Shown: piece by piece, positions 1-64,000 of the stretch
Layout of the letters: every line of letters begins with the position of its first letter
Numbering within the stretch: the first letter of the stretch is position 1
NCBI GenBank assembly: GCA_965644295.1
Contig: CBFFRP010000255.1
Coordinates: 124,001-188,000 of the forward strand
Length of the DNA: 64,000 nt
DNA from: Paraphysomonas bandaiensis
Lineage: Eukaryota > Protista > Chrysophyceae
Direction of reading: 5' to 3'
Notes under the pieces: model-generated
What the model saw: only the letters and a program-made list of their open reading frames with translations
What the model was told of the DNA's origin: nothing
The model's database searches: none
Program-made: the position numbers and the translations under genes

Positions 1-326
1 TATACCGCCGTATACTGTACACTAAACGTGCCTAAATTGTGAGATGACTGCTGTGTACTTTTCAAAAAAACCATCAAAATACTACAAAATCTGGTATTTT
101 TGGAGGTATTGGTTGGAAATAGCTGTAGAGAAGCTCCTCTCATTCAGAACAAGTACAGCAGTATTCTGTATATACTTCGGCCAGACACATGAGTGTGTTC
201 GTATTAAGACATCGAGTGACCACTCCAGCTGGACGTATGCTGTACCGTATTAGTTAACGCAGCATCTACTGCGCCTTATTTAAGTAACGAGCTGATAGTT
301 TCCAAGTGAAGTGGTCTAGTAACAGT

Positions 327-1545
327 ATGTTCACATTCAGTAAATTCCCGAAGCTGGACCCAGTCGATATCGCCCTCATCGTTGACTCGAAGGACTCAGA
401 TGTCGTATCCGCACTATATAATTTAACGACGAGTATACTGTTAATGGACTCGATTGATGGATTGGAGACATCTCGAATGATTCGTGCGATAATATTTGTC
501 GCTGATGCTGCCAGAGAGGCGGACATATCATGGGCACGCAGCTCATTTCCTAAAGCATTTGTGGCAGTCTACAACCCTTCTGCTGCATATAACCCTAATG
601 TCAGACTGATGAATTTTGACGCTGGGGCGAATATGGTTGCACATGATATTGCGAGTCTTGTTACCACACTGTGCAAAGCGGTCCTGTACGCGGGATCAGG
701 TGGCGGATACTATGAATGTCCGTACTGTAATTTCCACTCGTTGACTGAGGATGAGCTTCGTAGTCACTTGCCTGCGTATCATATTAACTGGCCACACAAT
801 CGGGGAGCTGTTAGATGCCCTATATGTCGGGAGACTGTACGCAAGCCTTTACAGGTTCATATCCATGACGATCACGGTCCTGCTGCTCGTCGTCGACGTG
901 GTGCTCCCATGCGGGAGCATTCCAAAATACGATTCTATGGTTTTGGCCTAGTTGTTTGTCGGCACCCAAGTACAGGGGCTTATCTTCTCTGCCAAGAGTT
1001 TGCCAATCAGGGTTTTTGGGTGCCTGGGGGGGCAGTGGATGCAGGCGAAACCTTTGTCGCTGCTGCTACTCGAGAGACTTTAGAGGAGGCAGGCATCAAT
1101 ATCGAGGTCAAGGGTATATTGTCCATAGATCACAGTCCACAGTGCGACGGAGATGGTACAGTTAGCATAGTACTCTTCATTGATAGCTGTGGTGCTGTAT
1201 GTCACACTGGATGTGCTAGCTGAATTAATTCGTAGTTAATAAAGCTCATGGCTTTATACTTCAGATTACTACGCGAAGATGAGAGTGATATTCTACGCGG
1301 AGCCCATCGATGCCTCACAGGTTCCGAAGAGTATACCTGATTTCGAGTCAGCCGGGGCATGCTGGTGCTCGTATCAGCAGATTATGTCTGGGCTGAAGCT
1401 ACGCGGCTCCGAGCCGAAGCAGTGGGCGAGGTAATTATATATCTCACGAGTGCCTTACCACGAGTGTAGCTTATGTATTCTATGCAGCTATTTGGAAAAT
1501 GGCGGTCAAATATTTCCGCTTTCATTGCTGAAAGAAAGAAGTTAG
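327..1545 (+). CDS. Nudix hydrolase with Di19-like C2H2 zinc fingers and an N-terminal receiver-like region (3 exons)
   Basis: Nudix box GGAVDAGETFVAAATRETLEEAG; CPYC..H..H and CPIC..H..H fingers; two GT-AG introns (~1160-1264 and ~1431-1487) extend the frame to ...LSLLKERS-TAG at 1545. Confidence 0.8.
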
Positions 1546-2358
1546 TCCACATACCTTGCGCCTGCATTCGTCGTCCACATCCAGCATAAAAGTGATAGTG
1601 TATTTTGAAATTTATGGAGCGCTTCCAAGTACTGCATGGAAAATAAATTTCTTGACAAGTGCTTTATAAAACACTGCTGTCTATTAGTTACTACTCTTTG
1701 AAATCTGTAAAATAAATTTATGAATTTTAATTTCATGTAAATGTTGGTTGCTAGCTTGATTCATAAAATCCGTGATAATCTCGCGTTGTACAGTTGTACA
1801 GGAAGCGTGAGGTTGAATACTTGATATCTCAAAGTATTTTTACTTCACTATTTTCTTTTTAACTTAAAATATTTATGCTATTTGATTTCATGATATATGT
1901 TATTGTGATTGCTCTTACGTTTCCCAGAAATGTAGTTGACGCTCTTTTTTTTGGTGTTATATTGTGATGGTGTATCAATGGTAAATTCATAATATAAAGA
2001 ACTCAATCTTGTGATCAGGGTTTCGTAGATATCTATAGATTAATTGTGCCTGGTGATGTGGCCTGTGACCTGTGAGTACCTACGGAATATTAAGATAAGA
2101 TTCTGTTCTTGGTTAGTTTAAACTTACTTCAGTCTAAGAAATGGGAAAAATACTTATTGAATTAAAGGCTAATTAATTGACAATAATTTATTTTTAGACA
2201 AACTTGCTTACTAGGTCAGTTCTTAGCCTCTGCTGAGACCATATTACCAAATTTCGATATGTCTAACATCAATATTTATGCCAATGAACGACTTTTACAA
2301 TTACATTAGACACGAAAAACATTGTACTAAAGAGAAAACATATATAGAGGAACAAACT

Positions 2359-5300
2359 CTATAGGACAAACCCGAACAGCTTTTTCAGTTCTGAAGTATT
2401 ATCATTGCTAAATATGTCATCCGGAAAGTGTGCCATACTAGCCAAGCGAGATTTACCAGTTACCTGCAAACGACATAAAATACACAACGAACATGAGAAG
2501 AGTAACAACCTTCTGTATTGATAAGAGTGAGGGGTCCCACACACTGAGGAACTTGTGAACTGCATGCAGCAGCTGTACCCCCTGTTGCTCTGTAGAGAAA
2601 GATTCACTGCCTATAATCATGCTATCATGACGCTTAGAGGACGACCTAAACACACTACGCTTCCAGGAAGGGGCCTTTCTACCCGCATCCACAAGAGAGC
2701 ATCTTGAAGACGAATTAAGATGACCAGATTGTTTGATCCAACAGAGCTCCGACATGGCAGCTCGAAAGAAGTCCAGTCCAGGAAGTGCAACTGGAGAGAG
2801 CCCTGGCCGCCACTGACCCTTAACTTTCGTACAAAGCATCATTGCATCCGACACGCGTCCGTGAGCCAGCATCCAACGCACGACCGAAGTCTTTTCTTGC
2901 AGTCTCCACAACATGTCAATGCCTGCCTGTTGCATGGCTGCTATGGCATGTTTCCACTCCCGTTCCATTCCATCTCTACCCACCATATTGTGATACAGAG
3001 GAGGAAAGTGCTGTTTTGAATCCGTCATGTTTTCCTCCAATGAATCAGCGATATCTAATATTGTCATGCTCAATTCTGGGGAATCTGTTAGGAATTGAAG
3101 CTGTACAGTGTGGGCGATGTCCAGAAACCGCCTCTGGAATGACATTAAGTTGACGAGTAATAGAGAGAGCGACACATTCACCGCTACATGGAACGTTCTG
3201 AGCGTAGAGATGTAAAACATCAAGTTCCATGTGAGCTCCTCAGTAGAGATGGTGGAGTTACAAGTGGACACGCTCCCACTACAGTCTCCAGAATCCACGG
3301 ACGCTATCCCGTGAGTGCGCCTTAGGGATTCCGTCTCAACAGCTTTGAGAGCTAGAGGTAGGAAGACATAGCTAAGTACCTCGGTCTGTGTGCACACTAA
3401 GTAGGACTGCTCGTTGCGTTCTACTGTGATTGGTGGCGGAGCAGACATTGGACCAGCCGGCCGGGATGACAAATCAGAGTGTTCTGAGAACGTTCTTGCA
3501 CCAATAGATGATATATCAGGAAAAAATACGTGTACAGCAAGGCTAGGCTCCAGAGGTTGAACAGCCTGATCCTGCACATACGGGGTATGAATGCCAATTC
3601 CTGCATCACCAGTACTCTGAAGCTGTGTCACCTCATTCATCCTGGACGCATGCGCCGCCGCTATCATTTGTGAGTTTACGCTGACTCGGCGATTTGGTTC
3701 TCCCGAAGTCGAAGAATGTAAAAAAAGTTGATGCTGTTGACCTGGAGTATGATTTATAGGTGAACTCTTTCCATCGAGGTTTACAGATCGTGTCAGTAGC
3801 TGAGATTCTGTGGAGGCACGTTTTACTCGAATCATATCCTTCCCACACTCTTCGTTAGACGAGCGCGAAAATGCACTCAAAAAACTATTGAGTCTCTTGT
3901 TATGCTGGGTAACAGGCGTAGAAGAATCAGCAACAGGGGGTACGCTGGAGTCCATTCCCTCTTCCACGCACTCTGCTGTCTCCTGTCGTGTTCCACTTCC
4001 CCGCTTCTCTGCATCAGTTCCACCACTATCGATACCAGAAAATCTTCGGCTATTCCGTCCCCCTCCATCCCCCTCCGGACGCATATGCGTATTCCGATTA
4101 TGGTACTCAAGAGCGTAGTTCTTACACAAATCCTCGAAAAGAGTCTCCAGCCACGTACTAGGAAGTGATTCCTCTTGTAGAGCGCCTTTCATACGTCGCA
4201 GCAGTTGCTTCTTCGCTTCAAAGCCGTCCTCATAGTCGGAGTAGAACGCTGGTCGAGGAGCTACCACAGGATTGCCGCGCATCGATAGAAATGCAACTGT
4301 GCGTCGAGGATCATGCAAACTAATAACAATCGACGGAAGGTGACACTTAACCTTCCACAGTCTTTTCCCGTGGGGATCCCACACCCAGTATGGGGATAAA
4401 ACCTGCCAATGCCCAGCATACGGCTCCAAAGCGTGACGTGCGCACGACCCTGTGTGTGTTGGGGTCGATAAGCTCCGGGGTGAATGTGGCCGCTTAACAT
4501 GGTTTTGTATGCCTCCATCGACATCCGCGCTGGTGATGGACACGTCCGATGGACGGGATTCCATTCTTCTTGAGTGTCTGATGCCAGAGCTGGTGCCGGT
4601 AATGCTTCCCCCAGCGGATGAAGCAACAGAGGCGAGACGGGACCGGGGAAATTGCACTCCTCCATCCATATCTACGGGTGCATCTCCTCCCACCCCAACA
4701 GCATCAGACCACTCTTCCACAGGATGGGACTGTGACTGAGTTACACTCGCTGACGACCCCGTTCTTGGTAACCCAGGTGGTGTACTCACATCAAATGGGT
4801 CTATAGGCACAGATGGAGGAGTTGATGACGGAGGCGGCAGAGACTCAGTCCGGCGGCGTTCAAAACTCCGTCCACTGTCTGGCCGTATGTCACTATCATC
4901 AACTGTAAGAGTGCATGCACCACAGCAGTAGTCCACACGTTTCTCACTAACCACTCGGGAGAGAGATATATCGAATAGAAAAGACATATTCGACTGCAGA
5001 CAATGGCAACACAAAAGATTATCTGTCACCGAAAGTTTAACACTACTCGATACGTAGAGCGGAAAGGTATGAGTCTTTTCGACTTTGCTTCTTGACAGGT
5101 GGTACAGTGACAAGACATCGCCTCCCTCTTCACTGTAATGCACAGCACAATAGAGCTGTCCGTACAACGTTACCATTTTCACATCATCTGGACCAGCCTT
5201 GCCATCTAAGGTAAACGAAGGCATTTTATCGGGAGCTGGGAGCTCCAAGCGCGGCATATCTGACATATCAAATCGCAGGAAAAAGCCATTGAGTTCTAGA

Positions 5301-5836
5301 CTGTATGAGTTGGTGGTTACACCCACCAGAATGACTCGAAAATTTGGCTCAAACCAAAAGAAGTGGGTTTTAATACTCATATATCGAGAAAGCTTGCATT
5401 GCCCTCGTGCAAGGGAAACTTTATACAATTCAAGACCTCTTGTGGTGACAATAACCAAGTCTTGTGAATTTCCGCCATGATCGCTCCAAATCAGTCCATT
5501 CGGAAGTATCTCATTACCGCTGAAATATTTTATGTCAATTTTCCACTTTTTTCGGTGCACTGTATCAATAACAAATACAGAAGTCTTAGTATACTGAATA
5601 GCGAGCAGCTGGGCGTCCACTGATACTTTGGCGAGTAGTATCTGAGGAGGCCATGATGAGTCCGAGTAGAATATAGAGGGGCCCGCCTCCACACTACACG
5701 GTGACCAGAAGTAGAACTCACCATCCCTGAATAGAAGCATTTGCTGTCGAGCGACATCGAACCAGGAGTACTTCCATGCTCCTCCCAAGACCAGTGGGTC
5801 TGTAAGATGCAGAAAACTTTTGGCCTGATGAGACAT
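2359..5836 (-). CDS. RMC1/Mic1 (C18orf8)-like regulator of the MON1-CCZ1 complex
   Basis: 1127-aa ORF with a propeller-like N-terminus (FDVARQQM, VTDNLLCCH) and a Mic1-like C-terminal segment (YISTL...LQFLTDS.EL); a short intron near 2463-2510 joins the last exon ending LFGFVL at 2359. Confidence 0.65.
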
Positions 5837-6277
5837 AAGATGCTCCCTCTATCAGCCTATAAGCACACTGCCACGCCTCCTGATTGGACCACTAGATGCA
5901 TCGCTTAGACCGCTTGACAGTGAGAGTACAGGTAGAGGATATGGAAAGGTGTGTCTCTGGGTAGGGTAAGTCTCTGTAATTGTGAGTGAAGTTGATGTAT
6001 TGTCACAGCACAGCACACAGATATGCTCCATATGCTGCATGTATACAACTGTACTGCTGTACTGCTGTACATGCACTATATACAGGTATACGTATACAGG
6101 TACACAGCAGTCATGTACACTTATTTTGAATACTGTGTACCTGTACTGCTGTATAGCACTGTATAGCACTGTATAGCACTGTACCAGTATACGCAGCACA
6201 GTACATACACACACACACACAGCTGTCTTAACACACATATTCCACAGGAACTTGTGAAACCTCCGTCAACTCTCACG

Positions 6278-7961
6278 ATGAGGAGGTGCCTATTCTTCAC
6301 AGTGTCATTGCTCGCTGTGCTGCTAGTGCAGTCAGACACCACATCGTTCCTTGAGCGCCAGAGACAGCTGGCTGAAGAGCAGTGGCAGCGAGAGCTCCAG
6401 TCACAGTCACAGTCACAGGAGATGATAGACGAACACACAGATCATACGTCTGATACAGAGCAATCATCTGACAGTTATGAGTATTATGTTTATTACTATG
6501 AAGATGAAGATGAGCCTGCTGCTCCTGCAGTCGATATTCCTGTACGGAAGGAGAGGATCAGAGGGTTCAAGAAGAACGTTGGCTCCGGCATACACAAGAC
6601 AACAGTGCCGTTCTCTATGGATCAACTAGTAAAGGACGCTATAGCAGCAACTAAATGTGTGAAACGTGGAGAGAGTGTTAGCCAGAATAATGTCCCTGCT
6701 GTGGTAAGCAAGTGCAGCGTCTGTATGTGTTTGTGTTCGTGATGAGAGTGTGTAGAAACCGAAACCGCAACCACAATCCGCAAGTAAGAGTGCCACATCC
6801 TCAAGATCAAACTATAAGCAACGACAGGAGGAAAAACGCAAGGAGAAGGAGGAGCAGGCTGTGAAGAAAGCTGCTTTGGTTGTTGATGATGGGGCAGTTG
6901 TGGGGGCAGACTGCGAGTCGCAGGTGTGCGGAGCTTGCAAGATCATCGTTGAAGAATTCGGTTAGATGTACCACTGTAGTGCATTGCTGGTGTGTGATTG
7001 GTGTATAGGTCGAACTGTGTTCGAGGCTATTGACAACCAAGACGTGGAATACATATACGACCTTGCAGAAGGCTTCTGTGAGGGCAAGGACATAGCTCTT
7101 CGATACCATCCTTTAGTTGGGAATTTCTGCAGTCGACTGCTGAATGTACTCTCACTGCACTTTCCTTTATCTTCCTGATATATAACGCCTGTCACAGGAT
7201 ATTGATGGCTATCGAGATATGTTCGTACGACCCTTCGAGGCAGATGAGCAGTGGGATGATGTGATGAGTCCGGTAAAGTCTTTACCGAAGAAGAAAAAGG
7301 TGGGTGTACTGCACTGAGCTGGCAGTGAATGACGGAGTTGTACAGATATGTCTTGCGGCAGGCATGTGTGATAGGTCGCAGTTCGAGTTCGATAGGACAG
7401 CTAATGCACTCAATGCAGATGATAGGTGACCACCAAGTCTGTATGTAAACAAGTAATTTGTTGACACTATCCACAGGACAGACACCTGCTATGTGTGTCA
7501 CGCGCTAGCAAATGACCTCGAGGTAAATGCTAGCTTATTATCTGCAAATAGTTTTAAGTAGCCTTTGCAGGAGCGCGTCAGTCTCACAAAAAAAATTACG
7601 GAGGGGCTTGCAGTGGACATGGTCAAACAGACCTGTGGACATATGGTGGGAGGAAAATTCATATACGACTGTGGTAATGTTCTTTGTAGGAGTTTTCTCC
7701 TTCATTGGCAAAGGAGTGCCAATCAATGACTACAGGAGCACTTCTAGGTGGAATCACTTCTGTAATATTTATTTGTGCGATGGTAATTATTTGTCAGATG
7801 AAATTGCATGGATAGTGAAGCTGCATGCGGAAGCGCTGTCACGAAAAGAGAAGAGCAAGCAGGCTTTTGCTGATAAATTGTGTGAAGAGGTTAAGCTTTG
7901 TGAAAAGCCTATCGATCCAAGTGCTGTGAAGGAGGAAGAAGTTGAGGCAGTTTTCTGGTGA
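6278..7961 (+). CDS. secreted protein with two saposin-like (SapB/Canopy-type) domains, multi-exon
   Basis: Signal peptide MRRCLFFTVSLLAVLL; CGACKIIVEE, CYVCHALANDLE and KLCEEVKLC cysteine patterns across spliced exons. Confidence 0.55.
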
Positions 7962-8184
7962 AGAAGTTTTCGGTCCATGTTGTTTGTTTTTTGAAATTGT
8001 GGTTGAAATGCAAGTACGCATTCCTGAGTTGCTGTTATATGTGTACATTTGATAGGTTCTAGTATCGATTGTCACGTTTATTCACTGCGATATTATACGA
8101 TATACGAAGTACACGTTTGTATATGGGGTGCTACTTGGATTTTGTCCTGCGTGACAGTCGTAAGGAACAGGGCTGCGTAACAAT

Positions 8185-8411
8185 TAATTGCAATTTAATT
8201 GCATATGTTTTTTTGCAATTAAATTGCAATTATTAGTTATAGCTCGCGCAACTATAATTGCTATTTAATTGTGCCAATTATTGTCTAATTAACTTACTTA
8301 CAATTTAATTGCAAAAAAACATATGCAATTAAATTGCAATTATTAGTTATAGCTCGCGCAACTATAATTGCTATTTAATTGTGCCAATTATTGTCTAATT
8401 AACTTACTTAC
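8185..8411. repeat. AT-rich compound repeat: 88-bp direct duplication plus 42-bp perfect inverted repeat
   Basis: 8214-8301 is identical to 8324-8411; 8185-8226 is the reverse complement of 8301-8342. Confidence 0.9.
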
Positions 8412-9047
8412 GTATCGGCATCCTTTGTTTATTTTTGTTCAAAGATGCCTTTAATATTGAGACAATAATTGTCTGTATTCCAGCCGTAGTTGTATTGCAG
8501 CAATATAGATGATATTTGCTTCAATTTATTTCCGAAAAATAAGATGCTGACTGCCGATACGTTACTCCTTGCAAACACGTATAGCATCTTCAACCGTATG
8601 ATGATATAATTGACGGAGTATGATATTTACATATGGTCAAAACTCTAAATATCCAGGTTTTCGTCTGCAAAACACAGTAAAAAGCCCTAATAATCCATAT
8701 CCATACCGCTGCACGTCCAGTTCGTAGTGAATTTCAATCCTGCAGTGTCCTGTAAGGCATCCAGGATCGGAAGAACATGATTGCCACACTACATATAGAT
8801 ATATATCTTCAAATAGAGGGGTATTGAGCATTACATATACACTATGGATCGAGCTGAACTAAGTTTTGTAACTCAAAATCAAGAGGAGCTTAAATACTGT
8901 CCCAGATTAGTACCTACAATTTCTTTTAAAATTACCGCGTATTATTATATTATTATCACTCAGCACTACAACAATTATACTTAGTACGATGAGCAATATC
9001 CAAATGGCCATACAAATTAGATACGAATATGATAACGCCAAATATAG

Positions 9048-12000
9048 TTACGAATGACCATTCTGGTCGTCACTCATGATTGAAAGTTCACGTAAAAGTG
9101 GAACGGTCTTGTCGGATATTGAGGCCCTAAATCGACGCAACTGGGCTCTCGAAGCTTCAAGTTCTTCAAGACGTCGGCCATTCAACTCCTCCATTTCCGA
9201 CAAAGACATCATTACTGTATTTAGCTCCTCTTGCTTGGCATCGAGCGCCCGCTTCAGCTCCTCATTTTCTCGTTGCATGGACTCTAAATCGCACTGCATC
9301 TGAGCAAGAGATTCAGCCGCCGCGCTTCGTTCCGCCTCAATCTGCTCCAACAGCATTGCCTTCTCTTGATGAGCTTCTTCGATCCGTGACTGAAGTTGTG
9401 CCAGTTGAGACACAGCAGAGGAATCCCGTGCACTGCTGCTCTCTCTCTCGGTTCGAAGTTCTTCTTCGAGCTTAGAGCAGCGTTGAGTAGAATCGAGATA
9501 CATCTGCTTTATCTTATCCGCGTCTTCAATTCCGCTGCTACTGCGGCGCATTTTACTCTGCCCGAAACTATCAGAATACCGACTGTTTCGCACAGGCTCC
9601 GGGAATTGAGAGTAGAGTTGCATCTGCGCAAACTGCAGTTGTCCAGCCATCATCGCCATTTCCTGCTGCATGTCCAGCACTGTGCGCTGAAGATCGTCTT
9701 CTCGCCTCGCAGCTTCAACTAACTCCTGCGCATAGTCAGCTACCTCACTCCGCGCTGCCGCCATTTCCTTATGATATCTTATTGCTAGTGCTTTGTCAGC
9801 TTTTTTGCTTTTGGGGGAGAGAGCCTTTAACTCTTGCAGACGTTGCTGGGTATTTTCTAACTGAATATGTGCATCAGAGAGCTCATTTTGAAATGATCGC
9901 AGCAGTTTTTCCCTATTTTTTCTCTCCATCTCAAACCTTTCTAAATCATCCTTATGTTGAGCCTTTAAACGATCCAAGTCGGCCACCGCATCATCTGCTG
10001 CTTTTTTCGCCCGCTGTGCCTCGTCGGTTTTACTGGTCACGGCTTTCTCCAGTTTTGCAACCTTGCTACTGAGCTCCTTCATGTGCTTCGTATTGTCGTC
10101 CACAGTTTTCTGGAGAGCAGACTTGTCAGCGTTTGACTTTTTGAGGTCTGCTTGACATTCAGATAATTCACGTTCTACAGCATCCAAAGCTGTTTCCATT
10201 TCACTGGCAGCTGACATTAGTCCGTCAATCTCATCCTTACTACGCCATTTGATTTTCTCTATTTGATCCTCTAAGAGCTTGATTCGCTCCTTGTCAGGTC
10301 GGCGTGACTCCTATTATATCGTCTTATTAACAACAATAAGTGTACGACACACGAATACTACCTCCAAAACCTCGTGCTCTTTCTCCAGTTTATCAAATTT
10401 TTCTCGAACAGTTGACAAACACTCTTCAAGATCCCTCTCTGCAGCGCAAGCACGCAAGTAGTCTTTTAACTGCTCACGTAAGGCGGCCAGTTCCTTTCGT
10501 GCGGCATCTGAGTCTTTGGTCGACATATCATACAGCTTCGCAAGCTCGTTACTCTTTTTCTCAAGCTCGCGAATAGAAGCTTCCTTCTTTGTAACCGCTT
10601 CTTGTGCCTCTACAAGGTCCCGCTTCAGCTTCGCCATTTCTTTTGTCGCCTTTTCGAGGTTGCGGATAGTTTCTTCTTTCTGGCTTATGCTGTCTAAAGC
10701 TGACGCGAGGTCATCTCGCAGTCGCGAAACCTCCGTACTCTTTCCTTCAATGTGCCTAGAGGTGGAGCGGTTCAGCTCGGTATGCAACTTCGATAGTTTG
10801 TTGTGTGTTCCTTCAAGATCGCGGATTGTGGCATCCTTGCGGGCGATAGTCTCTAGAGCCTCGGCAAGGTCACCGCGCAGCTTTGGCAAGTCTTTAACTT
10901 TCCCTTCTGCATCCCGTACAGCTGCATCCTTTCTCTCACTTGCGGTGGTTAGCTCTACGACCTCCGCTCGAAGACGAGATATTTCAGCTGCATTGCTCTC
11001 AATGCTGCGGGCAGAAGATTCTTTGAGTTCAGTGTACTGTTTACTCAGAGTGGCAGCTTTATCCTCCAAATATTGAATTGTAGCGTCTTTTTGAGGGGCA
11101 CTTTCTGTTGCCTTGCCCAACTCCACTCGCAACGCTGCTATGGTCGAGTTCTTTTCCTCTAATTCCTTCGCTGAATCCTCCTTTAGATCACCATACAGCT
11201 TAGTGAGCTTGCTAACATTATCCTCTAGTCCCCGAATAGTGGTATCCTTCTTAAATAGTGTCACCAATGCATCATTAAGTTCATCATGGAGCTGCGACAA
11301 CTCAATACTTGTCGCAGAACTATTTTCCTTCGAAACCCGATCTAACGACTTAGTCAGCTCACCATGCAACTTTGAAAGCTTATCGTGATTTTCTTGCAAA
11401 GTGCGGATAGTGTTATCTCGCCGGGCTACACTCTCGAGGGCCGATGCCAGCTCTACACGCAGATTTGCTGCCTCATCTGCTGCGCCCTGCCCAGGAGAGG
11501 GCGGGTTCGCCTTTTGCTTGAGCAGGGAATTGTAACGCTCTTCCAAGCTCACTATCACCGCTTCTTTCTTCTTGACTACTTCCTCAGCAGCCGCAAGTTC
11601 ATCCTGGAGCTTAGCAATTTCTGCCCGCTTTCCCTCCACGTCTCGATTAGTGGCTTTCATCATATTAGAGAAATCTTTCGATAGTTTAGTGTTCGCCTCT
11701 TGTAGTTCCCCTAAAGATGCCTCCTGCTGCGAAATCTGTTCCAGAGCACAAGCGAGGTCTTCACGGAGCTTAATTGCGTCGACAGCATCTGCACTGTCTT
11801 TGGCGGTCAGCTGAGGCTTAGCAGCGCCAGCACCGACACCCTACAGTACAAATGTATGTCAAATGTGCCCCATTCGTAGCTGGGACCGTAAACAACTCAC
11901 CTCATTGTCAACAGTCTCAGACGTCGTTCCTCCGTCGGACAGTCCCTCAGATGTTGCCAGAACCTTGTCCTTAGCAGCAAGAGCCTCTTGCGCCTCCAAC

Positions 12001-13635
12001 AGCTCAGCCTTCAAACGCTTCACTTCTTCATCAACCGCAACTATCCCCAGGGATTGAGGATCATTGAGAGTCCCTGACACCTTGTCTTTGAGTGCTGCAA
12101 CCTGTTCTTCCAGTTCCTCCCTTATGTTCTTCTCCCTGGCAGCAGAGAGTTCTGCTGCCACTCCAGCTGCGTCCACTATCTCGGTCAGCTCTGTAATCTT
12201 GCGTGCCAATACCTCCTTTTCCTCCTGCACTGCTGACATCGCTTCCTCCAATTCATCTATGTGGTTATCTGACACCACTAGCTCGTCATTTAACTCCGAT
12301 ATTCTGAAAAATAGTACCCACAGTTCAGTCATGTATACAACAAAGCGACGATGTCGAGCGTACCGATTATTGCATGTCTCTAACTCGCTCCTAAGGGATA
12401 TATTTTGATCGTTGAGGACTTCCACCTCTCCTTGAACCCTGTTCAGCTCCATCCCAAGGGTTTCATTTTCTGTGCGTAGTACAGTGAGTTCGTGCATAAT
12501 ATCTGGAGTCTCTGTGGAAACAAGAGCTCTAAGTGTCGTGTCAACGACTCCACCCAACTCAGCTGCTCGCCTGAACATAATATCACAACATGATCTGTTC
12601 TCAACGTAGCGGAAAATACCTGTGGGCGGCAATCTTCAATGACCTGCGCTGATTAGCAAACTCCAGTCGCTGTTTCTGAAGCTCCTTGAACTCTCGGGAA
12701 CACTCTTCGTACTGCGCACTCTCTACCACGCGTACCCGACGGGTTACTCTCCCGCTACCGTCTAACAGTTGAATACGGACGTCATAGAAATCAATAGAAA
12801 GGACTTTGTACCTTTATTGTGCATGCAGTCCCATTTGAGAGTGAAACTCATGCTCTCTTTTGCCTCTAGCATACCTGTCATTGGATATACTTCCGAAGTC
12901 CTGTATCGTTTAAACGGCAGCTAGAAAAACAATAATTTAACAGTAAATGCCAAATATAACCCGGCTACTCTACCTTCTCATTCCCGCCAGCGAGTATGGA
13001 AAAGCCAACATCATTCCCATCCGAGTGGAATCTCCACAACAAGAGCTGACCGGGGGTTGCGGTCATGGTCTCTTCCTCAAGCGGCTTCACCGAGCTCGTA
13101 ACAGCAGGGGTGTTTCGCTACATGAGAGCGATAATCGTTACACACTAAGAAGTAAAACATATCAATTTACCAGAATAAAAGATATTTCGTCGAAACTTTC
13201 CGTGCTATAGGTGCTGGGACCATTGTCACTTTGCTCTCCATCAAGAAACCACATCAGCGCAGGGGATGTTACAACTGATTCAATGGAAATAATATTGCGC
13301 ATATATGTCAGTAAATCATGCTTTTTGTTTTCAATGCGCTCCGTATTATTCGGATCTATTTTAAGAGACACAGTGCCCAAGTTGGGAAACAAAGGAGCAG
13401 AATCATCCCCGCCTTCAAAAAGTGACTGTAACTTTGTTTTAGCCTCCAGTGGCAGCGAAGGGATGGATGTTTTGGGAAAATCTTTTTCCAGTTTGCAGTG
13501 AAACTCAACAAAATCGACATAATTTCTATCAACTGAAAAAGAAACCGACTCACAAGCCACTTTTATCGAGAATAGATGGTCTTCGTACTGATCACCATCC
13601 CCACTCTGACTGTGGGTGATATCTGTTATGTCCAT
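9048..13635 (-). CDS. PX domain + GOLD-like domain + very long coiled-coil protein (multi-exon)
   Basis: PX motif VDRNYVDFVEFHCKLEKDFPKTSIPSLP; next exons give LLWRFHSDGNDVGFSI..G..LKWD (GOLD-like); ORFs 11859-12632, 10314-11663 and 9048-10217 are heptad-rich and separated by short intron-like gaps. Confidence 0.7.
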
Positions 13636-14084
13636 ATCACGAGATAGAGAGGAGAGATAGAGATACAGGAACTAATAACTTCCCCTTAATGTCAATTAGC
13701 GAGCATATCATTCGTGATACAGTGCACTCACAGGGCCTCAATATTTTATGTATTTTTTACACAAAGAGCCTGCAAATTATTTCGTTTTTTTATACTCTTT
13801 ACATGTTTATGTAGGGAAGGAAAATTTTCAAAGCTGGAAAATTTCAGAAATGGTGTGCTGCAAACAAGATGTTTAAAAAACAAGATGGTAGATTGTAGTT
13901 TGTGGAATACAGAATACATAAAGTACATAAGGAGAGAAACAAAACTGAAAAGTGTCTGTTCAAGCTATTCATCTGATGAGTGTTTTGGTGGTGGCTCTCT
14001 ATACGAGAAGAGGTAGTCATACAGTACTAATCTTGGAATTGTTAAGGCTGCAATATATATTAATCAACATCATATAAGAGGAAG

Positions 14085-14769
14085 ATGGGGATTGATCTTA
14101 TTGCCGGTGGAAGAAGAGTTGGACACAATGTCCGTAAGGCTCCTGTGTCTCAGGATGTTTACCTTAAGTTGTTAGTGAAGCTCTACAGGTACACTAAATC
14201 GGAATTAATTTTGATAATGCGATGTAATTATATATACTAGCTTTCTTGCTAGAAGAGCCGAGTCTAAGTTCGCTGCCGTCATTGCAAAGAGATTATGCAT
14301 GTCCCGTCTGAACAAGGCTCCCATTTCTCTGTCTCGTCTGGCCCGCTACATGAAGGGCAAGGAGGGGAAAATTGCTGTCATCGTTGGCGCTGTAACCAAT
14401 GACGCAAGACTTCTTGATGTGCCCGCTCTCACTGTGTGTGCCCTTCGCTTTACTGCTGATGCTAGGTAAATATTATTTTTATTATAAGTGATTGTTTTGA
14501 TTTTGCTTCCAAACAAAAGAGCTCGCATTACCAAGGCTGGTGGTGAGTGCATTACTTTCGACCAACTTGCCCTTCGCTCTCCTAAGGGCAGCAACACTGT
14601 CCTCCTTCGTGGTGCTAAGAACGCCCGTGAGTCTGTTCGTCACTTTGGCCACAGAACCACTGTCAATAACCCTCACACTCACGATTCCGTCAAGCCTTAT
14701 GTCAGGTCCAAGGGACGCAAATTCGAGAAGGCTCGTGGTCGTAGAAAGTCCAATGGTTTCAAGGTGTAA
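14085..14769 (+). CDS. RPL18: 60S ribosomal protein L18 (eL18), 3 exons
   Basis: [20 protein letters not shown] / FLARR..VVGAVTND.RLLDVP / [25 protein letters not shown]; introns ~14189-14240 and ~14465-14519. Confidence 0.97.
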
Positions 14770-15429
14770 GTTATCTCATCTACTGCTTCACCTCAGAGTG
14801 TTAGCCAGGATAGATGTAGGTATGTTTACCTTCTTGCCGCTATAATAATGAGATCCCTCTTATGTTGACAATCTGTATGTATAACTTTTGAGCAGTTGCA
14901 TTATATCGTTATATAGAGCGAGTATTATGTAGTAGTGCAATATACCAATCTTTTTTGTTTACGCAAATATGCGATATATATAGGCTTCATTAATTGTGGA
15001 CATATCACATGCTACATGCAGCATACACGCATCCATAGGCGTTTACGTTTTACAGTGTATTAGTGCACACAAAGTATATTAGGTGGACCCATGAGATGTT
15101 TAGTAAACATTACTTTAATTGCAACTTTGACACATACCAATACTAAGTACTATATACATATATATATACATTACTCTATTATGTGACGAATGTAGTATAA
15201 TGTATAAATGTATAATGGGCCCCATCAGTAAGATATAACTTAAACAAGAACGTTTTCACTCTTATAATTACTTGGACCCATCAGTGTGTTCTTTTTATGC
15301 TTCTTACGTACGGTTAGCACTAACTATTACATAATCTTTGTCACCACTTGAAAATAAAATTAAGTGCATGTAACATGTATGTAGTATATAATATATATAT
15401 ATATATATATGAAATATCAAAGTCTTATT

Positions 15430-15605
15430 ATTGGCAGTTGGCGTCAAGTAGTTAGATGACGACTAGTCAAGCTAAATCGACCTCTACCTGAAACTAACTA
15501 GCACAAATTCTCATATACTACTATGTAACGTTACAGAAGCTGCTTGCGCGTCGCCGCAAGCACAAAGGTGCGACACTTCCGTTCTTGTATATCAGGGAGA
15601 AGCTC
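15430..15605 (-). mobile_element. decayed 3' fragment of the LINE family at 34.9-47.3 kb
   Basis: AAGCTGCTTGCGCGTCGCCGCAAGCACAAAGGTGCGACACTTCCGTTCTT matches the reverse complement of ~47064-47114. Confidence 0.75.
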
Positions 15606-17058
15606 CAGAGCAAAAATGTGTCACGAACATCGGGGCAGGGTAGCTGAAGCGCATATCATCTGATCTGAGTCAGTACTCTTTCGAACAATCAATGCTTCTG
15701 TTTCATGTTTCCAGGTATTCGAAGGATTGGAAATCGCGTCAGCACTCGAAAGGGTACGAGTTATTTCTCTTGTAATTTCACAATCACGCAACGAACTGGT
15801 CTTGACACTTTCAACGGCTGAAGGATGGTCACACAATACACGACTCTCACATATATGCATCAGACATCCACCTATATATATCATCATCCAATATTCCCTC
15901 ATAAATTTAGAAAATTGGGCCCCAAAGTTATCACTTTTAAATACGCAAGTATATGTTGTTTGAGGTAATTGTACTGTGATATATCGAATGGTGAAGATGT
16001 ATCAGTACTTTCGGAGAGCGCCAACTCGGTGATATGAAACACACTAATGCTCAGAATACCGCTGATAGCATCACTTGTATATACTGTCTTCATCATACGA
16101 AAACAGAATTTCGCTTTGTTTCCTTGAATGTGATGAAATCGTATCAAACTTATCCTATATAACTGCAACTCAGTTGTTAAAATTCGTCATCTCTAGAGTT
16201 TTAAAGAAACTATCACTTGTGGTTAAAGGTGGTTAACACTCGCAGAAGAAACAACATCCATTCTCAAATATAGAGACTCCCAACGCGATGATTCCTCGAT
16301 TATTTGCAATACACACTGATAAGTAGAATGCCTTTGTCTTTAATCTCGAAACGATGGACGCTATCAAAACCACTTTACTCTGCCTGACGATGGGAATGAA
16401 ACTATACATCACGCACCTTCCAGTTTCCGAGCGATATTACCACATCTATTGTTCCCCCAGCCTAAAAAGAGTTGACTGGATATGTCGTTGCAGTTTATTG
16501 TAATCTGATATCATAGTATTGTACTTGATGTGTGCAAGGGTTTATAATCGATAGATAGTAGGCGATGAATGCGACAGATAGAACAAGACATCAGTTCAGT
16601 TATAGTTATCACTTCAGGACAGAAGTCACATGTGTCACAATATCATAATTGTGTTTCACTATGATGCTCGTCTGTGGAGCATAGGAACTCCTTCTGCAGT
16701 TTGAAGCACTCCATGATACTGCTCCATGATGATGCTGGAAGGGCAGTGTGCCCATCACGATCCATGAAGGATTTCATCCTGCACTGCTGGATTGTTCACA
16801 CACAAGCGACTAGAAAAAAAACAGTACACCAAGTGCACAGATATCCCGTTATACGGGTTACGGAGCATGTGGTACAGAGTACTACACACTGCTGGTCTGG
16901 CCTGGTCAGTGTGTTTGTACGATATGCGCTGATGGCTTACTGTCACTGTGCTAAATTAAATCCTGTAAATAAAGTACAATTAAATACTATCAAAGTGTGG
17001 TTTACATCCACAACACACAATGCTATAGACTGTGTAGATGTATATCTATAAGAGTCAT

Positions 17059-19321
17059 ATGATGTGGGTGAGAAAAGGCTCCTTGACGAGTTCCGTCTAT
17101 GCTCTGCGAGTTACACAGAATCGCAGGATCTCTGCACTGACTCCACTCGTAAGTAAAATATCCTCTGCTATTGATGAAAAATTTGGACAAAAGAATATGT
17201 ACGCACCTAATGGGTACAATAATCCTTGGTTGATGGCCTTGCCAGCACTAGCAGCCCAAGTAACAGTTGGTTAGTAGCTGGCGCTAATATATGTCCCCTT
17301 TAACTGTCTGCGTAGGGTCGATTCTCGCCTGGCCGAATATTGCGGATGTACTGACGAAAGAAGTAGGATTTGTTACACCCCATATATCAGACTGGAGCCT
17401 TGTTGAGTGCACGTTTCCAATGTATATGGCGTTCATGTTCTATGGGTCTACCTCCGCTTTTTTTGGTCCCTGGCTTATTCAAGAAGGCCCCAAAAAAAGT
17501 CTTCTATGTTCGTCGTTGTCAATTGGAGCAGGTTTAATGCTTGGTGCAGTAGGAGTATATACTCACACACAACCATTGTTACTGATGGGCTGTGGGGTTT
17601 GTTCCGGAGCTGCAATAGGAATGGCATTCACGTCTTGCACTCAGACCCTCATGGAATTGTTCCCAAATAGAAAAGGATTCGCGTCAGGCATGTCGCTCGC
17701 TGCCTTTGGATCTGGTGCTCTTGCCTTTACCCCATTCACGCAAAAGCTCGTTAATTACTTTGCTGTCATGCCGGAGTATTTGGGTCCAGCGAAAGAGTTC
17801 ACAGTGAAGTCTGTAGATAGCAAGCTATTTGTTGACTTTAATGGGAAGACCGTAGAGGTTGTTGAAGCCCTGTCTGCAGATATTGCCAAACTTCCCTATG
17901 ACCTAGCGGAAGGGCTATATGTGGTTGGATCTGGGTCTACCGGGGCTGCGGCTGCATTGGCTGTGCTAGGTGTCTCGTACTCAGCCTTGCTCCTCGGGAC
18001 TGCTTTGACGATACGGAAGCCCTTCCCAGGTCTCTCTTCTGCGTCTAGTATTGATAAGATTACAGGGAATACAACTGTTGAGTCGGTACCTGCTGTAGAC
18101 GATAGGAATGAACTTGAGTCACGAGTACATGACGTTATCAGGTATTGCAACGACCTGTTAATTCTCCTTCTGTTTAATTGTTTTGTGACCTTAGAAACCC
18201 ACATTTTCATCTTCTTAGTACTAGTGTTGCCTGTGCAGGAGTAGGGGGTGTAGGTGTACTTATGATTGCGCCTCCTCTTCTCACCCAGGTAAGATTGTGT
18301 GTTCTTTATATATATATATATCTGTGTTGGTAATATGTGTTGTTAGCTTTCCGAAGTGACCCAAATGCCCCTTCCCGTGAGCTCACTTACGACTCTCTTT
18401 ACGTTATCTGGAATCGGTAGTACACCTAAGTAAATATGAGATATCTTATTAACATTGCTGTTCGTAAAGGTGGTGCGCTAGCATGGTCATCTCTGTCAGA
18501 CCTTGTTAATCGACGGGCTGTTCTGGCACTTGTAACTGCCGGGGCGATCCCTTTGTTTGGGTCGATACAGCCCAGCATCGATGCCATCACCAGCTCCACG
18601 CAAGAATCTTCAATGGCGTTAAACGCAATTGTAGCATCTAATTCGATTGCCATATCATTTGCTGCTGGTGTGTGTGCAATTCTTCCTGCATACAAGGCGG
18701 ATATGTTCGGTTTGAGGACCACAGGAAGGTTACAAGGCATGACAACTTTGTACGCTGTTTTGGCAGCTTTGTTTGGTACGGCGCATTATGTTTAGTTAAC
18801 AACAATATTACTTATATGTGCGTAGGTCCAGATTTGTTGGAAATGATATTGACTGCAAGTAAGAAGTCTACTGTCGACAGTATCGCCGAAAAGGTAAGGG
18901 TTTAATTCAGTGGTTACTATTTACTTACAATCGTATGTAGTTATCACCCGAGCAGTTCTTGGAAGTGTTTGGGAACACACTGGACGTTGTTAAGGAAGAA
19001 ATCGTTAAACATAAGTTTGAGCTGGAGTCAGTTGTACCTACACTGTCTGATGAGTTGTCGCATATAACGCTCCACACGTACGTATTGTCGTGATCTCTAT
19101 AGACTGTTATTTTCTAAATTAATTGCAGGTATGACACCGCCCTGTTGACACTGACAGCTGTTGCTGCCACTGGAAGTGCAACGCATGCGTTAGTGAAATC
19201 GAAAGATCTTGCAAAATTTACCGAAATAGTTAATCCCCCAGGTACTCAATACCCGAAAAAGCGGTTCATTGATCGAAGGTTAAAAAGTAATGCCAGTGGG
19301 AGGAAGCGAGTTGACTCTTAG
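17059..19321 (+). CDS. MFS transporter, oxalate/formate-antiporter-like, multi-exon
   Basis: Multiple TM segments, FPNRKGFASG motif, AILPAYKADMFG; short introns; stop TAG at 19319-19321. Confidence 0.75.
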
Positions 19322-20514
19322 GGTATAAATTAGCTTAACTTTTTTGCTATCTAAAAAGAATATATATTGTTTTTCGGTTCATCTTAATAACATTCATTTC
19401 GCCCTTACCAAATAACCGCACCTCTTCACTGGGGGTTGAGGGTGGAGCAATTAACATTAGCGTCATTATTAATAACTCTACTCTTTTGGACGTGCAAAGC
19501 TTCATAACAGACGTTTAGTAAGACAGCCCAAAACGTTTACGCTTTGTAAGATGTATACGTTGTAAAAGTAATATATTAAATAATTATAGTAGTGTTGAAC
19601 CTGTGACAAAAGTACTGCAACATTTTGATGGGATGCTACCTTACAACACTATTGCAATGTATTGCTCCTCAGCCCTAGTTTCTAGTTTATAGAGTAGAAA
19701 TAATTTAAGAAGTATCAACTACAGCTAACTCGAAATGTTGCTAAGTAGTAGCCAATTGATAGATACCAAGAATTTTTACAAGGTTGAGAATAAGCTATTT
19801 ATCATCACGTATCTCTACCGTTAATATCATCGTTTAACAAGCTCTCGTTGGTGCGAATCACTTAACGGAACACCGTCCAAATGATAGTAAAAACAGCAGA
19901 TTCTTCAGGTGCGTTAGCCACAGGCGAGAGTGTATCATCTAAGGCACTTACCCGCTCTGAAGCAACTCAATAGGTGGCTAACCCTTTATGACTAACATCC
20001 GGTACTATGATAAGATGAGATACCATAAGATATGATGAGATATGGTGTTGTGGTGATGCTCGGATTGGTATTGAATGATGATTCAATGATTGACTTTGAG
20101 GCAGGTATATAGATAGGAGATAGCTAGGACATAGCATAGGTGTACAGATACACTAGGAATCCTACTGTATGAACTACGACGTACATCCCTCTCCATAGCA
20201 GTCATCTGTACTCGATTATCATACAGAGGTACATTCGCGCAGTACAATAGACCGGTACGCCAACTTGAACATGCAGTGGATAGCATATAGCAGCAGCATG
20301 TACAGCCCACAATATCCCTCATGTACTCCTGCGGTATAGTGGTACGTCAACTGACTGCAATTATGTGGCAGAGTACCAAATACAACAGCCGACCTGAATA
20401 ACCAGCCACTACATTAACCTTGAAGTTATCAACTGAGGAGTGAGTTCCGAACAGTTGACTTGATATTTGTTAACTATTGCTCTGGCTGAGCTATAAGATT
20501 GAGATATAGCTGAT

Positions 20515-20838
20515 ATGGATGAAGAGCGCAGAGACTCCAGTGATCATAAGGTTGGCTTTAAAATTGGAGATGACGTAGATAATAGGGACCATGGGTCCAA
20601 GGATGAAGATGAAATTGTAGAGAATGTGTCATCAGACAGCCCAGAGCATGAGAGTGCTTCAGGTATGACCTACCCACTCTGTATTGTTTGTAAAAGTGGG
20701 GAGGCCAAGTATCAACCGGACTCATGCAATTGTGCCTTCACGTATTGTAAAAAGTGTGCAATGAAATGCGCCACAGGTGGAAAATGTAAGGCATGCACAA
20801 CATTTTTTGGTTCGCTGAAATTGTCTGGACCAATCTAG
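20515..20838 (+). CDS. small protein with a C-terminal RING-like zinc finger
   Basis: CIVC...CNC...CKKC...CKAC eight-cysteine pattern after an acidic N-terminus. Confidence 0.6.
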   Translation: MDEERRDSSDHKVGFKIGDDVDNRDHGSKDEDEIVENVSSDSPEHESASGMTYPLCIVCKSGEAKYQPDSCNCAFTYCKKCAMKCATGGKCKACTTFFGSLKLSGPI

Positions 20839-21400
20839 GCTTTTTTATATGTAAGTCTGAGTTGTGGTGAGATAAATACTGCTTGAATATGGACACTGTT
20901 GTAAGAGGTTACTGTGGTAAATTTTAAAGAGGTTTACTGCTAATGCATTAGTTTTGGTTTCTCTATATGTTTTGAACTGAGTTCTGCCATTGAAATACGT
21001 TGTCGACGTGAAACTATCGAATTGCAGTGTTAAACAATGTATTGTTACATTGTCAACCACCTCTACCACAATATATATTTGCATACTAACATTGTGATAT
21101 ATTGCTTCTGATCATAGATATAAATGAACTGTCATATATCGTAAGATACCGTAGTATACTACAAATATAATTGTAGAACACCAATCCGAAACAGCCGATT
21201 CCGTACCGAGAAACGTCCAATCACACAGTAATATAACACATACTCTGTAAGAGCATTCATCACTAACTTCAATTTAAGTCAGTACATCATATATTCGTCA
21301 CCCCTTCAATTGTCTGTCTCAAGGAAACCATCATTTTCCTCTATAATTAATAAACAGAAGCAGTGGTGCGTTTGTAGACAGCAGCATCGTACGAAAGGTT

Positions 21401-21645
21401 AGTAGTAAATGTCTGATCATTAGCAATAGACGTTTAAAAGTCAGAACTACTTTGCAAAACAATTTAACTAACTAGTGCATAACTCTGATATTCTACTATT
21501 TAGCGCTACGAAAGCTGCTTGTGCGTCACTCCAACAAGGTGCAACCACTTTTGCTCTCTGTAATTAAGGTGAACTAGCCCGGGCGCTTGATTTCAGCAGG
21601 CAGCCCAGTACTCCGAATGCCCTTGAGGTAGGCCCATTCCCGGGT
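21401..21645 (-). mobile_element. 5'-truncated copy of a related LINE subfamily (3' UTR and tail)
   Basis: Reverse complement contains GTGGTTGCACCTTG..GACGCACAAGCAGCTTTCGTAGCGCTAAATAGTAG and ends CAGACATTTACTACT, like the LINE 3' end CAGACATTCACTACT. Confidence 0.8.
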
Positions 21646-22744
21646 GCCTGTTTATTTTCTTATGAGTGGACAGAACAATATCTTGTGACTATATATGCGG
21701 TTCACGTTATTTGTAGTTTCATGAAGAAATATCTCCGGTACTTATCCCCCAAAACCCCACGCATAGGTGCGAGTCCGACTTTTTTAAAGATACAAAATGA
21801 TGGAAATATACACTGTGTACTTGTGTTCATTTCTGGAACCCTCCACAGGAATAAATATTGCTTTTAACTCAATGAACAATAAACGCTTCTTCATACCACA
21901 GCCCCTACACAATAGCATTTTAGATAATTCGGTCAGTATCTGTGAAAGGTGGTTATCGTTTGAGACATAAGCACATAGCAAGCAATATTAATGTTGATAG
22001 CTGAAAGGGCGGGCGTGGATGGGCAGATGGGAGTATTTTGGTACCTGTCTCTCGAGTCCTGGTGCATTTACTATACTATAAGTGTTTACGACAGGAAGAT
22101 ACTACTCCATTGTAAATCCCACATAAAACTACGTTTCTGTAGGCTTGGTGAATCATTGCTCTGCTAGGTTCTGAAAAAATGTACATCGAATTTAGATTAC
22201 TCTAAATCCTAATAATTGTGAAACGGGTCTGTGGCTTTATTCTTTAACTTTATTGCTCAGAACATATTTCTATAAAGATTAGGAGTAGTTTTCTTCAATA
22301 AGAATGATAAAATATTACACTGACATCTCTTTAAATGTAAAAACTACCGTCATATAGCATTTGTACGCAGTGATAACATCAGTAAATTATAATTGTACCT
22401 GTGGGTGCCTGACAACTTGACAGTTTGTGTGAAACATATACGAGCTGCAGTAAGTGATTTGTGTGAATATTATTATAATATATCATATCCACTCCATTAA
22501 ACTTATTTGAGAAATATGTAGACACCCCTTCTGTAGAAACAAATAGTGGTGGTTGTACGCATTGATTGGAGTATAACGACTGGAGAGACTCCTTTGAGAA
22601 TCTAACGTAAGCCGCAAGCAAACCTTCTGCTCACTCATAGCGGAATGCTTGTGTGGTACAAGTACAAGGGACACTAATAGAAGTGTAATTTTTGTAGACA
22701 TCTTTCTAGTTTTTGAGCCCTGATGAATAAACTGGCATCTAGTA

Positions 22745-22957
22745 ATGGACCCACCTCAAGGGCATCTGGGACTGGGCTTCCTGACGTCAAGCATCCGGGA
22801 TGTTCACTTTAAGGATTCAAAAATCCTGAAGTCAGCAGATGTCAGGTATATCGCTATTCTGCTTGCTCACTGCGTTTGCTTTAAGTGATAGAGCTAAAGT
22901 GGTTGCACATTGATGCTCGCAGTGACGCACACATCCACACACAGCCTTCGTAGAGTT
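22745..22957 (+). mobile_element. LINE-family 3' remnant, 5' part (interrupted by the Copia element; continues at 26496-26589)
   Basis: Homologous to the reverse complement of ~21505-21637 and to 47074-47124. Confidence 0.75.
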
Positions 22958-25900
22958 TGTTGAGATCTGAAGATTCTATATACTTGCAATTGAGTGCAGT
23001 ATTATGTGAGATGCAAGGATCGAAAGATATATATGTAATTAGTACATTATATTATGTAGTATGAAACTGAAGTAGAAGTGGATGACTATACAGGATACGA
23101 TCACTGAGTGTGTGGTTTGTACACTATAGTAGTAAATGAATGGTGTTGAACACATCGAACACAACTTAGGTTCTTTATCATGTAATGTTTATAATTTCAT
23201 CTTTATCACATCTCAGTCTACCTTAATTGTGAATCCAGACAAGGGTATAAGTACGTGCTCCTATTTACGGACTTAGCAACAAAGATGATATGGGAATATG
23301 GATTGAGGACTCGAAGCGGAGAGGAGGTGTTCAAATGTCTACGACACTTGTGCGAGGTCCACTTAGTGAAGTACGAGGGGTGGAACCGTATAGTGGAGTA
23401 TCATGCCGATGGAGGATCCGAACTTATTAGTCAGCAGATAAGAGAGTATCTGTTGCAGCGATATGGGACTCGGGTGTCACATACAACACGAGACACGCCA
23501 GAGCTCAACGCGGTGTCTGAGAGGAAATTCCGAACAATTGGGGAGATGACACTGACGATGTTGACGGCATCTGGACTTCCAAAGTCGTTCTGGTTTGATG
23601 CTTATCAAACTGCATGTTACATTGTGCGACGAATGCCAACTCGGACGTGGCAAGGATGGATGTCTCCATATGAGTGTGTCCCAGGGGGAGCGTTCCCAGC
23701 CTATCGTGGCTACGGAAATGGGGGTGCAAAGCATATGTGCTAACACCCAAGGCCGACAGGAGGAAGGACTGGGAGGACAAAGCAATGACAGGTTATTTCA
23801 TAGGGTATCCAGCTGATCGAAAAGGATACAAGGTGCTAGTGGGGGACACCGTAGTACACTCTGTACATGTATTATTTGATGAATCGGTACCTGAGAGGTC
23901 TCAGGATTATTATAGAGAGCTGGAGGAGGCTCAAGTGGCTATAGATCCCGAGGCTCGTCAACCGGGTGAGTTTGAGTATCTTATCGGAAAGCACCATGAG
24001 GATGGTGGTCTGCTATACAAGACTAACAGAGTGGTGATAAGGAAGGGACTTATTGTGGGATACCGGTCGTTGGTTACTGGTAACCAGGTTCAAGTGGAGG
24101 ATAAAACTCCTATTCATATTGCTGACATCAAGAAGATGACAGAGGATCTTGCGCAGAGGGTGGTTAGGGCCAGAGTTACTGACAACCGTGACGGCGGTAT
24201 CAGCGGAGTGGTGCCACAGCAGTCGGAAAGTGGGCAGGTGCAGCCCCAGGCTGACTCAGCATTACCTTCGGGGGAAGGGACCCCTGCCGAGAATCATCCG
24301 CACGGCAAACGCGCAAGAACTCCAAGGACGGTAACGAATGTGTCGGTGTTAGGACAAATCCATCATTTGAGTGATGAGAGTGATGTGAGTGACCTTTTAC
24401 AGGAGGCAGACTCAGTGTGGATGTCAGCGGAAGAGTCGACAGTGCCTCAGACACATCGTGAGTCCTTGGAGAGTGCCGAGCACAGGGAGTGGAGACGAGC
24501 TCGCCGTGTAGAGCGAGAGGGTTTGGCGAAGCGAGATACCATGGAGGTGACTCGTATACCGGACGGAGTCGTCCCACTGCACTCCAAGTACGTCTATGGA
24601 AAGAAGTACGATAAGGAGGGAGAGGTCCGCCGATATAAGGCTCGTCTTGTAGCAATCGGTTGTGGACAGCAGTCGAGTGGTTGGGCGAACCATTTCGCAC
24701 CCGTTGTTAAGGGGGTAACAGTGCGACTGTTAATCGCCATAGCTTTCGTGATGAACATGGTAATTCATCAACTGGATGTGTCTATAACGCATTTCTATAT
24801 GCAGATATAGAGGGGGATGTATATATGAAGGCAACTCCGGACTTTCAGCTGCCTGAGGGGTACTGCTTTAAGTTGAAGAAGTCGTTATACGGGCTTCGGA
24901 GTTCCCCGCGGTCGTGGTGGAAAACATTGGATAAATTCATACGATCTATGCATTTTAAACCATGTGTATTAGACCCGTGTTTGTATTATCAGTATAAGGG
25001 CGATGAATTGATATTATTAACGATATATGTGGATGATATCCTAGTGTTAGGTCGTGATGTCAACATAGTGAAGGATATTAAAGCTCTCAACTGTGTGCCC
25101 GGTTTGATATGAAGGATATGGGCGAGATGGAACATTTTCTGAATGTTCGAGTCACAAGAACGCCAGAGTATATTCGTCTTGACCAATCAGTATATGCGGC
25201 TAAGATCTTAGAAAAGTTTGAAAAGTATCTTGGGCCACCGCGAAAGGTACGGAAGAGTCCTCTACCGGCGGAAGCAATGGATTTAGTGGCAAAAGGGGCG
25301 CGGCATGAGCATACCGAGGAGGAACAGCTTATAGTAGATAACTTCCCATATCGGCCGCTGATAGGTGCATTACTATATCTATCGATGAACACGAGGCCGG
25401 ATATTGCCTATGCAGTGGGAGTACTGTCTCGGTTCAGTAATAAGGTGAATATTGAAGTATGCAAGCTATTAACACATGTATGGCAATATATTCGTGGTTC
25501 TATTGACAAAGGGATTCAATATGGGAGTAGACGGTTCGACTTCCATATGTTTACTGACGCGGATTGGGCGGGAGATCAGCTCTCCAGGAAGTCCACGTCG
25601 GGGTACGTTGGGTTTGCAGCGGGAGGGCCTATAGTCTGGCAGTCCAAACTGCAGACGACAGTGGCAACGTCAAGCATGCAGTCTGAGTATCAGTGTATTT
25701 ACTCGGGTCTCCAAGAAGTGCTATGGGTTCGGGGGGTGACGGGTGAGATTAAGTTGAGGCTCATCAAACCCACACCATTCTTCATCGACAGTCAGAGTGC
25801 CCAGGATTTGGCCGAAAACCCAGTGTTTCACAAGAAGTCGAAGCACATTGAGATTAAGTATCACATGGTGAGAGAGCACGTGGATCCCAATCAGTTCAAT

Positions 25901-26490
25901 ACGATTAAGTTAGTGCATGTGCATACATCGCAACAAGCAGCAGATATTTATACAAAGTCATTGGTTGGTTTATCATATATGGAGCAGAGAAAGAGAAATC
26001 TTGGAGAGAAAGTTAAGAGTTCCACTGAAGTGATTAATGAGGGACCAAGGGATAAAAGAAGGCGCAAGTAGGTACTGAGTTTTTTAGACAGAGGTTTAGA
26101 CTTAGAGATGAGTCTATTTTACTGTCAAGAATTTTTTTTTATCTCAGGCATTCAATAGCTGGGAGGCGTCATAGTACAACACTCAATTGAGGGGGAGTGT
26201 TGAGATCTGAAGATTCTATATACTTGCAATTGAGTGCAGTATTATGTGAGATGCAAGGATCGAAAGATATATATGTAATTAGTACATTATATTATGTAGT
26301 ATGAAACTGAAGTAGAAGTGGATGACTATACAGGATACGATCACTGAGTGTGTGGTTTGTACACTATAGTAGTAAATGAATGGTGTTGAACACATCGAAC
26401 ACAACTTAGGTTCTTTATCATGTAATGTTTATAATTTCATCTTATCAGTTGAGAATAGTAAACCTTAGCAAATAATGTCAACTTCTGTTA
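22958..26490 (+). mobile_element. Ty1/Copia LTR retrotransposon, internally deleted (gag, protease and PBS missing)
   Basis: LTR segments 22958-23203 and 26198-26443 are identical; PPT TGAGGGGGAG at 26188-26197; domain order IN-RT-RNaseH; TSD GAGTT at 22953-22957 and 26491-26495. Confidence 0.93.
23255..26071 (+). pseudogene. Copia pol (integrase core, RT, RNase H) split across four ORFs by three frameshifts
   Basis: IN: ADGGSEL, PELNAVSER; RT: YKARLVA, LKKSLYGL, YVDD; RNaseH: TDADWAG, KSKHIEIKYH, QAADIYTK. Confidence 0.9.
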
Positions 26491-26495
26491 GAGTT

Positions 26496-26589
26496 AAATA
26501 GTAGGATATCAGAGTTAAGCACGGACTAAATTGCAATACTAAATTCTTACTCTTAAACGCCTATTGCTAATAGCAAGATATTCATTACT
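26496..26589 (+). mobile_element. LINE-family 3' remnant, 3' part
   Basis: AAATAGTAGGATATCAGAGTT...AAACGCCTATTGCTAA...ATTCATTACT matches 47125-47255. Confidence 0.75.
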
Positions 26590-26740
26590 TATCACTCTGA
26601 CCACCTAATATTTAATATTTACCAGGAGTACTAGCTATTTCGCCGACAACATATCTGGTGGCACCACCCATATTATAATTTAGTAGAATTATTACACATA
26701 TAAAACATACTGCACTAAATAATCACAAAAGGCTATCACA

Positions 26741-29700
26741 CTACCTCTGGTATAATGGATTTTCCGTCATATACTTTGGGCTTTCAGCAGAAGTTTCCTC
26801 AGGTGTTAACGTTTGAGTTTGGGTATCAACATAACAGCAAGGAAGTGGAGTAAGACCAACGGTCTTCATCCACTCGCCAAACGGATGCTTGATCCATACC
26901 GCCGACAAAAACATTAAATTCCAAAGATGAGGAAAGAGAATGCCATAAAACAAAATAAGTACGAATCCAGCGCCGAATCTGCATATGATATTAGCAATAT
27001 TTTACATAAAAACATACATTATTCGCACTTACGCGAATGTGTAGTAGTTGTTCCCACCAAGAAGAAAGAGAGCTGCAAGAAGAACGACCGAAAAAGTGAT
27101 CACTCGTGACGGACCAAGTTCCGACACTAGACCTTTGCCTATTACTCTGTTGCTGTCATAGCCCGTACCCGCCTCACAAAAAGAGTGTGATAGTAGTGAC
27201 GCAGATTGTGTACTCATTGCAATGGCTACAGCCGTAGCGACGGCACTAAATAAACTGTAATCCTCTCCCAGCACTTGTAGAGATCCTATAAAGGCCGATA
27301 GCGCAAGGAACACCGCCACAAAAAATGAAAAAGCTGCAATTATATTTCTGCACATCACCAGTACAACTAACGCAGCAATCGACAAAGAGAGTGGTGTCAC
27401 CAACTGCAGCCCAACAATTAGTCCGCGCTGGTACCGCAAAAGCTCCATGTTAGACGTCGAAAAGCTATGGTGCAGAGGTGTTCCCCGAATCTTACCCCTG
27501 CTCCAGTTGTCCAACGAGTCCCAAAAATCTATTGCGCTGGGATAGCTAGTGTCAAACTTTTCTTGACTTTCCATTGTCACAGTTACAACTTTTATCTCTC
27601 TAGATGCAGTGTCCCACCAAACACCTGTTTTGAACTGACCATATTCTACGGCCCAGTCATATATGCATTCTGTGAACACATGCGGTGGGAAGGTGATATT
27701 TTCAACAGGGTAGTCACAGCACGATGACCGTTGTGGTGTTAGCCATGTAGATGTGTCTGGATATATGTCGTCAACTGTATCGGCACAAGGGGCGTGCATC
27801 CATTGAGGGAAAAAAAGCGAAAAACAATTTATGTTTTGAATGCTGAGGCTCTTGTTTTGATTCCCTTTCTCATAGTACATGTCATAGCAGAGGCTATAGA
27901 GTAACTCCTGACTGTATTCCGAAGATATATTAATCGCATAATAATTAACGTCATCGCGTTGGTACGGATTAAATGGTTTAATTGTGTTGCCATCATGAAT
28001 CCCGTATGCAACTGTCATATCCAGATTCGAATCCTTGTTCATTGGGGAGTTCTTAAATTTGTGCTCATATACCCTGTCGTATCTCTCGAAAGGATGTTCC
28101 GTAAACAACAGCTGTGCGGACGCTACACTTTCCATATCCATATCAAACGAGAACACACTTATACAGAGTCCTCCACCAAGGAGAAAGAGAAGAATGGTGT
28201 ACTTCCAGTTGAATGCATAGTCATATGTTCCCACCACCTTGCTCCAATCGGCCTTTAAATATTTGCCTATCCACGGTAATTTACCCATATAGAGAGTACT
28301 CTCTTCATCCGATTTGTGATTAAGCATGATCAGTACAGGGAAGAATAAGTTCGAGACTAGAAATAATATTAGAATAGCTATTCCACAGAAGAGGCCAAAG
28401 CACTTCATAGATGGTATGGGAAAAAGGACGGCAGTGAAAAGACAGCAACTGGAGGAAATTGCTGAAGCGAAAGTTTTAAGAGATGTATGATGCCAGACAA
28501 ACGCAAGACGATCAGCATCGTGAACGTTTTCGCCAAGTGTCTGATGGCTCTCCTTCCAGTTAACTGCATAAAGAAAGAAAAACCCGAGGCCAACGTAAAG
28601 CAGTATCGACCCAGTAAAAAGTATGAAGAACGGAATATAGGATATCCACAAGACAACGCTGAACACAAAAAGCGTCACACCAAATGTTAGATATATGCTC
28701 AGAACTGCGAAAATCGCAACAAAAAGTGACTGTTCCACCGCCAGCACACTCAGCACCGCCACAAAAGTTATAGGGATCAGCAGCAATGCATCCCAAGAGA
28801 GAAAATTTCCAAATACAATAGACTTCACGCGAAGATCGTAACCCACGACCTCCGCTCCACCGAAACTCTCGTGAGTCTTGAAGCGCATCTTGTCGTAGTA
28901 AAGATCGACAAGCCAGTCTTTAGAAGTGGCATTATATGGAATCATCATGCGAGTGAGCTGAACCGAGTCGGTGAACTCGTCCTCCAGTGCGGAGGAAGGA
29001 AGCAGCGCATTCAGCATGTCATACACAGCATTGTACCGTGCACACTCTTCCGTCGCCTTTGGGCACTGAGTACTTTTAACTTTATCTGAGGTCCAGTCCC
29101 AGCAGTCTCCAGTGAGAGTACCTGCATTGTAGGAGGGAAGGCAAGTGCGCAACAGGTCCACCGTGGAACTCCCATCATTATCAGTAATGTCATCACAAGT
29201 CTGCAGTCCATTAAGGGCAGCAACATAGTTGCCCAAACTTCGGGATGGGCAACATGTATCGTCTACTCCACCGTAACGGCACTTTGACGGCGAGTAGTGC
29301 TGAAAGTTGCGAATTGATGCATCAAGTTGACACATACCTTTCAGCGATTCTGCAGAAAATAAATCCTTGCCTTCAAATATTATAGCAACATTTTCGATAT
29401 AACCCACTGATATTGGAGCAGAATTGCATTCTCCAACCAAGTTTAGAGAGTAGGTTACGTTATCCGCTGATGGTACTACAAGATGATCAATGAATTCGCA
29501 GTCATTTGGCGAGTAGTAGTCATCAGATGTGTCCTCAGACACAGTATCAAGAAAGTTAAACGAGTAACGACCATCCGGAAACGTAGATATTACCCCTTTA
29601 CATTCAGCCTTTGGCATGTCGATGATATAAGTGTTGATTTTAGCAATTAGACCTTCTCCACTACTTAGTATTAACCCAGAACTCTTTTTACCTATTTGAA

Positions 29701-29935
29701 CGTCATCGCGATATGAAAAAGTGATTGCGAATCCGATAATTGCAACGACAGCAACGAATGAAAACAACCATAAAAATGTAGCCAGTGTATGAGTCTCACA
29801 AAATTTAATAAATATGTTATGATCATCAGTGTGCAGAGGACTGGATATAGTTCTCGATGCGACAATGGATGAGCGCCTGTTAAGACCGCTTGCACTGCGA
29901 GGCCTCTCATCTGTCTTGGGATTATCACCTTCCAT
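26741..29935 (-). CDS. Dispatched/Patched-like RND-type sterol-sensing-domain membrane protein (2 exons)
   Basis: TM, large Cys-rich loop, 5 TM, second loop, 5 TM topology; HPFERYD motif; intron 27032-26979 joins FGAGFVLILFYG.. Confidence 0.75.
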
Positions 29936-30598
29936 TCAATACAATGCACTGGGAATATGCACTAGGATGGCATGTAATTTGCTAGCAAGTGTGTTTTAAT
30001 TTCCAAATCATGGACTTATGTCGGAAAGATGTGTGCTTTGCACTAAACTAACAATATGGTGCTGGGCACAACACACGGCACGGTATCTATTGCCATGCAC
30101 ACATGCATACACAGCACACAGCACATTGCGGTGTTATGTATTGCTACCTACTGCTGCTGTATTTATGCACACACACTCCCACACACAACCAACCACTGTA
30201 TAAAGTACAGTATACCGGAATATACTGCCAGTATGATAGAGGATAGATATCATGCGTAGCCCGTAAAAAATACGGCCGTGCTGAGTATTCTACACGGTCT
30301 GCTCATATTTTCCGGGATCCTTCCTGATTGGAGAGTACACTGTATACAGCAGATGTATACCAGGTATACGGCCCAGCAACAAAGAGTCTAGACCTTTCTC
30401 TTCTACGAGCTCACTGTACTCTGCGTGTAGTAGATGCGGTATGGTGGTGTATGCAAGGAGATGTGTATGTATGTGTATGTGTGCTGGAACAAGTTAACAT
30501 GCTGCATAATTCCATAACCAAACCAACACACACACTGCTTCATTGCACTCACTACTGTCTCTGTTCTACTCGGAGCTCTATCGTTGTGAATCCAATAA

Positions 30599-33500
30599 AT
30601 GCTAAGAGTAGGACGTGCATCTCGAGTCCCTCAGAGGTTATCTCCGTACTACTCAATAAGGCGACCTTTCTGGTGGGGGGGGGACGATAACAGCAATAGC
30701 AGCGGCGACAGCAACAACAAGAACAATACTAAAGAAAAAACGAAGAATTCGAATGATGAAACGGATGCTGTGTTAGTGGGCGAAGGATCGGAGAGGCAAA
30801 TAGTTCCTCAGTTCGGAGAATCCACACCAAAGCTCAGCCCGCTTATATGTGTGCCCATTGTACGGCGCCCGGTATTTCCAGGATTTTTTGCGACTCATTT
30901 GGTGAAAGATGAGAAGACTGTGGAGGCTATTGTTGAAAACCGATCCAATGGTGCATCTTACATGGGCCTCTTCCTCCGTACAGATGGTGAACCGAAGGAT
31001 GAGTCGAAAGTTGACCTCATCACCAGTATGGACCAGATCCATAATATTGGAACCTTCGCTCAGATTCATAATGTTATTCGCACTCCTAGAGGTGCTCAAC
31101 TGCTTCTGATGGCTCATCGGCGTATAGGCCTGGACGAGATAACAGCTTTCGGCCCCCCTACTATTGCAAAGGTCACTCATCTCAAGAAGCAAGCATTTGA
31201 TGCCAAGTCGCCCTCCATCAAGGCCTACTCTAACGAGGTTATCGCTGCTGTTAGGTATGCTTCCTTTTATTTGATTAAGTGACACTTAAGATGTGTTTTT
31301 GCAGGGAACTGCTAAAGATCAATCCTGTGGCACAAGAGCACATTCACGAGTGGGCGTCTCGAATGGATTTCTCAGATCCCTTCAAATTGGCAGATTTTGC
31401 GGCCTCAATTACATCTGCGGATGGAGAAGATTTACAACGTGTAATGGCAGCCTTGGTAAGACTTTTTTATTTGCCTTATATGTGGTCACGGATGCATAGG
31501 ACGTGGAAGAGCGACTTGGCATTACGCTGGAACTACTCAATAAGGAGAAGGAGGTAGCACGGGTTCAGAAAGAAATTAGTGAACAGGTACTTCTTGAAAT
31601 GCAGAATCTAATCTCGAAATGATGTACAGTTTTTTCGATTTCCTTGGAATTTTATTTATGCGCGCAGGTAGAAAAGAAGGTTAGCAAGCAACAGAGAGAA
31701 TATATGCTCCGGGAACAGTTGAAGACAATCAATAAGGTTCACCTGTCATACTAGTATCTAGCAGTTTATGAACTCTTAATTATCACATAATAGGAACTTG
31801 GCATTGAAAAAGATGACAAGGAAGCTTTAATCACAAAGTATAGAACCAGGGTGGGTCGAGTCATTTTTCCACTTTCGTATTGTTAGAATGATTATATCAG
31901 GTTGAGGGATTCCACGACAAAGTGCACAAAGATACACTCACAGTCATCAATGATGAGATAGATAAAATGTCGAGGTACGGCATACATGTATGATTACTAT
32001 CCTTTTGTTAAACTATCCGTGGTAAGCTTGGAGAGAAATTCCCCAGAGTTCAATGTCACGAGGTTAGTTGCAGTGTACTCTGTCCTCACAGTTTAACCAT
32101 TGATTGGTTTGACAGGTCTTATTTGGATTGGCTGACTGTTATGCCTTGGGGACAATTTACACAGGATGCTCTAAATCTAGAATCTGCATCCAAGGTTCTC
32201 GAGCAAGATCACTTTGGCCTAGGTGATATGGTATTTCTTTGTGGCATGCTACTTGTTGACCCAATTATTGTAGATGATGTCAAGAAGCAAATTCTCGAGT
32301 TCATAGCTGTAGGGAAACTAAAGGGGTCTGTTGGTGGAAAGAGTGAGTTGTTCTGTTATTTTTTTCTTGCAACTGATGATATTTCGCTCTCTCTCTCGTA
32401 TTGCAGTTTTATGCTTAATTGGACCACCAGGTAACTTCACCTGTTGCTTATAAAGCTCGTACTTATTTCACTGACAGGTGTCGGTAAGACTTCCATTGCG
32501 AAGTCTATCGCATCTGCCCTAGACAGGCGATTCTACCGATTTTCTGTGGGTAAGACTTACGAGATCAATTTCTCAACTATATCACAGTGGATGGCTAGGT
32601 GGTCTTACTGATATTGCTGAGGTTAAGGGGCACCGCAGGACGTACATAGGCGCAATGCCAGGTATCACATTTACCATATAATAATATTTTCTCTGAGAAT
32701 TTTTGTATTTATTTACAGGAAAGCCTATTCAGTGTCTGAAATCTCTTGGATGCTCTAACCCATTACTTCTTATTGACGAGGTGAGAGCGGTGTATTATTG
32801 AAATTTATTTTGTCATGATCATACGGTGTTACAGATAGATAAAATTGGGAAAGGGTACCAAGGAGATCCTGCCTCGGCTTTGCTCGAACTGCTTGACCCC
32901 AACCAAAACACGGTTAGTAAACAGTAGTGTAGTTTATTGAACTTTACGTTACTGTGCAGAGCTTTGTGGACCACTATTTGGATGTTCCGGTGGACTTCAG
33001 GTGTATAGCTCTATTCTTACTGGATTGAACAAGTTAACATTATTGTATGTGGCATACAGCCAAGTATTATTCGTATGCACTGCGAATGATGAGGGGTCGA
33101 TTCCTGGTCCCCTCCGCGATAGAATGGATATCATCCGGCTGTCAGGTGCTTACCACCTCATATCTCTCTTGTAACCATTATTTTGCTTCGAAAATATCAT
33201 CATTCGATTTAAAAAAAAGTAAAATGCAGGCTATGATATTCCAGAAAAAGTAGCCATTGCCTCACGCTATCTTGTTCCAAAGACCTTTACAGAAGCAGGG
33301 TTGGAGGATATGTCTGGGGTAAAGGGATCTATTACCGACGAAGGATTGGAAAAGATAGTTCGCAACTACTGCCGGTGCGTCTGATGTAGATGGATGTGAA
33401 TGACAACGTCTGATAAAATGTTAAAGGGAGAGTGGTGTGAGGTCATTAGAGAAACATATCTCTAAAATTGCCAGGAAAGTTGCGTTTAAGGCAGTTGAGG

Positions 33501-34637
33501 AGAAAGAAAAGATGGGTGAGGGTGAGGCGCGTACCATTGAGTATGTTATATCTCCGGATGATTTGGAGGAATATCTTGGTAAACCCAAGTACCCTGAGGT
33601 TTTTGTGTCGGCTTATGTGATGATACATATCTCATGTATTGTGTATTCAGGAGGCTATCTACGATACGAAGGAGGGGGGAATGCCTCCTGGAGTAGTTTT
33701 GGGCCTGGCTTGGAATCCATTAGGTAGGTGTGATGCCGCCAATGTGAGAAGTATTAACAAGGTACTATTCAGGCGGTTCCCCTGTATTTATCGAGGCCGC
33801 TGCCACTCCAACTGCCCACACTGAAACATGTTAGTGCATCATCTTTGCCTTATATGCATATATATTCAAAGTACGGAATGTATATTAGGTGGTGGGGTAA
33901 ATGTTGTCACTGGACAGCTGGGCGCGGTAAGTGATCCCGTTTATGTTATGATGCATGCTTTCCTAACCGAAATATAGGTAATGAAAGAGAGCGTTAACAT
34001 AGCGTACACTTTCGCGAGAAGAGTAATCAGTGAAAAGTAATCACATCATTTATTTTAATCCTTGAATTTATTTTACTTTTGTATTGCAGACTTCCTGAAA
34101 ATGATTTCTTCAATCGCAGTCACATTCATATCCACGTCCCTGAGGTATAGACGGAGTGTTTCTAATCTCATATCCGTTAATACTCCCTAGGGTTCTGTCG
34201 AGAAGGATGGGCCTTCAGCCGGAGCAGCTATGGCCACTTCTCTAATTAGGTGAAGCTATTTTTGTCAGCATATGCTTGAAGTCTGAACGTATATCGACAG
34301 TCTCGCCTCAGATACGCCCATTGTTCCGAAAGTGGCTATGACCGGAGAGCTGTCGCTCACTGGCAAGGTTTTACCCGTAGGGGGAATAAAGGAGAAGATT
34401 CTTGCCGCAAGGAGAACCGGGGCTGATGTTATTATACTTCCAGCTGCCAACCGAAGAGATTATGACGAGCTTCCACCATACGTAAGTAGCTTTTTGGTAT
34501 GCTGCAACTGTATGTTCTTATTATAATTATACTATTTATTCACGATATTATAGGTAAAAGACTCTGTCACTGTACACTTCGCCAGTGAGTATAGCGATGT
34601 ATTTAATGTAGCTTTCTCATCTGGTTTGCGTAAATAA
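30599..34637 (+). CDS. LONP1: mitochondrial-type Lon protease, about 25 introns
   Basis: RRPVFPGF N-domain, GPPGVGKTS Walker A, LIDEIDK, KDGPSAG catalytic Ser, PVGGIKEK Lys; Arg-rich presequence; stop TAA at 34635-34637. Confidence 0.95.
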
Positions 34638-34990
34638 TTTGAACAGTTCCTAAGGTAGGATATGTTCTTTTATCAGTGTAATTATATCAAGGTAACTTTA
34701 CTATTACTGGACTTGGTATATATAATATGGCTTTCCCCCTGCCATATTGGCTTTTGAACATTTTTGTATGTTTAGATCATTAAAAAAGTTATATCGCAAC
34801 GCTAGATAGATGATAGATTATTATATTGAATACATAGCTGTATAGCTGTGCGTTGTCATGTAAAATATATCAACAATCGAATTGTATATTTCTTTCATAT
34901 CATGTTGAGTTTTGCTAAATCTTTCTCTGCCCTACGGTGGCAAATACCGTTCAACACAAAGTTTCACCTTATTAACCAGCTTTAAGCTCA

Positions 34991-37531
34991 ATGTCCCTAT
35001 TAAGGGTATGGATGAGTCATGTCAGTGTGCCTAGGGCCTCTTCTCCCTCTCTTCGGCCACATTTTGCTGATCACCTCGTCTCCGACAAATCTCTTGTTTT
35101 ACCACGTTGTACACGTTCCAAGCCTCACTGCCTGGCTTTGCGACTTCCACCCAACCTAACGGCTTCGGCTAAACCACGTGCCTGCACTAATGCAGCGCTT
35201 ACCGCATTCATATGCCATCACATCAGTAGACATCATAGTCTCACCTATCGAATTCTACGGTTACAACCACTCAAAACGTGGCTCGTGCGAGCAGGTCCAC
35301 GCAAAAGATCCTCTGGTGCTCTCCATATGGTCACAGAATACTCTCGAACCCTCACAACTGAGCTACAGGGCTGCCTCCTGATGTCCACACAAAACAACCC
35401 AACATGGTTTCTCTGTGGTCTATGCATCCAGCAGGTTACCCCCTCATTCTGTTCACCTATCACTCCCTCAGCCCATTCCTCTTATTGGACAGACACTGTA
35501 TTCCGCATACGGTATATTCGGCTACTGTACTACAGTGCCCTACAGGATGTATACCACACAAAAACGGTGCTAGCATGCGGCACACCACGTAGCCCCGGAC
35601 CCCATCAATACCCTACCAACACACACCCACTCAATCTTGCTCGTTATGAGTATATCACCTATGCAAGGCCCCAAAGTTCACGCTTAAGTCTCTTGCGTAA
35701 CAACACTCGGTTCACATACAGATATACACCAACACTCTTTAGAAGCAACTTCGACACAATTTCAATGAAACGTGAAACAAATTCCAACACTTCCAGAACC
35801 TTCACCCCGAAGTTTGTTCTTCCCCCCTCCTATCAACCAACCAACATTGATGCGCAGATCAATAATGCTATCAGAGAACAGAAGAAAGCCAAAGCTGACA
35901 CTCCCCAGCTACAGCTCCCATCGGTACGCACCTTTCTGGGATGGGAAAATGACCTACCTGTGGGAGAGTACAAAACACTCGTCCTTACAAACATAAAAGC
36001 TGCTGATGATGCCACCTTCCTGGGGATAACACACTACCTTATCCATGAGTTGGGGTTTCCCATTCAACCCCCTACCCCCCAAGACATCGCTACCTTCAGG
36101 GCAGCCAAGGATGCACGAACGTGTTCAGACTTACCCGCTCCCACAGCGAGTAGGGTAGTCCGAGCGTTCGACCTAGGCAGACCTGGGTACGAAGTCCGAC
36201 AGGGCATGGGAGCGAATGTTACCGCTGACTCATGTATGTACTCCTCCCCTCTATGCTTTGACCTCCATGTAGAAACGGGCACATCAGTCGATGACAAAGG
36301 CCTCCTTCGGACCGAACGCCGACATGTCCAGATATCACTTTTCCGAACGCCACGAGAACTCTTCGTGGGTCGCACCAAGGATGAGCCCTCGCTGATACCA
36401 GTGGCGGCTATATATGGGCTACATGCAGACTCAGCGCACACCAGACCTGCACATGCCTTTAGGTTACGAAACACGCTGGATATGCTTCTCCGAACGGGAG
36501 GTTTCCCCACGCCACCTCTATACGAAGTATTCTGGACTCTAACACACTATAGAGGCAAGACTCGAGCCACTGATAAAACATATAGGTTCTATCAGATTCT
36601 ATTACTCCACGATCCCATTCACGATCAGGATCTAAGAGCTAAATTCTATAAAGCACTCTTCAATAATGAAATAGGAGGACATGTCGAAATCAACCTCGGC
36701 TCACTCTGTTGTAGAATGGTCAGCACTGAAACACCCACGCAAAAGCAGTCCAACTGGACACCGTCTCAAGAACTCTTCCGCATCGCTGTCTGCTCTGAAA
36801 CACTCCTATCTCCCATCCAAGTCTGGCAAGCCTGTGAGGCCATAGGTATCCCATCCACGGACATAGAGGACATCATTTGGACCGCCCGCAACCCACTCAC
36901 AAGCGGGCGCAAAGAAAAAGAACGCTTAGTTGAACAAACCTACATTTACCTTGACGACAGGAATACCAAGATCAAACTCTGTTGGGAAATCTCACGCACA
37001 GGTATCGTGCCTTTACTGCGCAAAGCTCTGGGTGACGAAACTCTAAGGCTCCTCTATCACACCATAGCAGTCCCCCCTGGACTCCCTACTCAGCGGTTTC
37101 TATACGGCCTCCATAAGGCCCCAGACACAGCAACAAACGCCCCTCCCATAATACCGCCTCCAACGTCCCTTCAACCCTTCGGTCCAACTGTTGCTCCACA
37201 AATGCAGACCGATACACCGCGATCGTACACTCCCAAACGACAGCGACAGATGGACACATCCCCATCAACAGAGCCAGCACCAGCTCCCACCTGCCCAGAG
37301 CTCTGCGAAATAGCTCTACACATCGCTTCAGATCTTGTACCTCTGTCAAAAATCCATGCCATCCTCGCGCAAATGGAAAACGCGGTTGCAGCTCTCTATG
37401 AGATCGATGCTGGGGCGACTCTCACGGTACTTGATTACTATAAAAACAAGGTAGATCACAGTATCCCAGAAAGGTCCTCAGAAGAACACTCTCGGGTGGA
37501 CTCGGACATCTTCGGCTCCGACTCCAACTGA
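34991..37531 (+). CDS. LINE ORF1 (no domain recognised; possible start ATG 35765)
   Basis: 846-codon open frame inside the TSD-bounded element, upstream of and in frame with ORF2. Confidence 0.65.
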   Translation: MSLLRVWMSHVSVPRASSPSLRPHFADHLVSDKSLVLPRCTRSKPHCLALRLPPNLTASAKPRACTNAALTAFICHHISRHHSLTYRILRLQPLKTWLVRAGPRKRSSGALHMVTEYSRTLTTELQGCLLMSTQNNPTWFLCGLCIQQVTPSFCSPITPSAHSSYWTDTVFRIRYIRLLYYSALQDVYHTKTVLACGTPRSPGPHQYPTNTHPLNLARYEYITYARPQSSRLSLLRNNTRFTYRYTPTLFRSNFDTISMKRETNSNTSRTFTPKFVLPPSYQPTNIDAQINNAIREQKKAKADTPQLQLPSVRTFLGWENDLPVGEYKTLVLTNIKAADDATFLGITHYLIHELGFPIQPPTPQDIATFRAAKDARTCSDLPAPTASRVVRAFDLGRPGYEVRQGMGANVTADSCMYSSPLCFDLHVETGTSVDDKGLLRTERRHVQISLFRTPRELFVGRTKDEPSLIPVAAIYGLHADSAHTRPAHAFRLRNTLDMLLRTGGFPTPPLYEVFWTLTHYRGKTRATDKTYRFYQILLLHDPIHDQDLRAKFYKALFNNEIGGHVEINLGSLCCRMVSTETPTQKQSNWTPSQELFRIAVCSETLLSPIQVWQACEAIGIPSTDIEDIIWTARNPLTSGRKEKERLVEQTYIYLDDRNTKIKLCWEISRTGIVPLLRKALGDETLRLLYHTIAVPPGLPTQRFLYGLHKAPDTATNAPPIIPPPTSLQPFGPTVAPQMQTDTPRSYTPKRQRQMDTSPSTEPAPAPTCPELCEIALHIASDLVPLSKIHAILAQMENAVAALYEIDAGATLTVLDYYKNKVDHSIPERSSEEHSRVDSDIFGSDSN

Positions 37532-37579
37532 CTCCTACTGGACTGGGACACAACGAACATCAAACGTACACTCATAGAA

Positions 37580-40500
37580 GTGTCCGCAGCTGCTCACACG
37601 TGGTTATCCCCCAGTCCACACTTACATATCCATAGTTGGCCCTCACCTGACACAACGACCTTCGCCTGTAGCACCCACATGCGTCCACCACGTAAACCGC
37701 CAGACAAACAGTCGAGATCCACCAGTGTACATCCCACGAAAAGGCACCAAGGACCGCACTTTTCCTGTGATAATAGTGGTGATGGACCACGAAAACGGCC
37801 GGCCTCGACACAACGTAAGCGAAACAACCTCCGGCGGCTCAGTCGCAAACGAACTCTGCAACAATTTCGTGAAGGAACAATCCAGTCCCTCCCTCCACAC
37901 ATACAACGTCAACAGACACGAAACAAGCTCCGCATCCGTGCCCACAACAAGCAAGCATGGCGAGAGCATTTACAACACCTGGCACAACAGTGTGTAGACA
38001 CACACAACATCGTGACCACTCCTACACCTGACACAGCACCCACAGCTGTTACAGCACCCCCCCGTCCAGAAGACTCCACACATACTATTTGCCTCCCTCC
38101 GCCCACAGTGGAGGACGAACAAGAGAGAACAATCACTGACACAAGTGTACTGCCTCAACTATTTGTGCCGCACCCTCTGCCAGCTGCCTTCACGGACCCC
38201 GGACTGCAGAATTGGTCCTTCTACTCGCCCAGCGGTCTGTTAGCCATTGCCATACACGAAGAGGTGGTTCACAGTGTCATGTCCATGCTACAATCGAGGC
38301 ACGCTTTAGAACGCATAGAACAGCACCTCAGATGTTCGCTTGAGGAGGGGAAAATGCTGGTTGCACGTCACTACACACACACAGAATACAACAACACACC
38401 AATGGAGGGCTTCTGCGGACTAGCTGCTATTGCCGCAATATACCACAAACAACCGGAGGAGGACCACTACCCGTATTTAAATCCCGATGATCCAGCCTCG
38501 AAAGCAAAACTGCTCCAAGTCATTCAGACAAGCAGGACGGTACTTAGTACCTACACGCTCGCTGAAGCCAAGATGCTTAACTTTGCATGCATCCGGAAGA
38601 AGCTCCGACAGCAGCTAACAACGTACAACAAAGCACTACGCCGCAAACGACCAACTGCTGTCGGAATACCCCCAGAGCAATGGGGCTACACAGACATCAT
38701 AGCCCTCCTGGCAGAAACCCTGAGTATACGAATTCGTATCTGGCAAGATTCACCAGTGGACCTTGGCCACAACTGGGCGTACTGGTCTACCCACCATTCC
38801 TCCTTCCTTCCACAAACTCAATTCCTTCCATCTTATGATGTGTTTTGCTCCAACGACCACTTCTTCCTGGACACCAAATACCCGGTGGAGTTGGAACTAC
38901 ACGCGCTACTCGAGAGAATTCCTGACCTCGTCATCATGCGTCTCCAAAATGTGTTGCAATATCATTCCAAGGGAATGCAAGGAGTCCATCGTGCCAGGTC
39001 CATCAACCATCCCTCCCACGCCCTTCAGGGGAAGGAATTCTCTTCCGATAACAGCGGTGACGGACCCAGCAAATCCACCCACACATTACCCTTACCCACT
39101 AAGGATGCCACCACACCGTATGCAACTCTATTTGACTATTTCCCAGTCAAACGGAGGCCACCTACCACCAACCCTACTCAACTGAACACCATGGGAACTC
39201 CAGCATTAGCCCCAGACGGCCCATCCTCACACTCCACTACCACTCCTGACATCAGGCCGGATGCACTGCCCAAGGACATTGCCACACACCCCCGACACTA
39301 CACAGAGGGCTGGGGTCACACGCCCTTTCACTCCGATCTGCTGAACAACTGGGTTAGATATGATGAAACCCAAACCATTGCTGCCTCCCCACAGGGAAAC
39401 CTTTTAAAAGAAATATATGCACACATGCTATCCCCTGCCTGTACAGACATATGGGAAGGATTCATAGCCAAGGCTTCCAGGACGGACAACTATGATCTCA
39501 TGATATCATTCACGCTACCAGAGCACAAATTGGATACCACGCACAGCGCCCTACTAGTTGCCCAGCATCTCGCGAATGGCAACAAACCCTGGGCAGACTC
39601 CACTCATGTTGTATCTAGGCATGTGCGGACCCTTTGCCTGACAAAGGGTATTCCCTCAACAGCCACTGTTAGTCTCCGTAAGACACTCATGCAATATGAA
39701 TCCTCGACTCCACACACAGGACTACATCTAGACACGGAGGATTTCCAACTGCTACTCGATCTTCTCTCCATACCATACAGACTATGGGACGCTGTTCAAC
39801 CGCACCTGGCGCCTGGTTGGGCACAGCTGTCACCATTCTCCAGACAGGCACTAACAGTGCACGCTTCTACCAACACTGTGGTAACCCATGACATCATACG
39901 CAGCCAGCATGGGTTTCACATACTCAATGCAACAAATATCCCCACCTGCATCATGCACGCTCTAACACGGACTCAGGAGCGGCTATCCTGTTTTCTACAA
40001 CACCAGACCTCCAGACAGAGCACCAATATCCTCTGGACTTCTGAGCCGTCAACTGTACCACCTATGCTACATGAGCACAGAGAGCAACAGGAACAGAGGG
40101 AAGTAATTGCAGTCTCCTTGTCACCGAGAGCTCGACGTCAACTACGACAGATGAACCCCACGGACCGTCGACAACTCAGGCTCCATATGTGCGACATGAG
40201 CAGAGTCTACCGCCTCACCCTCAGACCCTCAGCCCTTCGCACACAACAACATATCCCTAGTGATGGGTACTGCGCATACAGCACACTCTATCATCTGCAC
40301 ATTCTTGCTTCAAGCAGGCGACACACTCGCTCCTGTCTGAAATTAGACCTCAAACAACGCAAGGACCGTCACACGCTAGCATCTTTCATAAATACATTAG
40401 GCACCCAAGCGTTCGACATAATGCAACGGGAGTGCATGGCCCATCACACACTTCAGCCACTACGACATAAGTTAGATCACGCACAGGCCGCACTTTTAAT

Positions 40501-43111
40501 ACCTACCAAAACAACATACACTACGGAAGACGACATAACTCACTGGCTCTCAGTGCGAGAGGTCCACCTTTTAGCCTCTACTATCAACCCCTGCACGACG
40601 TGGGCGCAAAATGGTAATTACCTCAGCATTGTAGGCATCCCTACTGACAAAGTAGCTTATAACATCGCATGGAAGGTGGACGAACTTAGGGACGCTATTC
40701 GTGATAACTACTACCATGTCATACTACAAGATGCTCACTACTTCCTCTTAGACCCTGCCGGTCTTTCTACTGCCCTAGACAACGCCCTACTATCTCTTGA
40801 AAACACCTTGGCCACCAGTATACTCTCAACGGCTGACCCCATCGCTCCACCTACACTCCCCGCGGACTCAATCACGAACAACAATAGGACATCAAAGATG
40901 ACCAGCACCAGAACAACCTCGTCAAGCAGCACCAAGTTAGCACGAACAAATCGACAGATTCTGCAGGCTTCAACCCCTGGAGCACTACCATCGCACAAGA
41001 AGATGCAGTTGAAACACGCCCAAACTGCGTTGACAAGTCGATGCCAGCCAACCCGGAAAGCCAAAAAGGTCGTAAATTACGATGAAAGTGACCAACCAAC
41101 GAACCTTCACAACTCACACCCAACCACGACCACACGAACGATCAGACCAACTCCAGCACTAGATACCACCGGCTGGGACAGGGACTGGTCAAGAAAGTTC
41201 TACATTGCGTACGCCGATAACACTGCCAAAGGACTATCCCTTTATGCGAAGAACACATTCCCAGCAGACGTCATCATTGCTGAGTACAAAGGCAAACGCT
41301 ATCCACTAACAAAGATGAGTCAGTCTACAAGGCGTTCTGATTACATAGTTCAAGACAGTACTGGTACCTTCGCAATAGATGGCTTTGACCAAGTCCGACA
41401 ATGTGTAACATGCGAAGCTGGGTATATTAATGACCCCCTAGCCACAAACATGGCTAATGTCAAGTTTGTCACGAAAAATAAACGCCTCTATGTCCGTACA
41501 ATACGTTCCATTGCTAAGGATGAAGAACTTCTCATCAACTACGGACATCATTATTGGTGTGATCAACGCTGGCCACTTGAGATATTAATCCAAGCCAGGG
41601 CTGCGTACGACAGCGACATAGGCGGTGCCAATATAGCAGTATGGGACAGACTCCTTGCAGACAAGAGTGGAACTCCTACAGAGACCTCCAGCAGCATCCC
41701 CAAGGATCCCTCGGGAGCAGCCATGGGACTCCGACTCTCCACATGGAACACAAATGGCAATCCGGCATCACACACAGGTAAAGCCCAAGCTATCATCCGA
41801 CACTTTAAGCGGCAAAAATTGGACGTGCTCCTATTACAGGATGTCCGTCTAACAGAAACTCAGGCCAACTTCTTCACGCGTATCATCGAAGATGCACTCC
41901 AGGGAACAAGAATATGCCTCTTCCTCAGCAAGCAGCCAAAACTGACTTCAAGAGACCCACTAATGGGGGGTACAGTAGTCATAATCAGCGAATACTGGAA
42001 GCGCCGTCTCGCCTTCACAAAGGCTGACTTTACGGGACTTGGTTTAGTGAGCCGACTAGAGTTCAAAACGTCGGTGGCGCACACCCTAGTACTAATAAGC
42101 GTCTATCTACCCCCGAAGCCATCCACGCCAGGCACTTGCACATTATGGAGCAAATTGACCAAGCTAGGGAGAGCGTCCCGTGGTATCTGTACTGCTGACC
42201 CCTACAAGCTCCTATGCAACATCCTTACGAAATGGGTCACTAAAGCCAGAGCCAAGGACCATACTGTCATTGTCGCCGGCGACTTCAATGGCTCCATGGA
42301 GACAAATCCTAAAGGCAGAGACATACGACCACTTGCCGACAAACTCCAACTGGCTGCACCACTCCATGAGCTTCTCCTACCCAGGAAAACATATCATACC
42401 TTCCACAGATTAGACAAAGGAATATCGCGGATCGATCATATTCTACACACGCCGTTACCTCCGAACATGTCTGTTACGGACACTGGCTGCCTTGACTCCC
42501 CCTCATTACTCGCAGCAGCCTTCGATCATCGACCGGTCTGGGTCGGTTTCACCGTACCAGTCAATCTTGACCCTCGACCACCTGAGTCGCACGTCGGATT
42601 CGCCCCCCGTCTCAATGTAAACCCGAAGGACTCCAAGGAAGTACAGGCATACACCGCAAGACTCCTCCAACTTCATGCACAACTACCACATTTAGACAAC
42701 GGATCGACTGCCATACTCCCTCCTGAGGTGGCAGCCAACAGACTAGCGGCCATCCATCACATAACCCTCCAGGCTTCGCTTGAGGCGAAGCGTCCTGCAT
42801 GTACACATAGCACACGCCTACACGAACGTTGTCAGCGCACACGCTCAAAGTTCAAGAATGGCTTTTCCCCGGAAATGAGAGTAATACAGGAAGGAATGCT
42901 CATGGTTTTGCGGATTATCCAAAAGATGTTCAATTCTGCTGGATACAAACGGCATGGATGGCGCGGCCCCCGGCAACCACCCCCACCCACGAAATCATCA
43001 CTGCATGGTTCGCCCGATGGGACTCCTATCTCAGGAGTTCTCAGGGTCACATCAAAGGCATATCGGACATCAACTTCTGGTGCAGCCACCGCAACGCGGA
43101 CCCACGAGTAA
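37580..43111 (+). CDS. LINE ORF2 N-terminal part: OTU-like modules, SET domain, AP endonuclease
   Basis: PMEGFCGLAAI..DHF and PSDGYCAYSTL..AHY (OTU-like); KGLSLYA..AEYKG..AGYINDP..DEELLINYG..YW (SET); STWNTNG, LQD, AGDFNG, SRIDH, FDHRPV (APE); first ATG at 37679. Confidence 0.85.
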   Translation: MSAAAHTWLSPSPHLHIHSWPSPDTTTFACSTHMRPPRKPPDKQSRSTSVHPTKRHQGPHFSCDNSGDGPRKRPASTQRKRNNLRRLSRKRTLQQFREGTIQSLPPHIQRQQTRNKLRIRAHNKQAWREHLQHLAQQCVDTHNIVTTPTPDTAPTAVTAPPRPEDSTHTICLPPPTVEDEQERTITDTSVLPQLFVPHPLPAAFTDPGLQNWSFYSPSGLLAIAIHEEVVHSVMSMLQSRHALERIEQHLRCSLEEGKMLVARHYTHTEYNNTPMEGFCGLAAIAAIYHKQPEEDHYPYLNPDDPASKAKLLQVIQTSRTVLSTYTLAEAKMLNFACIRKKLRQQLTTYNKALRRKRPTAVGIPPEQWGYTDIIALLAETLSIRIRIWQDSPVDLGHNWAYWSTHHSSFLPQTQFLPSYDVFCSNDHFFLDTKYPVELELHALLERIPDLVIMRLQNVLQYHSKGMQGVHRARSINHPSHALQGKEFSSDNSGDGPSKSTHTLPLPTKDATTPYATLFDYFPVKRRPPTTNPTQLNTMGTPALAPDGPSSHSTTTPDIRPDALPKDIATHPRHYTEGWGHTPFHSDLLNNWVRYDETQTIAASPQGNLLKEIYAHMLSPACTDIWEGFIAKASRTDNYDLMISFTLPEHKLDTTHSALLVAQHLANGNKPWADSTHVVSRHVRTLCLTKGIPSTATVSLRKTLMQYESSTPHTGLHLDTEDFQLLLDLLSIPYRLWDAVQPHLAPGWAQLSPFSRQALTVHASTNTVVTHDIIRSQHGFHILNATNIPTCIMHALTRTQERLSCFLQHQTSRQSTNILWTSEPSTVPPMLHEHREQQEQREVIAVSLSPRARRQLRQMNPTDRRQLRLHMCDMSRVYRLTLRPSALRTQQHIPSDGYCAYSTLYHLHILASSRRHTRSCLKLDLKQRKDRHTLASFINTLGTQAFDIMQRECMAHHTLQPLRHKLDHAQAALLIPTKTTYTTEDDITHWLSVREVHLLASTINPCTTWAQNGNYLSIVGIPTDKVAYNIAWKVDELRDAIRDNYYHVILQDAHYFLLDPAGLSTALDNALLSLENTLATSILSTADPIAPPTLPADSITNNNRTSKMTSTRTTSSSSTKLARTNRQILQASTPGALPSHKKMQLKHAQTALTSRCQPTRKAKKVVNYDESDQPTNLHNSHPTTTTRTIRPTPALDTTGWDRDWSRKFYIAYADNTAKGLSLYAKNTFPADVIIAEYKGKRYPLTKMSQSTRRSDYIVQDSTGTFAIDGFDQVRQCVTCEAGYINDPLATNMANVKFVTKNKRLYVRTIRSIAKDEELLINYGHHYWCDQRWPLEILIQARAAYDSDIGGANIAVWDRLLADKSGTPTETSSSIPKDPSGAAMGLRLSTWNTNGNPASHTGKAQAIIRHFKRQKLDVLLLQDVRLTETQANFFTRIIEDALQGTRICLFLSKQPKLTSRDPLMGGTVVIISEYWKRRLAFTKADFTGLGLVSRLEFKTSVAHTLVLISVYLPPKPSTPGTCTLWSKLTKLGRASRGICTADPYKLLCNILTKWVTKARAKDHTVIVAGDFNGSMETNPKGRDIRPLADKLQLAAPLHELLLPRKTYHTFHRLDKGISRIDHILHTPLPPNMSVTDTGCLDSPSLLAAAFDHRPVWVGFTVPVNLDPRPPESHVGFAPRLNVNPKDSKEVQAYTARLLQLHAQLPHLDNGSTAILPPEVAANRLAAIHHITLQASLEAKRPACTHSTRLHERCQRTRSKFKNGFSPEMRVIQEGMLMVLRIIQKMFNSAGYKRHGWRGPRQPPPPTKSSLHGSPDGTPISGVLRVTSKAYRTSTSGAATATRTHE

Positions 43112-46100
43112 TCCTGGGTTGGAACGAAAAGCAAGCCACCAAGAAAAACCTTCTCCGAATTGCCTTGCGACTGAGAGGACTTCTTCATGGAAGAGCCAGG
43201 ACAGAAATGCGGACTAGACTCACGGCTCGCACCAAGCAGATGGAGGCACTGCTACAGCAGAAAAGACTTCAAGCAATTCTTCAGAAAATTGGTCTCAAGG
43301 TCAAAACACCACTCCGACTTACCACGGTGAAAACAACGGACGGACACATCCTCACAACGCCGCAAGACATTCATGAAGGCATTAATGCGCACTTCCGTGA
43401 ACATCATGCCAAACCTCCTGGACTTGACCCTGTAGCACAACAGCTCCAGGATGACCCTACATGGTGGAAATCACTTCTTGATCCGGGCTCAGCGACATGC
43501 CAGGAACCACTCCACCCCCGCTCGAAAATTCCTCTTCCCCTGCAACTGGGGTTACGACGGGCCCTTTGTACCAAGACCACTCCGGCCATGGCAGCCACAC
43601 TCAAATCTACTCTTGCAAAAGACATCACCCAGGATGAATTCTACTGCACACTTCACTCTCTCTCCTTCAACCGCGCGCCTGGACCCTCAATGGTCTCCTC
43701 CAACATGGTCAAATCCTGGCCACCGGTAGTTCAGCGAGAGGCTTACATCCTCACCAGATCTCTCTGGAAACATAAACATGTGCCCATTTGGTGGAGAGAC
43801 AGGGTAATGTCTCCCATTCTCAAGAAACCAGGAGAATCCTCCCTCACTAATCTCCGACCGATTGGTCTGCTTGAAGTCAGTAGGAAAATATTAACAAGGA
43901 TAATCACTCATAGAATTCTTACCGTATGGGAGGAACAGAAAGTTTTGCATCCGTCCCAGCATGGTTATCGCTGGAGGAACGGGACGGACACAGCGATACT
44001 ACGGGTACTCGCGGCTGCAGAAGAAGCAAGACGAAAAGGCGACCAGCATATATGTACACTCTGGGACTTCAAGAAGGCCTTCGACTCAATTGCGCCTAAC
44101 CTCATGCGTCTCGCGTGGGCACGACTGGGCGTTCCGGACGATGTAGTTGACTGGTTTGGCAACTTAGATGCCGGCGGTCTAACATTTCCCTGGACACCAT
44201 TCATGGCAAACAACATAGAGCCACGTTCTCTCCTTGACCTCCTGTCCGCAGACGGCCACTTCATTGCACTATTCAGTCTGGGTTTCGAAGCCGAAAGGGG
44301 TATCACCCAAGGGGGCACAGAATCCACATGCGCCTGGGTGGCACTCTACGACATCCTTCTCACGTGGCTGGACATTGAACTGTCAACAACGAGTCCAACG
44401 TTACCAACTATTCAACTCACGACTCCGACTACCGGCGAAATAAAGATCTCCTTCGCGGATGATCTTAACACAATAGCTAAATCCATACACGCTGCCCAAC
44501 TCATTGCCCAACAAATATCTGCGTTCTGCGTACTTTCGGGAATGGAACTCTCTATCCCCAAAGTAGTTTGCACAGTGTTTCCGATCCTACAGGATTCCAA
44601 CAAGTCCTCCGACCCCATTGGCTACATCATTCTCTACGACTGGTCATGGCGCCCACACCCAGTCCCTATCCAAACATCACTAGAGTCGATACATTACCTC
44701 GGAGCAGACCTTCCTCTCACAATCACAGACAAGGCCTCCCATGACTGGTGTCTAAAATACCTGAAAGTCGTGACCACACACCTAGGGATCAAACAGGCCT
44801 CAGCCGGCTGTAAAGTCATGGTTATCGAGACCCAAATCATACCGACTTTGCTCTATAGAGCCACCAAAGCTTCATGGCCGCTACACTGGTACAGAGAAAT
44901 TGACGCTGCTTGCGCAACCCTCTACAGAAAGGCCCTCAGTCTAGGCCCTGGATACCCCACGGAACTGATCTACCTCTCACTCAAGCACAACGGATTAGGT
45001 ATGAAACGTTTCTCAGACTCAGCGCAGGAGCAAAAATGGGGATCTCTACAGCGCGCAATAACCCTCGGGGGAGAAGCAGGTCAAGCAGCACATTTTCTAC
45101 TCACTCAGACAACAGAGCCACAGCCCCAATACCACCACTATGTTCTCAGCCTCAGGGAATGGGGAACGGAATTGGGCCTTACCCTTCAGGAACCTGAGCC
45201 CCCCGAACCACAGGATGAACACATGCTGACCAACCTAAAACAAGAACTCGGCCTTAATAGTGTCCAACCAGATACTTTCAAGGCTATCTTCACAGATGGA
45301 TCATACACAGCCAGTGCGCTCTCCACTCGTCGCCTCACTCATGTCAATCCGCGAACCCGATGGACACACCGAGGAGGTGCAGCGGTCGTCTACTTACCCC
45401 CAGAAAATGCCTGGGAAGATGGTACAACCACAATACTACGACTAGATACACCCTTTCGTGACGTGCCCGGTTTGGACTCATACGCATATGAACTCATAGG
45501 CACAGCCATGGGGCTTATACTCTCAACACGTATTCCCGAACACATACGAAGCCACACAGACTGTCAGGCAGTGTGCACCCGCACTGAGGAAGCACTCTCC
45601 ACAAGACGCAGAGCTCTCGGTCACCGTGCAAAAGGGGTACTACTCGAAAGCATCGCAGCCAGCAGAGATTGCAAACGACAGGTGACCTGGGTGAGGTCTC
45701 ATCCCGAACGACGTACCACAGATGAAACGGAGTGGACGTTTGAGGACAAGGGCATCTATATTGCGGACGCAGTTGCGGGTGAAGACTGGCATGAAGTCGA
45801 TCGCATCCTTGGAAAAAATAACTACACTGTCTGCACAATTGCGATTGACAGTGCCATCGAACGCTTACTAACTGCTGGATTATGGCACTGGCGTATGCAC
45901 AGTACAAGACGGCCATACTACTCTAGCCCACTCCTTACTAATTTCCAGGATCTCTGCGACCTAAGGACACTTGAGAACTACACTTCAACCAGAGATCAAC
46001 GCTACGGACACAATCCTGATCGAGCGCCTGGCTACTGGACCAATAGCGGAGTACACCTCCCGCGCAAACTAGCTCAAGCGGATGGCAGTGCATCCAAAGA

Positions 46101-47013
46101 CAAACTCAGCTCAAATCTACGCCAAAGAATACTCAACACGGCACTGACATGGGACAAATCTTTCTGCATAGGGAGGAACCGGGCCAAAACCAAACAGGGA
46201 CTTGACCTGACCAAAGCCGCATGCTCTGACTGCGGGTTTCGACTAGATTCCCTAAAACATATGTGCCTCGACTGCACACATGAATCCATCACCCAAATAA
46301 GGGAAACTGCATTTCAATCGCATAAAAATGTGCTCCACGAAATACAGAGAACTCAGACCTTACCCAACTGGATCACATCTGCACTACGGAGACTCTCCAG
46401 CAGAGCCTGGAATCCCTCCATCCCACAGGTCGAGAGATACTGGACTGGAACCATCACAGCAGCCCAACTGGAAACGGTCTTCGAAGATGCCATACACAAC
46501 CACCTGACGGCACACAGTCTACGGAACCTAGAAACAGCGGTTATTAATCTCCTGCAACCGCTTTACACTGCAGCGAAGCTTATGCTACAGGATCGCGGTT
46601 GTCGCTATATCACCATGTCCAAAAGGCCGCCCAGACTACTCCCGAGACCCCGTCCGAAACGCAGTCAGTCAAGACAACGTCCGAGAGTCCTTCGACTACT
46701 AGGGGTCCAACGAAGACCCCCCACAGCGTCCCCGACTCCAGACACACGTGCACACCTCACAGGTCCTACCCGACAGAGCACTGGACTGCCCAGACCTCCA
46801 CAACGCCGACGGCTTCGACAACTCTATCTACACCCGCGGCCCCACAGGAGCACAGTAACACAGACTACAAACCCAACTCCTCCTCCCAACAATCCCCACC
46901 ACTCTCAACCCACACATCTGGAACTAGGTGCACTCAGGACCCTAATCCAGAACGCTGAGCCCCCTCCAACACCAATGGAGACCCATCCCAAAGGGAGACC
47001 CCCAGATCAATAG
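42829..47013 (+). CDS. LINE ORF2 C-terminal part: reverse transcriptase, RNase H, CCHC finger
   Basis: APGPS, LRPIGLL, QHGYR, DFKKAFDSI, GITQG, FADD, YLG; IFTDGS, YELIG, HTDC, WVRSH, ADAVA; CSDC...HMCLDC; joined to the upstream ORF by a -1 shift near 42967. Confidence 0.93.
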   Translation: MSAHTLKVQEWLFPGNESNTGRNAHGFADYPKDVQFCWIQTAWMARPPATTPTHEIITAWFARWDSYLRSSQGHIKGISDINFWCSHRNADPRVILGWNEKQATKKNLLRIALRLRGLLHGRARTEMRTRLTARTKQMEALLQQKRLQAILQKIGLKVKTPLRLTTVKTTDGHILTTPQDIHEGINAHFREHHAKPPGLDPVAQQLQDDPTWWKSLLDPGSATCQEPLHPRSKIPLPLQLGLRRALCTKTTPAMAATLKSTLAKDITQDEFYCTLHSLSFNRAPGPSMVSSNMVKSWPPVVQREAYILTRSLWKHKHVPIWWRDRVMSPILKKPGESSLTNLRPIGLLEVSRKILTRIITHRILTVWEEQKVLHPSQHGYRWRNGTDTAILRVLAAAEEARRKGDQHICTLWDFKKAFDSIAPNLMRLAWARLGVPDDVVDWFGNLDAGGLTFPWTPFMANNIEPRSLLDLLSADGHFIALFSLGFEAERGITQGGTESTCAWVALYDILLTWLDIELSTTSPTLPTIQLTTPTTGEIKISFADDLNTIAKSIHAAQLIAQQISAFCVLSGMELSIPKVVCTVFPILQDSNKSSDPIGYIILYDWSWRPHPVPIQTSLESIHYLGADLPLTITDKASHDWCLKYLKVVTTHLGIKQASAGCKVMVIETQIIPTLLYRATKASWPLHWYREIDAACATLYRKALSLGPGYPTELIYLSLKHNGLGMKRFSDSAQEQKWGSLQRAITLGGEAGQAAHFLLTQTTEPQPQYHHYVLSLREWGTELGLTLQEPEPPEPQDEHMLTNLKQELGLNSVQPDTFKAIFTDGSYTASALSTRRLTHVNPRTRWTHRGGAAVVYLPPENAWEDGTTTILRLDTPFRDVPGLDSYAYELIGTAMGLILSTRIPEHIRSHTDCQAVCTRTEEALSTRRRALGHRAKGVLLESIAASRDCKRQVTWVRSHPERRTTDETEWTFEDKGIYIADAVAGEDWHEVDRILGKNNYTVCTIAIDSAIERLLTAGLWHWRMHSTRRPYYSSPLLTNFQDLCDLRTLENYTSTRDQRYGHNPDRAPGYWTNSGVHLPRKLAQADGSASKDKLSSNLRQRILNTALTWDKSFCIGRNRAKTKQGLDLTKAACSDCGFRLDSLKHMCLDCTHESITQIRETAFQSHKNVLHEIQRTQTLPNWITSALRRLSSRAWNPSIPQVERYWTGTITAAQLETVFEDAIHNHLTAHSLRNLETAVINLLQPLYTAAKLMLQDRGCRYITMSKRPPRLLPRPRPKRSQSRQRPRVLRLLGVQRRPPTASPTPDTRAHLTGPTRQSTGLPRPPQRRRLRQLYLHPRPHRSTVTQTTNPTPPPNNPHHSQPTHLELGALRTLIQNAEPPPTPMETHPKGRPPDQ

Positions 47014-47801
47014 CGCCGGTGAGTCCACGGACACACGATAAAGGCGAATTTCATATCACACAAAAGAACGGAAGTGGTTGCACCTTGGTGCTTGCGGCGA
47101 CGCACAAGCAGCTTTCGTAGCGTTAAATAGTAGGATAAAAGAGTTTGTATTGATTAGTTACGGGTAGTGGTCTAACTAGTATGACTAGCATTCTTCTAGC
47201 CACTAATTGATGCAAGGTCTCAACGCCTATTGCTAAATAATCAGACATTCACTACTGAGTTTTGCTGTTTAAGCAATTAAAAGCTGTAATTCGAAGATAT
47301 TGGAATTATGACGGTTACTGGAGAATACAGTAGTGATGAGCTGTATTATGAGAAGTGATATCATGACGATGTAAGATCGTACTAGAAATGAGTGGTAGTA
47401 GAGATAACGTGATATATTGTTTATTTATTATAATCTTCTCTTATATTAACTTGATTAATGAGTGAATACACGTCCAGTTAACTTAGTAATCATCCAATCG
47501 TGTCATAACTTGACATATCAATCGCTGATCAACTCCCGTATCTTCAATCGTCATGACACTTCAGTTTCACAGTTATAGCTGTGTTGTACTTTACAGTTTT
47601 ACGCATTGTATTTGACGTACTTCACAGTTCTATCTTAGAGAAAGATACGTATTCCAACAGAACGCTCCTGTCGCCGACATTTCTAAAGGCAACATTTCGC
47701 AGAAATATGTATTATACCTTATTGTCATGTAATAAACATAGGCACATGGCACATGTATAACGGACAAACTAAACTACTGAAAAAACTAAATAATAACTGC
47801 C

Positions 47802-50800
47802 TCATTCAAAAGATGCTCTGATAAAAAGTCTGGAAAAAATATCTTCACCTGATCCACCCGGATTTCGTAAACGAACGCAACGAAACCCTTCTTGTAAGCA
47901 ATGCAACGGCACAGTCGAACACCCAGCCAAATAGCCACCCAAATACACTCGAAACGACACTAACGCAAACTCTAGAGCAGATACGGAAAACGAAAATACC
48001 TACATCAACCACTTCAAAGTTAATACATCCAATATACTGTCGACACACCTCATCCCATATAGGATTATCAATACGGCCAAAGCCACCTGAGCTCACAGTC
48101 TTCAGCATTTGAGTGTCCTGTGGTAGTCCTTGAATCAAAATTTCAACGTATGAGTTCTCCCCCTGCCAATGAAAACAATGAATTGCTACAAAATAGAAGA
48201 ATAGCAATTTAGTGATACTAACCTGCAGATTCGTGAGATCACTCGAACTATAAGGAATGTGAAGGTTAGTGGCGCTTATCACATGTAATGAGCAGGAAAG
48301 GCCTTCAGCCCGCCCATGAACACTGTCCCAGAGAATGCAGCGCGGCTTTAAAACATATCCGCAGTTTCCATTTTCCAGGAACTTCCCATCGACAACTTCT
48401 CTGGCATCTGGGGGAAAATCGCAGTCCACTGCTTGTGCTCCCGTACTCCACAGAAAAGCCGGCCCAATAGCATCATCCTTGGCATTACTAAATACGAACC
48501 TTACATGACAACACATTACTCCGGTTAAATGACAAAAACAACTGTGAGTACCTGAGGCATTGTGTGTGTGGTACTAAATGTATATCTTTTGAGAGAATAA
48601 GATCAATCATTGCGTTGTGTTCTAAACAAACCAGCTCTCTTTGTCCAGGGAATTTATTTCCAATACTTTCTCGTAACCCTACCGTTGCCTCCCGATAGTA
48701 GAAAACGGCACATTCTCGAAGAATTTCATCACCGTCCTTTGAAATGCACGTGCTACCAGATATCGATGCTGTAACAGGTCTATCCCGTAGCGCAATCATA
48801 ACGCGTTTCTTGAGAACGTTTGGAGAAGGTAAATTGCCACTACTGCATTCATGCGGCATTACCAGCACTTGACCAAGATTTTTCAAGGACGCCACCATGC
48901 GGACTTGATTGGCAGAGTTGCAATGATTATCAATATAGAGAATAAGAGGAAATGGCGAAGAATCAAAAGCAATTCTGATAATCATTTGAAGGCAGCGATC
49001 AAACCGCGTCACAATACCTGGAGCACCATCCGAATCATACTCTGCAACAACGGGGTGACCTCTGCAGTCCTCTCCGTGTTTCTCCTCCCCGTTCCAACAG
49101 TGAAGCTGAATAAACCTACACCCGTTCCTCAAGTCTTGAATATAGCGATATGTTGTCCCATCTTGCACAGGAGGGGCTGGTGGACCCACCGCTCGGATTG
49201 GCGTGTGGTATGTACTCGGCCCGCATTTGATGTAGTAATGTGTTATAGGGTGTCCCATTTCTTGGTACTGCGACTGCTTGAACGGCATAAAGCTATCGTT
49301 GTTATCATCTGTTATTAGATTCAAAAACGTCTGATACTGTATTCCAGTTATAGGTCGAGAAGAAGCGGGCTCATGTCGCAGGATTCGAACCATTTCGACC
49401 GCATCACTCTCGCTTAGTCTTCGTTTCTGAACCCGTGACCTGACTATTAGTTACAACACGTGTGTCACTTCGTCATAAAAAACTTACCAAAAATCAGCGA
49501 AAACATTCAACGACAGCTCCTCCGACAGGATATCTTCATCGACGAATGTATTCAGGATATTCATCGTGGTTATTTTACCCTCAATACGCCCTTTAGTTAC
49601 CAGCATTTGCCAAATGCACTCCACTTCCACACTATATTGAAAATCGTCAAGACGTCAATACGAGATTTTTATATTTTGAACCCACCGCTTCATGAGTTCT
49701 TTCAGTAAGTTTGCAACTTCAACAACATCAACCAGTACGTCGTCTCGCGCCGTTCGGTTCAGAGCTGTGAGAATTCGCGCCTCCGGTACATACACTTTCA
49801 TAGATCTGGTAAGAGCAGCCAGCTCGCTGAACCCTAATGTTTTTCTCCCATCTAAAAAAAGCTTCTCCCACTGATTACGGACCATTGAAAGCACAACGTC
49901 ACACTTGAACTCTTCAATGGCAGCAGATAACACAGAAAACCAAGTCTCGAACGCTCCATCTGTCGTTGCACAAAGATCTACACTTCGACTGCTATAAATG
50001 ACAGAGAAACTGCGACGAACAGCATCGGGTTTTCCGTTGAGTTTACGGCAGTTGCGAAATGCAGGAGTGGTATGTCCCCTTTGTACATAACTTGCACACG
50101 CCAAGTCAACTACACACGGTGTGTTAACACATTAATCCGCAAAAACTAATTCCACGCTTACCCACACAATCATTAGCGCTTTTGTGGGATGCTCTGTCCG
50201 GAAGCCAGTGCAAGAAGCGCCTGTCTTCACTTAGCCATATTGTTGTCGAGTACACATGACCGTTTCGTTTAACTTTTAAAAATTTCTCCTCTAATGAAAG
50301 AGATAATGATAAATGAATTCATTCATTGGAGCATTAGCGTCAATACCTCCAACAGTAAGTAGAGCCAGATACCTCTCTTGCGTATCTCGAAGCTGATCAA
50401 TGAGGTCTTTCTTGTCTTCTTCTAACTCTATGATTTTATTGAAATACGCCATCAACACAGGGCTCTCTATATGATCATCTCGAATGGGGCTGGACTATTA
50501 TGTCATTAGATTACTAAATAAGTAATTAAATATATCAAAACGTACCTCGTCTGTCAAAGGTATACTATGCGGCGCTTGTAATTCATGAGAGTTCGCTTGC
50601 TACATTGATACTAAGATCATGATAATGATGCACACTATCCGTACCTCTATTTTTCTATCCTGATGTCCTGGTGATTTACACGTTTCTGGTATCAAGCCAA
50701 CCGCCTGCTTCTGCCACAACATGAGCCACGAATTTATTCTTGCCTAATACTTACGTCATCGGAGCTCTCAGCTACAAATTCCAACTGCTTAACTATATCT

Positions 50801-53478
50801 CCATTCCCAAGTGCTACTTGTTCGTTTTCAAACGGGACAGACTCTTCACTGTTTCTATATTCAGTCGTTCCCGTATTCTGTTTCATAAAAGTGCGTTGAC
50901 GATGCCCTCGGAAAGCCGACTGAATTAATAACACTGCTCCAATACACCTCAGTCTGCGCATGACTGCGATATATTTTTTCCATATCCTCTGAATAAGACG
51001 TGCACTATGTTCGTATTCCACATGTTGTCTTCTCCATCGAAAAGAGTGGTATATTACTGAACGGAGTGCAATAAATTGACACTGGTCTGGCAACAGCGTC
51101 AGTCGACTACGAAGATGCCGTTGTAGAACCGTTGCCAATTGATCTACTGACTTTCTTCGTATTATCTCAAAGCCAATAGCTGTACTCCAAAGCATGCATA
51201 CCTAGATAAAATTAAACACTCATTACTTTTTATAGCACAATACCTCATTCGGAGTCATTTTGACAACATTTAATTGCGAAATGTATTCGGGCTTATCAGC
51301 TAAAAGCAATCCCGCGACAACGGGAATGCATTCAAACAACAACACCGTTACAAACTGCCTCCAAAAATTATCCTTTTCAGTAGCCCGCGCAATATTATAT
51401 AACTTCATCCAACTTTTGAAATGGAAATGCGGGAAGACAGCACACACTGCTTTGTACCGTTCAGCAAAATCCCCATAGGCCATACGCACCATATATGTGT
51501 TCCTATAAAGTGTTACAGTCTGAGGAATTCCCAAGCTTTCCATTTGTGTGCGGACTAGCGAATGATCAAACTCATGAGGCACCATGTCGTTATTTGGTCT
51601 GATGCATCGAATATAATGGCACTGCGTATTACCAAGGTTATACAAAACACGGTCTAGCTGGTTACTGTAATCGTATGCAAAACAAGTCTTTTGAAAAAAT
51701 TGACTTCTCGTCTGCCGTAGCCCTCTGTTATCAACGGAGTCTGTATCGGAGATATCGTGTTTGTGGATTGAACTTGAATTAGATGTGCGTAAGTGAATGC
51801 CCACATCAACCGCAGTCTGATCAACTTCCGTCCTTAAAAAATCAGCCGCAGAATACCAAACTTCCCCGCACGTGTGTCGAACTCCAAACATTAACTTGAG
51901 TTTCTTTTCCGTACTTCCGATGAACAGCCGCTTTTTCGTTTCATACTTGCAATAAATCGATTCAATGAGATCACAGTCGGTCATGTTAGGAGTGTTGAGA
52001 GCCCGATTACAGAGCGAGAAAATACCTCTACGGGGGTGCTCGTACAACTCGACCGTTTCAGCAATGATGTCTATCCCAAGCTCATCACATTTAGAGTTCG
52101 TAAAAGCGCCAAATTCGTGTAAAAACTGCCTTTGGAGCTTCTCGTGAGTATAATTAGCGCACATTTGCATGTATGAGTTTCGAGAACAGCTCTCAAAACC
52201 ATACATATCAAACAAAGATATACTCGGCAGTACATCGCCAACTGACGAAACGGGATAAACACTAGCTCTAGATGGCATGAGGTTAGTTTCTACACTTATG
52301 GTCAGTGAATCATTAATCCTCCCCAAAATGTGGTCACAGAGAGAAACGTAGAGACCCTGCGCCATGATATCCCGAGCAACGAAGCACTCTTCCAACGACG
52401 CCGTTGTTTCCACAGTGCGCCCACAATGTAAAGCGTTGGCTCGCCGAGTTATCTTCTCTAATAACCCATCACGGTCCATAATAAGAGTCGTGCACGCGGC
52501 AGATATGTGTCGGTCAGAGGCGGGAGAAAACTGGACCTCCCCAGTAGTTGTAAACTCGAATTGTATATTCCCAATATGTAGAATTGCAAGTAGATACTTG
52601 GAAAGGTCTGCTATATCCTCGACAGACATACCAAGAGTTTCTAAGTCCAGTACGAGAGAAGTAAAATTTTCCCTGTCCGTTTCTTGTTGGTCCACAGAGT
52701 TCTCATCTGATATATTGAGGTATAAAAATTCCAAGGGATCCTCTATATTCAGAGCCGCTCGCTCCTCTGAAGAAAGTCCGGCACAGACCTCGTGGAATAC
52801 ATGGAAATTCCGCTGACCCTTCAAAGGCGAAGACACCCTGGATTTCTCCAGCAACACGATGTTGATGTGAGCAGAAGTAATGTATCCCTGAGAACTGTAA
52901 GTTATCTCCGTATACTTCCCATGCCGAGAGGAATTCCCGTTATGATGAGTGTACGCATTACCGAAAGACTCAAGTACGCGGTAGGCAGATCGAATTCGTC
53001 CTGGCAATTCAAGTGCAGAGTGGTTACCATTCCGTTCTGCTACACACTCTGATGCCAAAGTCAAATACTTTAACACATCTTTCGCAGTGTTCGTTTTGCC
53101 ACTACCACTAATTCCGCTAACAATAATGGCCTGTTTTTCTCGTTTACCACTAAATGGGTCGCCGTTGAGTAAACATTGACACACATTTTCACTAAATACA
53201 AACACATGCGGTTCGGTTATACTCTCACCACTTGATATTCGCTCCGCCAGGTCCACCGAACACACGTCGAGGTGTTGAAACGGGTTCAATACAACTAGAA
53301 TCGATGCTGCATTTGTGTATATCTGATCAGACTCATATCGACGACGAAGTACATACTCTATTTCCAATTCATCGGCCTCAGAGAGCAGTGCTAAGTCCGA
53401 GTCATCTGACGATTTAATAAAGGCTGCAACTCCGTGCTTGCTCCTTCTCGGAGCTAACTGTACAGTGGTACTTGTCAT
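47802..53478 (-). CDS. myosin motor-IQ fused to a PH/EF-like/X/Y/C2 phospholipase C-like module (multi-exon)
   Basis: Myosin: IYT..ILVVLNPF, SGISGSGKT, LESFGNA..NGNSSRHGK, DMYGFE, YIRCIRPN; IQ: IQRIWK, IQSAFRG; PH: FLKVKRNG..WLSED..HW; X: HPITHYYI, GCRFIQLHCWNG, SPFPLIL, LPSP; Y: GKFLENGNCGYVLKP; C2: NPIWDE..EGFR; traced introns keep the frame. Confidence 0.8.
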
Positions 53479-53584
53479 CAGCAGAGACTATCTCGCACTC
53501 GCCTGGGAGAGAGAGGGTCGGTGAAGGAGTTGCATTCGAACAATTTCAGAGCTTTCTGTCACTCCCTCTTTCCACTAGAGTCTA

Positions 53585-53654
53585 GTCTATAGTCTACAGT
53601 CTATAGTCTACAGTCTATAGTCTATAGTCTATAGTCTATAGTCTATAGTCTATA
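53585..53654. repeat. 7-bp tandem repeat (AGTCTAT/AGTCTAC) x ~10
   Basis: Directly visible, about 100 bp upstream of the myosin-PLC start codon. Confidence 0.9.
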
Positions 53655-54775
53655 GGGTATAGTCATCAATCACACGGCCCGGCCCTATCTACGACATACC
53701 ATCACTGTCATTGGCTGATTGTCGCACTTTCACTTCTTCTGTCAATAAATTTTTTTTGTATCATATTATACAACTCCACATGAATATACCGCTCTGTATT
53801 TCATGAAATACCGTATAGAATAGATTTTTGTGCAGTGATATCTAGATTGAGAGTGCGGCAGTCAGCCTATATGCGTATATCTGCCCATGCATATCCATAT
53901 CTAGATATACGGCAACTGGGATCATTATGTGAGGAAGCTCAGCCGCCGTTATTCAGCTTTACATTATATTCTGTACATAATTATTCCAGTATTAGTTACG
54001 ATTATATAGGTGTAATTTCACATCATTAAGAATAAAGAATTAAGCACATATCTGATACATTAGTCGTATAATTCTCTCATTCTCAATATATCATTTTGTA
54101 CATGACATGTTATCTACAATTAACTTAATCAATATTTCTTTTGTTACAACTCTACTGGAGTACAATATGCATGTGTACGTTCTCACATGTCTTCTACAAA
54201 TTTATGGTTACGGCATACAACACACATTATATAGTGCAGAATTTGAAGAGAATCTAATAAATAATAGTGATATAAATCTGAAATATAATATCCGAAATAT
54301 ATTATTACTTTCTTACTTATCAGAGATCGGAGATGTACATCACTTTACCGGCCCTTAAATCTATAGATGAATGAGAGGTTACGGAGGCGTAATGTTCATA
54401 GAAGGGCATTCTGGAGGAGTAGTAGTCATGACATATCGTCAACAGTCAACAGTATGTAGTTGTATCGTTCTTATAAGTTGCCAAATGCCATGCTTATTGT
54501 TTTTTCTGGAAGTAATTCTAGAAAATTTGATAATGAGTAACTCAAATGAAATTCTAGTAATGCGACTTCAACTCATGAGTATATATGCATTATGCATTAT
54601 ATATATTTCTTTCTTAGAGGGAATAGTTCCGACCACTACATATTTACTATGACTCTTACAATTTTTCCGCTTCTCTTTTTATTCAGTACCAATGCGACAT
54701 CATATTTATTACATCCCATGATTTCAATATAAACGGACACTTCAATTTAAATTCCAACACTACTTTCAAAGGAAT

Positions 54776-56026
54776 TTATTTGGTAGCAGAATCCATTAAT
54801 GCAAGCAAGTCATCATCATCGTCTCCCTTGCATGCAGCTTTCATGTCGTCCTCATCTTTGAGCTTTAACTCCCTCATATAGCCATCCAAAGTCTTAGCAC
54901 CGGCAGCGCCGTCAATATCTATGGCTATAAAATTAGATGATGCCTTTGCGCTACTCCCTTTCTCCTCGAATGAATTATCAGGAAATAGGTTAATTTTGAA
55001 TGGTTTGGCAGCTACTTCTCCTTTAGACGACACCCCCATTCCGAGCAAGTCTGCTAGCAAGTTCAGCTCAGCCTTGGCAGAAGACTTCGCTTGGGGTGCA
55101 TCGAAGTTCCGTTTAGCACTTGCCGCGCCTGATATAGCCATCTGTGCACCCATATCACGCCCCGCTTCAACTATAGATTCAAAAGAGGGGGTACCACTCA
55201 TGGCCTCTTGTAGCTCCCTGTTGATATACATATTGAACCCCAGCTGAGACGACATATCGAACACTTCTTCGCTTTCAACACAGTTCTCGTAACCTTCGAT
55301 CTCGATCCCCCTTCGCTTCACCACGTTACCGCCTTCATAGTAACTAATCATTCCCGGCGTCTGAGTACCATAAGGAAGTGCCCCATCATTGTTGAGAATG
55401 ATGGTACCTTCCATTGTCTGCAAATTGCGCTGCAGAAAGAGCGAAACTTTAGTTTTCTTACCCTGCAAGAATCTCATCAACGACTGGTTCAGCTGTAACC
55501 ATTGACCGTTGGTAAGAGAAGTATACAAATTCAAGGTAGAAGTAATGGCAGACTGTACGGATTTGATAATGGTGTCTGACTTCACAAGGCTCTTAAGGGT
55601 CTCCAAATGATGTAAAGTAACCTGAAGCACCTGTTGTGGGGCGGTACAGGAAACGACTTGATACTTAAACCCCATGATCATCAAATCATAAAGCTATAAA
55701 TAAATCATAAAGCTGTTAACAGAAACATAACTATCAAAAGCAAAGTGGGATACCTTTTCCATGCTTTGTTTATTTAGTCGCATAATAGATGAGTGAGCAA
55801 GTTTCTCAAATATTTGCTTTGTTGACGACGCCGTATACATTTCTTGAGGTTTAAATAGTTCTGTGACAAAAAGGGGGCTATACATAGCCCTAATAACATC
55901 TTGCATTACTTTAGTGGCTTTTTCCTCTTGAACCTTTTGAGCCTGAAGGCGCTGTTGTAAAATGTATACCATTTCCCCACCCATGTTGATAACAATTATT
56001 GGCATGGCCCACAACGAACCGGACAT
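54776..56026 (-). CDS. OSCP1: organic solute carrier partner 1 (NOR1) homolog, 2 exons
   Basis: NMGGEMVYILQQRLQAQ..ELFKPQ..LAHSSIMRLN..SMEK|LYDLMIMGFKYQV; intron ~55694-55754. Confidence 0.9.
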
Positions 56027-56657
56027 AGTGCTATATTTACGAAGAAAGATAACTCTTTACTGAAACAACAAGGATGACTAATATTATTAAGATGCTAATG
56101 ATGCGAGCCGGGAAGATGCAGTGAGGGCAACACAGTTCCTGCGCTTGCTTGGTTCTGTCTACAACTCTGCAGCAATTCTATTGTGCAGCATGTTCATATA
56201 CACAGCGGTATATGTACGGTATGCCTGCCCACATACGGCGAATACTTTATACGTCGTTTCACAACACCACAGTATACCGGTATATCGCAGGAATACAGCA
56301 GATGCCCAAAGTGTTTTTTATGGCAAAAAAGAGTAGAGGTACATAGTGTCAACTACGTACTCCATGGTACAGCAGTTGGTTATGTATTCGTTGTACTGCA
56401 GTACGATTTGACTTCTATATTTGTGTACGGATACACAGGCAAAGGATGATTCTGCTTCAAATACCATGCAATAACCCAACAGATATTGATTGCATCTTAC
56501 CAATCACCTCTGGAATTTATGTATTCGAATAGCTGTAAGAAGCACTGCGGGACGTGCTGATTGTTCTCCCTGTTGCCTCAGTATGGAGGTGATGCTCAGG
56601 TTGGACTGATGAAATGAAACTTGCCGTCTATAGTGACCACAGAATTATCATATTAAT

Positions 56658-58955
56658 ATGAGTGTATTTCCCTCATTATTTGTGTTGAAATCTATTTCAT
56701 CGAGAGCTCAAATTTTAGTTAAAGAAGGAACCAGTCAAAGTCTGAGAGATGCAATTGAACTGCTCCTCAAGAACGACACCTCTGTCGATATGGACATTTC
56801 TAAGCGCCCCGATGCTATAGATTGCGGTGCTTTACTTCACAACAGCCTTATAAAGTTAGCTAGTTCGCCGTATGGTGCTCTTGGAGTTAGTGTTTCAGCT
56901 AATTCTGATGAAATACGGCGAGCTTACAAAAAGTAATACTCTAAAACAAAATTTTGATCATGAATTCATTATAGTACTGCAGAATGGCTCTTAAATACCA
57001 CCCCGACAAAAACCCTTCTACGACACCCTTGTTTCAGGTTATCCAATGTGCGTATGAAAAGCTCACCGTGGGTGGTTCTACCTATGCGCCACACACCTCA
57101 ACTTCGACTCCGTCCAGTCCGCCACCATCCCCAGCGAAACCCCGTAAACAGCAAACTAGAAACGAGAAATCACCTCTGCATGGTAGTAGAAAGCAGCCGA
57201 GTTGTAGCAATAAATCTCCGCCGAAGTCCGGGAAGGGTTCTGCGGAGTATGCAAGATATGCAGACACTGGTAGGAGAGATGGTGAGGGGAGTCAGAAGTT
57301 CAAAGCCAATGGATGGACAGGAGGATCTGGAAAGCAGAAAGAGACTGGAGGCGGCGGAAGAGCAGCAGCAGCTGGAGATAATACCCCTCATGCAAGCTGG
57401 ACGGATCATATGCCGTCATCGGCGAGGGGATATGCTCAGGGAGGAGTACCAAACGCAAGCAATTCGCAAAAAGGATCCACTTCTTTTATGCGCAGTCAAA
57501 TGGAAGCAAGAGAACGAGAAGCCAGACGACGGAAGGAAGTTGAAGCCGCAGCAGCCCGCACTGCTCAGCGTAGATATCACAAAGCTTCACCTCGCCCTAG
57601 GCCGAAGGAAAACCCTCCCCCCAAGGACTATAGCACTGATGACAACTCTACACCTCGTTTCACATCCAGTAAGGTCAAGAAGAGTTGTCCTAGGGATGCC
57701 TGGGAGGAGGAATCAACCACAACTGGTATTGCGGCTGGACTTATCCCTACCCCTCAAGGTGTGGTGGTATCTGCAGTCGATTTTTATACTGTGGAAGTTT
57801 CATGGAATTCGCTGAAGTCCGCTTCGTCGTCCATGCTCCGTTCACACATATCTGCATTAAAAGTTGAGCTTAGCTGGGGTCTTGCTGATGTGACAATGTC
57901 GTGGGAGTCGTCATCTAAGCTTATAGCCGGAGAAAAAGTCAGGAAAAAGAATCTTATTTCTGGAGCAACATACCATTTTAGGGCACGCTATGTGATTCCA
58001 CCTTCATCTTCTAGTTCAGGTGAGTGAATAACCATAATTCGACCATTCTGAACGGTATTTTTTTGTCAGTGTCTGTTGAGGGTCAGTGGTGCACACCCGT
58101 TACAGTAACGCTTCCACTATTAGAACAACCAGCTAACGAGCCAGCCTTTGAAAGTGAAGATCAATGCACCGACAACCCATCTGCAGCAGCTTGGTCGGAA
58201 GAAGTACCGTCGCACGACGACCAAACCGCTTCGTACACTGACAGTACAGCAGTACCCGTAAATGCGGATACATCAGGAACACCACAAGAGGGGTCTATGG
58301 TGTGGTGTTTACTGGAGGCACCTCTAACGGGTTCTGATGATCAAGGCTATATACTGGAGGTTCATAAAGAAAAGAGCATGACAAGTGCTATAGTAGGCTA
58401 TATATCATCGGCGAAGCAAGTGCTTGCTCTTGAAGGAAAAGGAAAGTGGCTTCGCGTTAAATGTCATTGGTTGGCCTCTGTTGGTCACAAAAATAAGAAC
58501 AGAAAGGCCTCGGCGTGGGCAAGCGGGGAAGAGTGGGGGTGGGCAAAACGAGAAGAATGGAGGAGTGACATCGGTGAGACTCACGTATTTCTCCGACCAA
58601 TAACAGCGCCCACTCCTGGTTCTGAGGCAGCAGATACAGCAGCTTCGAGTTCTAGCAACTCTGGTAGTGATGTGCCAGTGTGGTATGAACACTACGACGA
58701 AAGTGGATACCCATACTATTATAACGAATCAACTGGCGAGAGTCAATGGGAACCGCCGGAGTGGGTGGAGGAAGTAGATCAAGACTCTGGGGCCAGGTGA
58801 CCAGTTTGTACGTTTGATTCTTATAATATCTTATTCGCTATGTACTATGTAGGTACTATGTGCAGCTAAATCAAGAAGACGGAAGTGTATTTAATTCGAC
58901 ATGGACGAAACCCCAAATGTTTTCCAGGGTGGTTAGACACACTACTTGGAGTTAG
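56658..58955 (+). CDS. DnaJ (J-domain) protein with FN3-like and WW domains
   Basis: PYGALGV..EIRRAYKK|MALKYHPDKN; VEVSW..NLISGATYHFRAR; WYEHYDESGYPYYYNESTGESQWEPP; three short introns. Confidence 0.8.
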
Positions 58956-59196
58956 TGTTTCATGTTTTGAAATTCTTATCATACTTATTAATAATAGAAG
59001 TAGCACCATTCGTGTGGCACCATTTTAAATTTCCCACTACCCTTTAATGATAGTGGCATTACAATATGTGTTACTATACCCACACATGTCTACCTGTTTC
59101 TTGTCATTTGTAACTTTTACACTCGTAGTATTTGCTATACATGATAGCAATTTCATTTCTTCTTTATTAAAAAAACATCACAACAAAACCATAACA

Positions 59197-59886
59197 CTAC
59201 GTTTCTGTAAGAGGGTAGTCTGTGTTCATATCACTACTTCTCTCATTTATATCATCTCTGGGCTGAGAACTAAAAGAAAACATAAGATCTCCTTCAGAAC
59301 CCACTACACGCGTCTTTGAGTACTTCGAAGCTGCAAAATCCTCGAACTTCTTCGCATTCCAATCTGAATTCGATTGAGCAACCACTTCCGACTCATCATA
59401 AGGCCTTTTACTTCCAGTTTGTATTATCTCTTCTTCCATGTCCACATTATCATCGTTATCACAGTTATCATCTCGCGCAGACTCCTCATCCACTTCCATG
59501 GAGTCGCTTCCCTTCAAAGCGCCCACAGCAGCATCTCGTTGTTTCTTAGCTTCCAGTGCCTCGTGCATATTTTTACAACAACCTGGACACACACGCCTCT
59601 CAGAAGCGCAGTTGTCACAGAGTGTCCTATAAGCCTTTGTGATGCATTTCTTCTTGCAGCCCTGACAATTAGCCAGATTCTTCAGGGCTTTATACTTATT
59701 AAATTGAAATCTCCATTGTAGTTTCTCTCTGCATTTTGGGCACACACCATCCCCCATATTTTGCTGAATTCGGGATTCATTTTTCAATTCTCTCTCTTTT
59801 AGCTTGACATCGCGATTGCGAACATACTTCTGTTTCTGAGCTTGTTTAGTGAAACCAGCTGTAGACTTCCCTCCAGCTCCTGGCAT
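59197..59886 (-). CDS. C9orf85/DUF2039 family protein
   Basis: GVCPKCREKLQWR..NKYK..CQGC..AYRTLCDNCA..VCPGC. Confidence 0.8.
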   Translation of the reverse strand: MPGAGGKSTAGFTKQAQKQKYVRNRDVKLKERELKNESRIQQNMGDGVCPKCREKLQWRFQFNKYKALKNLANCQGCKKKCITKAYRTLCDNCASERRVCPGCCKNMHEALEAKKQRDAAVGALKGSDSMEVDEESARDDNCDNDDNVDMEEEIIQTGSKRPYDESEVVAQSNSDWNAKKFEDFAASKYSKTRVVGSEGDLMFSFSSQPRDDINERSSDMNTDYPLTET

Positions 59887-60351
59887 ATCTCAATATTAAG
59901 TTGACACAATTCAGGCAAACTAAATTAAGAGTTACGAATATTTTTATCACTACAAAGAAAACGTTTGATGGGCTAACTGCAATGTTTACAAAGGTGTGAA
60001 TGCTGTCCAATAACGTATAGAGGAAATGAAAAGAATGGCCAACAACACAACAAAAATACTCACAGGAGTATGTACAGCAGTATGTGTGTATACCAGTATA
60101 CGGTATACCGATATGTCTACGTCGTACTGTGTGTATAATATGTATGTGCAGATGTGCAGTATATCCATGTACAGCAAGATGTACACGTATATGTTTTGTA
60201 GATGTGAGAGCTGTTTTCAGCCCTAGACTGAGCAGAATCTGTTTTTGTTTGTGGTGCATGTCTGCGCATGTGGTTTATACAAAGTGCGGTCATATATATA
60301 TATATATTCCACTAACAAAATCATAATCCATTACCCCACCTGCGATTAACT

Positions 60352-62068
60352 ATGACAGAATCTTGCCCTCATTCTAAGGATTTCGATGAAGTTCTTCGCC
60401 GCCGTCAAGCGGATGGACAGTCATGCAGATGGCGTGTGAACGCAGACGAGCCAAACCCCCACTCTCATATTCCTCGCAACCCCATACGCACCATCATGCC
60501 CGACATCCTCCACAACATCGGGGAGACTCCTTTGGTAACAGTTAAATGTATGTGATGGTTTTATGTCTGACCGGTGTGTGATACAGGTGCGGATTAACCG
60601 TATCGCCAAAAAAGAGGGCTTGAAGTGCGAGCTTTTGGCGAAATGCGAATTCTTCAATGCCGGTGGCTCTGTCAAGGATAGAATCGGGAGAAGAATGGTT
60701 GAAGATGCTGAGCGTACTGGTCGTATCAAGCCTGGTGATACCCTAATTGAGCCCACCAGTGGTAACACTGGCATCGGACTTGCCCTTGCTGCTGCTGTTA
60801 AGGGCTACCGCATGATAATCACAATGCCAGAAAAAATGTCTGAAGAGAAAGTGAATGTGCTGAAAGCTCTTGGTGCGGAGATTATTCGCACTCCTAATGA
60901 GGCCGCCTTTGATGCTCCGGATAGTCATATTGGTGTAGCTAAGAAACTCTTACAGGAAATTCCCAACAGTCATATCCTCGATCAGTACTTGAACCCCAAC
61001 AACCCCATGGCACACTACGAGGGTACCGCCGAGGAGATCTGGGAACAGTGCGAGGGAAAAGTGGATATGCTTGTTGCTGGTGCTGGAACTGGGGGCACCA
61101 TCACCGGTATTGCTCGCCGTCTTAAAGAACTCAACCCCAACCTGATCGTTGTGGGTGTGGACCCTTTCGGAAGTATTCTCGCTCAGCCGCCGGAATTGAA
61201 CGCCGGTGAGCACCCAATGTATCAAGTTGAGGGTATTGGGTACGACTTTATCCCCGGTGTTCTTGACCGCACAGTGGTGGACCGCTGGATGAAGAGCGAG
61301 GACCGCTCCAGTTTCGTTATGTCTCGTCGACTCATCCGCGAGGAGGGCTTACTCTGCGGTGGTAGCAGTGGCACGGCTATGGTTGCAGCTCTCCAGGCAG
61401 CCAAGGAACTCGGTGAGGGTCAACGCTGCGTTGTCATTCTTCCCGATTCGGTACGCAACTACATGACTAAGTTTCTGAACGACTCGTGGATGTATGAGCA
61501 TGGATTCATCGATGAAGATTCCCACAGACAAGTGCGCATGGGGGCCTGGTGGGCGTCTCGCAGGGTCTCTGAGTTGGATCTGAATTCTCCTATTACTGTT
61601 TCTCCGGATACTTCTTGTAAGGATGCGATCGAGCTGTTGCAGTCGCGCGCATTCGACATGATGCCTGTGCAGTCCGCTGAGGATGGTTCTGTCCTGGGTG
61701 TCGTGACTATGGGCAACCTCACCGCCATGATCACCCAAAACCGCATTCATCCTAATGATCCCTGCAAAAAGGCTATGTACAAGCAATTTCGCAAGGTGCA
61801 GATTAATACTGTTCTCAGTGATCTAGCAGCTATTTTCGATAGGTAATCGGTTTAATTTATAGATGCGCTTTTATCTCAAACTTGAACCGCAGGGACTACT
61901 ATGCTCTTGTCGTTGCTGAGCAGAAGTGCTACCACAATGGTCAGGAGACAACAAGAAGCGTTGTGACCGGTGTCGTAACTAGAATTGACCTTCTGACATT
62001 CATTTCTAATGTTTGTATATCCCAAAACTTTATCATCAATATAACTTCTTCCACAGGGAAGCGCATAG
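60352..62068 (+). CDS. CBS: cystathionine beta-synthase with heme-binding N-terminus and CBS pair (4 exons)
   Basis: [11 protein letters not shown] lysine, [22 protein letters not shown]; N-terminal C-x-W...PH-x-H; C-terminal CBS domains. Confidence 0.95.
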
Positions 62069-63127
62069 GAGCACATACATGTGAATAAGCTGATCAAGAA
62101 GTTGTGATTCGTAAGAACGGAACGCTGATATTACAATTTTCTATCTTCGGGGATTGCGTATAGTCCCTAGTTAAGTTGATTGGGTAATGGCTTCATAGGA
62201 AAGTATATTATGCACGCGCAGAATCAATTTTCGAAGCTTATTCTTGTAGCGTTATAATATTGAAAAAGGGTTTACTATTCGTTATTATTTGTTTGCAAGA
62301 TTATCCAAAGTATTGTTTTATTGGGAGCTTGTTCAACAATCAACGTCATGAAGAGCATGAATACGATAGATGATAAAGTGTGTATGCAGTGGAACTAGTA
62401 GGAACGAAGAAACGAAGATGCATAGTTGAGATCAGGGGGCGATAACAATATATTGCCAGCAAAAATAATAACACTATTTTCAAGACCAATAATCATTAGT
62501 AAATATGTTGCAATTAATATCTGTATATTGGACGCTAAGAAGAAAAATTAGCTCGGTCGGTAGAAACTAGTTAGTAGAGGTTACAACATGATGACAGAAA
62601 ACAATGAAAACCCAATGTAGCAAAATTGGGTATGTCAAGTATGGGTGATTTAGGAGGTTGTTATGGCTGAAGAATAAGATGAAGTGATGTAGGTTGTAGT
62701 ATGAAATGAGATGTAGATGGTAGTTATGATTAGATCAGAAGATACGAGTATTAAGGCCAGATATAGGGTTGGAGTGTACCGGAACTACCCGTACATACGG
62801 ATGTAACGGACGGTCATGGTAACCCGTACAGTATTATGATGGTATACGTAGGTATTCTGTAGGATGATATAGGAGTAGATAGCAGGATGTTAAGGGATTT
62901 CTATATGATTATTTCTGGAAGTAGAAAACTAGCTATTTATGGCTGGGAAACCACTTCTAGAATTAACTATGGGGATATAGGTAGAAGGATATGGAGTTTT
63001 AGATATAATAGTGAAAGTTGATATCGTAGTTGTTGAAAGTTAAGAAGTAGCGAAGTAAAGAGTAAGAAGAGGAAGTTAAGTGAAGAGTGTTGTGAGAAGA
63101 CTATCCTACCCCACATCACCTGTGCAC

Positions 63128-64000
63128 ATGGACAGGGATGATAAGACCAGCAATGTTAGTCATGATAGCGAGGCTCAATCACCCGTAGTCGTTACACTTG
63201 GTGGACAACGTGGGCTGGGTACAGTGGTTGAGAGTGATCAACTCAGCCATGCGTCACCCAGCGCACTATCGGCACGATCTCGGAGAGAGCCTTTGCCAGA
63301 AGAGGGAGACATTGAGAGTATCAGCCTATGCCATGAGGGAGAGGAGAGACAGGAGACTAAGGAGGAACTGCGGTCCCATGCACAGAAGGACCTATTGGAG
63401 CACGGGCTGAGGATGCAGAGTATGGATGACAGGAAAGGTGGAACCCAACCCAATTGGTCTGGAAGGTCTACAGAGCAGATAGAATGGATGCGTGATCCTA
63501 TTCTTGGAGGCAGAGACCTGGAGATGGGGGATAGGAGTAGTAGAGATGATATAAAGAGCTCGTGGAGGAGCACAGGAAGAGAAGAGAAGATTAAAAGGAG
63601 AGATGTTTACGCAAGAGCAGATGATGTGAGGGGCCCATCAGGAGGTCCTGGATATATTAGAAGAAAGGATTATGCAACAGATGAAGATGTAAGGGGCCCA
63701 TTAGGAGGTCCTGGAGATGATTATATGAAAGATGAAGATGTAAGGGGCCCATTAGGAGGTCCTGGAGATGATTATATGAAAGATGAAGATTTAAGGGGCC
63801 CATTAGGAGGTCCTGGATATGCCAGAAGAGATGATTATATGAAAGATGAAGATTTGAGGGGCCCATCAGGAGGTCCTGGATATAGTAAAAGAGAGGATTA
63901 TGTGAGAGAAGTGAATTTTAGGGACCTATCCAGAGGTCTTGGAGAAGAGATAGAAAAGCAGATGAGAGTACCTGAATGGCTGGTGGAGCCTAGTAGAGAA
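63128..64000 (+). CDS. open reading frame running off the window (at least 291 codons) with tandem DEDVRGPLGGPG repeats; possibly the 5' ORF of a mobile element
   Basis: ATG at 63128 with no in-frame stop to 64000 (absent from the ORF track); intronless, strongly purine-rich strand. Confidence 0.55.
   Translation, partial: MDRDDKTSNVSHDSEAQSPVVVTLGGQRGLGTVVESDQLSHASPSALSARSRREPLPEEGDIESISLCHEGEERQETKEELRSHAQKDLLEHGLRMQSMDDRKGGTQPNWSGRSTEQIEWMRDPILGGRDLEMGDRSSRDDIKSSWRSTGREEKIKRRDVYARADDVRGPSGGPGYIRRKDYATDEDVRGPLGGPGDDYMKDEDVRGPLGGPGDDYMKDEDLRGPLGGPGYARRDDYMKDEDLRGPSGGPGYSKREDYVREVNFRDLSRGLGEEIEKQMRVPEWLVEPSRE
63620..63942 (+). repeat. coding minisatellite, 48/60-bp units x ~6
   Basis: GATGAAGATGTAAGGGGCCCATTAGGAGGTCCTGGA repeated with in-frame 12-nt length variants. 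Confidence 0.9.

What the first reader, a model, noticed from the sequence alone, without database searches (positions are those of the whole stretch)
34917..47255. Giant full-length LINE carrying its own chromatin/ubiquitin toolkit (OTU-like proteases + SET methyltransferase + APE-RT-RNaseH)
Seen: a 12.3-kb element exactly bounded by an 11-bp TSD, with a short ACT tail, encoding OTU-like x2-3, SET, APE, RT, RNase H and CCHC in that order. Established: typical LINE ORF2 is APE-RT(-RNH); protease accessory domains occur in a few clades (Ulp1 in NeSL, Josephin-like in Dualen). I know of no LINE with OTU and SET fused in front of APE. Inference: the element may deubiquitinate or self-process and methylate lysines at the integration site or on host proteins, acting as a transposon-encoded anti-silencing or chromatin-writing system.
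Basis: partly seen in the sequence, partly recalled or inferred. Interest (0 to 1): 0.92.

Follow-up and report, generated by a model that had tools for sequence, protein, structure and literature searches.

The report
Giant LINE with SET and OTU
This is a real, recently active 12.3-kb jumping gene (a LINE) of a marine protist whose giant copying protein also carries a lysine-methyltransferase (SET) domain and three domains shaped like ubiquitin-removing (OTU) proteases; a similar design is already described in cryptophyte algae, so this is a new variant whose extra enzymes are untested.

Summary
Confirmed: a full-length, young, multi-copy LINE (34917-47255, 11-bp TSD). ORF2 (~3,160 codons; the window's frameshift is a one-base-short C run absent from short-read contigs) reads OTU-like x3, SET, APE, RT, RNase H, CCHC, with no RLE. 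SET passes the Pfam cut-off. The OTU call has no Pfam hit; it rests on conserved Cys/His and a confident model of repeat 3 whose top fold matches are all OTU. Repeat 2 lacks the Cys. Repeats 1, 3 and SET are conserved almost as well as RT in a sister family with saturated dS.

It belongs to a wider RT clade (SH-aLRT 100, separate from Dualen-like RTs) that shuffles SET, OTU and Ulp1 to either end of ORF2. Ambal/Repbase could not be checked.

Extra: ORF1 and ORF2 are in frame across one UGA-C followed by a conserved stem, a candidate readthrough signal. Enzyme activities and chromatin role are inferred only. The scan noted this family, and the junction, before on other DNA of this genome.

The parts
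34906..34916 (.). left copy of 11-bp target-site duplication
34917..34990 (+). 5' leader; same 5' end (element position 1-3) in at least 7 other copies
34991..37531 (+). ORF1, 846 aa, no Pfam or Atlas match; residues ~305-846 are 70% identical in a sister family; true start uncertain
37529..37618 (+). candidate readthrough cassette: in-frame UGA-C, then a 9-bp stem (arms 37539-37547 and 37610-37618) kept intact in the sister family while the loop diverged
37532..47013 (+). ORF2 (~3,160 codons after the UGA; first ATG 37679); split in this assembly by a one-base-short C run at 42967-42971
38369..38899 (+). OTU-like repeat 1 (Cys295, His443; numbering from 37532); fold not modelled separately
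39482..39949 (+). OTU-like repeat 2, degenerate (no Cys at the catalytic position in this family)
40226..40777 (+). OTU-fold repeat 3 (Asp911, Cys914, His1069); AlphaFold pLDDT 85, top fold matches all OTU
41204..41623 (+). minimal SET domain (no pre- or post-SET zinc), motifs SDY, YIND, ELLINYG..YW
41732..42556 (+). APE endonuclease
43576..44967 (+). non-LTR reverse transcriptase (FADD at 44452)
45283..45783 (+). RNase H with D-E-D-H-D
46222..46275 (+). CCHC zinc finger; no restriction-like endonuclease motif downstream
47014..47255 (+). 3' UTR ending in two ACT units (last T shared with the TSD)
47256..47266 (.). right copy of 11-bp target-site duplication

Best explanation
Shown: an autonomous, recently active APE-type LINE that inserts with the hallmarks of target-primed reverse transcription (variable 5' truncation, 11-13-bp TSDs, fixed 3' end). 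Its single ORF2 carries, under purifying selection, two Cys/His-intact OTU-like domains, one degenerate repeat and a SET domain. Inferred: ORF2 is made at low level as an ORF1-ORF2 fusion by UGA readthrough. Because the extra domains travel in cis with the RNP, the OTU domains most likely act as ubiquitin isopeptidases and SET as a SAM-dependent lysine methyltransferase on chromatin or silencing proteins at the insertion site or on new copies, easing integration or keeping copies expressed.
For: TSDs and truncations; 25 loci with OTU3-SET at 96-100% and several diverged families with the same module. Against the sister family with saturated dS, repeat 1, repeat 3 and SET keep 67, 66 and 69% identity, close to RT (74%) and above the N-terminal linkers (44-46%); dN/dS 0.07 for repeat 1, 0.12 for SET. 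Cys in 21 of 25 and His in 26 of 27 clade repeats; SET C-terminal Tyr in 39 of 39. OTU fold. Sister lineages carry Pfam-grade OTU and Ulp1 (SUMO-type) isopeptidases with SET at the C-terminus instead: position-independent, repeated pairing of ubiquitin-like isopeptidases with SET fits a role on host marks better than cutting a polyprotein. Other transposons have captured SET (HarbingerS, MuDR; PMC12730594) and OTU plus SET (Helentrons; PMC4067079).
Against: No activity or substrate data. The SET N-H motif is N-D here and D-E in 11 of 39 relatives, which could weaken SAM binding. OTU fold scores are modest (Z up to 7.5, Foldseek E 0.03) and only repeat 3 was modelled. The abundant deleted subfamily lacks the Cys half of repeat 1, so that repeat is dispensable at least in cis. 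Readthrough rests on two families, without compensatory base changes, and an AUG lies 42-49 codons after the stop in both.
Confidence: 0.45

Rival explanations
1. The extra enzymes act on the element's own protein: the OTU-fold domains cleave the ~4,000-aa polyprotein and/or strip ubiquitin to save it from the proteasome (as viral OTU-fold proteases do; own knowledge), and SET methylates the element's own or non-histone proteins.
For: Very long protein with low-complexity linkers between domains; the best fold matches include viral OTUs; in-frame ORF1-ORF2 fusion would suit processing.
Against: Sister lineages place the proteases after the CCHC finger and combine OTU with Ulp1 in varying order and number; I did not look for or find a conserved cleavage site.
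Confidence: 0.28
2. The domains are mainly readers or tethers: a weakened SET binds histone tails and the OTU repeats bind ubiquitinated nucleosomes, steering insertion rather than changing marks.
For: Repeat 2 has lost its Cys yet is 54% conserved; the SET cofactor motif is non-canonical; a few relatives lack the Cys.
Against: Cys, His and the SET tyrosines are kept across RTs only 30-45% alike, more than a binding role usually needs.
Confidence: 0.2
3. The domains are captured host sequence hitch-hiking without function, or the element is a chimera or assembly artefact.
For: The window copy has a frameshift, and the assembly has many homopolymer indels.
Against: Many near-identical copies, natural open frames of 2,800-3,700 aa, independent metagenome contigs with the same order, strong purifying selection.
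Confidence: 0.03

Closest known systems
Dualen/RandI LINEs, especially cryptophyte Dualen-1_GCr (PMC5029228)
   Same: Giant polyprotein with SET, a cysteine protease, APE, RT, RNase H and CCHC; Dualen-like RTs are the nearest long relatives found.
   Different: No RLE after the CCHC; OTU-fold rather than C48 protease; separate ORF1; RT falls in a separate, strongly supported clade.
Helentrons / proto-Helentrons (PMC4067079)
   Same: Transposons carrying OTU-like proteases, SET (oomycetes) and an APE domain.
   Different: Rolling-circle DNA transposons; OTU and SET are separate ORFs, and there is no RT.
Ambal clade (Repbase; listed in PMC5753468)
   Same: From memory only: long stramenopile (diatom) LINEs with two ORFs and APE-RT-RNase H, no RLE.
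   Different: No Ambal sequence or description was reachable, so relationship and accessory domains could not be compared.
NeSL and Utopia-1_TSP (PMC4640811)
   Same: Non-LTR elements with an N-terminal cysteine protease (Ulp1-like).
   Different: RLE-type, target-specific, no APE and no SET.
HarbingerS and MuDR of Phytophthora (cited in PMC12730594)
   Same: Transposon-borne SET domains in stramenopiles.
   Different: Cut-and-paste DNA transposons.
OTU deubiquitinases (OTUB1, nairovirus vOTU, Wolbachia OTU)
   Same: Fold of repeat 3 over residues 1-179 with Cys and His motifs.
   Different: 9-16% identity, no Pfam OTU hit; ubiquitin-binding surface and specificity not assessed.

Membership tests
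APE-type non-LTR retrotransposon (LINE) | APE plus non-LTR RT in ORF2 | tested here: met
   Pfam hits above cut-off; best solved relatives are L1 ORF2p and R2
APE-type non-LTR retrotransposon (LINE) | TSDs, 5' truncation, simple 3' tail, no LTRs | tested here: met
Dualen/RandI | both APE and a C-terminal restriction-like endonuclease | tested here: not met
   No PD..(D/E)xK motif seen by inspection after the CCHC in the element or its clade, while P0022, P0023 and P0025-P0029 show it
Dualen/RandI | RT inside the Dualen clade | tested here: not met
   Own clade SH-aLRT 100, outside the Dualen-like group (92); sister relation only 81; references are database proteins assigned by domain content, not named Repbase entries
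Ambal | RT inside the Ambal clade | not testable with these tools
   No Ambal sequence or descriptive paper reachable
L1/Tx1, RTE, I and CR1 groups | RT placement with those groups | tested here: inconclusive
   Falls outside all 21 shorter LINE RTs retrieved, but these are unnamed and the tree is a quick one
OTU protease superfamily | OTU fold | tested here: met
   Repeat 3 only: top 18 VIA hits and top 26 Foldseek hits are OTU, Atlas TM 0.53 to an OTU cluster; individual scores modest
OTU protease superfamily | catalytic Cys and His | tested here: met
   Repeats 1 and 3 yes, repeat 2 no Cys
OTU protease superfamily | Pfam PF02338 profile match | tested here: not met
   No hit; hhalign to sister-clade OTUs only 25% probability, on the Cys motif
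OTU protease superfamily | isopeptidase activity | not testable with these tools
   needs an assay
SET lysine methyltransferases | SET profile above cut-off | tested here: met
   PF00856 35.5 bits against cut-off 22.4
SET lysine methyltransferases | canonical cofactor and catalytic motifs | tested here: inconclusive
   Asn and both Tyr kept; N-H is N-D; first GxG motif is GLS
SET lysine methyltransferases | methyltransferase activity and histone substrate | not testable with these tools
   needs an assay

The most novel reading that the evidence does not exclude
An uncatalogued clade of giant aquatic-protist LINEs, separate from Dualen, that carries and reshuffles active ubiquitin/SUMO isopeptidases and a SET methyltransferase to rewrite chromatin at its own insertions, and whose family here makes ORF2 by virus-like UGA readthrough.
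Probability: 0.25. Interest if true: 0.85.

Novelty: new variant of a known kind. Interest (0 to 1): 0.62.

Why it matters
Transposon-borne SET and ubiquitin-like proteases have been noted in several unrelated elements, but I found no test of what they do. Here they sit in cis on an intact, active LINE polyprotein, in small separable domains, with natural deletion variants and sister lineages that permute them. That makes it directly testable whether a retrotransposon writes or erases chromatin marks for its own benefit. The clade may need its own place in LINE classification. A confirmed UGA readthrough would add to the ORF2 translation modes described for LINEs (SART1 coupling, L1 reinitiation, 2A peptides; PMC5972666).

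Tried and rejected
Single-sequence AlphaFold of the 1,167-aa accessory region failed (pLDDT 33). Pfam on isolated repeats, ORF1, RNase H and CCHC gave nothing useful. A PDB sequence-profile hit to a MINDY pseudo-deubiquitinase (E 0.075) vanished with the deeper alignment, and no MINDY entry is listed in the fold searches; rejected. A profile search for short relatives of the repeat found only a near-identical fragment. No relatives in viral contigs. No Rfam family in the element. ORF1: no Pfam, Atlas or distant homologue except a weak hit in a 51%-RT family. A programmed frameshift at 42967 was rejected, because short-read contigs and most copies have the open frame. The same holds for the C7 run near 38057, short by one in several other copies but unbroken in an independent run and in the sister family. 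Host identity could not be fixed here: the 18S search failed and exact look-ups were blank. Dualen membership was rejected (no RLE).

Full report
OBSERVATION. The element spans 34917-47255 and is flanked exactly by an 11-bp duplication at 34906-34916 and 47256-47266. It stands out by higher G+C and a C- and A-rich + strand. The host is a 62.6-Mb eukaryote found in cultures and marine metagenomes. Earlier scan notes call it a Paraphysomonas-like chrysophyte; I could not test that. At least 15 other loci match over 5 kb at 98-100% (a lower bound). Four truncated or derivative copies have their own 12-13-bp TSDs and end at the same base, always followed by T. This is the signature of recent target-primed reverse transcription. 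The tail is only two ACT units.

READING FRAMES. ORF1 runs 34991-37531 (846 aa). ORF2 appears as two pieces in the window, split at a run of five C (42967-42971). Most copies have six, as do the contigs of all three short-read runs, while the run with many one-base deletions is mixed. Natural copies have open frames of 2,823 and 3,021 aa, and sister families 2,795 and 3,731 aa; an independent metagenome contig encodes a 3,175-aa relative. So ORF2 is one frame of about 3,160 codons, and the break is most likely an assembly error.

CORE DOMAINS. SET, APE and RT pass Pfam cut-offs. The RT profile's best solved relatives are L1 ORF2p and R2. RNase H has no Pfam hit but keeps D-E-D-H-D across the clade. 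A CCHC finger follows, and by inspection no restriction-like endonuclease motif lies behind it, whereas Dualen-like proteins in the same search show one.

OTU-LIKE REPEATS. Three repeats of about 175 aa precede SET. Pfam misses them and profile-profile comparison with canonical OTUs of sister elements is weak. An iterated profile gathered 27 repeats from the clade, with Cys in 21 of 25, Trp in 22 of 27 and His in 26 of 27 (rows were picked by that profile and some are close kin). AlphaFold on this alignment gave pLDDT 85 and pTM 0.85 for repeat 3. The first 18 VIA-align rows are all OTU domains over residues 1-179 (Z 5.8-7.5), the first 26 Foldseek rows are OTU (best E 0.03), and the best Atlas match is an OTU cluster (TM 0.53). 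Each score is modest; their agreement makes the OTU fold likely. Repeats 1 and 3 keep Cys and His, repeat 2 has lost the Cys. Only repeat 3 was modelled.

SET. It is a minimal SET without flanking zinc domains; its best PDB matches are weak (KMT2C/D, E 0.003), so no substrate can be inferred. Across 39 clade SETs the C-terminal Tyr is invariant, the inner Tyr is kept in 37, and the N-H motif is N-D, N-E or D-E. Activity is plausible, not shown.

SELECTION. Against the sister family L057, where dS is saturated, identity is 67% (repeat 1), 54% (repeat 2), 66% (repeat 3), 69% (SET), 74% (APE, RT) and 44-46% in the linkers between the accessory domains; dN/dS is 0.07, 0.14 and 0.12 for repeats 1, 2 and SET (rough at saturation). 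The 98%-identical subfamily also shows ratios near 0.2 for repeats 2 and 3, on few changes. A protein from an MMETSP transcript covers all three repeats and SET of the sister family, and polyA metatranscriptome contigs lie on parts of the element, mostly from short derivatives (DNA carry-over not excluded).

THE WIDER CLADE. Searches returned about 35 related RTs from marine and lake metagenomes. One branch has OTU-like x1-3, SET, APE, RT, RNase H, CCHC. Others move the cassette: RNase H-APE-RT followed by OTU, SET and Ulp1 in three different orders, with Pfam OTU and C48 above cut-off, or SET before the OTU-like repeat. Our repeat 3-SET stretch aligns with an OTU-SET tandem of one of them. 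All form one clade (SH-aLRT 100) apart from RLE-bearing Dualen-like RTs and 21 shorter LINE RTs; the sister link to Dualen is weak (81) (quick trees, unnamed references, midpoint root, near-duplicate loci left out).

ORF1-ORF2 JUNCTION. ORF1 and ORF2 are in the same frame, separated by one UGA followed by C. In the sister family the peptides on both sides of the stop are conserved with synonymous changes, the frame stays open, and the first AUG is not at a homologous place. A 9-bp stem begins 8 nt after the stop, with a 62-nt loop. Both arms are identical in the sister family while the loop has diverged; of 12 stems of 8 bp or more in the element it is the only one fully kept, and the junction is in the top 1.1% of 51-nt windows for identity. 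One sister copy has both ORFs in a single open frame (G000:C116). A third lineage also has an in-frame UGA-C with a stable hairpin (L026), while others overlap their ORFs in different frames. The layout resembles alphavirus UGA-C readthrough (own knowledge). The review on reinitiation lists stop-start coupling, reinitiation and 2A peptides for LINEs, not readthrough (PMC5972666). There is no compensatory change, and reinitiation at a downstream AUG remains possible; I put readthrough at about 0.6.

DERIVATIVES. A roughly 9.4-kb subfamily joins an 81%-identical 5' end, open from the same first ATG, to the second half of repeat 1; it lacks the ORF1 core, the stop and the Cys of repeat 1. About 42 loci start at that junction against about 12 of the full type, and shorter forms jump from 39075 or 39643 to the 3' end. 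Whether it borrows ORF1 in trans is unknown.

MECHANISM. Mobility by TPRT is inferred from standard LINE biology plus the insertion hallmarks. For the accessory domains I favour isopeptidase plus methyltransferase action on chromatin or silencing proteins, delivered in cis (0.45), over self-processing or self-protection (0.28) and non-catalytic tethering (0.20). The main argument is comparative: the clade repeatedly pairs SET with ubiquitin- and SUMO-type isopeptidases regardless of position. No step of this is shown.

PRIOR ART. Dualen-1_GCr encodes SET, C48, APE, RT, RNase H, CCHC and RLE (PMC5029228). Helentrons carry OTU-like proteases and, in oomycetes, SET (PMC4067079). HarbingerS and MuDR carry SET (PMC12730594). 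NeSL and Utopia carry Ulp1 (PMC4640811). I found no paper on OTU plus SET in a LINE, but Repbase Reports, including the Ambal description, are not searchable here. Earlier agents of this scan reported the same family on other DNA of this genome, and first readers flagged the junction; these notes are not counted as evidence.

VERDICT. Real and well supported as an architecture; a new variant of a known kind (giant protease- and SET-bearing LINEs), possibly an unnamed clade; function untested. Interest 0.62.

Noticed in passing
window 37529-37618: Conserved in-frame UGA-C plus 9-bp stem between ORF1 and ORF2, a candidate programmed readthrough signal.
   Followed up: partly
L005 627-9982 (also L006, L007; G000:C440): Abundant single-ORF deletion subfamily lacking the ORF1 core and half of repeat 1; its first 190 codons stay open at 81% identity (dN/dS 0.54), so ORF1's odd N-terminus may be coding.
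   Followed up: partly
window 39075 and 39643 (read contigs): Short non-autonomous derivatives that join these points to the element's 3' end near 46920; they dominate the polyA RNA contigs.
   Followed up: no
window 37682-37708 and 46990-47010: A PPRKPPDK motif near the start of ORF2 is conserved in both families and in the deletion subfamily; a similar GRPPD ends ORF2, and several relatives end in PPD or KPP.
   Followed up: no
P0014, P0047, P0055 (L027, L058): Lake-metagenome LINEs with RNase H in front of APE and a C-terminal OTU/SET/Ulp1 cassette in three different orders.
   Followed up: partly
P0019, P0021, P0022, P0027, P0029: Dualen-like proteins carrying a PCIF1-type domain (PF12237), with PHD in some: another modifying or reading module on LINEs.
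   Followed up: no
L049 2-15160: A 5,053-aa open frame with SET, OTU-like, APE, RT and RNase H, plus a weak Pol beta-barrel hit near the N-terminus.
   Followed up: no
window 23195-26068: Ty1/copia fragments (SH3-like and RVT_2 hits).
   Followed up: no
P0181 (MBQ27686.1): A relative of this eukaryotic LINE is filed in a 'Nitrospiraceae bacterium' MAG, probably binning contamination.
   Followed up: no
L003 228-406; L005 99-163: Very short 3'-end copies (179 and 65 bp) inserted near longer copies.
   Followed up: no

Follow-up and report, generated by a model that had tools for sequence, protein, structure and literature searches.

Within the window, the 64,000-nt stretch of DNA of the marine protist Paraphysomonas bandaiensis analysed here, positions 47802..53478 on the minus strand are occupied by a single spliced gene with 12 exons, whose coding sequence of 5,124 nt specifies 1,707 amino acids plus a stop codon and contains no internal stop. 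The spliced frame is identical to an independent complete transcript ORF (P0001) and encodes, in order, a myosin motor, three IQ-like motifs, a short coil, and the PH, EF-hand, X, Y, and C2 domains of a PLC. An in-frame stop lies immediately 5' of its ATG, and no second myosin or PLC piece was found within the 64 kb.

A single spliced myosin-PLC gene

RNA contigs from four public runs (including X8, X9, X14, and X19) were aligned to positions 47300-53600, revealing 11 introns of 42-60 nt each, which read CT..AC on the plus strand, that is, GT-AG on the gene strand. Their donors lie at 51243, 50754, 50644, 50545, 50346, 50161, 49685, 49487, 48551, 48222, and 48048. All 11 joints are carried by an X8 contig of 4,373 nt (47698-52623) and again by an X9 contig of 5,335 nt (47763 to beyond 53600), and the computed spliced lengths of 4,373 and 5,285 nt, respectively, exactly match the aligned parts of these contigs. 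Splicing is correct and coding indels are absent in all four runs; the uneven cover of the gene in X14 and X19 was counted neither for nor against the model. Retention of any one of introns 1-9 is computed to truncate the frame. The myosin-PLC fusion is confirmed as real and as one gene, the myosin head being joined to the PLC C2 in each of the X8 and X9 contigs, which come from two studies. The first-pass annotation, which had read the locus as one spliced frame from the myosin head to the C2 domain with a stop at 47802, is thus borne out across all 11 introns, and no transcript break is seen between the IQ and PH regions, which it had named as the sign of two separate genes; contigs of both studies cross this region in frame. 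Seven of its eight predicted donors are exact, whereas the one placed at 50753 is off by 1 nt, and three further introns lie in the Y/C2 part.

Motor, neck, and degenerate PLC tail

The myosin motor domain and converter (aa 1-745) are encoded by exon 1 (51244..53478), as supported by Pfam, AlphaFold/Foldseek, and motif counts. The Pfam Myosin_head match covers aa 28-680 (E 3e-115, 386 bits), placing the protein in the myosin superfamily, and the AlphaFold model of the head (pLDDT 79, pTM 0.82; converter low at pLDDT 38-57) matches myosin X in Foldseek with an E of 2e-43 and a TM of 0.76; a single-sequence fold of the head (pLDDT 32) was discarded. Because the P-loop Lys128 and Thr129, the switch-1 Ser184 and Arg185, and the switch-2 Asp424, Gly427, and Glu429 are kept, the head is predicted to bind actin and turn over ATP, as known myosin families do. 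Changes at the nucleotide site include P-loop Glu to Ile123 and switch-1 Phe to His186. The relay segment comprises 40 aa versus 46-50 in most heads (about 7 short), and the relay Trp is absent, as it is in 14 of 34 other heads. Near-invariant motor positions are changed at 22 of 88 sites versus 8 of 89 in the related protein P0071, a proportion exceeded in only one of 32 other heads. Below-cut-off Pfam matches to Zeta_toxin, TrwB, and MNSV_P7B were rejected, the first two spanning only the P-loop, and ESM Atlas returned no usable match for P0001 or P0071.

Exon 2 (50755..51201) encodes aa 746-894 with three IQ-like motifs and the start of a linker; the motifs begin at aa 771, 815, and 838, and only the last passes Pfam. 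The linker continues through exon 3 (50645..50710; aa 895-916), whose joints are seen on both sides in X8 and X9 and on one side in X14, and exon 4 (50546..50599; aa 917-934), with joints in X8, X9, and X14. Exon 5 (50347..50494; aa 935-984), supported by RNA joints, contains a short coiled coil at approximately aa 953-975, predicted by a crude heptad score and likewise present in P0071 and the more distant P0164.

The PLC-type tail starts with a PH domain, its first half in exon 6 (50162..50290; aa 984-1027) and its second half in exon 7 (49686..50109; aa 1027-1168), which also encodes the first EF-hand pair. A second EF-hand-like pair begins in exon 8 (49488..49631; aa 1168-1216) and ends in exon 9 (48552..49439; aa 1216-1512), which further contains the degenerate X box (49273-48794; aa 1272-1431, from Pfam), the X-Y linker, and the Y start, as placed by Pfam and alignment to rat PLC-delta1. 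Exon 10 (48223..48499; aa 1512-1604; Pfam) encodes the Y end and the C2 start, exon 11 (48049..48162; aa 1605-1642) the C2 continuation, and exon 12 (47802..47999; aa 1643-1707 plus stop) the C2 end, which lacks the acidic calcium loop. RNA joints and profiles support exons 6-8 and 10-12. Profiles built from active PLCs assign PH to aa 985-1093 (79 bits) and EF to aa 1102-1170 (weak, 8 bits) and 1171-1268 (51 bits), while Pfam reports PI-PLC-X at an E of about 1e-20 to 1e-21, PI-PLC-Y at 1e-4, under its curated cut-off, and C2 at 1e-4. The PH-EF-X-Y-C2 order is that of active delta/zeta-type PI-PLCs.

Conservation does not extend to the residues on which such enzymes depend, namely the catalytic His311 and His356 and the calcium ligands Asn312, Glu341, Asp343, and Glu390 (PMC11174929). 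Compared with rat PLC-delta1 and active PLCs, P0001 has Pro1290 for His311, Ser1291 for Asn312, Gln1327 for Glu341, His1329 for Asp343, and Asp1386 for Glu390; the His356 column holds Arg, Glu, or Asp in three alignments and never His, in an ambiguous register with His1344 nearby. All six core residues are kept in 138 of 158 PLC rows and none in P0001. In the barrel, most of the residues that bind inositol phosphate are likewise changed, with Ala1432 for Lys438, Arg1434 for Lys440, and Phe1513 and Phe1515 in the Arg549 and Tyr551 columns. In PLC-delta1, a His311Ala change is described as abolishing activity (PMC9968946). Judged by its residues, the PLC tail of P0001 is a pseudoenzyme whose catalytic residues have been lost, and it would not be expected to hydrolyse PIP2. 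This degeneracy went unnoticed in the first-pass annotation.

With a pI of 9.05, the PH domain is basic, and it keeps the Lys30 and Lys32 equivalents as Lys989 and Lys991. The Arg40 equivalent is Thr999 (Ala in P0164), a position held by Arg or Lys in 82 of 97 non-family rows. This column, for which a PDB search with exon 6 did not confirm the register, is taken here to be PLC-delta Arg40 and PRIP Arg134 from the Arg that P0077, a lamprey PLCL, has there and from the residue numbering. Arg134 of PRIP is reported to be needed for PIP2/IP3 binding (PMC6726632). The C2 calcium-loop acids are absent from P0001.

A family of fusions and the readings of its tail

Two other myosin-PLC fusions, P0071 (P0002/P0071) and P0164, carry a myosin head together with PH, X, and Y, and are 23-28% identical over PLC columns. 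P0071 has a near-canonical motor and five IQ-like motifs, and 18 of 40 near-invariant positions are changed in the P0164 head. Five PLC-only fragments, seen from their PLC part alone, fall in the same degenerate-PLC clade. All nine degenerate rows group together (FastTree 0.994) near ochrophyte PLCs, and this clade survives removal of 42 active-site columns, with an SH-aLRT of 71 when P0164 is included and 91 when it is left out; the sister group of the clade is unstable, being P0111/P0108 in two trees and a P0122-containing group in another. In the motor tree of 37 heads, P0001 pairs with P0071 (0.63) inside a broad 10-tip group (0.96) with stramenopile PX/PH myosins, and the partial P0164 head is placed apart; given this weak pairing and the position of P0164, the heads do not demonstrate a single origin of the fusion. 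The family may have arisen once, through fusion between a stramenopile myosin and one copy of the free-standing PLC of that lineage. The numbers given for the family are minimum values, since a word-based protein search with the P0071 tail missed P0001 and a profile search left both P0001 and P0071 unlisted. A viral scan gave no match to the family, and among 80 of 115 confirmed metagenome loci examined, none has a myosin head and none scores higher to the degenerate family than to active PLCs.

The favoured reading, which we consider reasonably probable, is that P0001 is an unconventional myosin with a dead PLC tail that serves as its binding domain, the whole protein working under calmodulin regulation as an actin anchor or slow carrier. 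Its IQ motifs would bind calmodulin-like light chains by analogy with known families, and the short relay and other changes would make it a poor stepper. As in vertebrate PRIP, the tail may attach without calcium to a target that can be guessed at as anionic membrane and/or partner proteins.

An unlikely alternative is that the tail has been re-wired rather than inactivated, into a different metal site or an enzyme for another substrate, with P0001 as a decayed member. Across the family, His311 is replaced by Asp in seven of nine rows and Asp343 by His in eight of nine, and both Glu341 and Glu390 are kept in eight of nine, despite identities of only 23-48% between subgroups. Replacements this uniform across the family point to selection and not to drift, and P0116 retains His356. 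However, three of these positions are occupied by Pro, Gln, and Asp in P0001 itself, members differ freely from one another at the His356 position, and the phosphate-binding lysines are gone in all members covering them.

That P0001 genuinely transports PIP2-rich membranes, such as food vacuoles in a phagotroph, in a processive manner, in line with the carrier or tether for phosphoinositide membranes proposed by the first-pass annotation, is similarly improbable. The intact nucleotide core, the IQ-like motifs and short coil of P0001, and the motor and neck of P0071 favour it, and with the PH lysines retained and the pI basic, anionic-membrane binding may remain. A phosphoinositide carrier or tether is possible, but loss of the PIP2-binding PH Arg and the C2 calcium-loop acids, along with that of the barrel residues, weakens this idea, and the relay is shortened where relay-converter contact is described as critical to the power stroke (PMC13068310).

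It is more doubtful still that P0001 is a paralogue decaying rapidly under relaxed selection, one that is transcribed yet contributes little, its role being filled by relatives such as P0071. Head and tail both have long branches, even the family's shared substitutions are lost, and strain polymorphism comprises 8 nonsynonymous and 4 synonymous changes (pN/pS 0.58), which is indistinguishable from neutral (p 0.32). On the other hand, 1,707 codons persist without stop or frameshift even though the closest of the other fusions is less than 30% identical, with all domains in order and the correct, indel-free splicing noted above. Finally, two adjacent genes joined through read-through or contig assembly are extremely improbable: short-read contigs do not prove one molecule, and an X14 contig of 163 nt (depth 2.8), unspliced through intron 1, would yield a 751-aa motor-only product, but there is no intergenic gap, all non-coding stretches being GT-AG introns that contigs of two studies show spliced out in frame, and the same fusion occurs in the two distant proteins P0071 and P0164.

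Comparison with known systems

Motor phylogeny and tail design are the criteria that distinguish myosin classes. Enzyme- or lipid-tail myosins are described in classes III (kinase), IX (RhoGAP), and XVII (chitin synthase) and in choanoflagellate tyrosine-phosphatase myosins, and the stramenopile classes XXI, XXX, and XXXI bear PX, PH, and ankyrin-PH-Aida_C2 tails (PMC3942036, PMC2375034). Like P0001, these proteins combine motor, IQ motifs, and a lineage-specific signalling or membrane tail, whereas the C2 of P0001 is PLC-type rather than Aida-type and its tail is an entire enzyme of several domains in inactivated form. The text of the class descriptions, including XXI, XXX, and XXXI, mentions no PLC X/Y tail, and no myosin-PLC class was found in the searched literature or the text of myosin surveys, in agreement with the earlier remark that none was known. 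The fusions likely define an undescribed myosin group, and no chrysophyte appears in the largest myosin survey consulted, which covers 929 species. A family of this kind, backed by transcripts and bearing an entire PLC tail, would contribute a candidate class from a protist group that is ecologically important but unsampled, and its members, whose motors range from near-canonical (P0071) to eroded (P0001, P0164), offer a testable series from motor-enzyme fusion to scaffold. It is conceivable, if rather unlikely, that they represent an old class, belonging to chrysophyte-like stramenopiles, in which the PLC active site has been re-wired (His replaced by Asp and Asp by His, with both glutamates kept) and the tail forms a motor-borne metal- or lipid-sensing module. 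Such a module would place phosphoinositide signalling on actin while prey is captured or vacuoles are moved, and the gene in the window would be the most eroded member of the class.

Among divergent or non-motile myosins are class XVIII and fungal class XVII, which resemble the present family in that motor motifs are eroded in some members (P0164). The head of P0001 is less degenerate, with the P-loop Lys/Thr and the switch-1 Arg/switch-2 Glu pair both kept. The nearest kin of its tail are stand-alone ochrophyte PLC-delta/zeta-type PLCs (such as P0103; P0122 from Mallomonas; the P0110 Triparma cluster), which share its domain order, whereas the P0001 tail lacks the catalytic histidines and calcium ligands and is placed behind a myosin head. 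A parallel is offered by vertebrate PRIP (PLCL1-2), likewise a PLC-delta-like PH-EF-X-Y-C2 protein that has no PLC activity and acts through binding, being described as binding PIP2 via PH and also X-Y (PMC6726632). P0077 falls in a separate clade of the PLC tree rather than with P0001, indicating that catalysis was lost independently in the P0001 family, where a PLC pseudoenzyme arose in parallel with PRIP. Unlike the motor-fused tail of P0001, PRIP stands alone; it also retains His311 and, where P0001 has Thr999, the PH Arg, as seen in P0077.

The spliced myosin-PLC gene and its surroundings

The myosin-PLC gene (47802-53478, minus strand) is an intron-rich, eukaryotic gene in which a myosin head and a PLC are, with near certainty, fused. 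Contigs of four public sequencing runs (X8, X9, X14 and X19) were compared with positions 47300-53600, revealing 11 splice joints, every one GT-AG, with introns of 42-60 nt. One contig each in X8 and X9 carries 11/11 joints, running from within or upstream of the motor past the stop; X14 supplies 8/11 and X19 4/11. X8 and X9 belong to separate studies with different organism labels, and their RNA origin is a guess, yet their contigs are spliced; X14 is a poly-A metatranscriptome on record. The spliced ORF (53478-47802) encodes 1,707 aa and shows no difference from P0001, which the protein collection lists as a complete transcript ORF; the spliced lengths computed for the gene agree exactly with the contig parts. 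The single-gene fusion proposed in the first-pass annotation is real and supported by transcripts, in the form of contigs rather than single molecules, and seven of the eight intron donors placed there coincide exactly with contig joints. Among the 24 runs of the run search, the stretch is present in 20 (12 studies), all marine where a habitat is recorded.

P0001 comprises a motor (aa 28-745), IQ-like motifs starting at aa 771, 815 and 838 (Pfam being passed by that at 838 only), a linker without domain assignment, a short coil predicted by a crude score (aa ~953-975), and PH (aa 985-1093), EF (aa 1102-1268), X (aa 1272-1431), Y (aa ~1480-1567) and C2 (aa 1577-1705) domains. A low-depth 163-nt X14 contig (51185-51347) counts against the fusion, being unspliced across intron 1; it may represent pre-mRNA or DNA, and retention would yield a 751-aa motor-only protein. 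A short tandem repeat with a 7-nt unit (about 53580-53660) lies ~100-180 nt 5' of the myosin ATG, where the X9 contig has its 5' end. Neighbours at 54776-56056 (minus) and 56975-58800 (plus) include an OSCP1 gene upstream, then DnaJ- and then WW-domain ORFs. On the other side, a very long non-LTR retroelement-like unit (34976-47013, plus strand; ORFs of 851, 1,859 and 1,400 aa) ends ~790 nt from the myosin-PLC stop. Its second ORF has a SET domain (E 1e-8) directly before an endonuclease domain (E 1e-9), unusual within a LINE-like ORF, and its third encodes a reverse transcriptase. The repeat-like stretch at 47300-47660, downstream of the gene, is probably the end of a dispersed element: contig depth there is very high, and loose ends are numerous in each of the four runs. 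A fragmented Copia-like remnant (23195-26071, plus strand) matches integrase core, retroviral SH3-like and RVT_2 domains.

A degenerate PLC tail and its relatives

The catalytic residue set of rat PLC-delta1 follows PMC11174929. Residues were mapped via PDB chain 1qas and via active PLCs. The P0001 equivalents are Pro1290 (His311), Ser1291 (Asn312), Gln1327 (Glu341), His1329 (Asp343), Asp1386 (Glu390), Ala1432 (Lys438, which we take to be a member of the catalytic set) and Arg1434 (Lys440). No His occupies the 356 position in three alignments, the loop being variable with His1344 close by; Phe1513 and Phe1515 align to Arg549 and Tyr551 in one alignment, with gaps in the profile alignment. All six core residues are kept in 138 of 158 PLC rows, five in 5 and fewer in 15, P0001 having 0/6. 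Judged by these residues, the PLC of P0001 is a pseudoenzyme whose activity has very probably been lost, and P0001 is in all likelihood not an active myosin-phospholipase. The acidic third C2 loop, which has a calcium role, is present in 7/7 stand-alone rows compared and in neither P0001 nor P0071, another fusion protein. The PH domain retains the lysines of the Lys30 and Lys32 columns, and what is presumably the Arg40 column, placed through P0077, a PRIP-like row, and the usual residue numbering, holds Thr in P0001 and Arg/Lys in 82/97 non-family rows.

A whole-protein search with P0001 gave 70 matches, in which, besides the query, a myosin head and PLC boxes co-occur in one, P0002 (27% identical), whose cluster includes the complete transcript ORF P0071. 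A profile from the P0001 and P0071 tails matched 3,726 of 1.84 billion representatives. The best 150 of these 3,726 include P0164, which combines a myosin head truncated at its N-terminus with IQ-like motifs, PH, X and Y, as well as five fragments that consist of PLC alone and share the degenerate site (P0107 with cluster-mate P0253, P0114, P0116, P0132 and P0213). Nine degenerate rows form one clade (FastTree 0.994) in a 157-row tree, from which P0128 was omitted as too short. A 41-row tree built without 42 active-site columns again groups the eight distinct members, with an SH-aLRT of 71 (91 when P0164 is left out). Degenerate PLCs outside the clade are P0122, P0130, P0131, P0225 and P0068; P0122, a stand-alone PLC of Mallomonas annulata, is degenerate at 4/6 core residues. 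Named relatives close to the clade are limited to those from M. annulata and Triparma (P0110 cluster), from which we infer a chrysophyte-like ochrophyte host. The first EF pair is present in P0001 and P0164 and missing from P0071 and four fragments. Because P0002 diverges from P0071 where window intron 11 sits, and similarity to P0128, P0107, P0116 and P0132 is lost close to the intron 9 site, these gene-call ends suggest intron positions common to family members. P0104 (Rigifila) and P0106 (Clydaea) each apparently contain two tandem PLC modules.

Recurrent replacements, namely Asp at the His311 column in 7/9 family rows (P0164 being ambiguous) and His at the Asp343 column in 8/9, would fit a re-wired metal or catalytic site across the family; Glu341 and Glu390 are retained by every family row except P0001, and we regard re-wiring as unlikely.

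The motor and its probable role

The P0001 head was modelled as a myosin head (pLDDT 79, pTM 0.82; 35-row alignment), with a Foldseek TM of 0.76 to myosin X. Lys128, Thr129, Ser184, Arg185, Asp424, Gly427 and Glu429 are kept. Near-invariant positions are altered at 22/88 in P0001 and 8/89 in P0071, only one of 32 other heads being worse than P0001; substitutions include P-loop Glu to Ile, switch-1 Phe to His and a Pro within the SH1 helix. At 40 residues, the relay segment is shorter than the 46-50 found in most heads; this is not a sequence error, since no coding indel occurs in the X8, X9, X14 and X19 contigs. The relay Trp is also missing, an uninformative loss alone because 14/34 other heads lack it. 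In a 37-head motor tree, P0001 and P0071 join at 0.63 inside a group with stramenopile myosins, the partial P0164 head falls apart from them with other long branches, no myosin class is assignable to P0001, and no common branch of all three fused heads points to a single origin.

We favour, with moderate confidence, the reading of P0001 as an anchor or slow carrier: its head would bind actin and turn over ATP under calmodulin regulation, and its dead PLC tail would bind membrane and/or partner proteins without calcium. A processive PIP2 carrier would suit the kept head residues and PH lysines and is improbable beside the short relay and the Thr in the presumed Arg40 column: the power stroke needs relay-converter contact, and PIP2 binding of PLC-delta and PRIP requires the PH Arg, according to PMC13068310 and PMC6726632, respectively. 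A decaying paralogue, compatible with the long branches of head and tail and with X9 polymorphism (12 coding differences from the window, of which 8 are nonsynonymous and 4 synonymous; pN/pS is 0.58, with p 0.32 for departure from neutrality in this small sample), is very unlikely, as a frame still open and domains still in order at <30% identity point to constraint over the long term. Two separate genes are barely credible beside contigs carrying every joint.

Comparison with known myosins and PRIP

No myosin-PLC fusion appeared in listings from literature searches outside subscription journals and specialist myosin databases. The main text, as distinct from the figures, of the myosin surveys PMC3942036, PMC5583752 and PMC2375034 contains neither 'PLC' nor 'phospholipase'; Additional file 1 of PMC5583752, which gives the domain abbreviations and the orphan architectures, lies beyond that text search and may mention them. 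In the species table of PMC5583752, 48 stramenopile rows include no chrysophyte term, and 'myosin' is absent from the available text of a 2026 chrysophyte genomics preprint. Against these sources, the fusion gives a familiar type of protein a tail architecture that is new; it is backed by a small family and would work as PRIP (PLCL), the catalytically inactive PLC-related protein of vertebrates, set on a motor.
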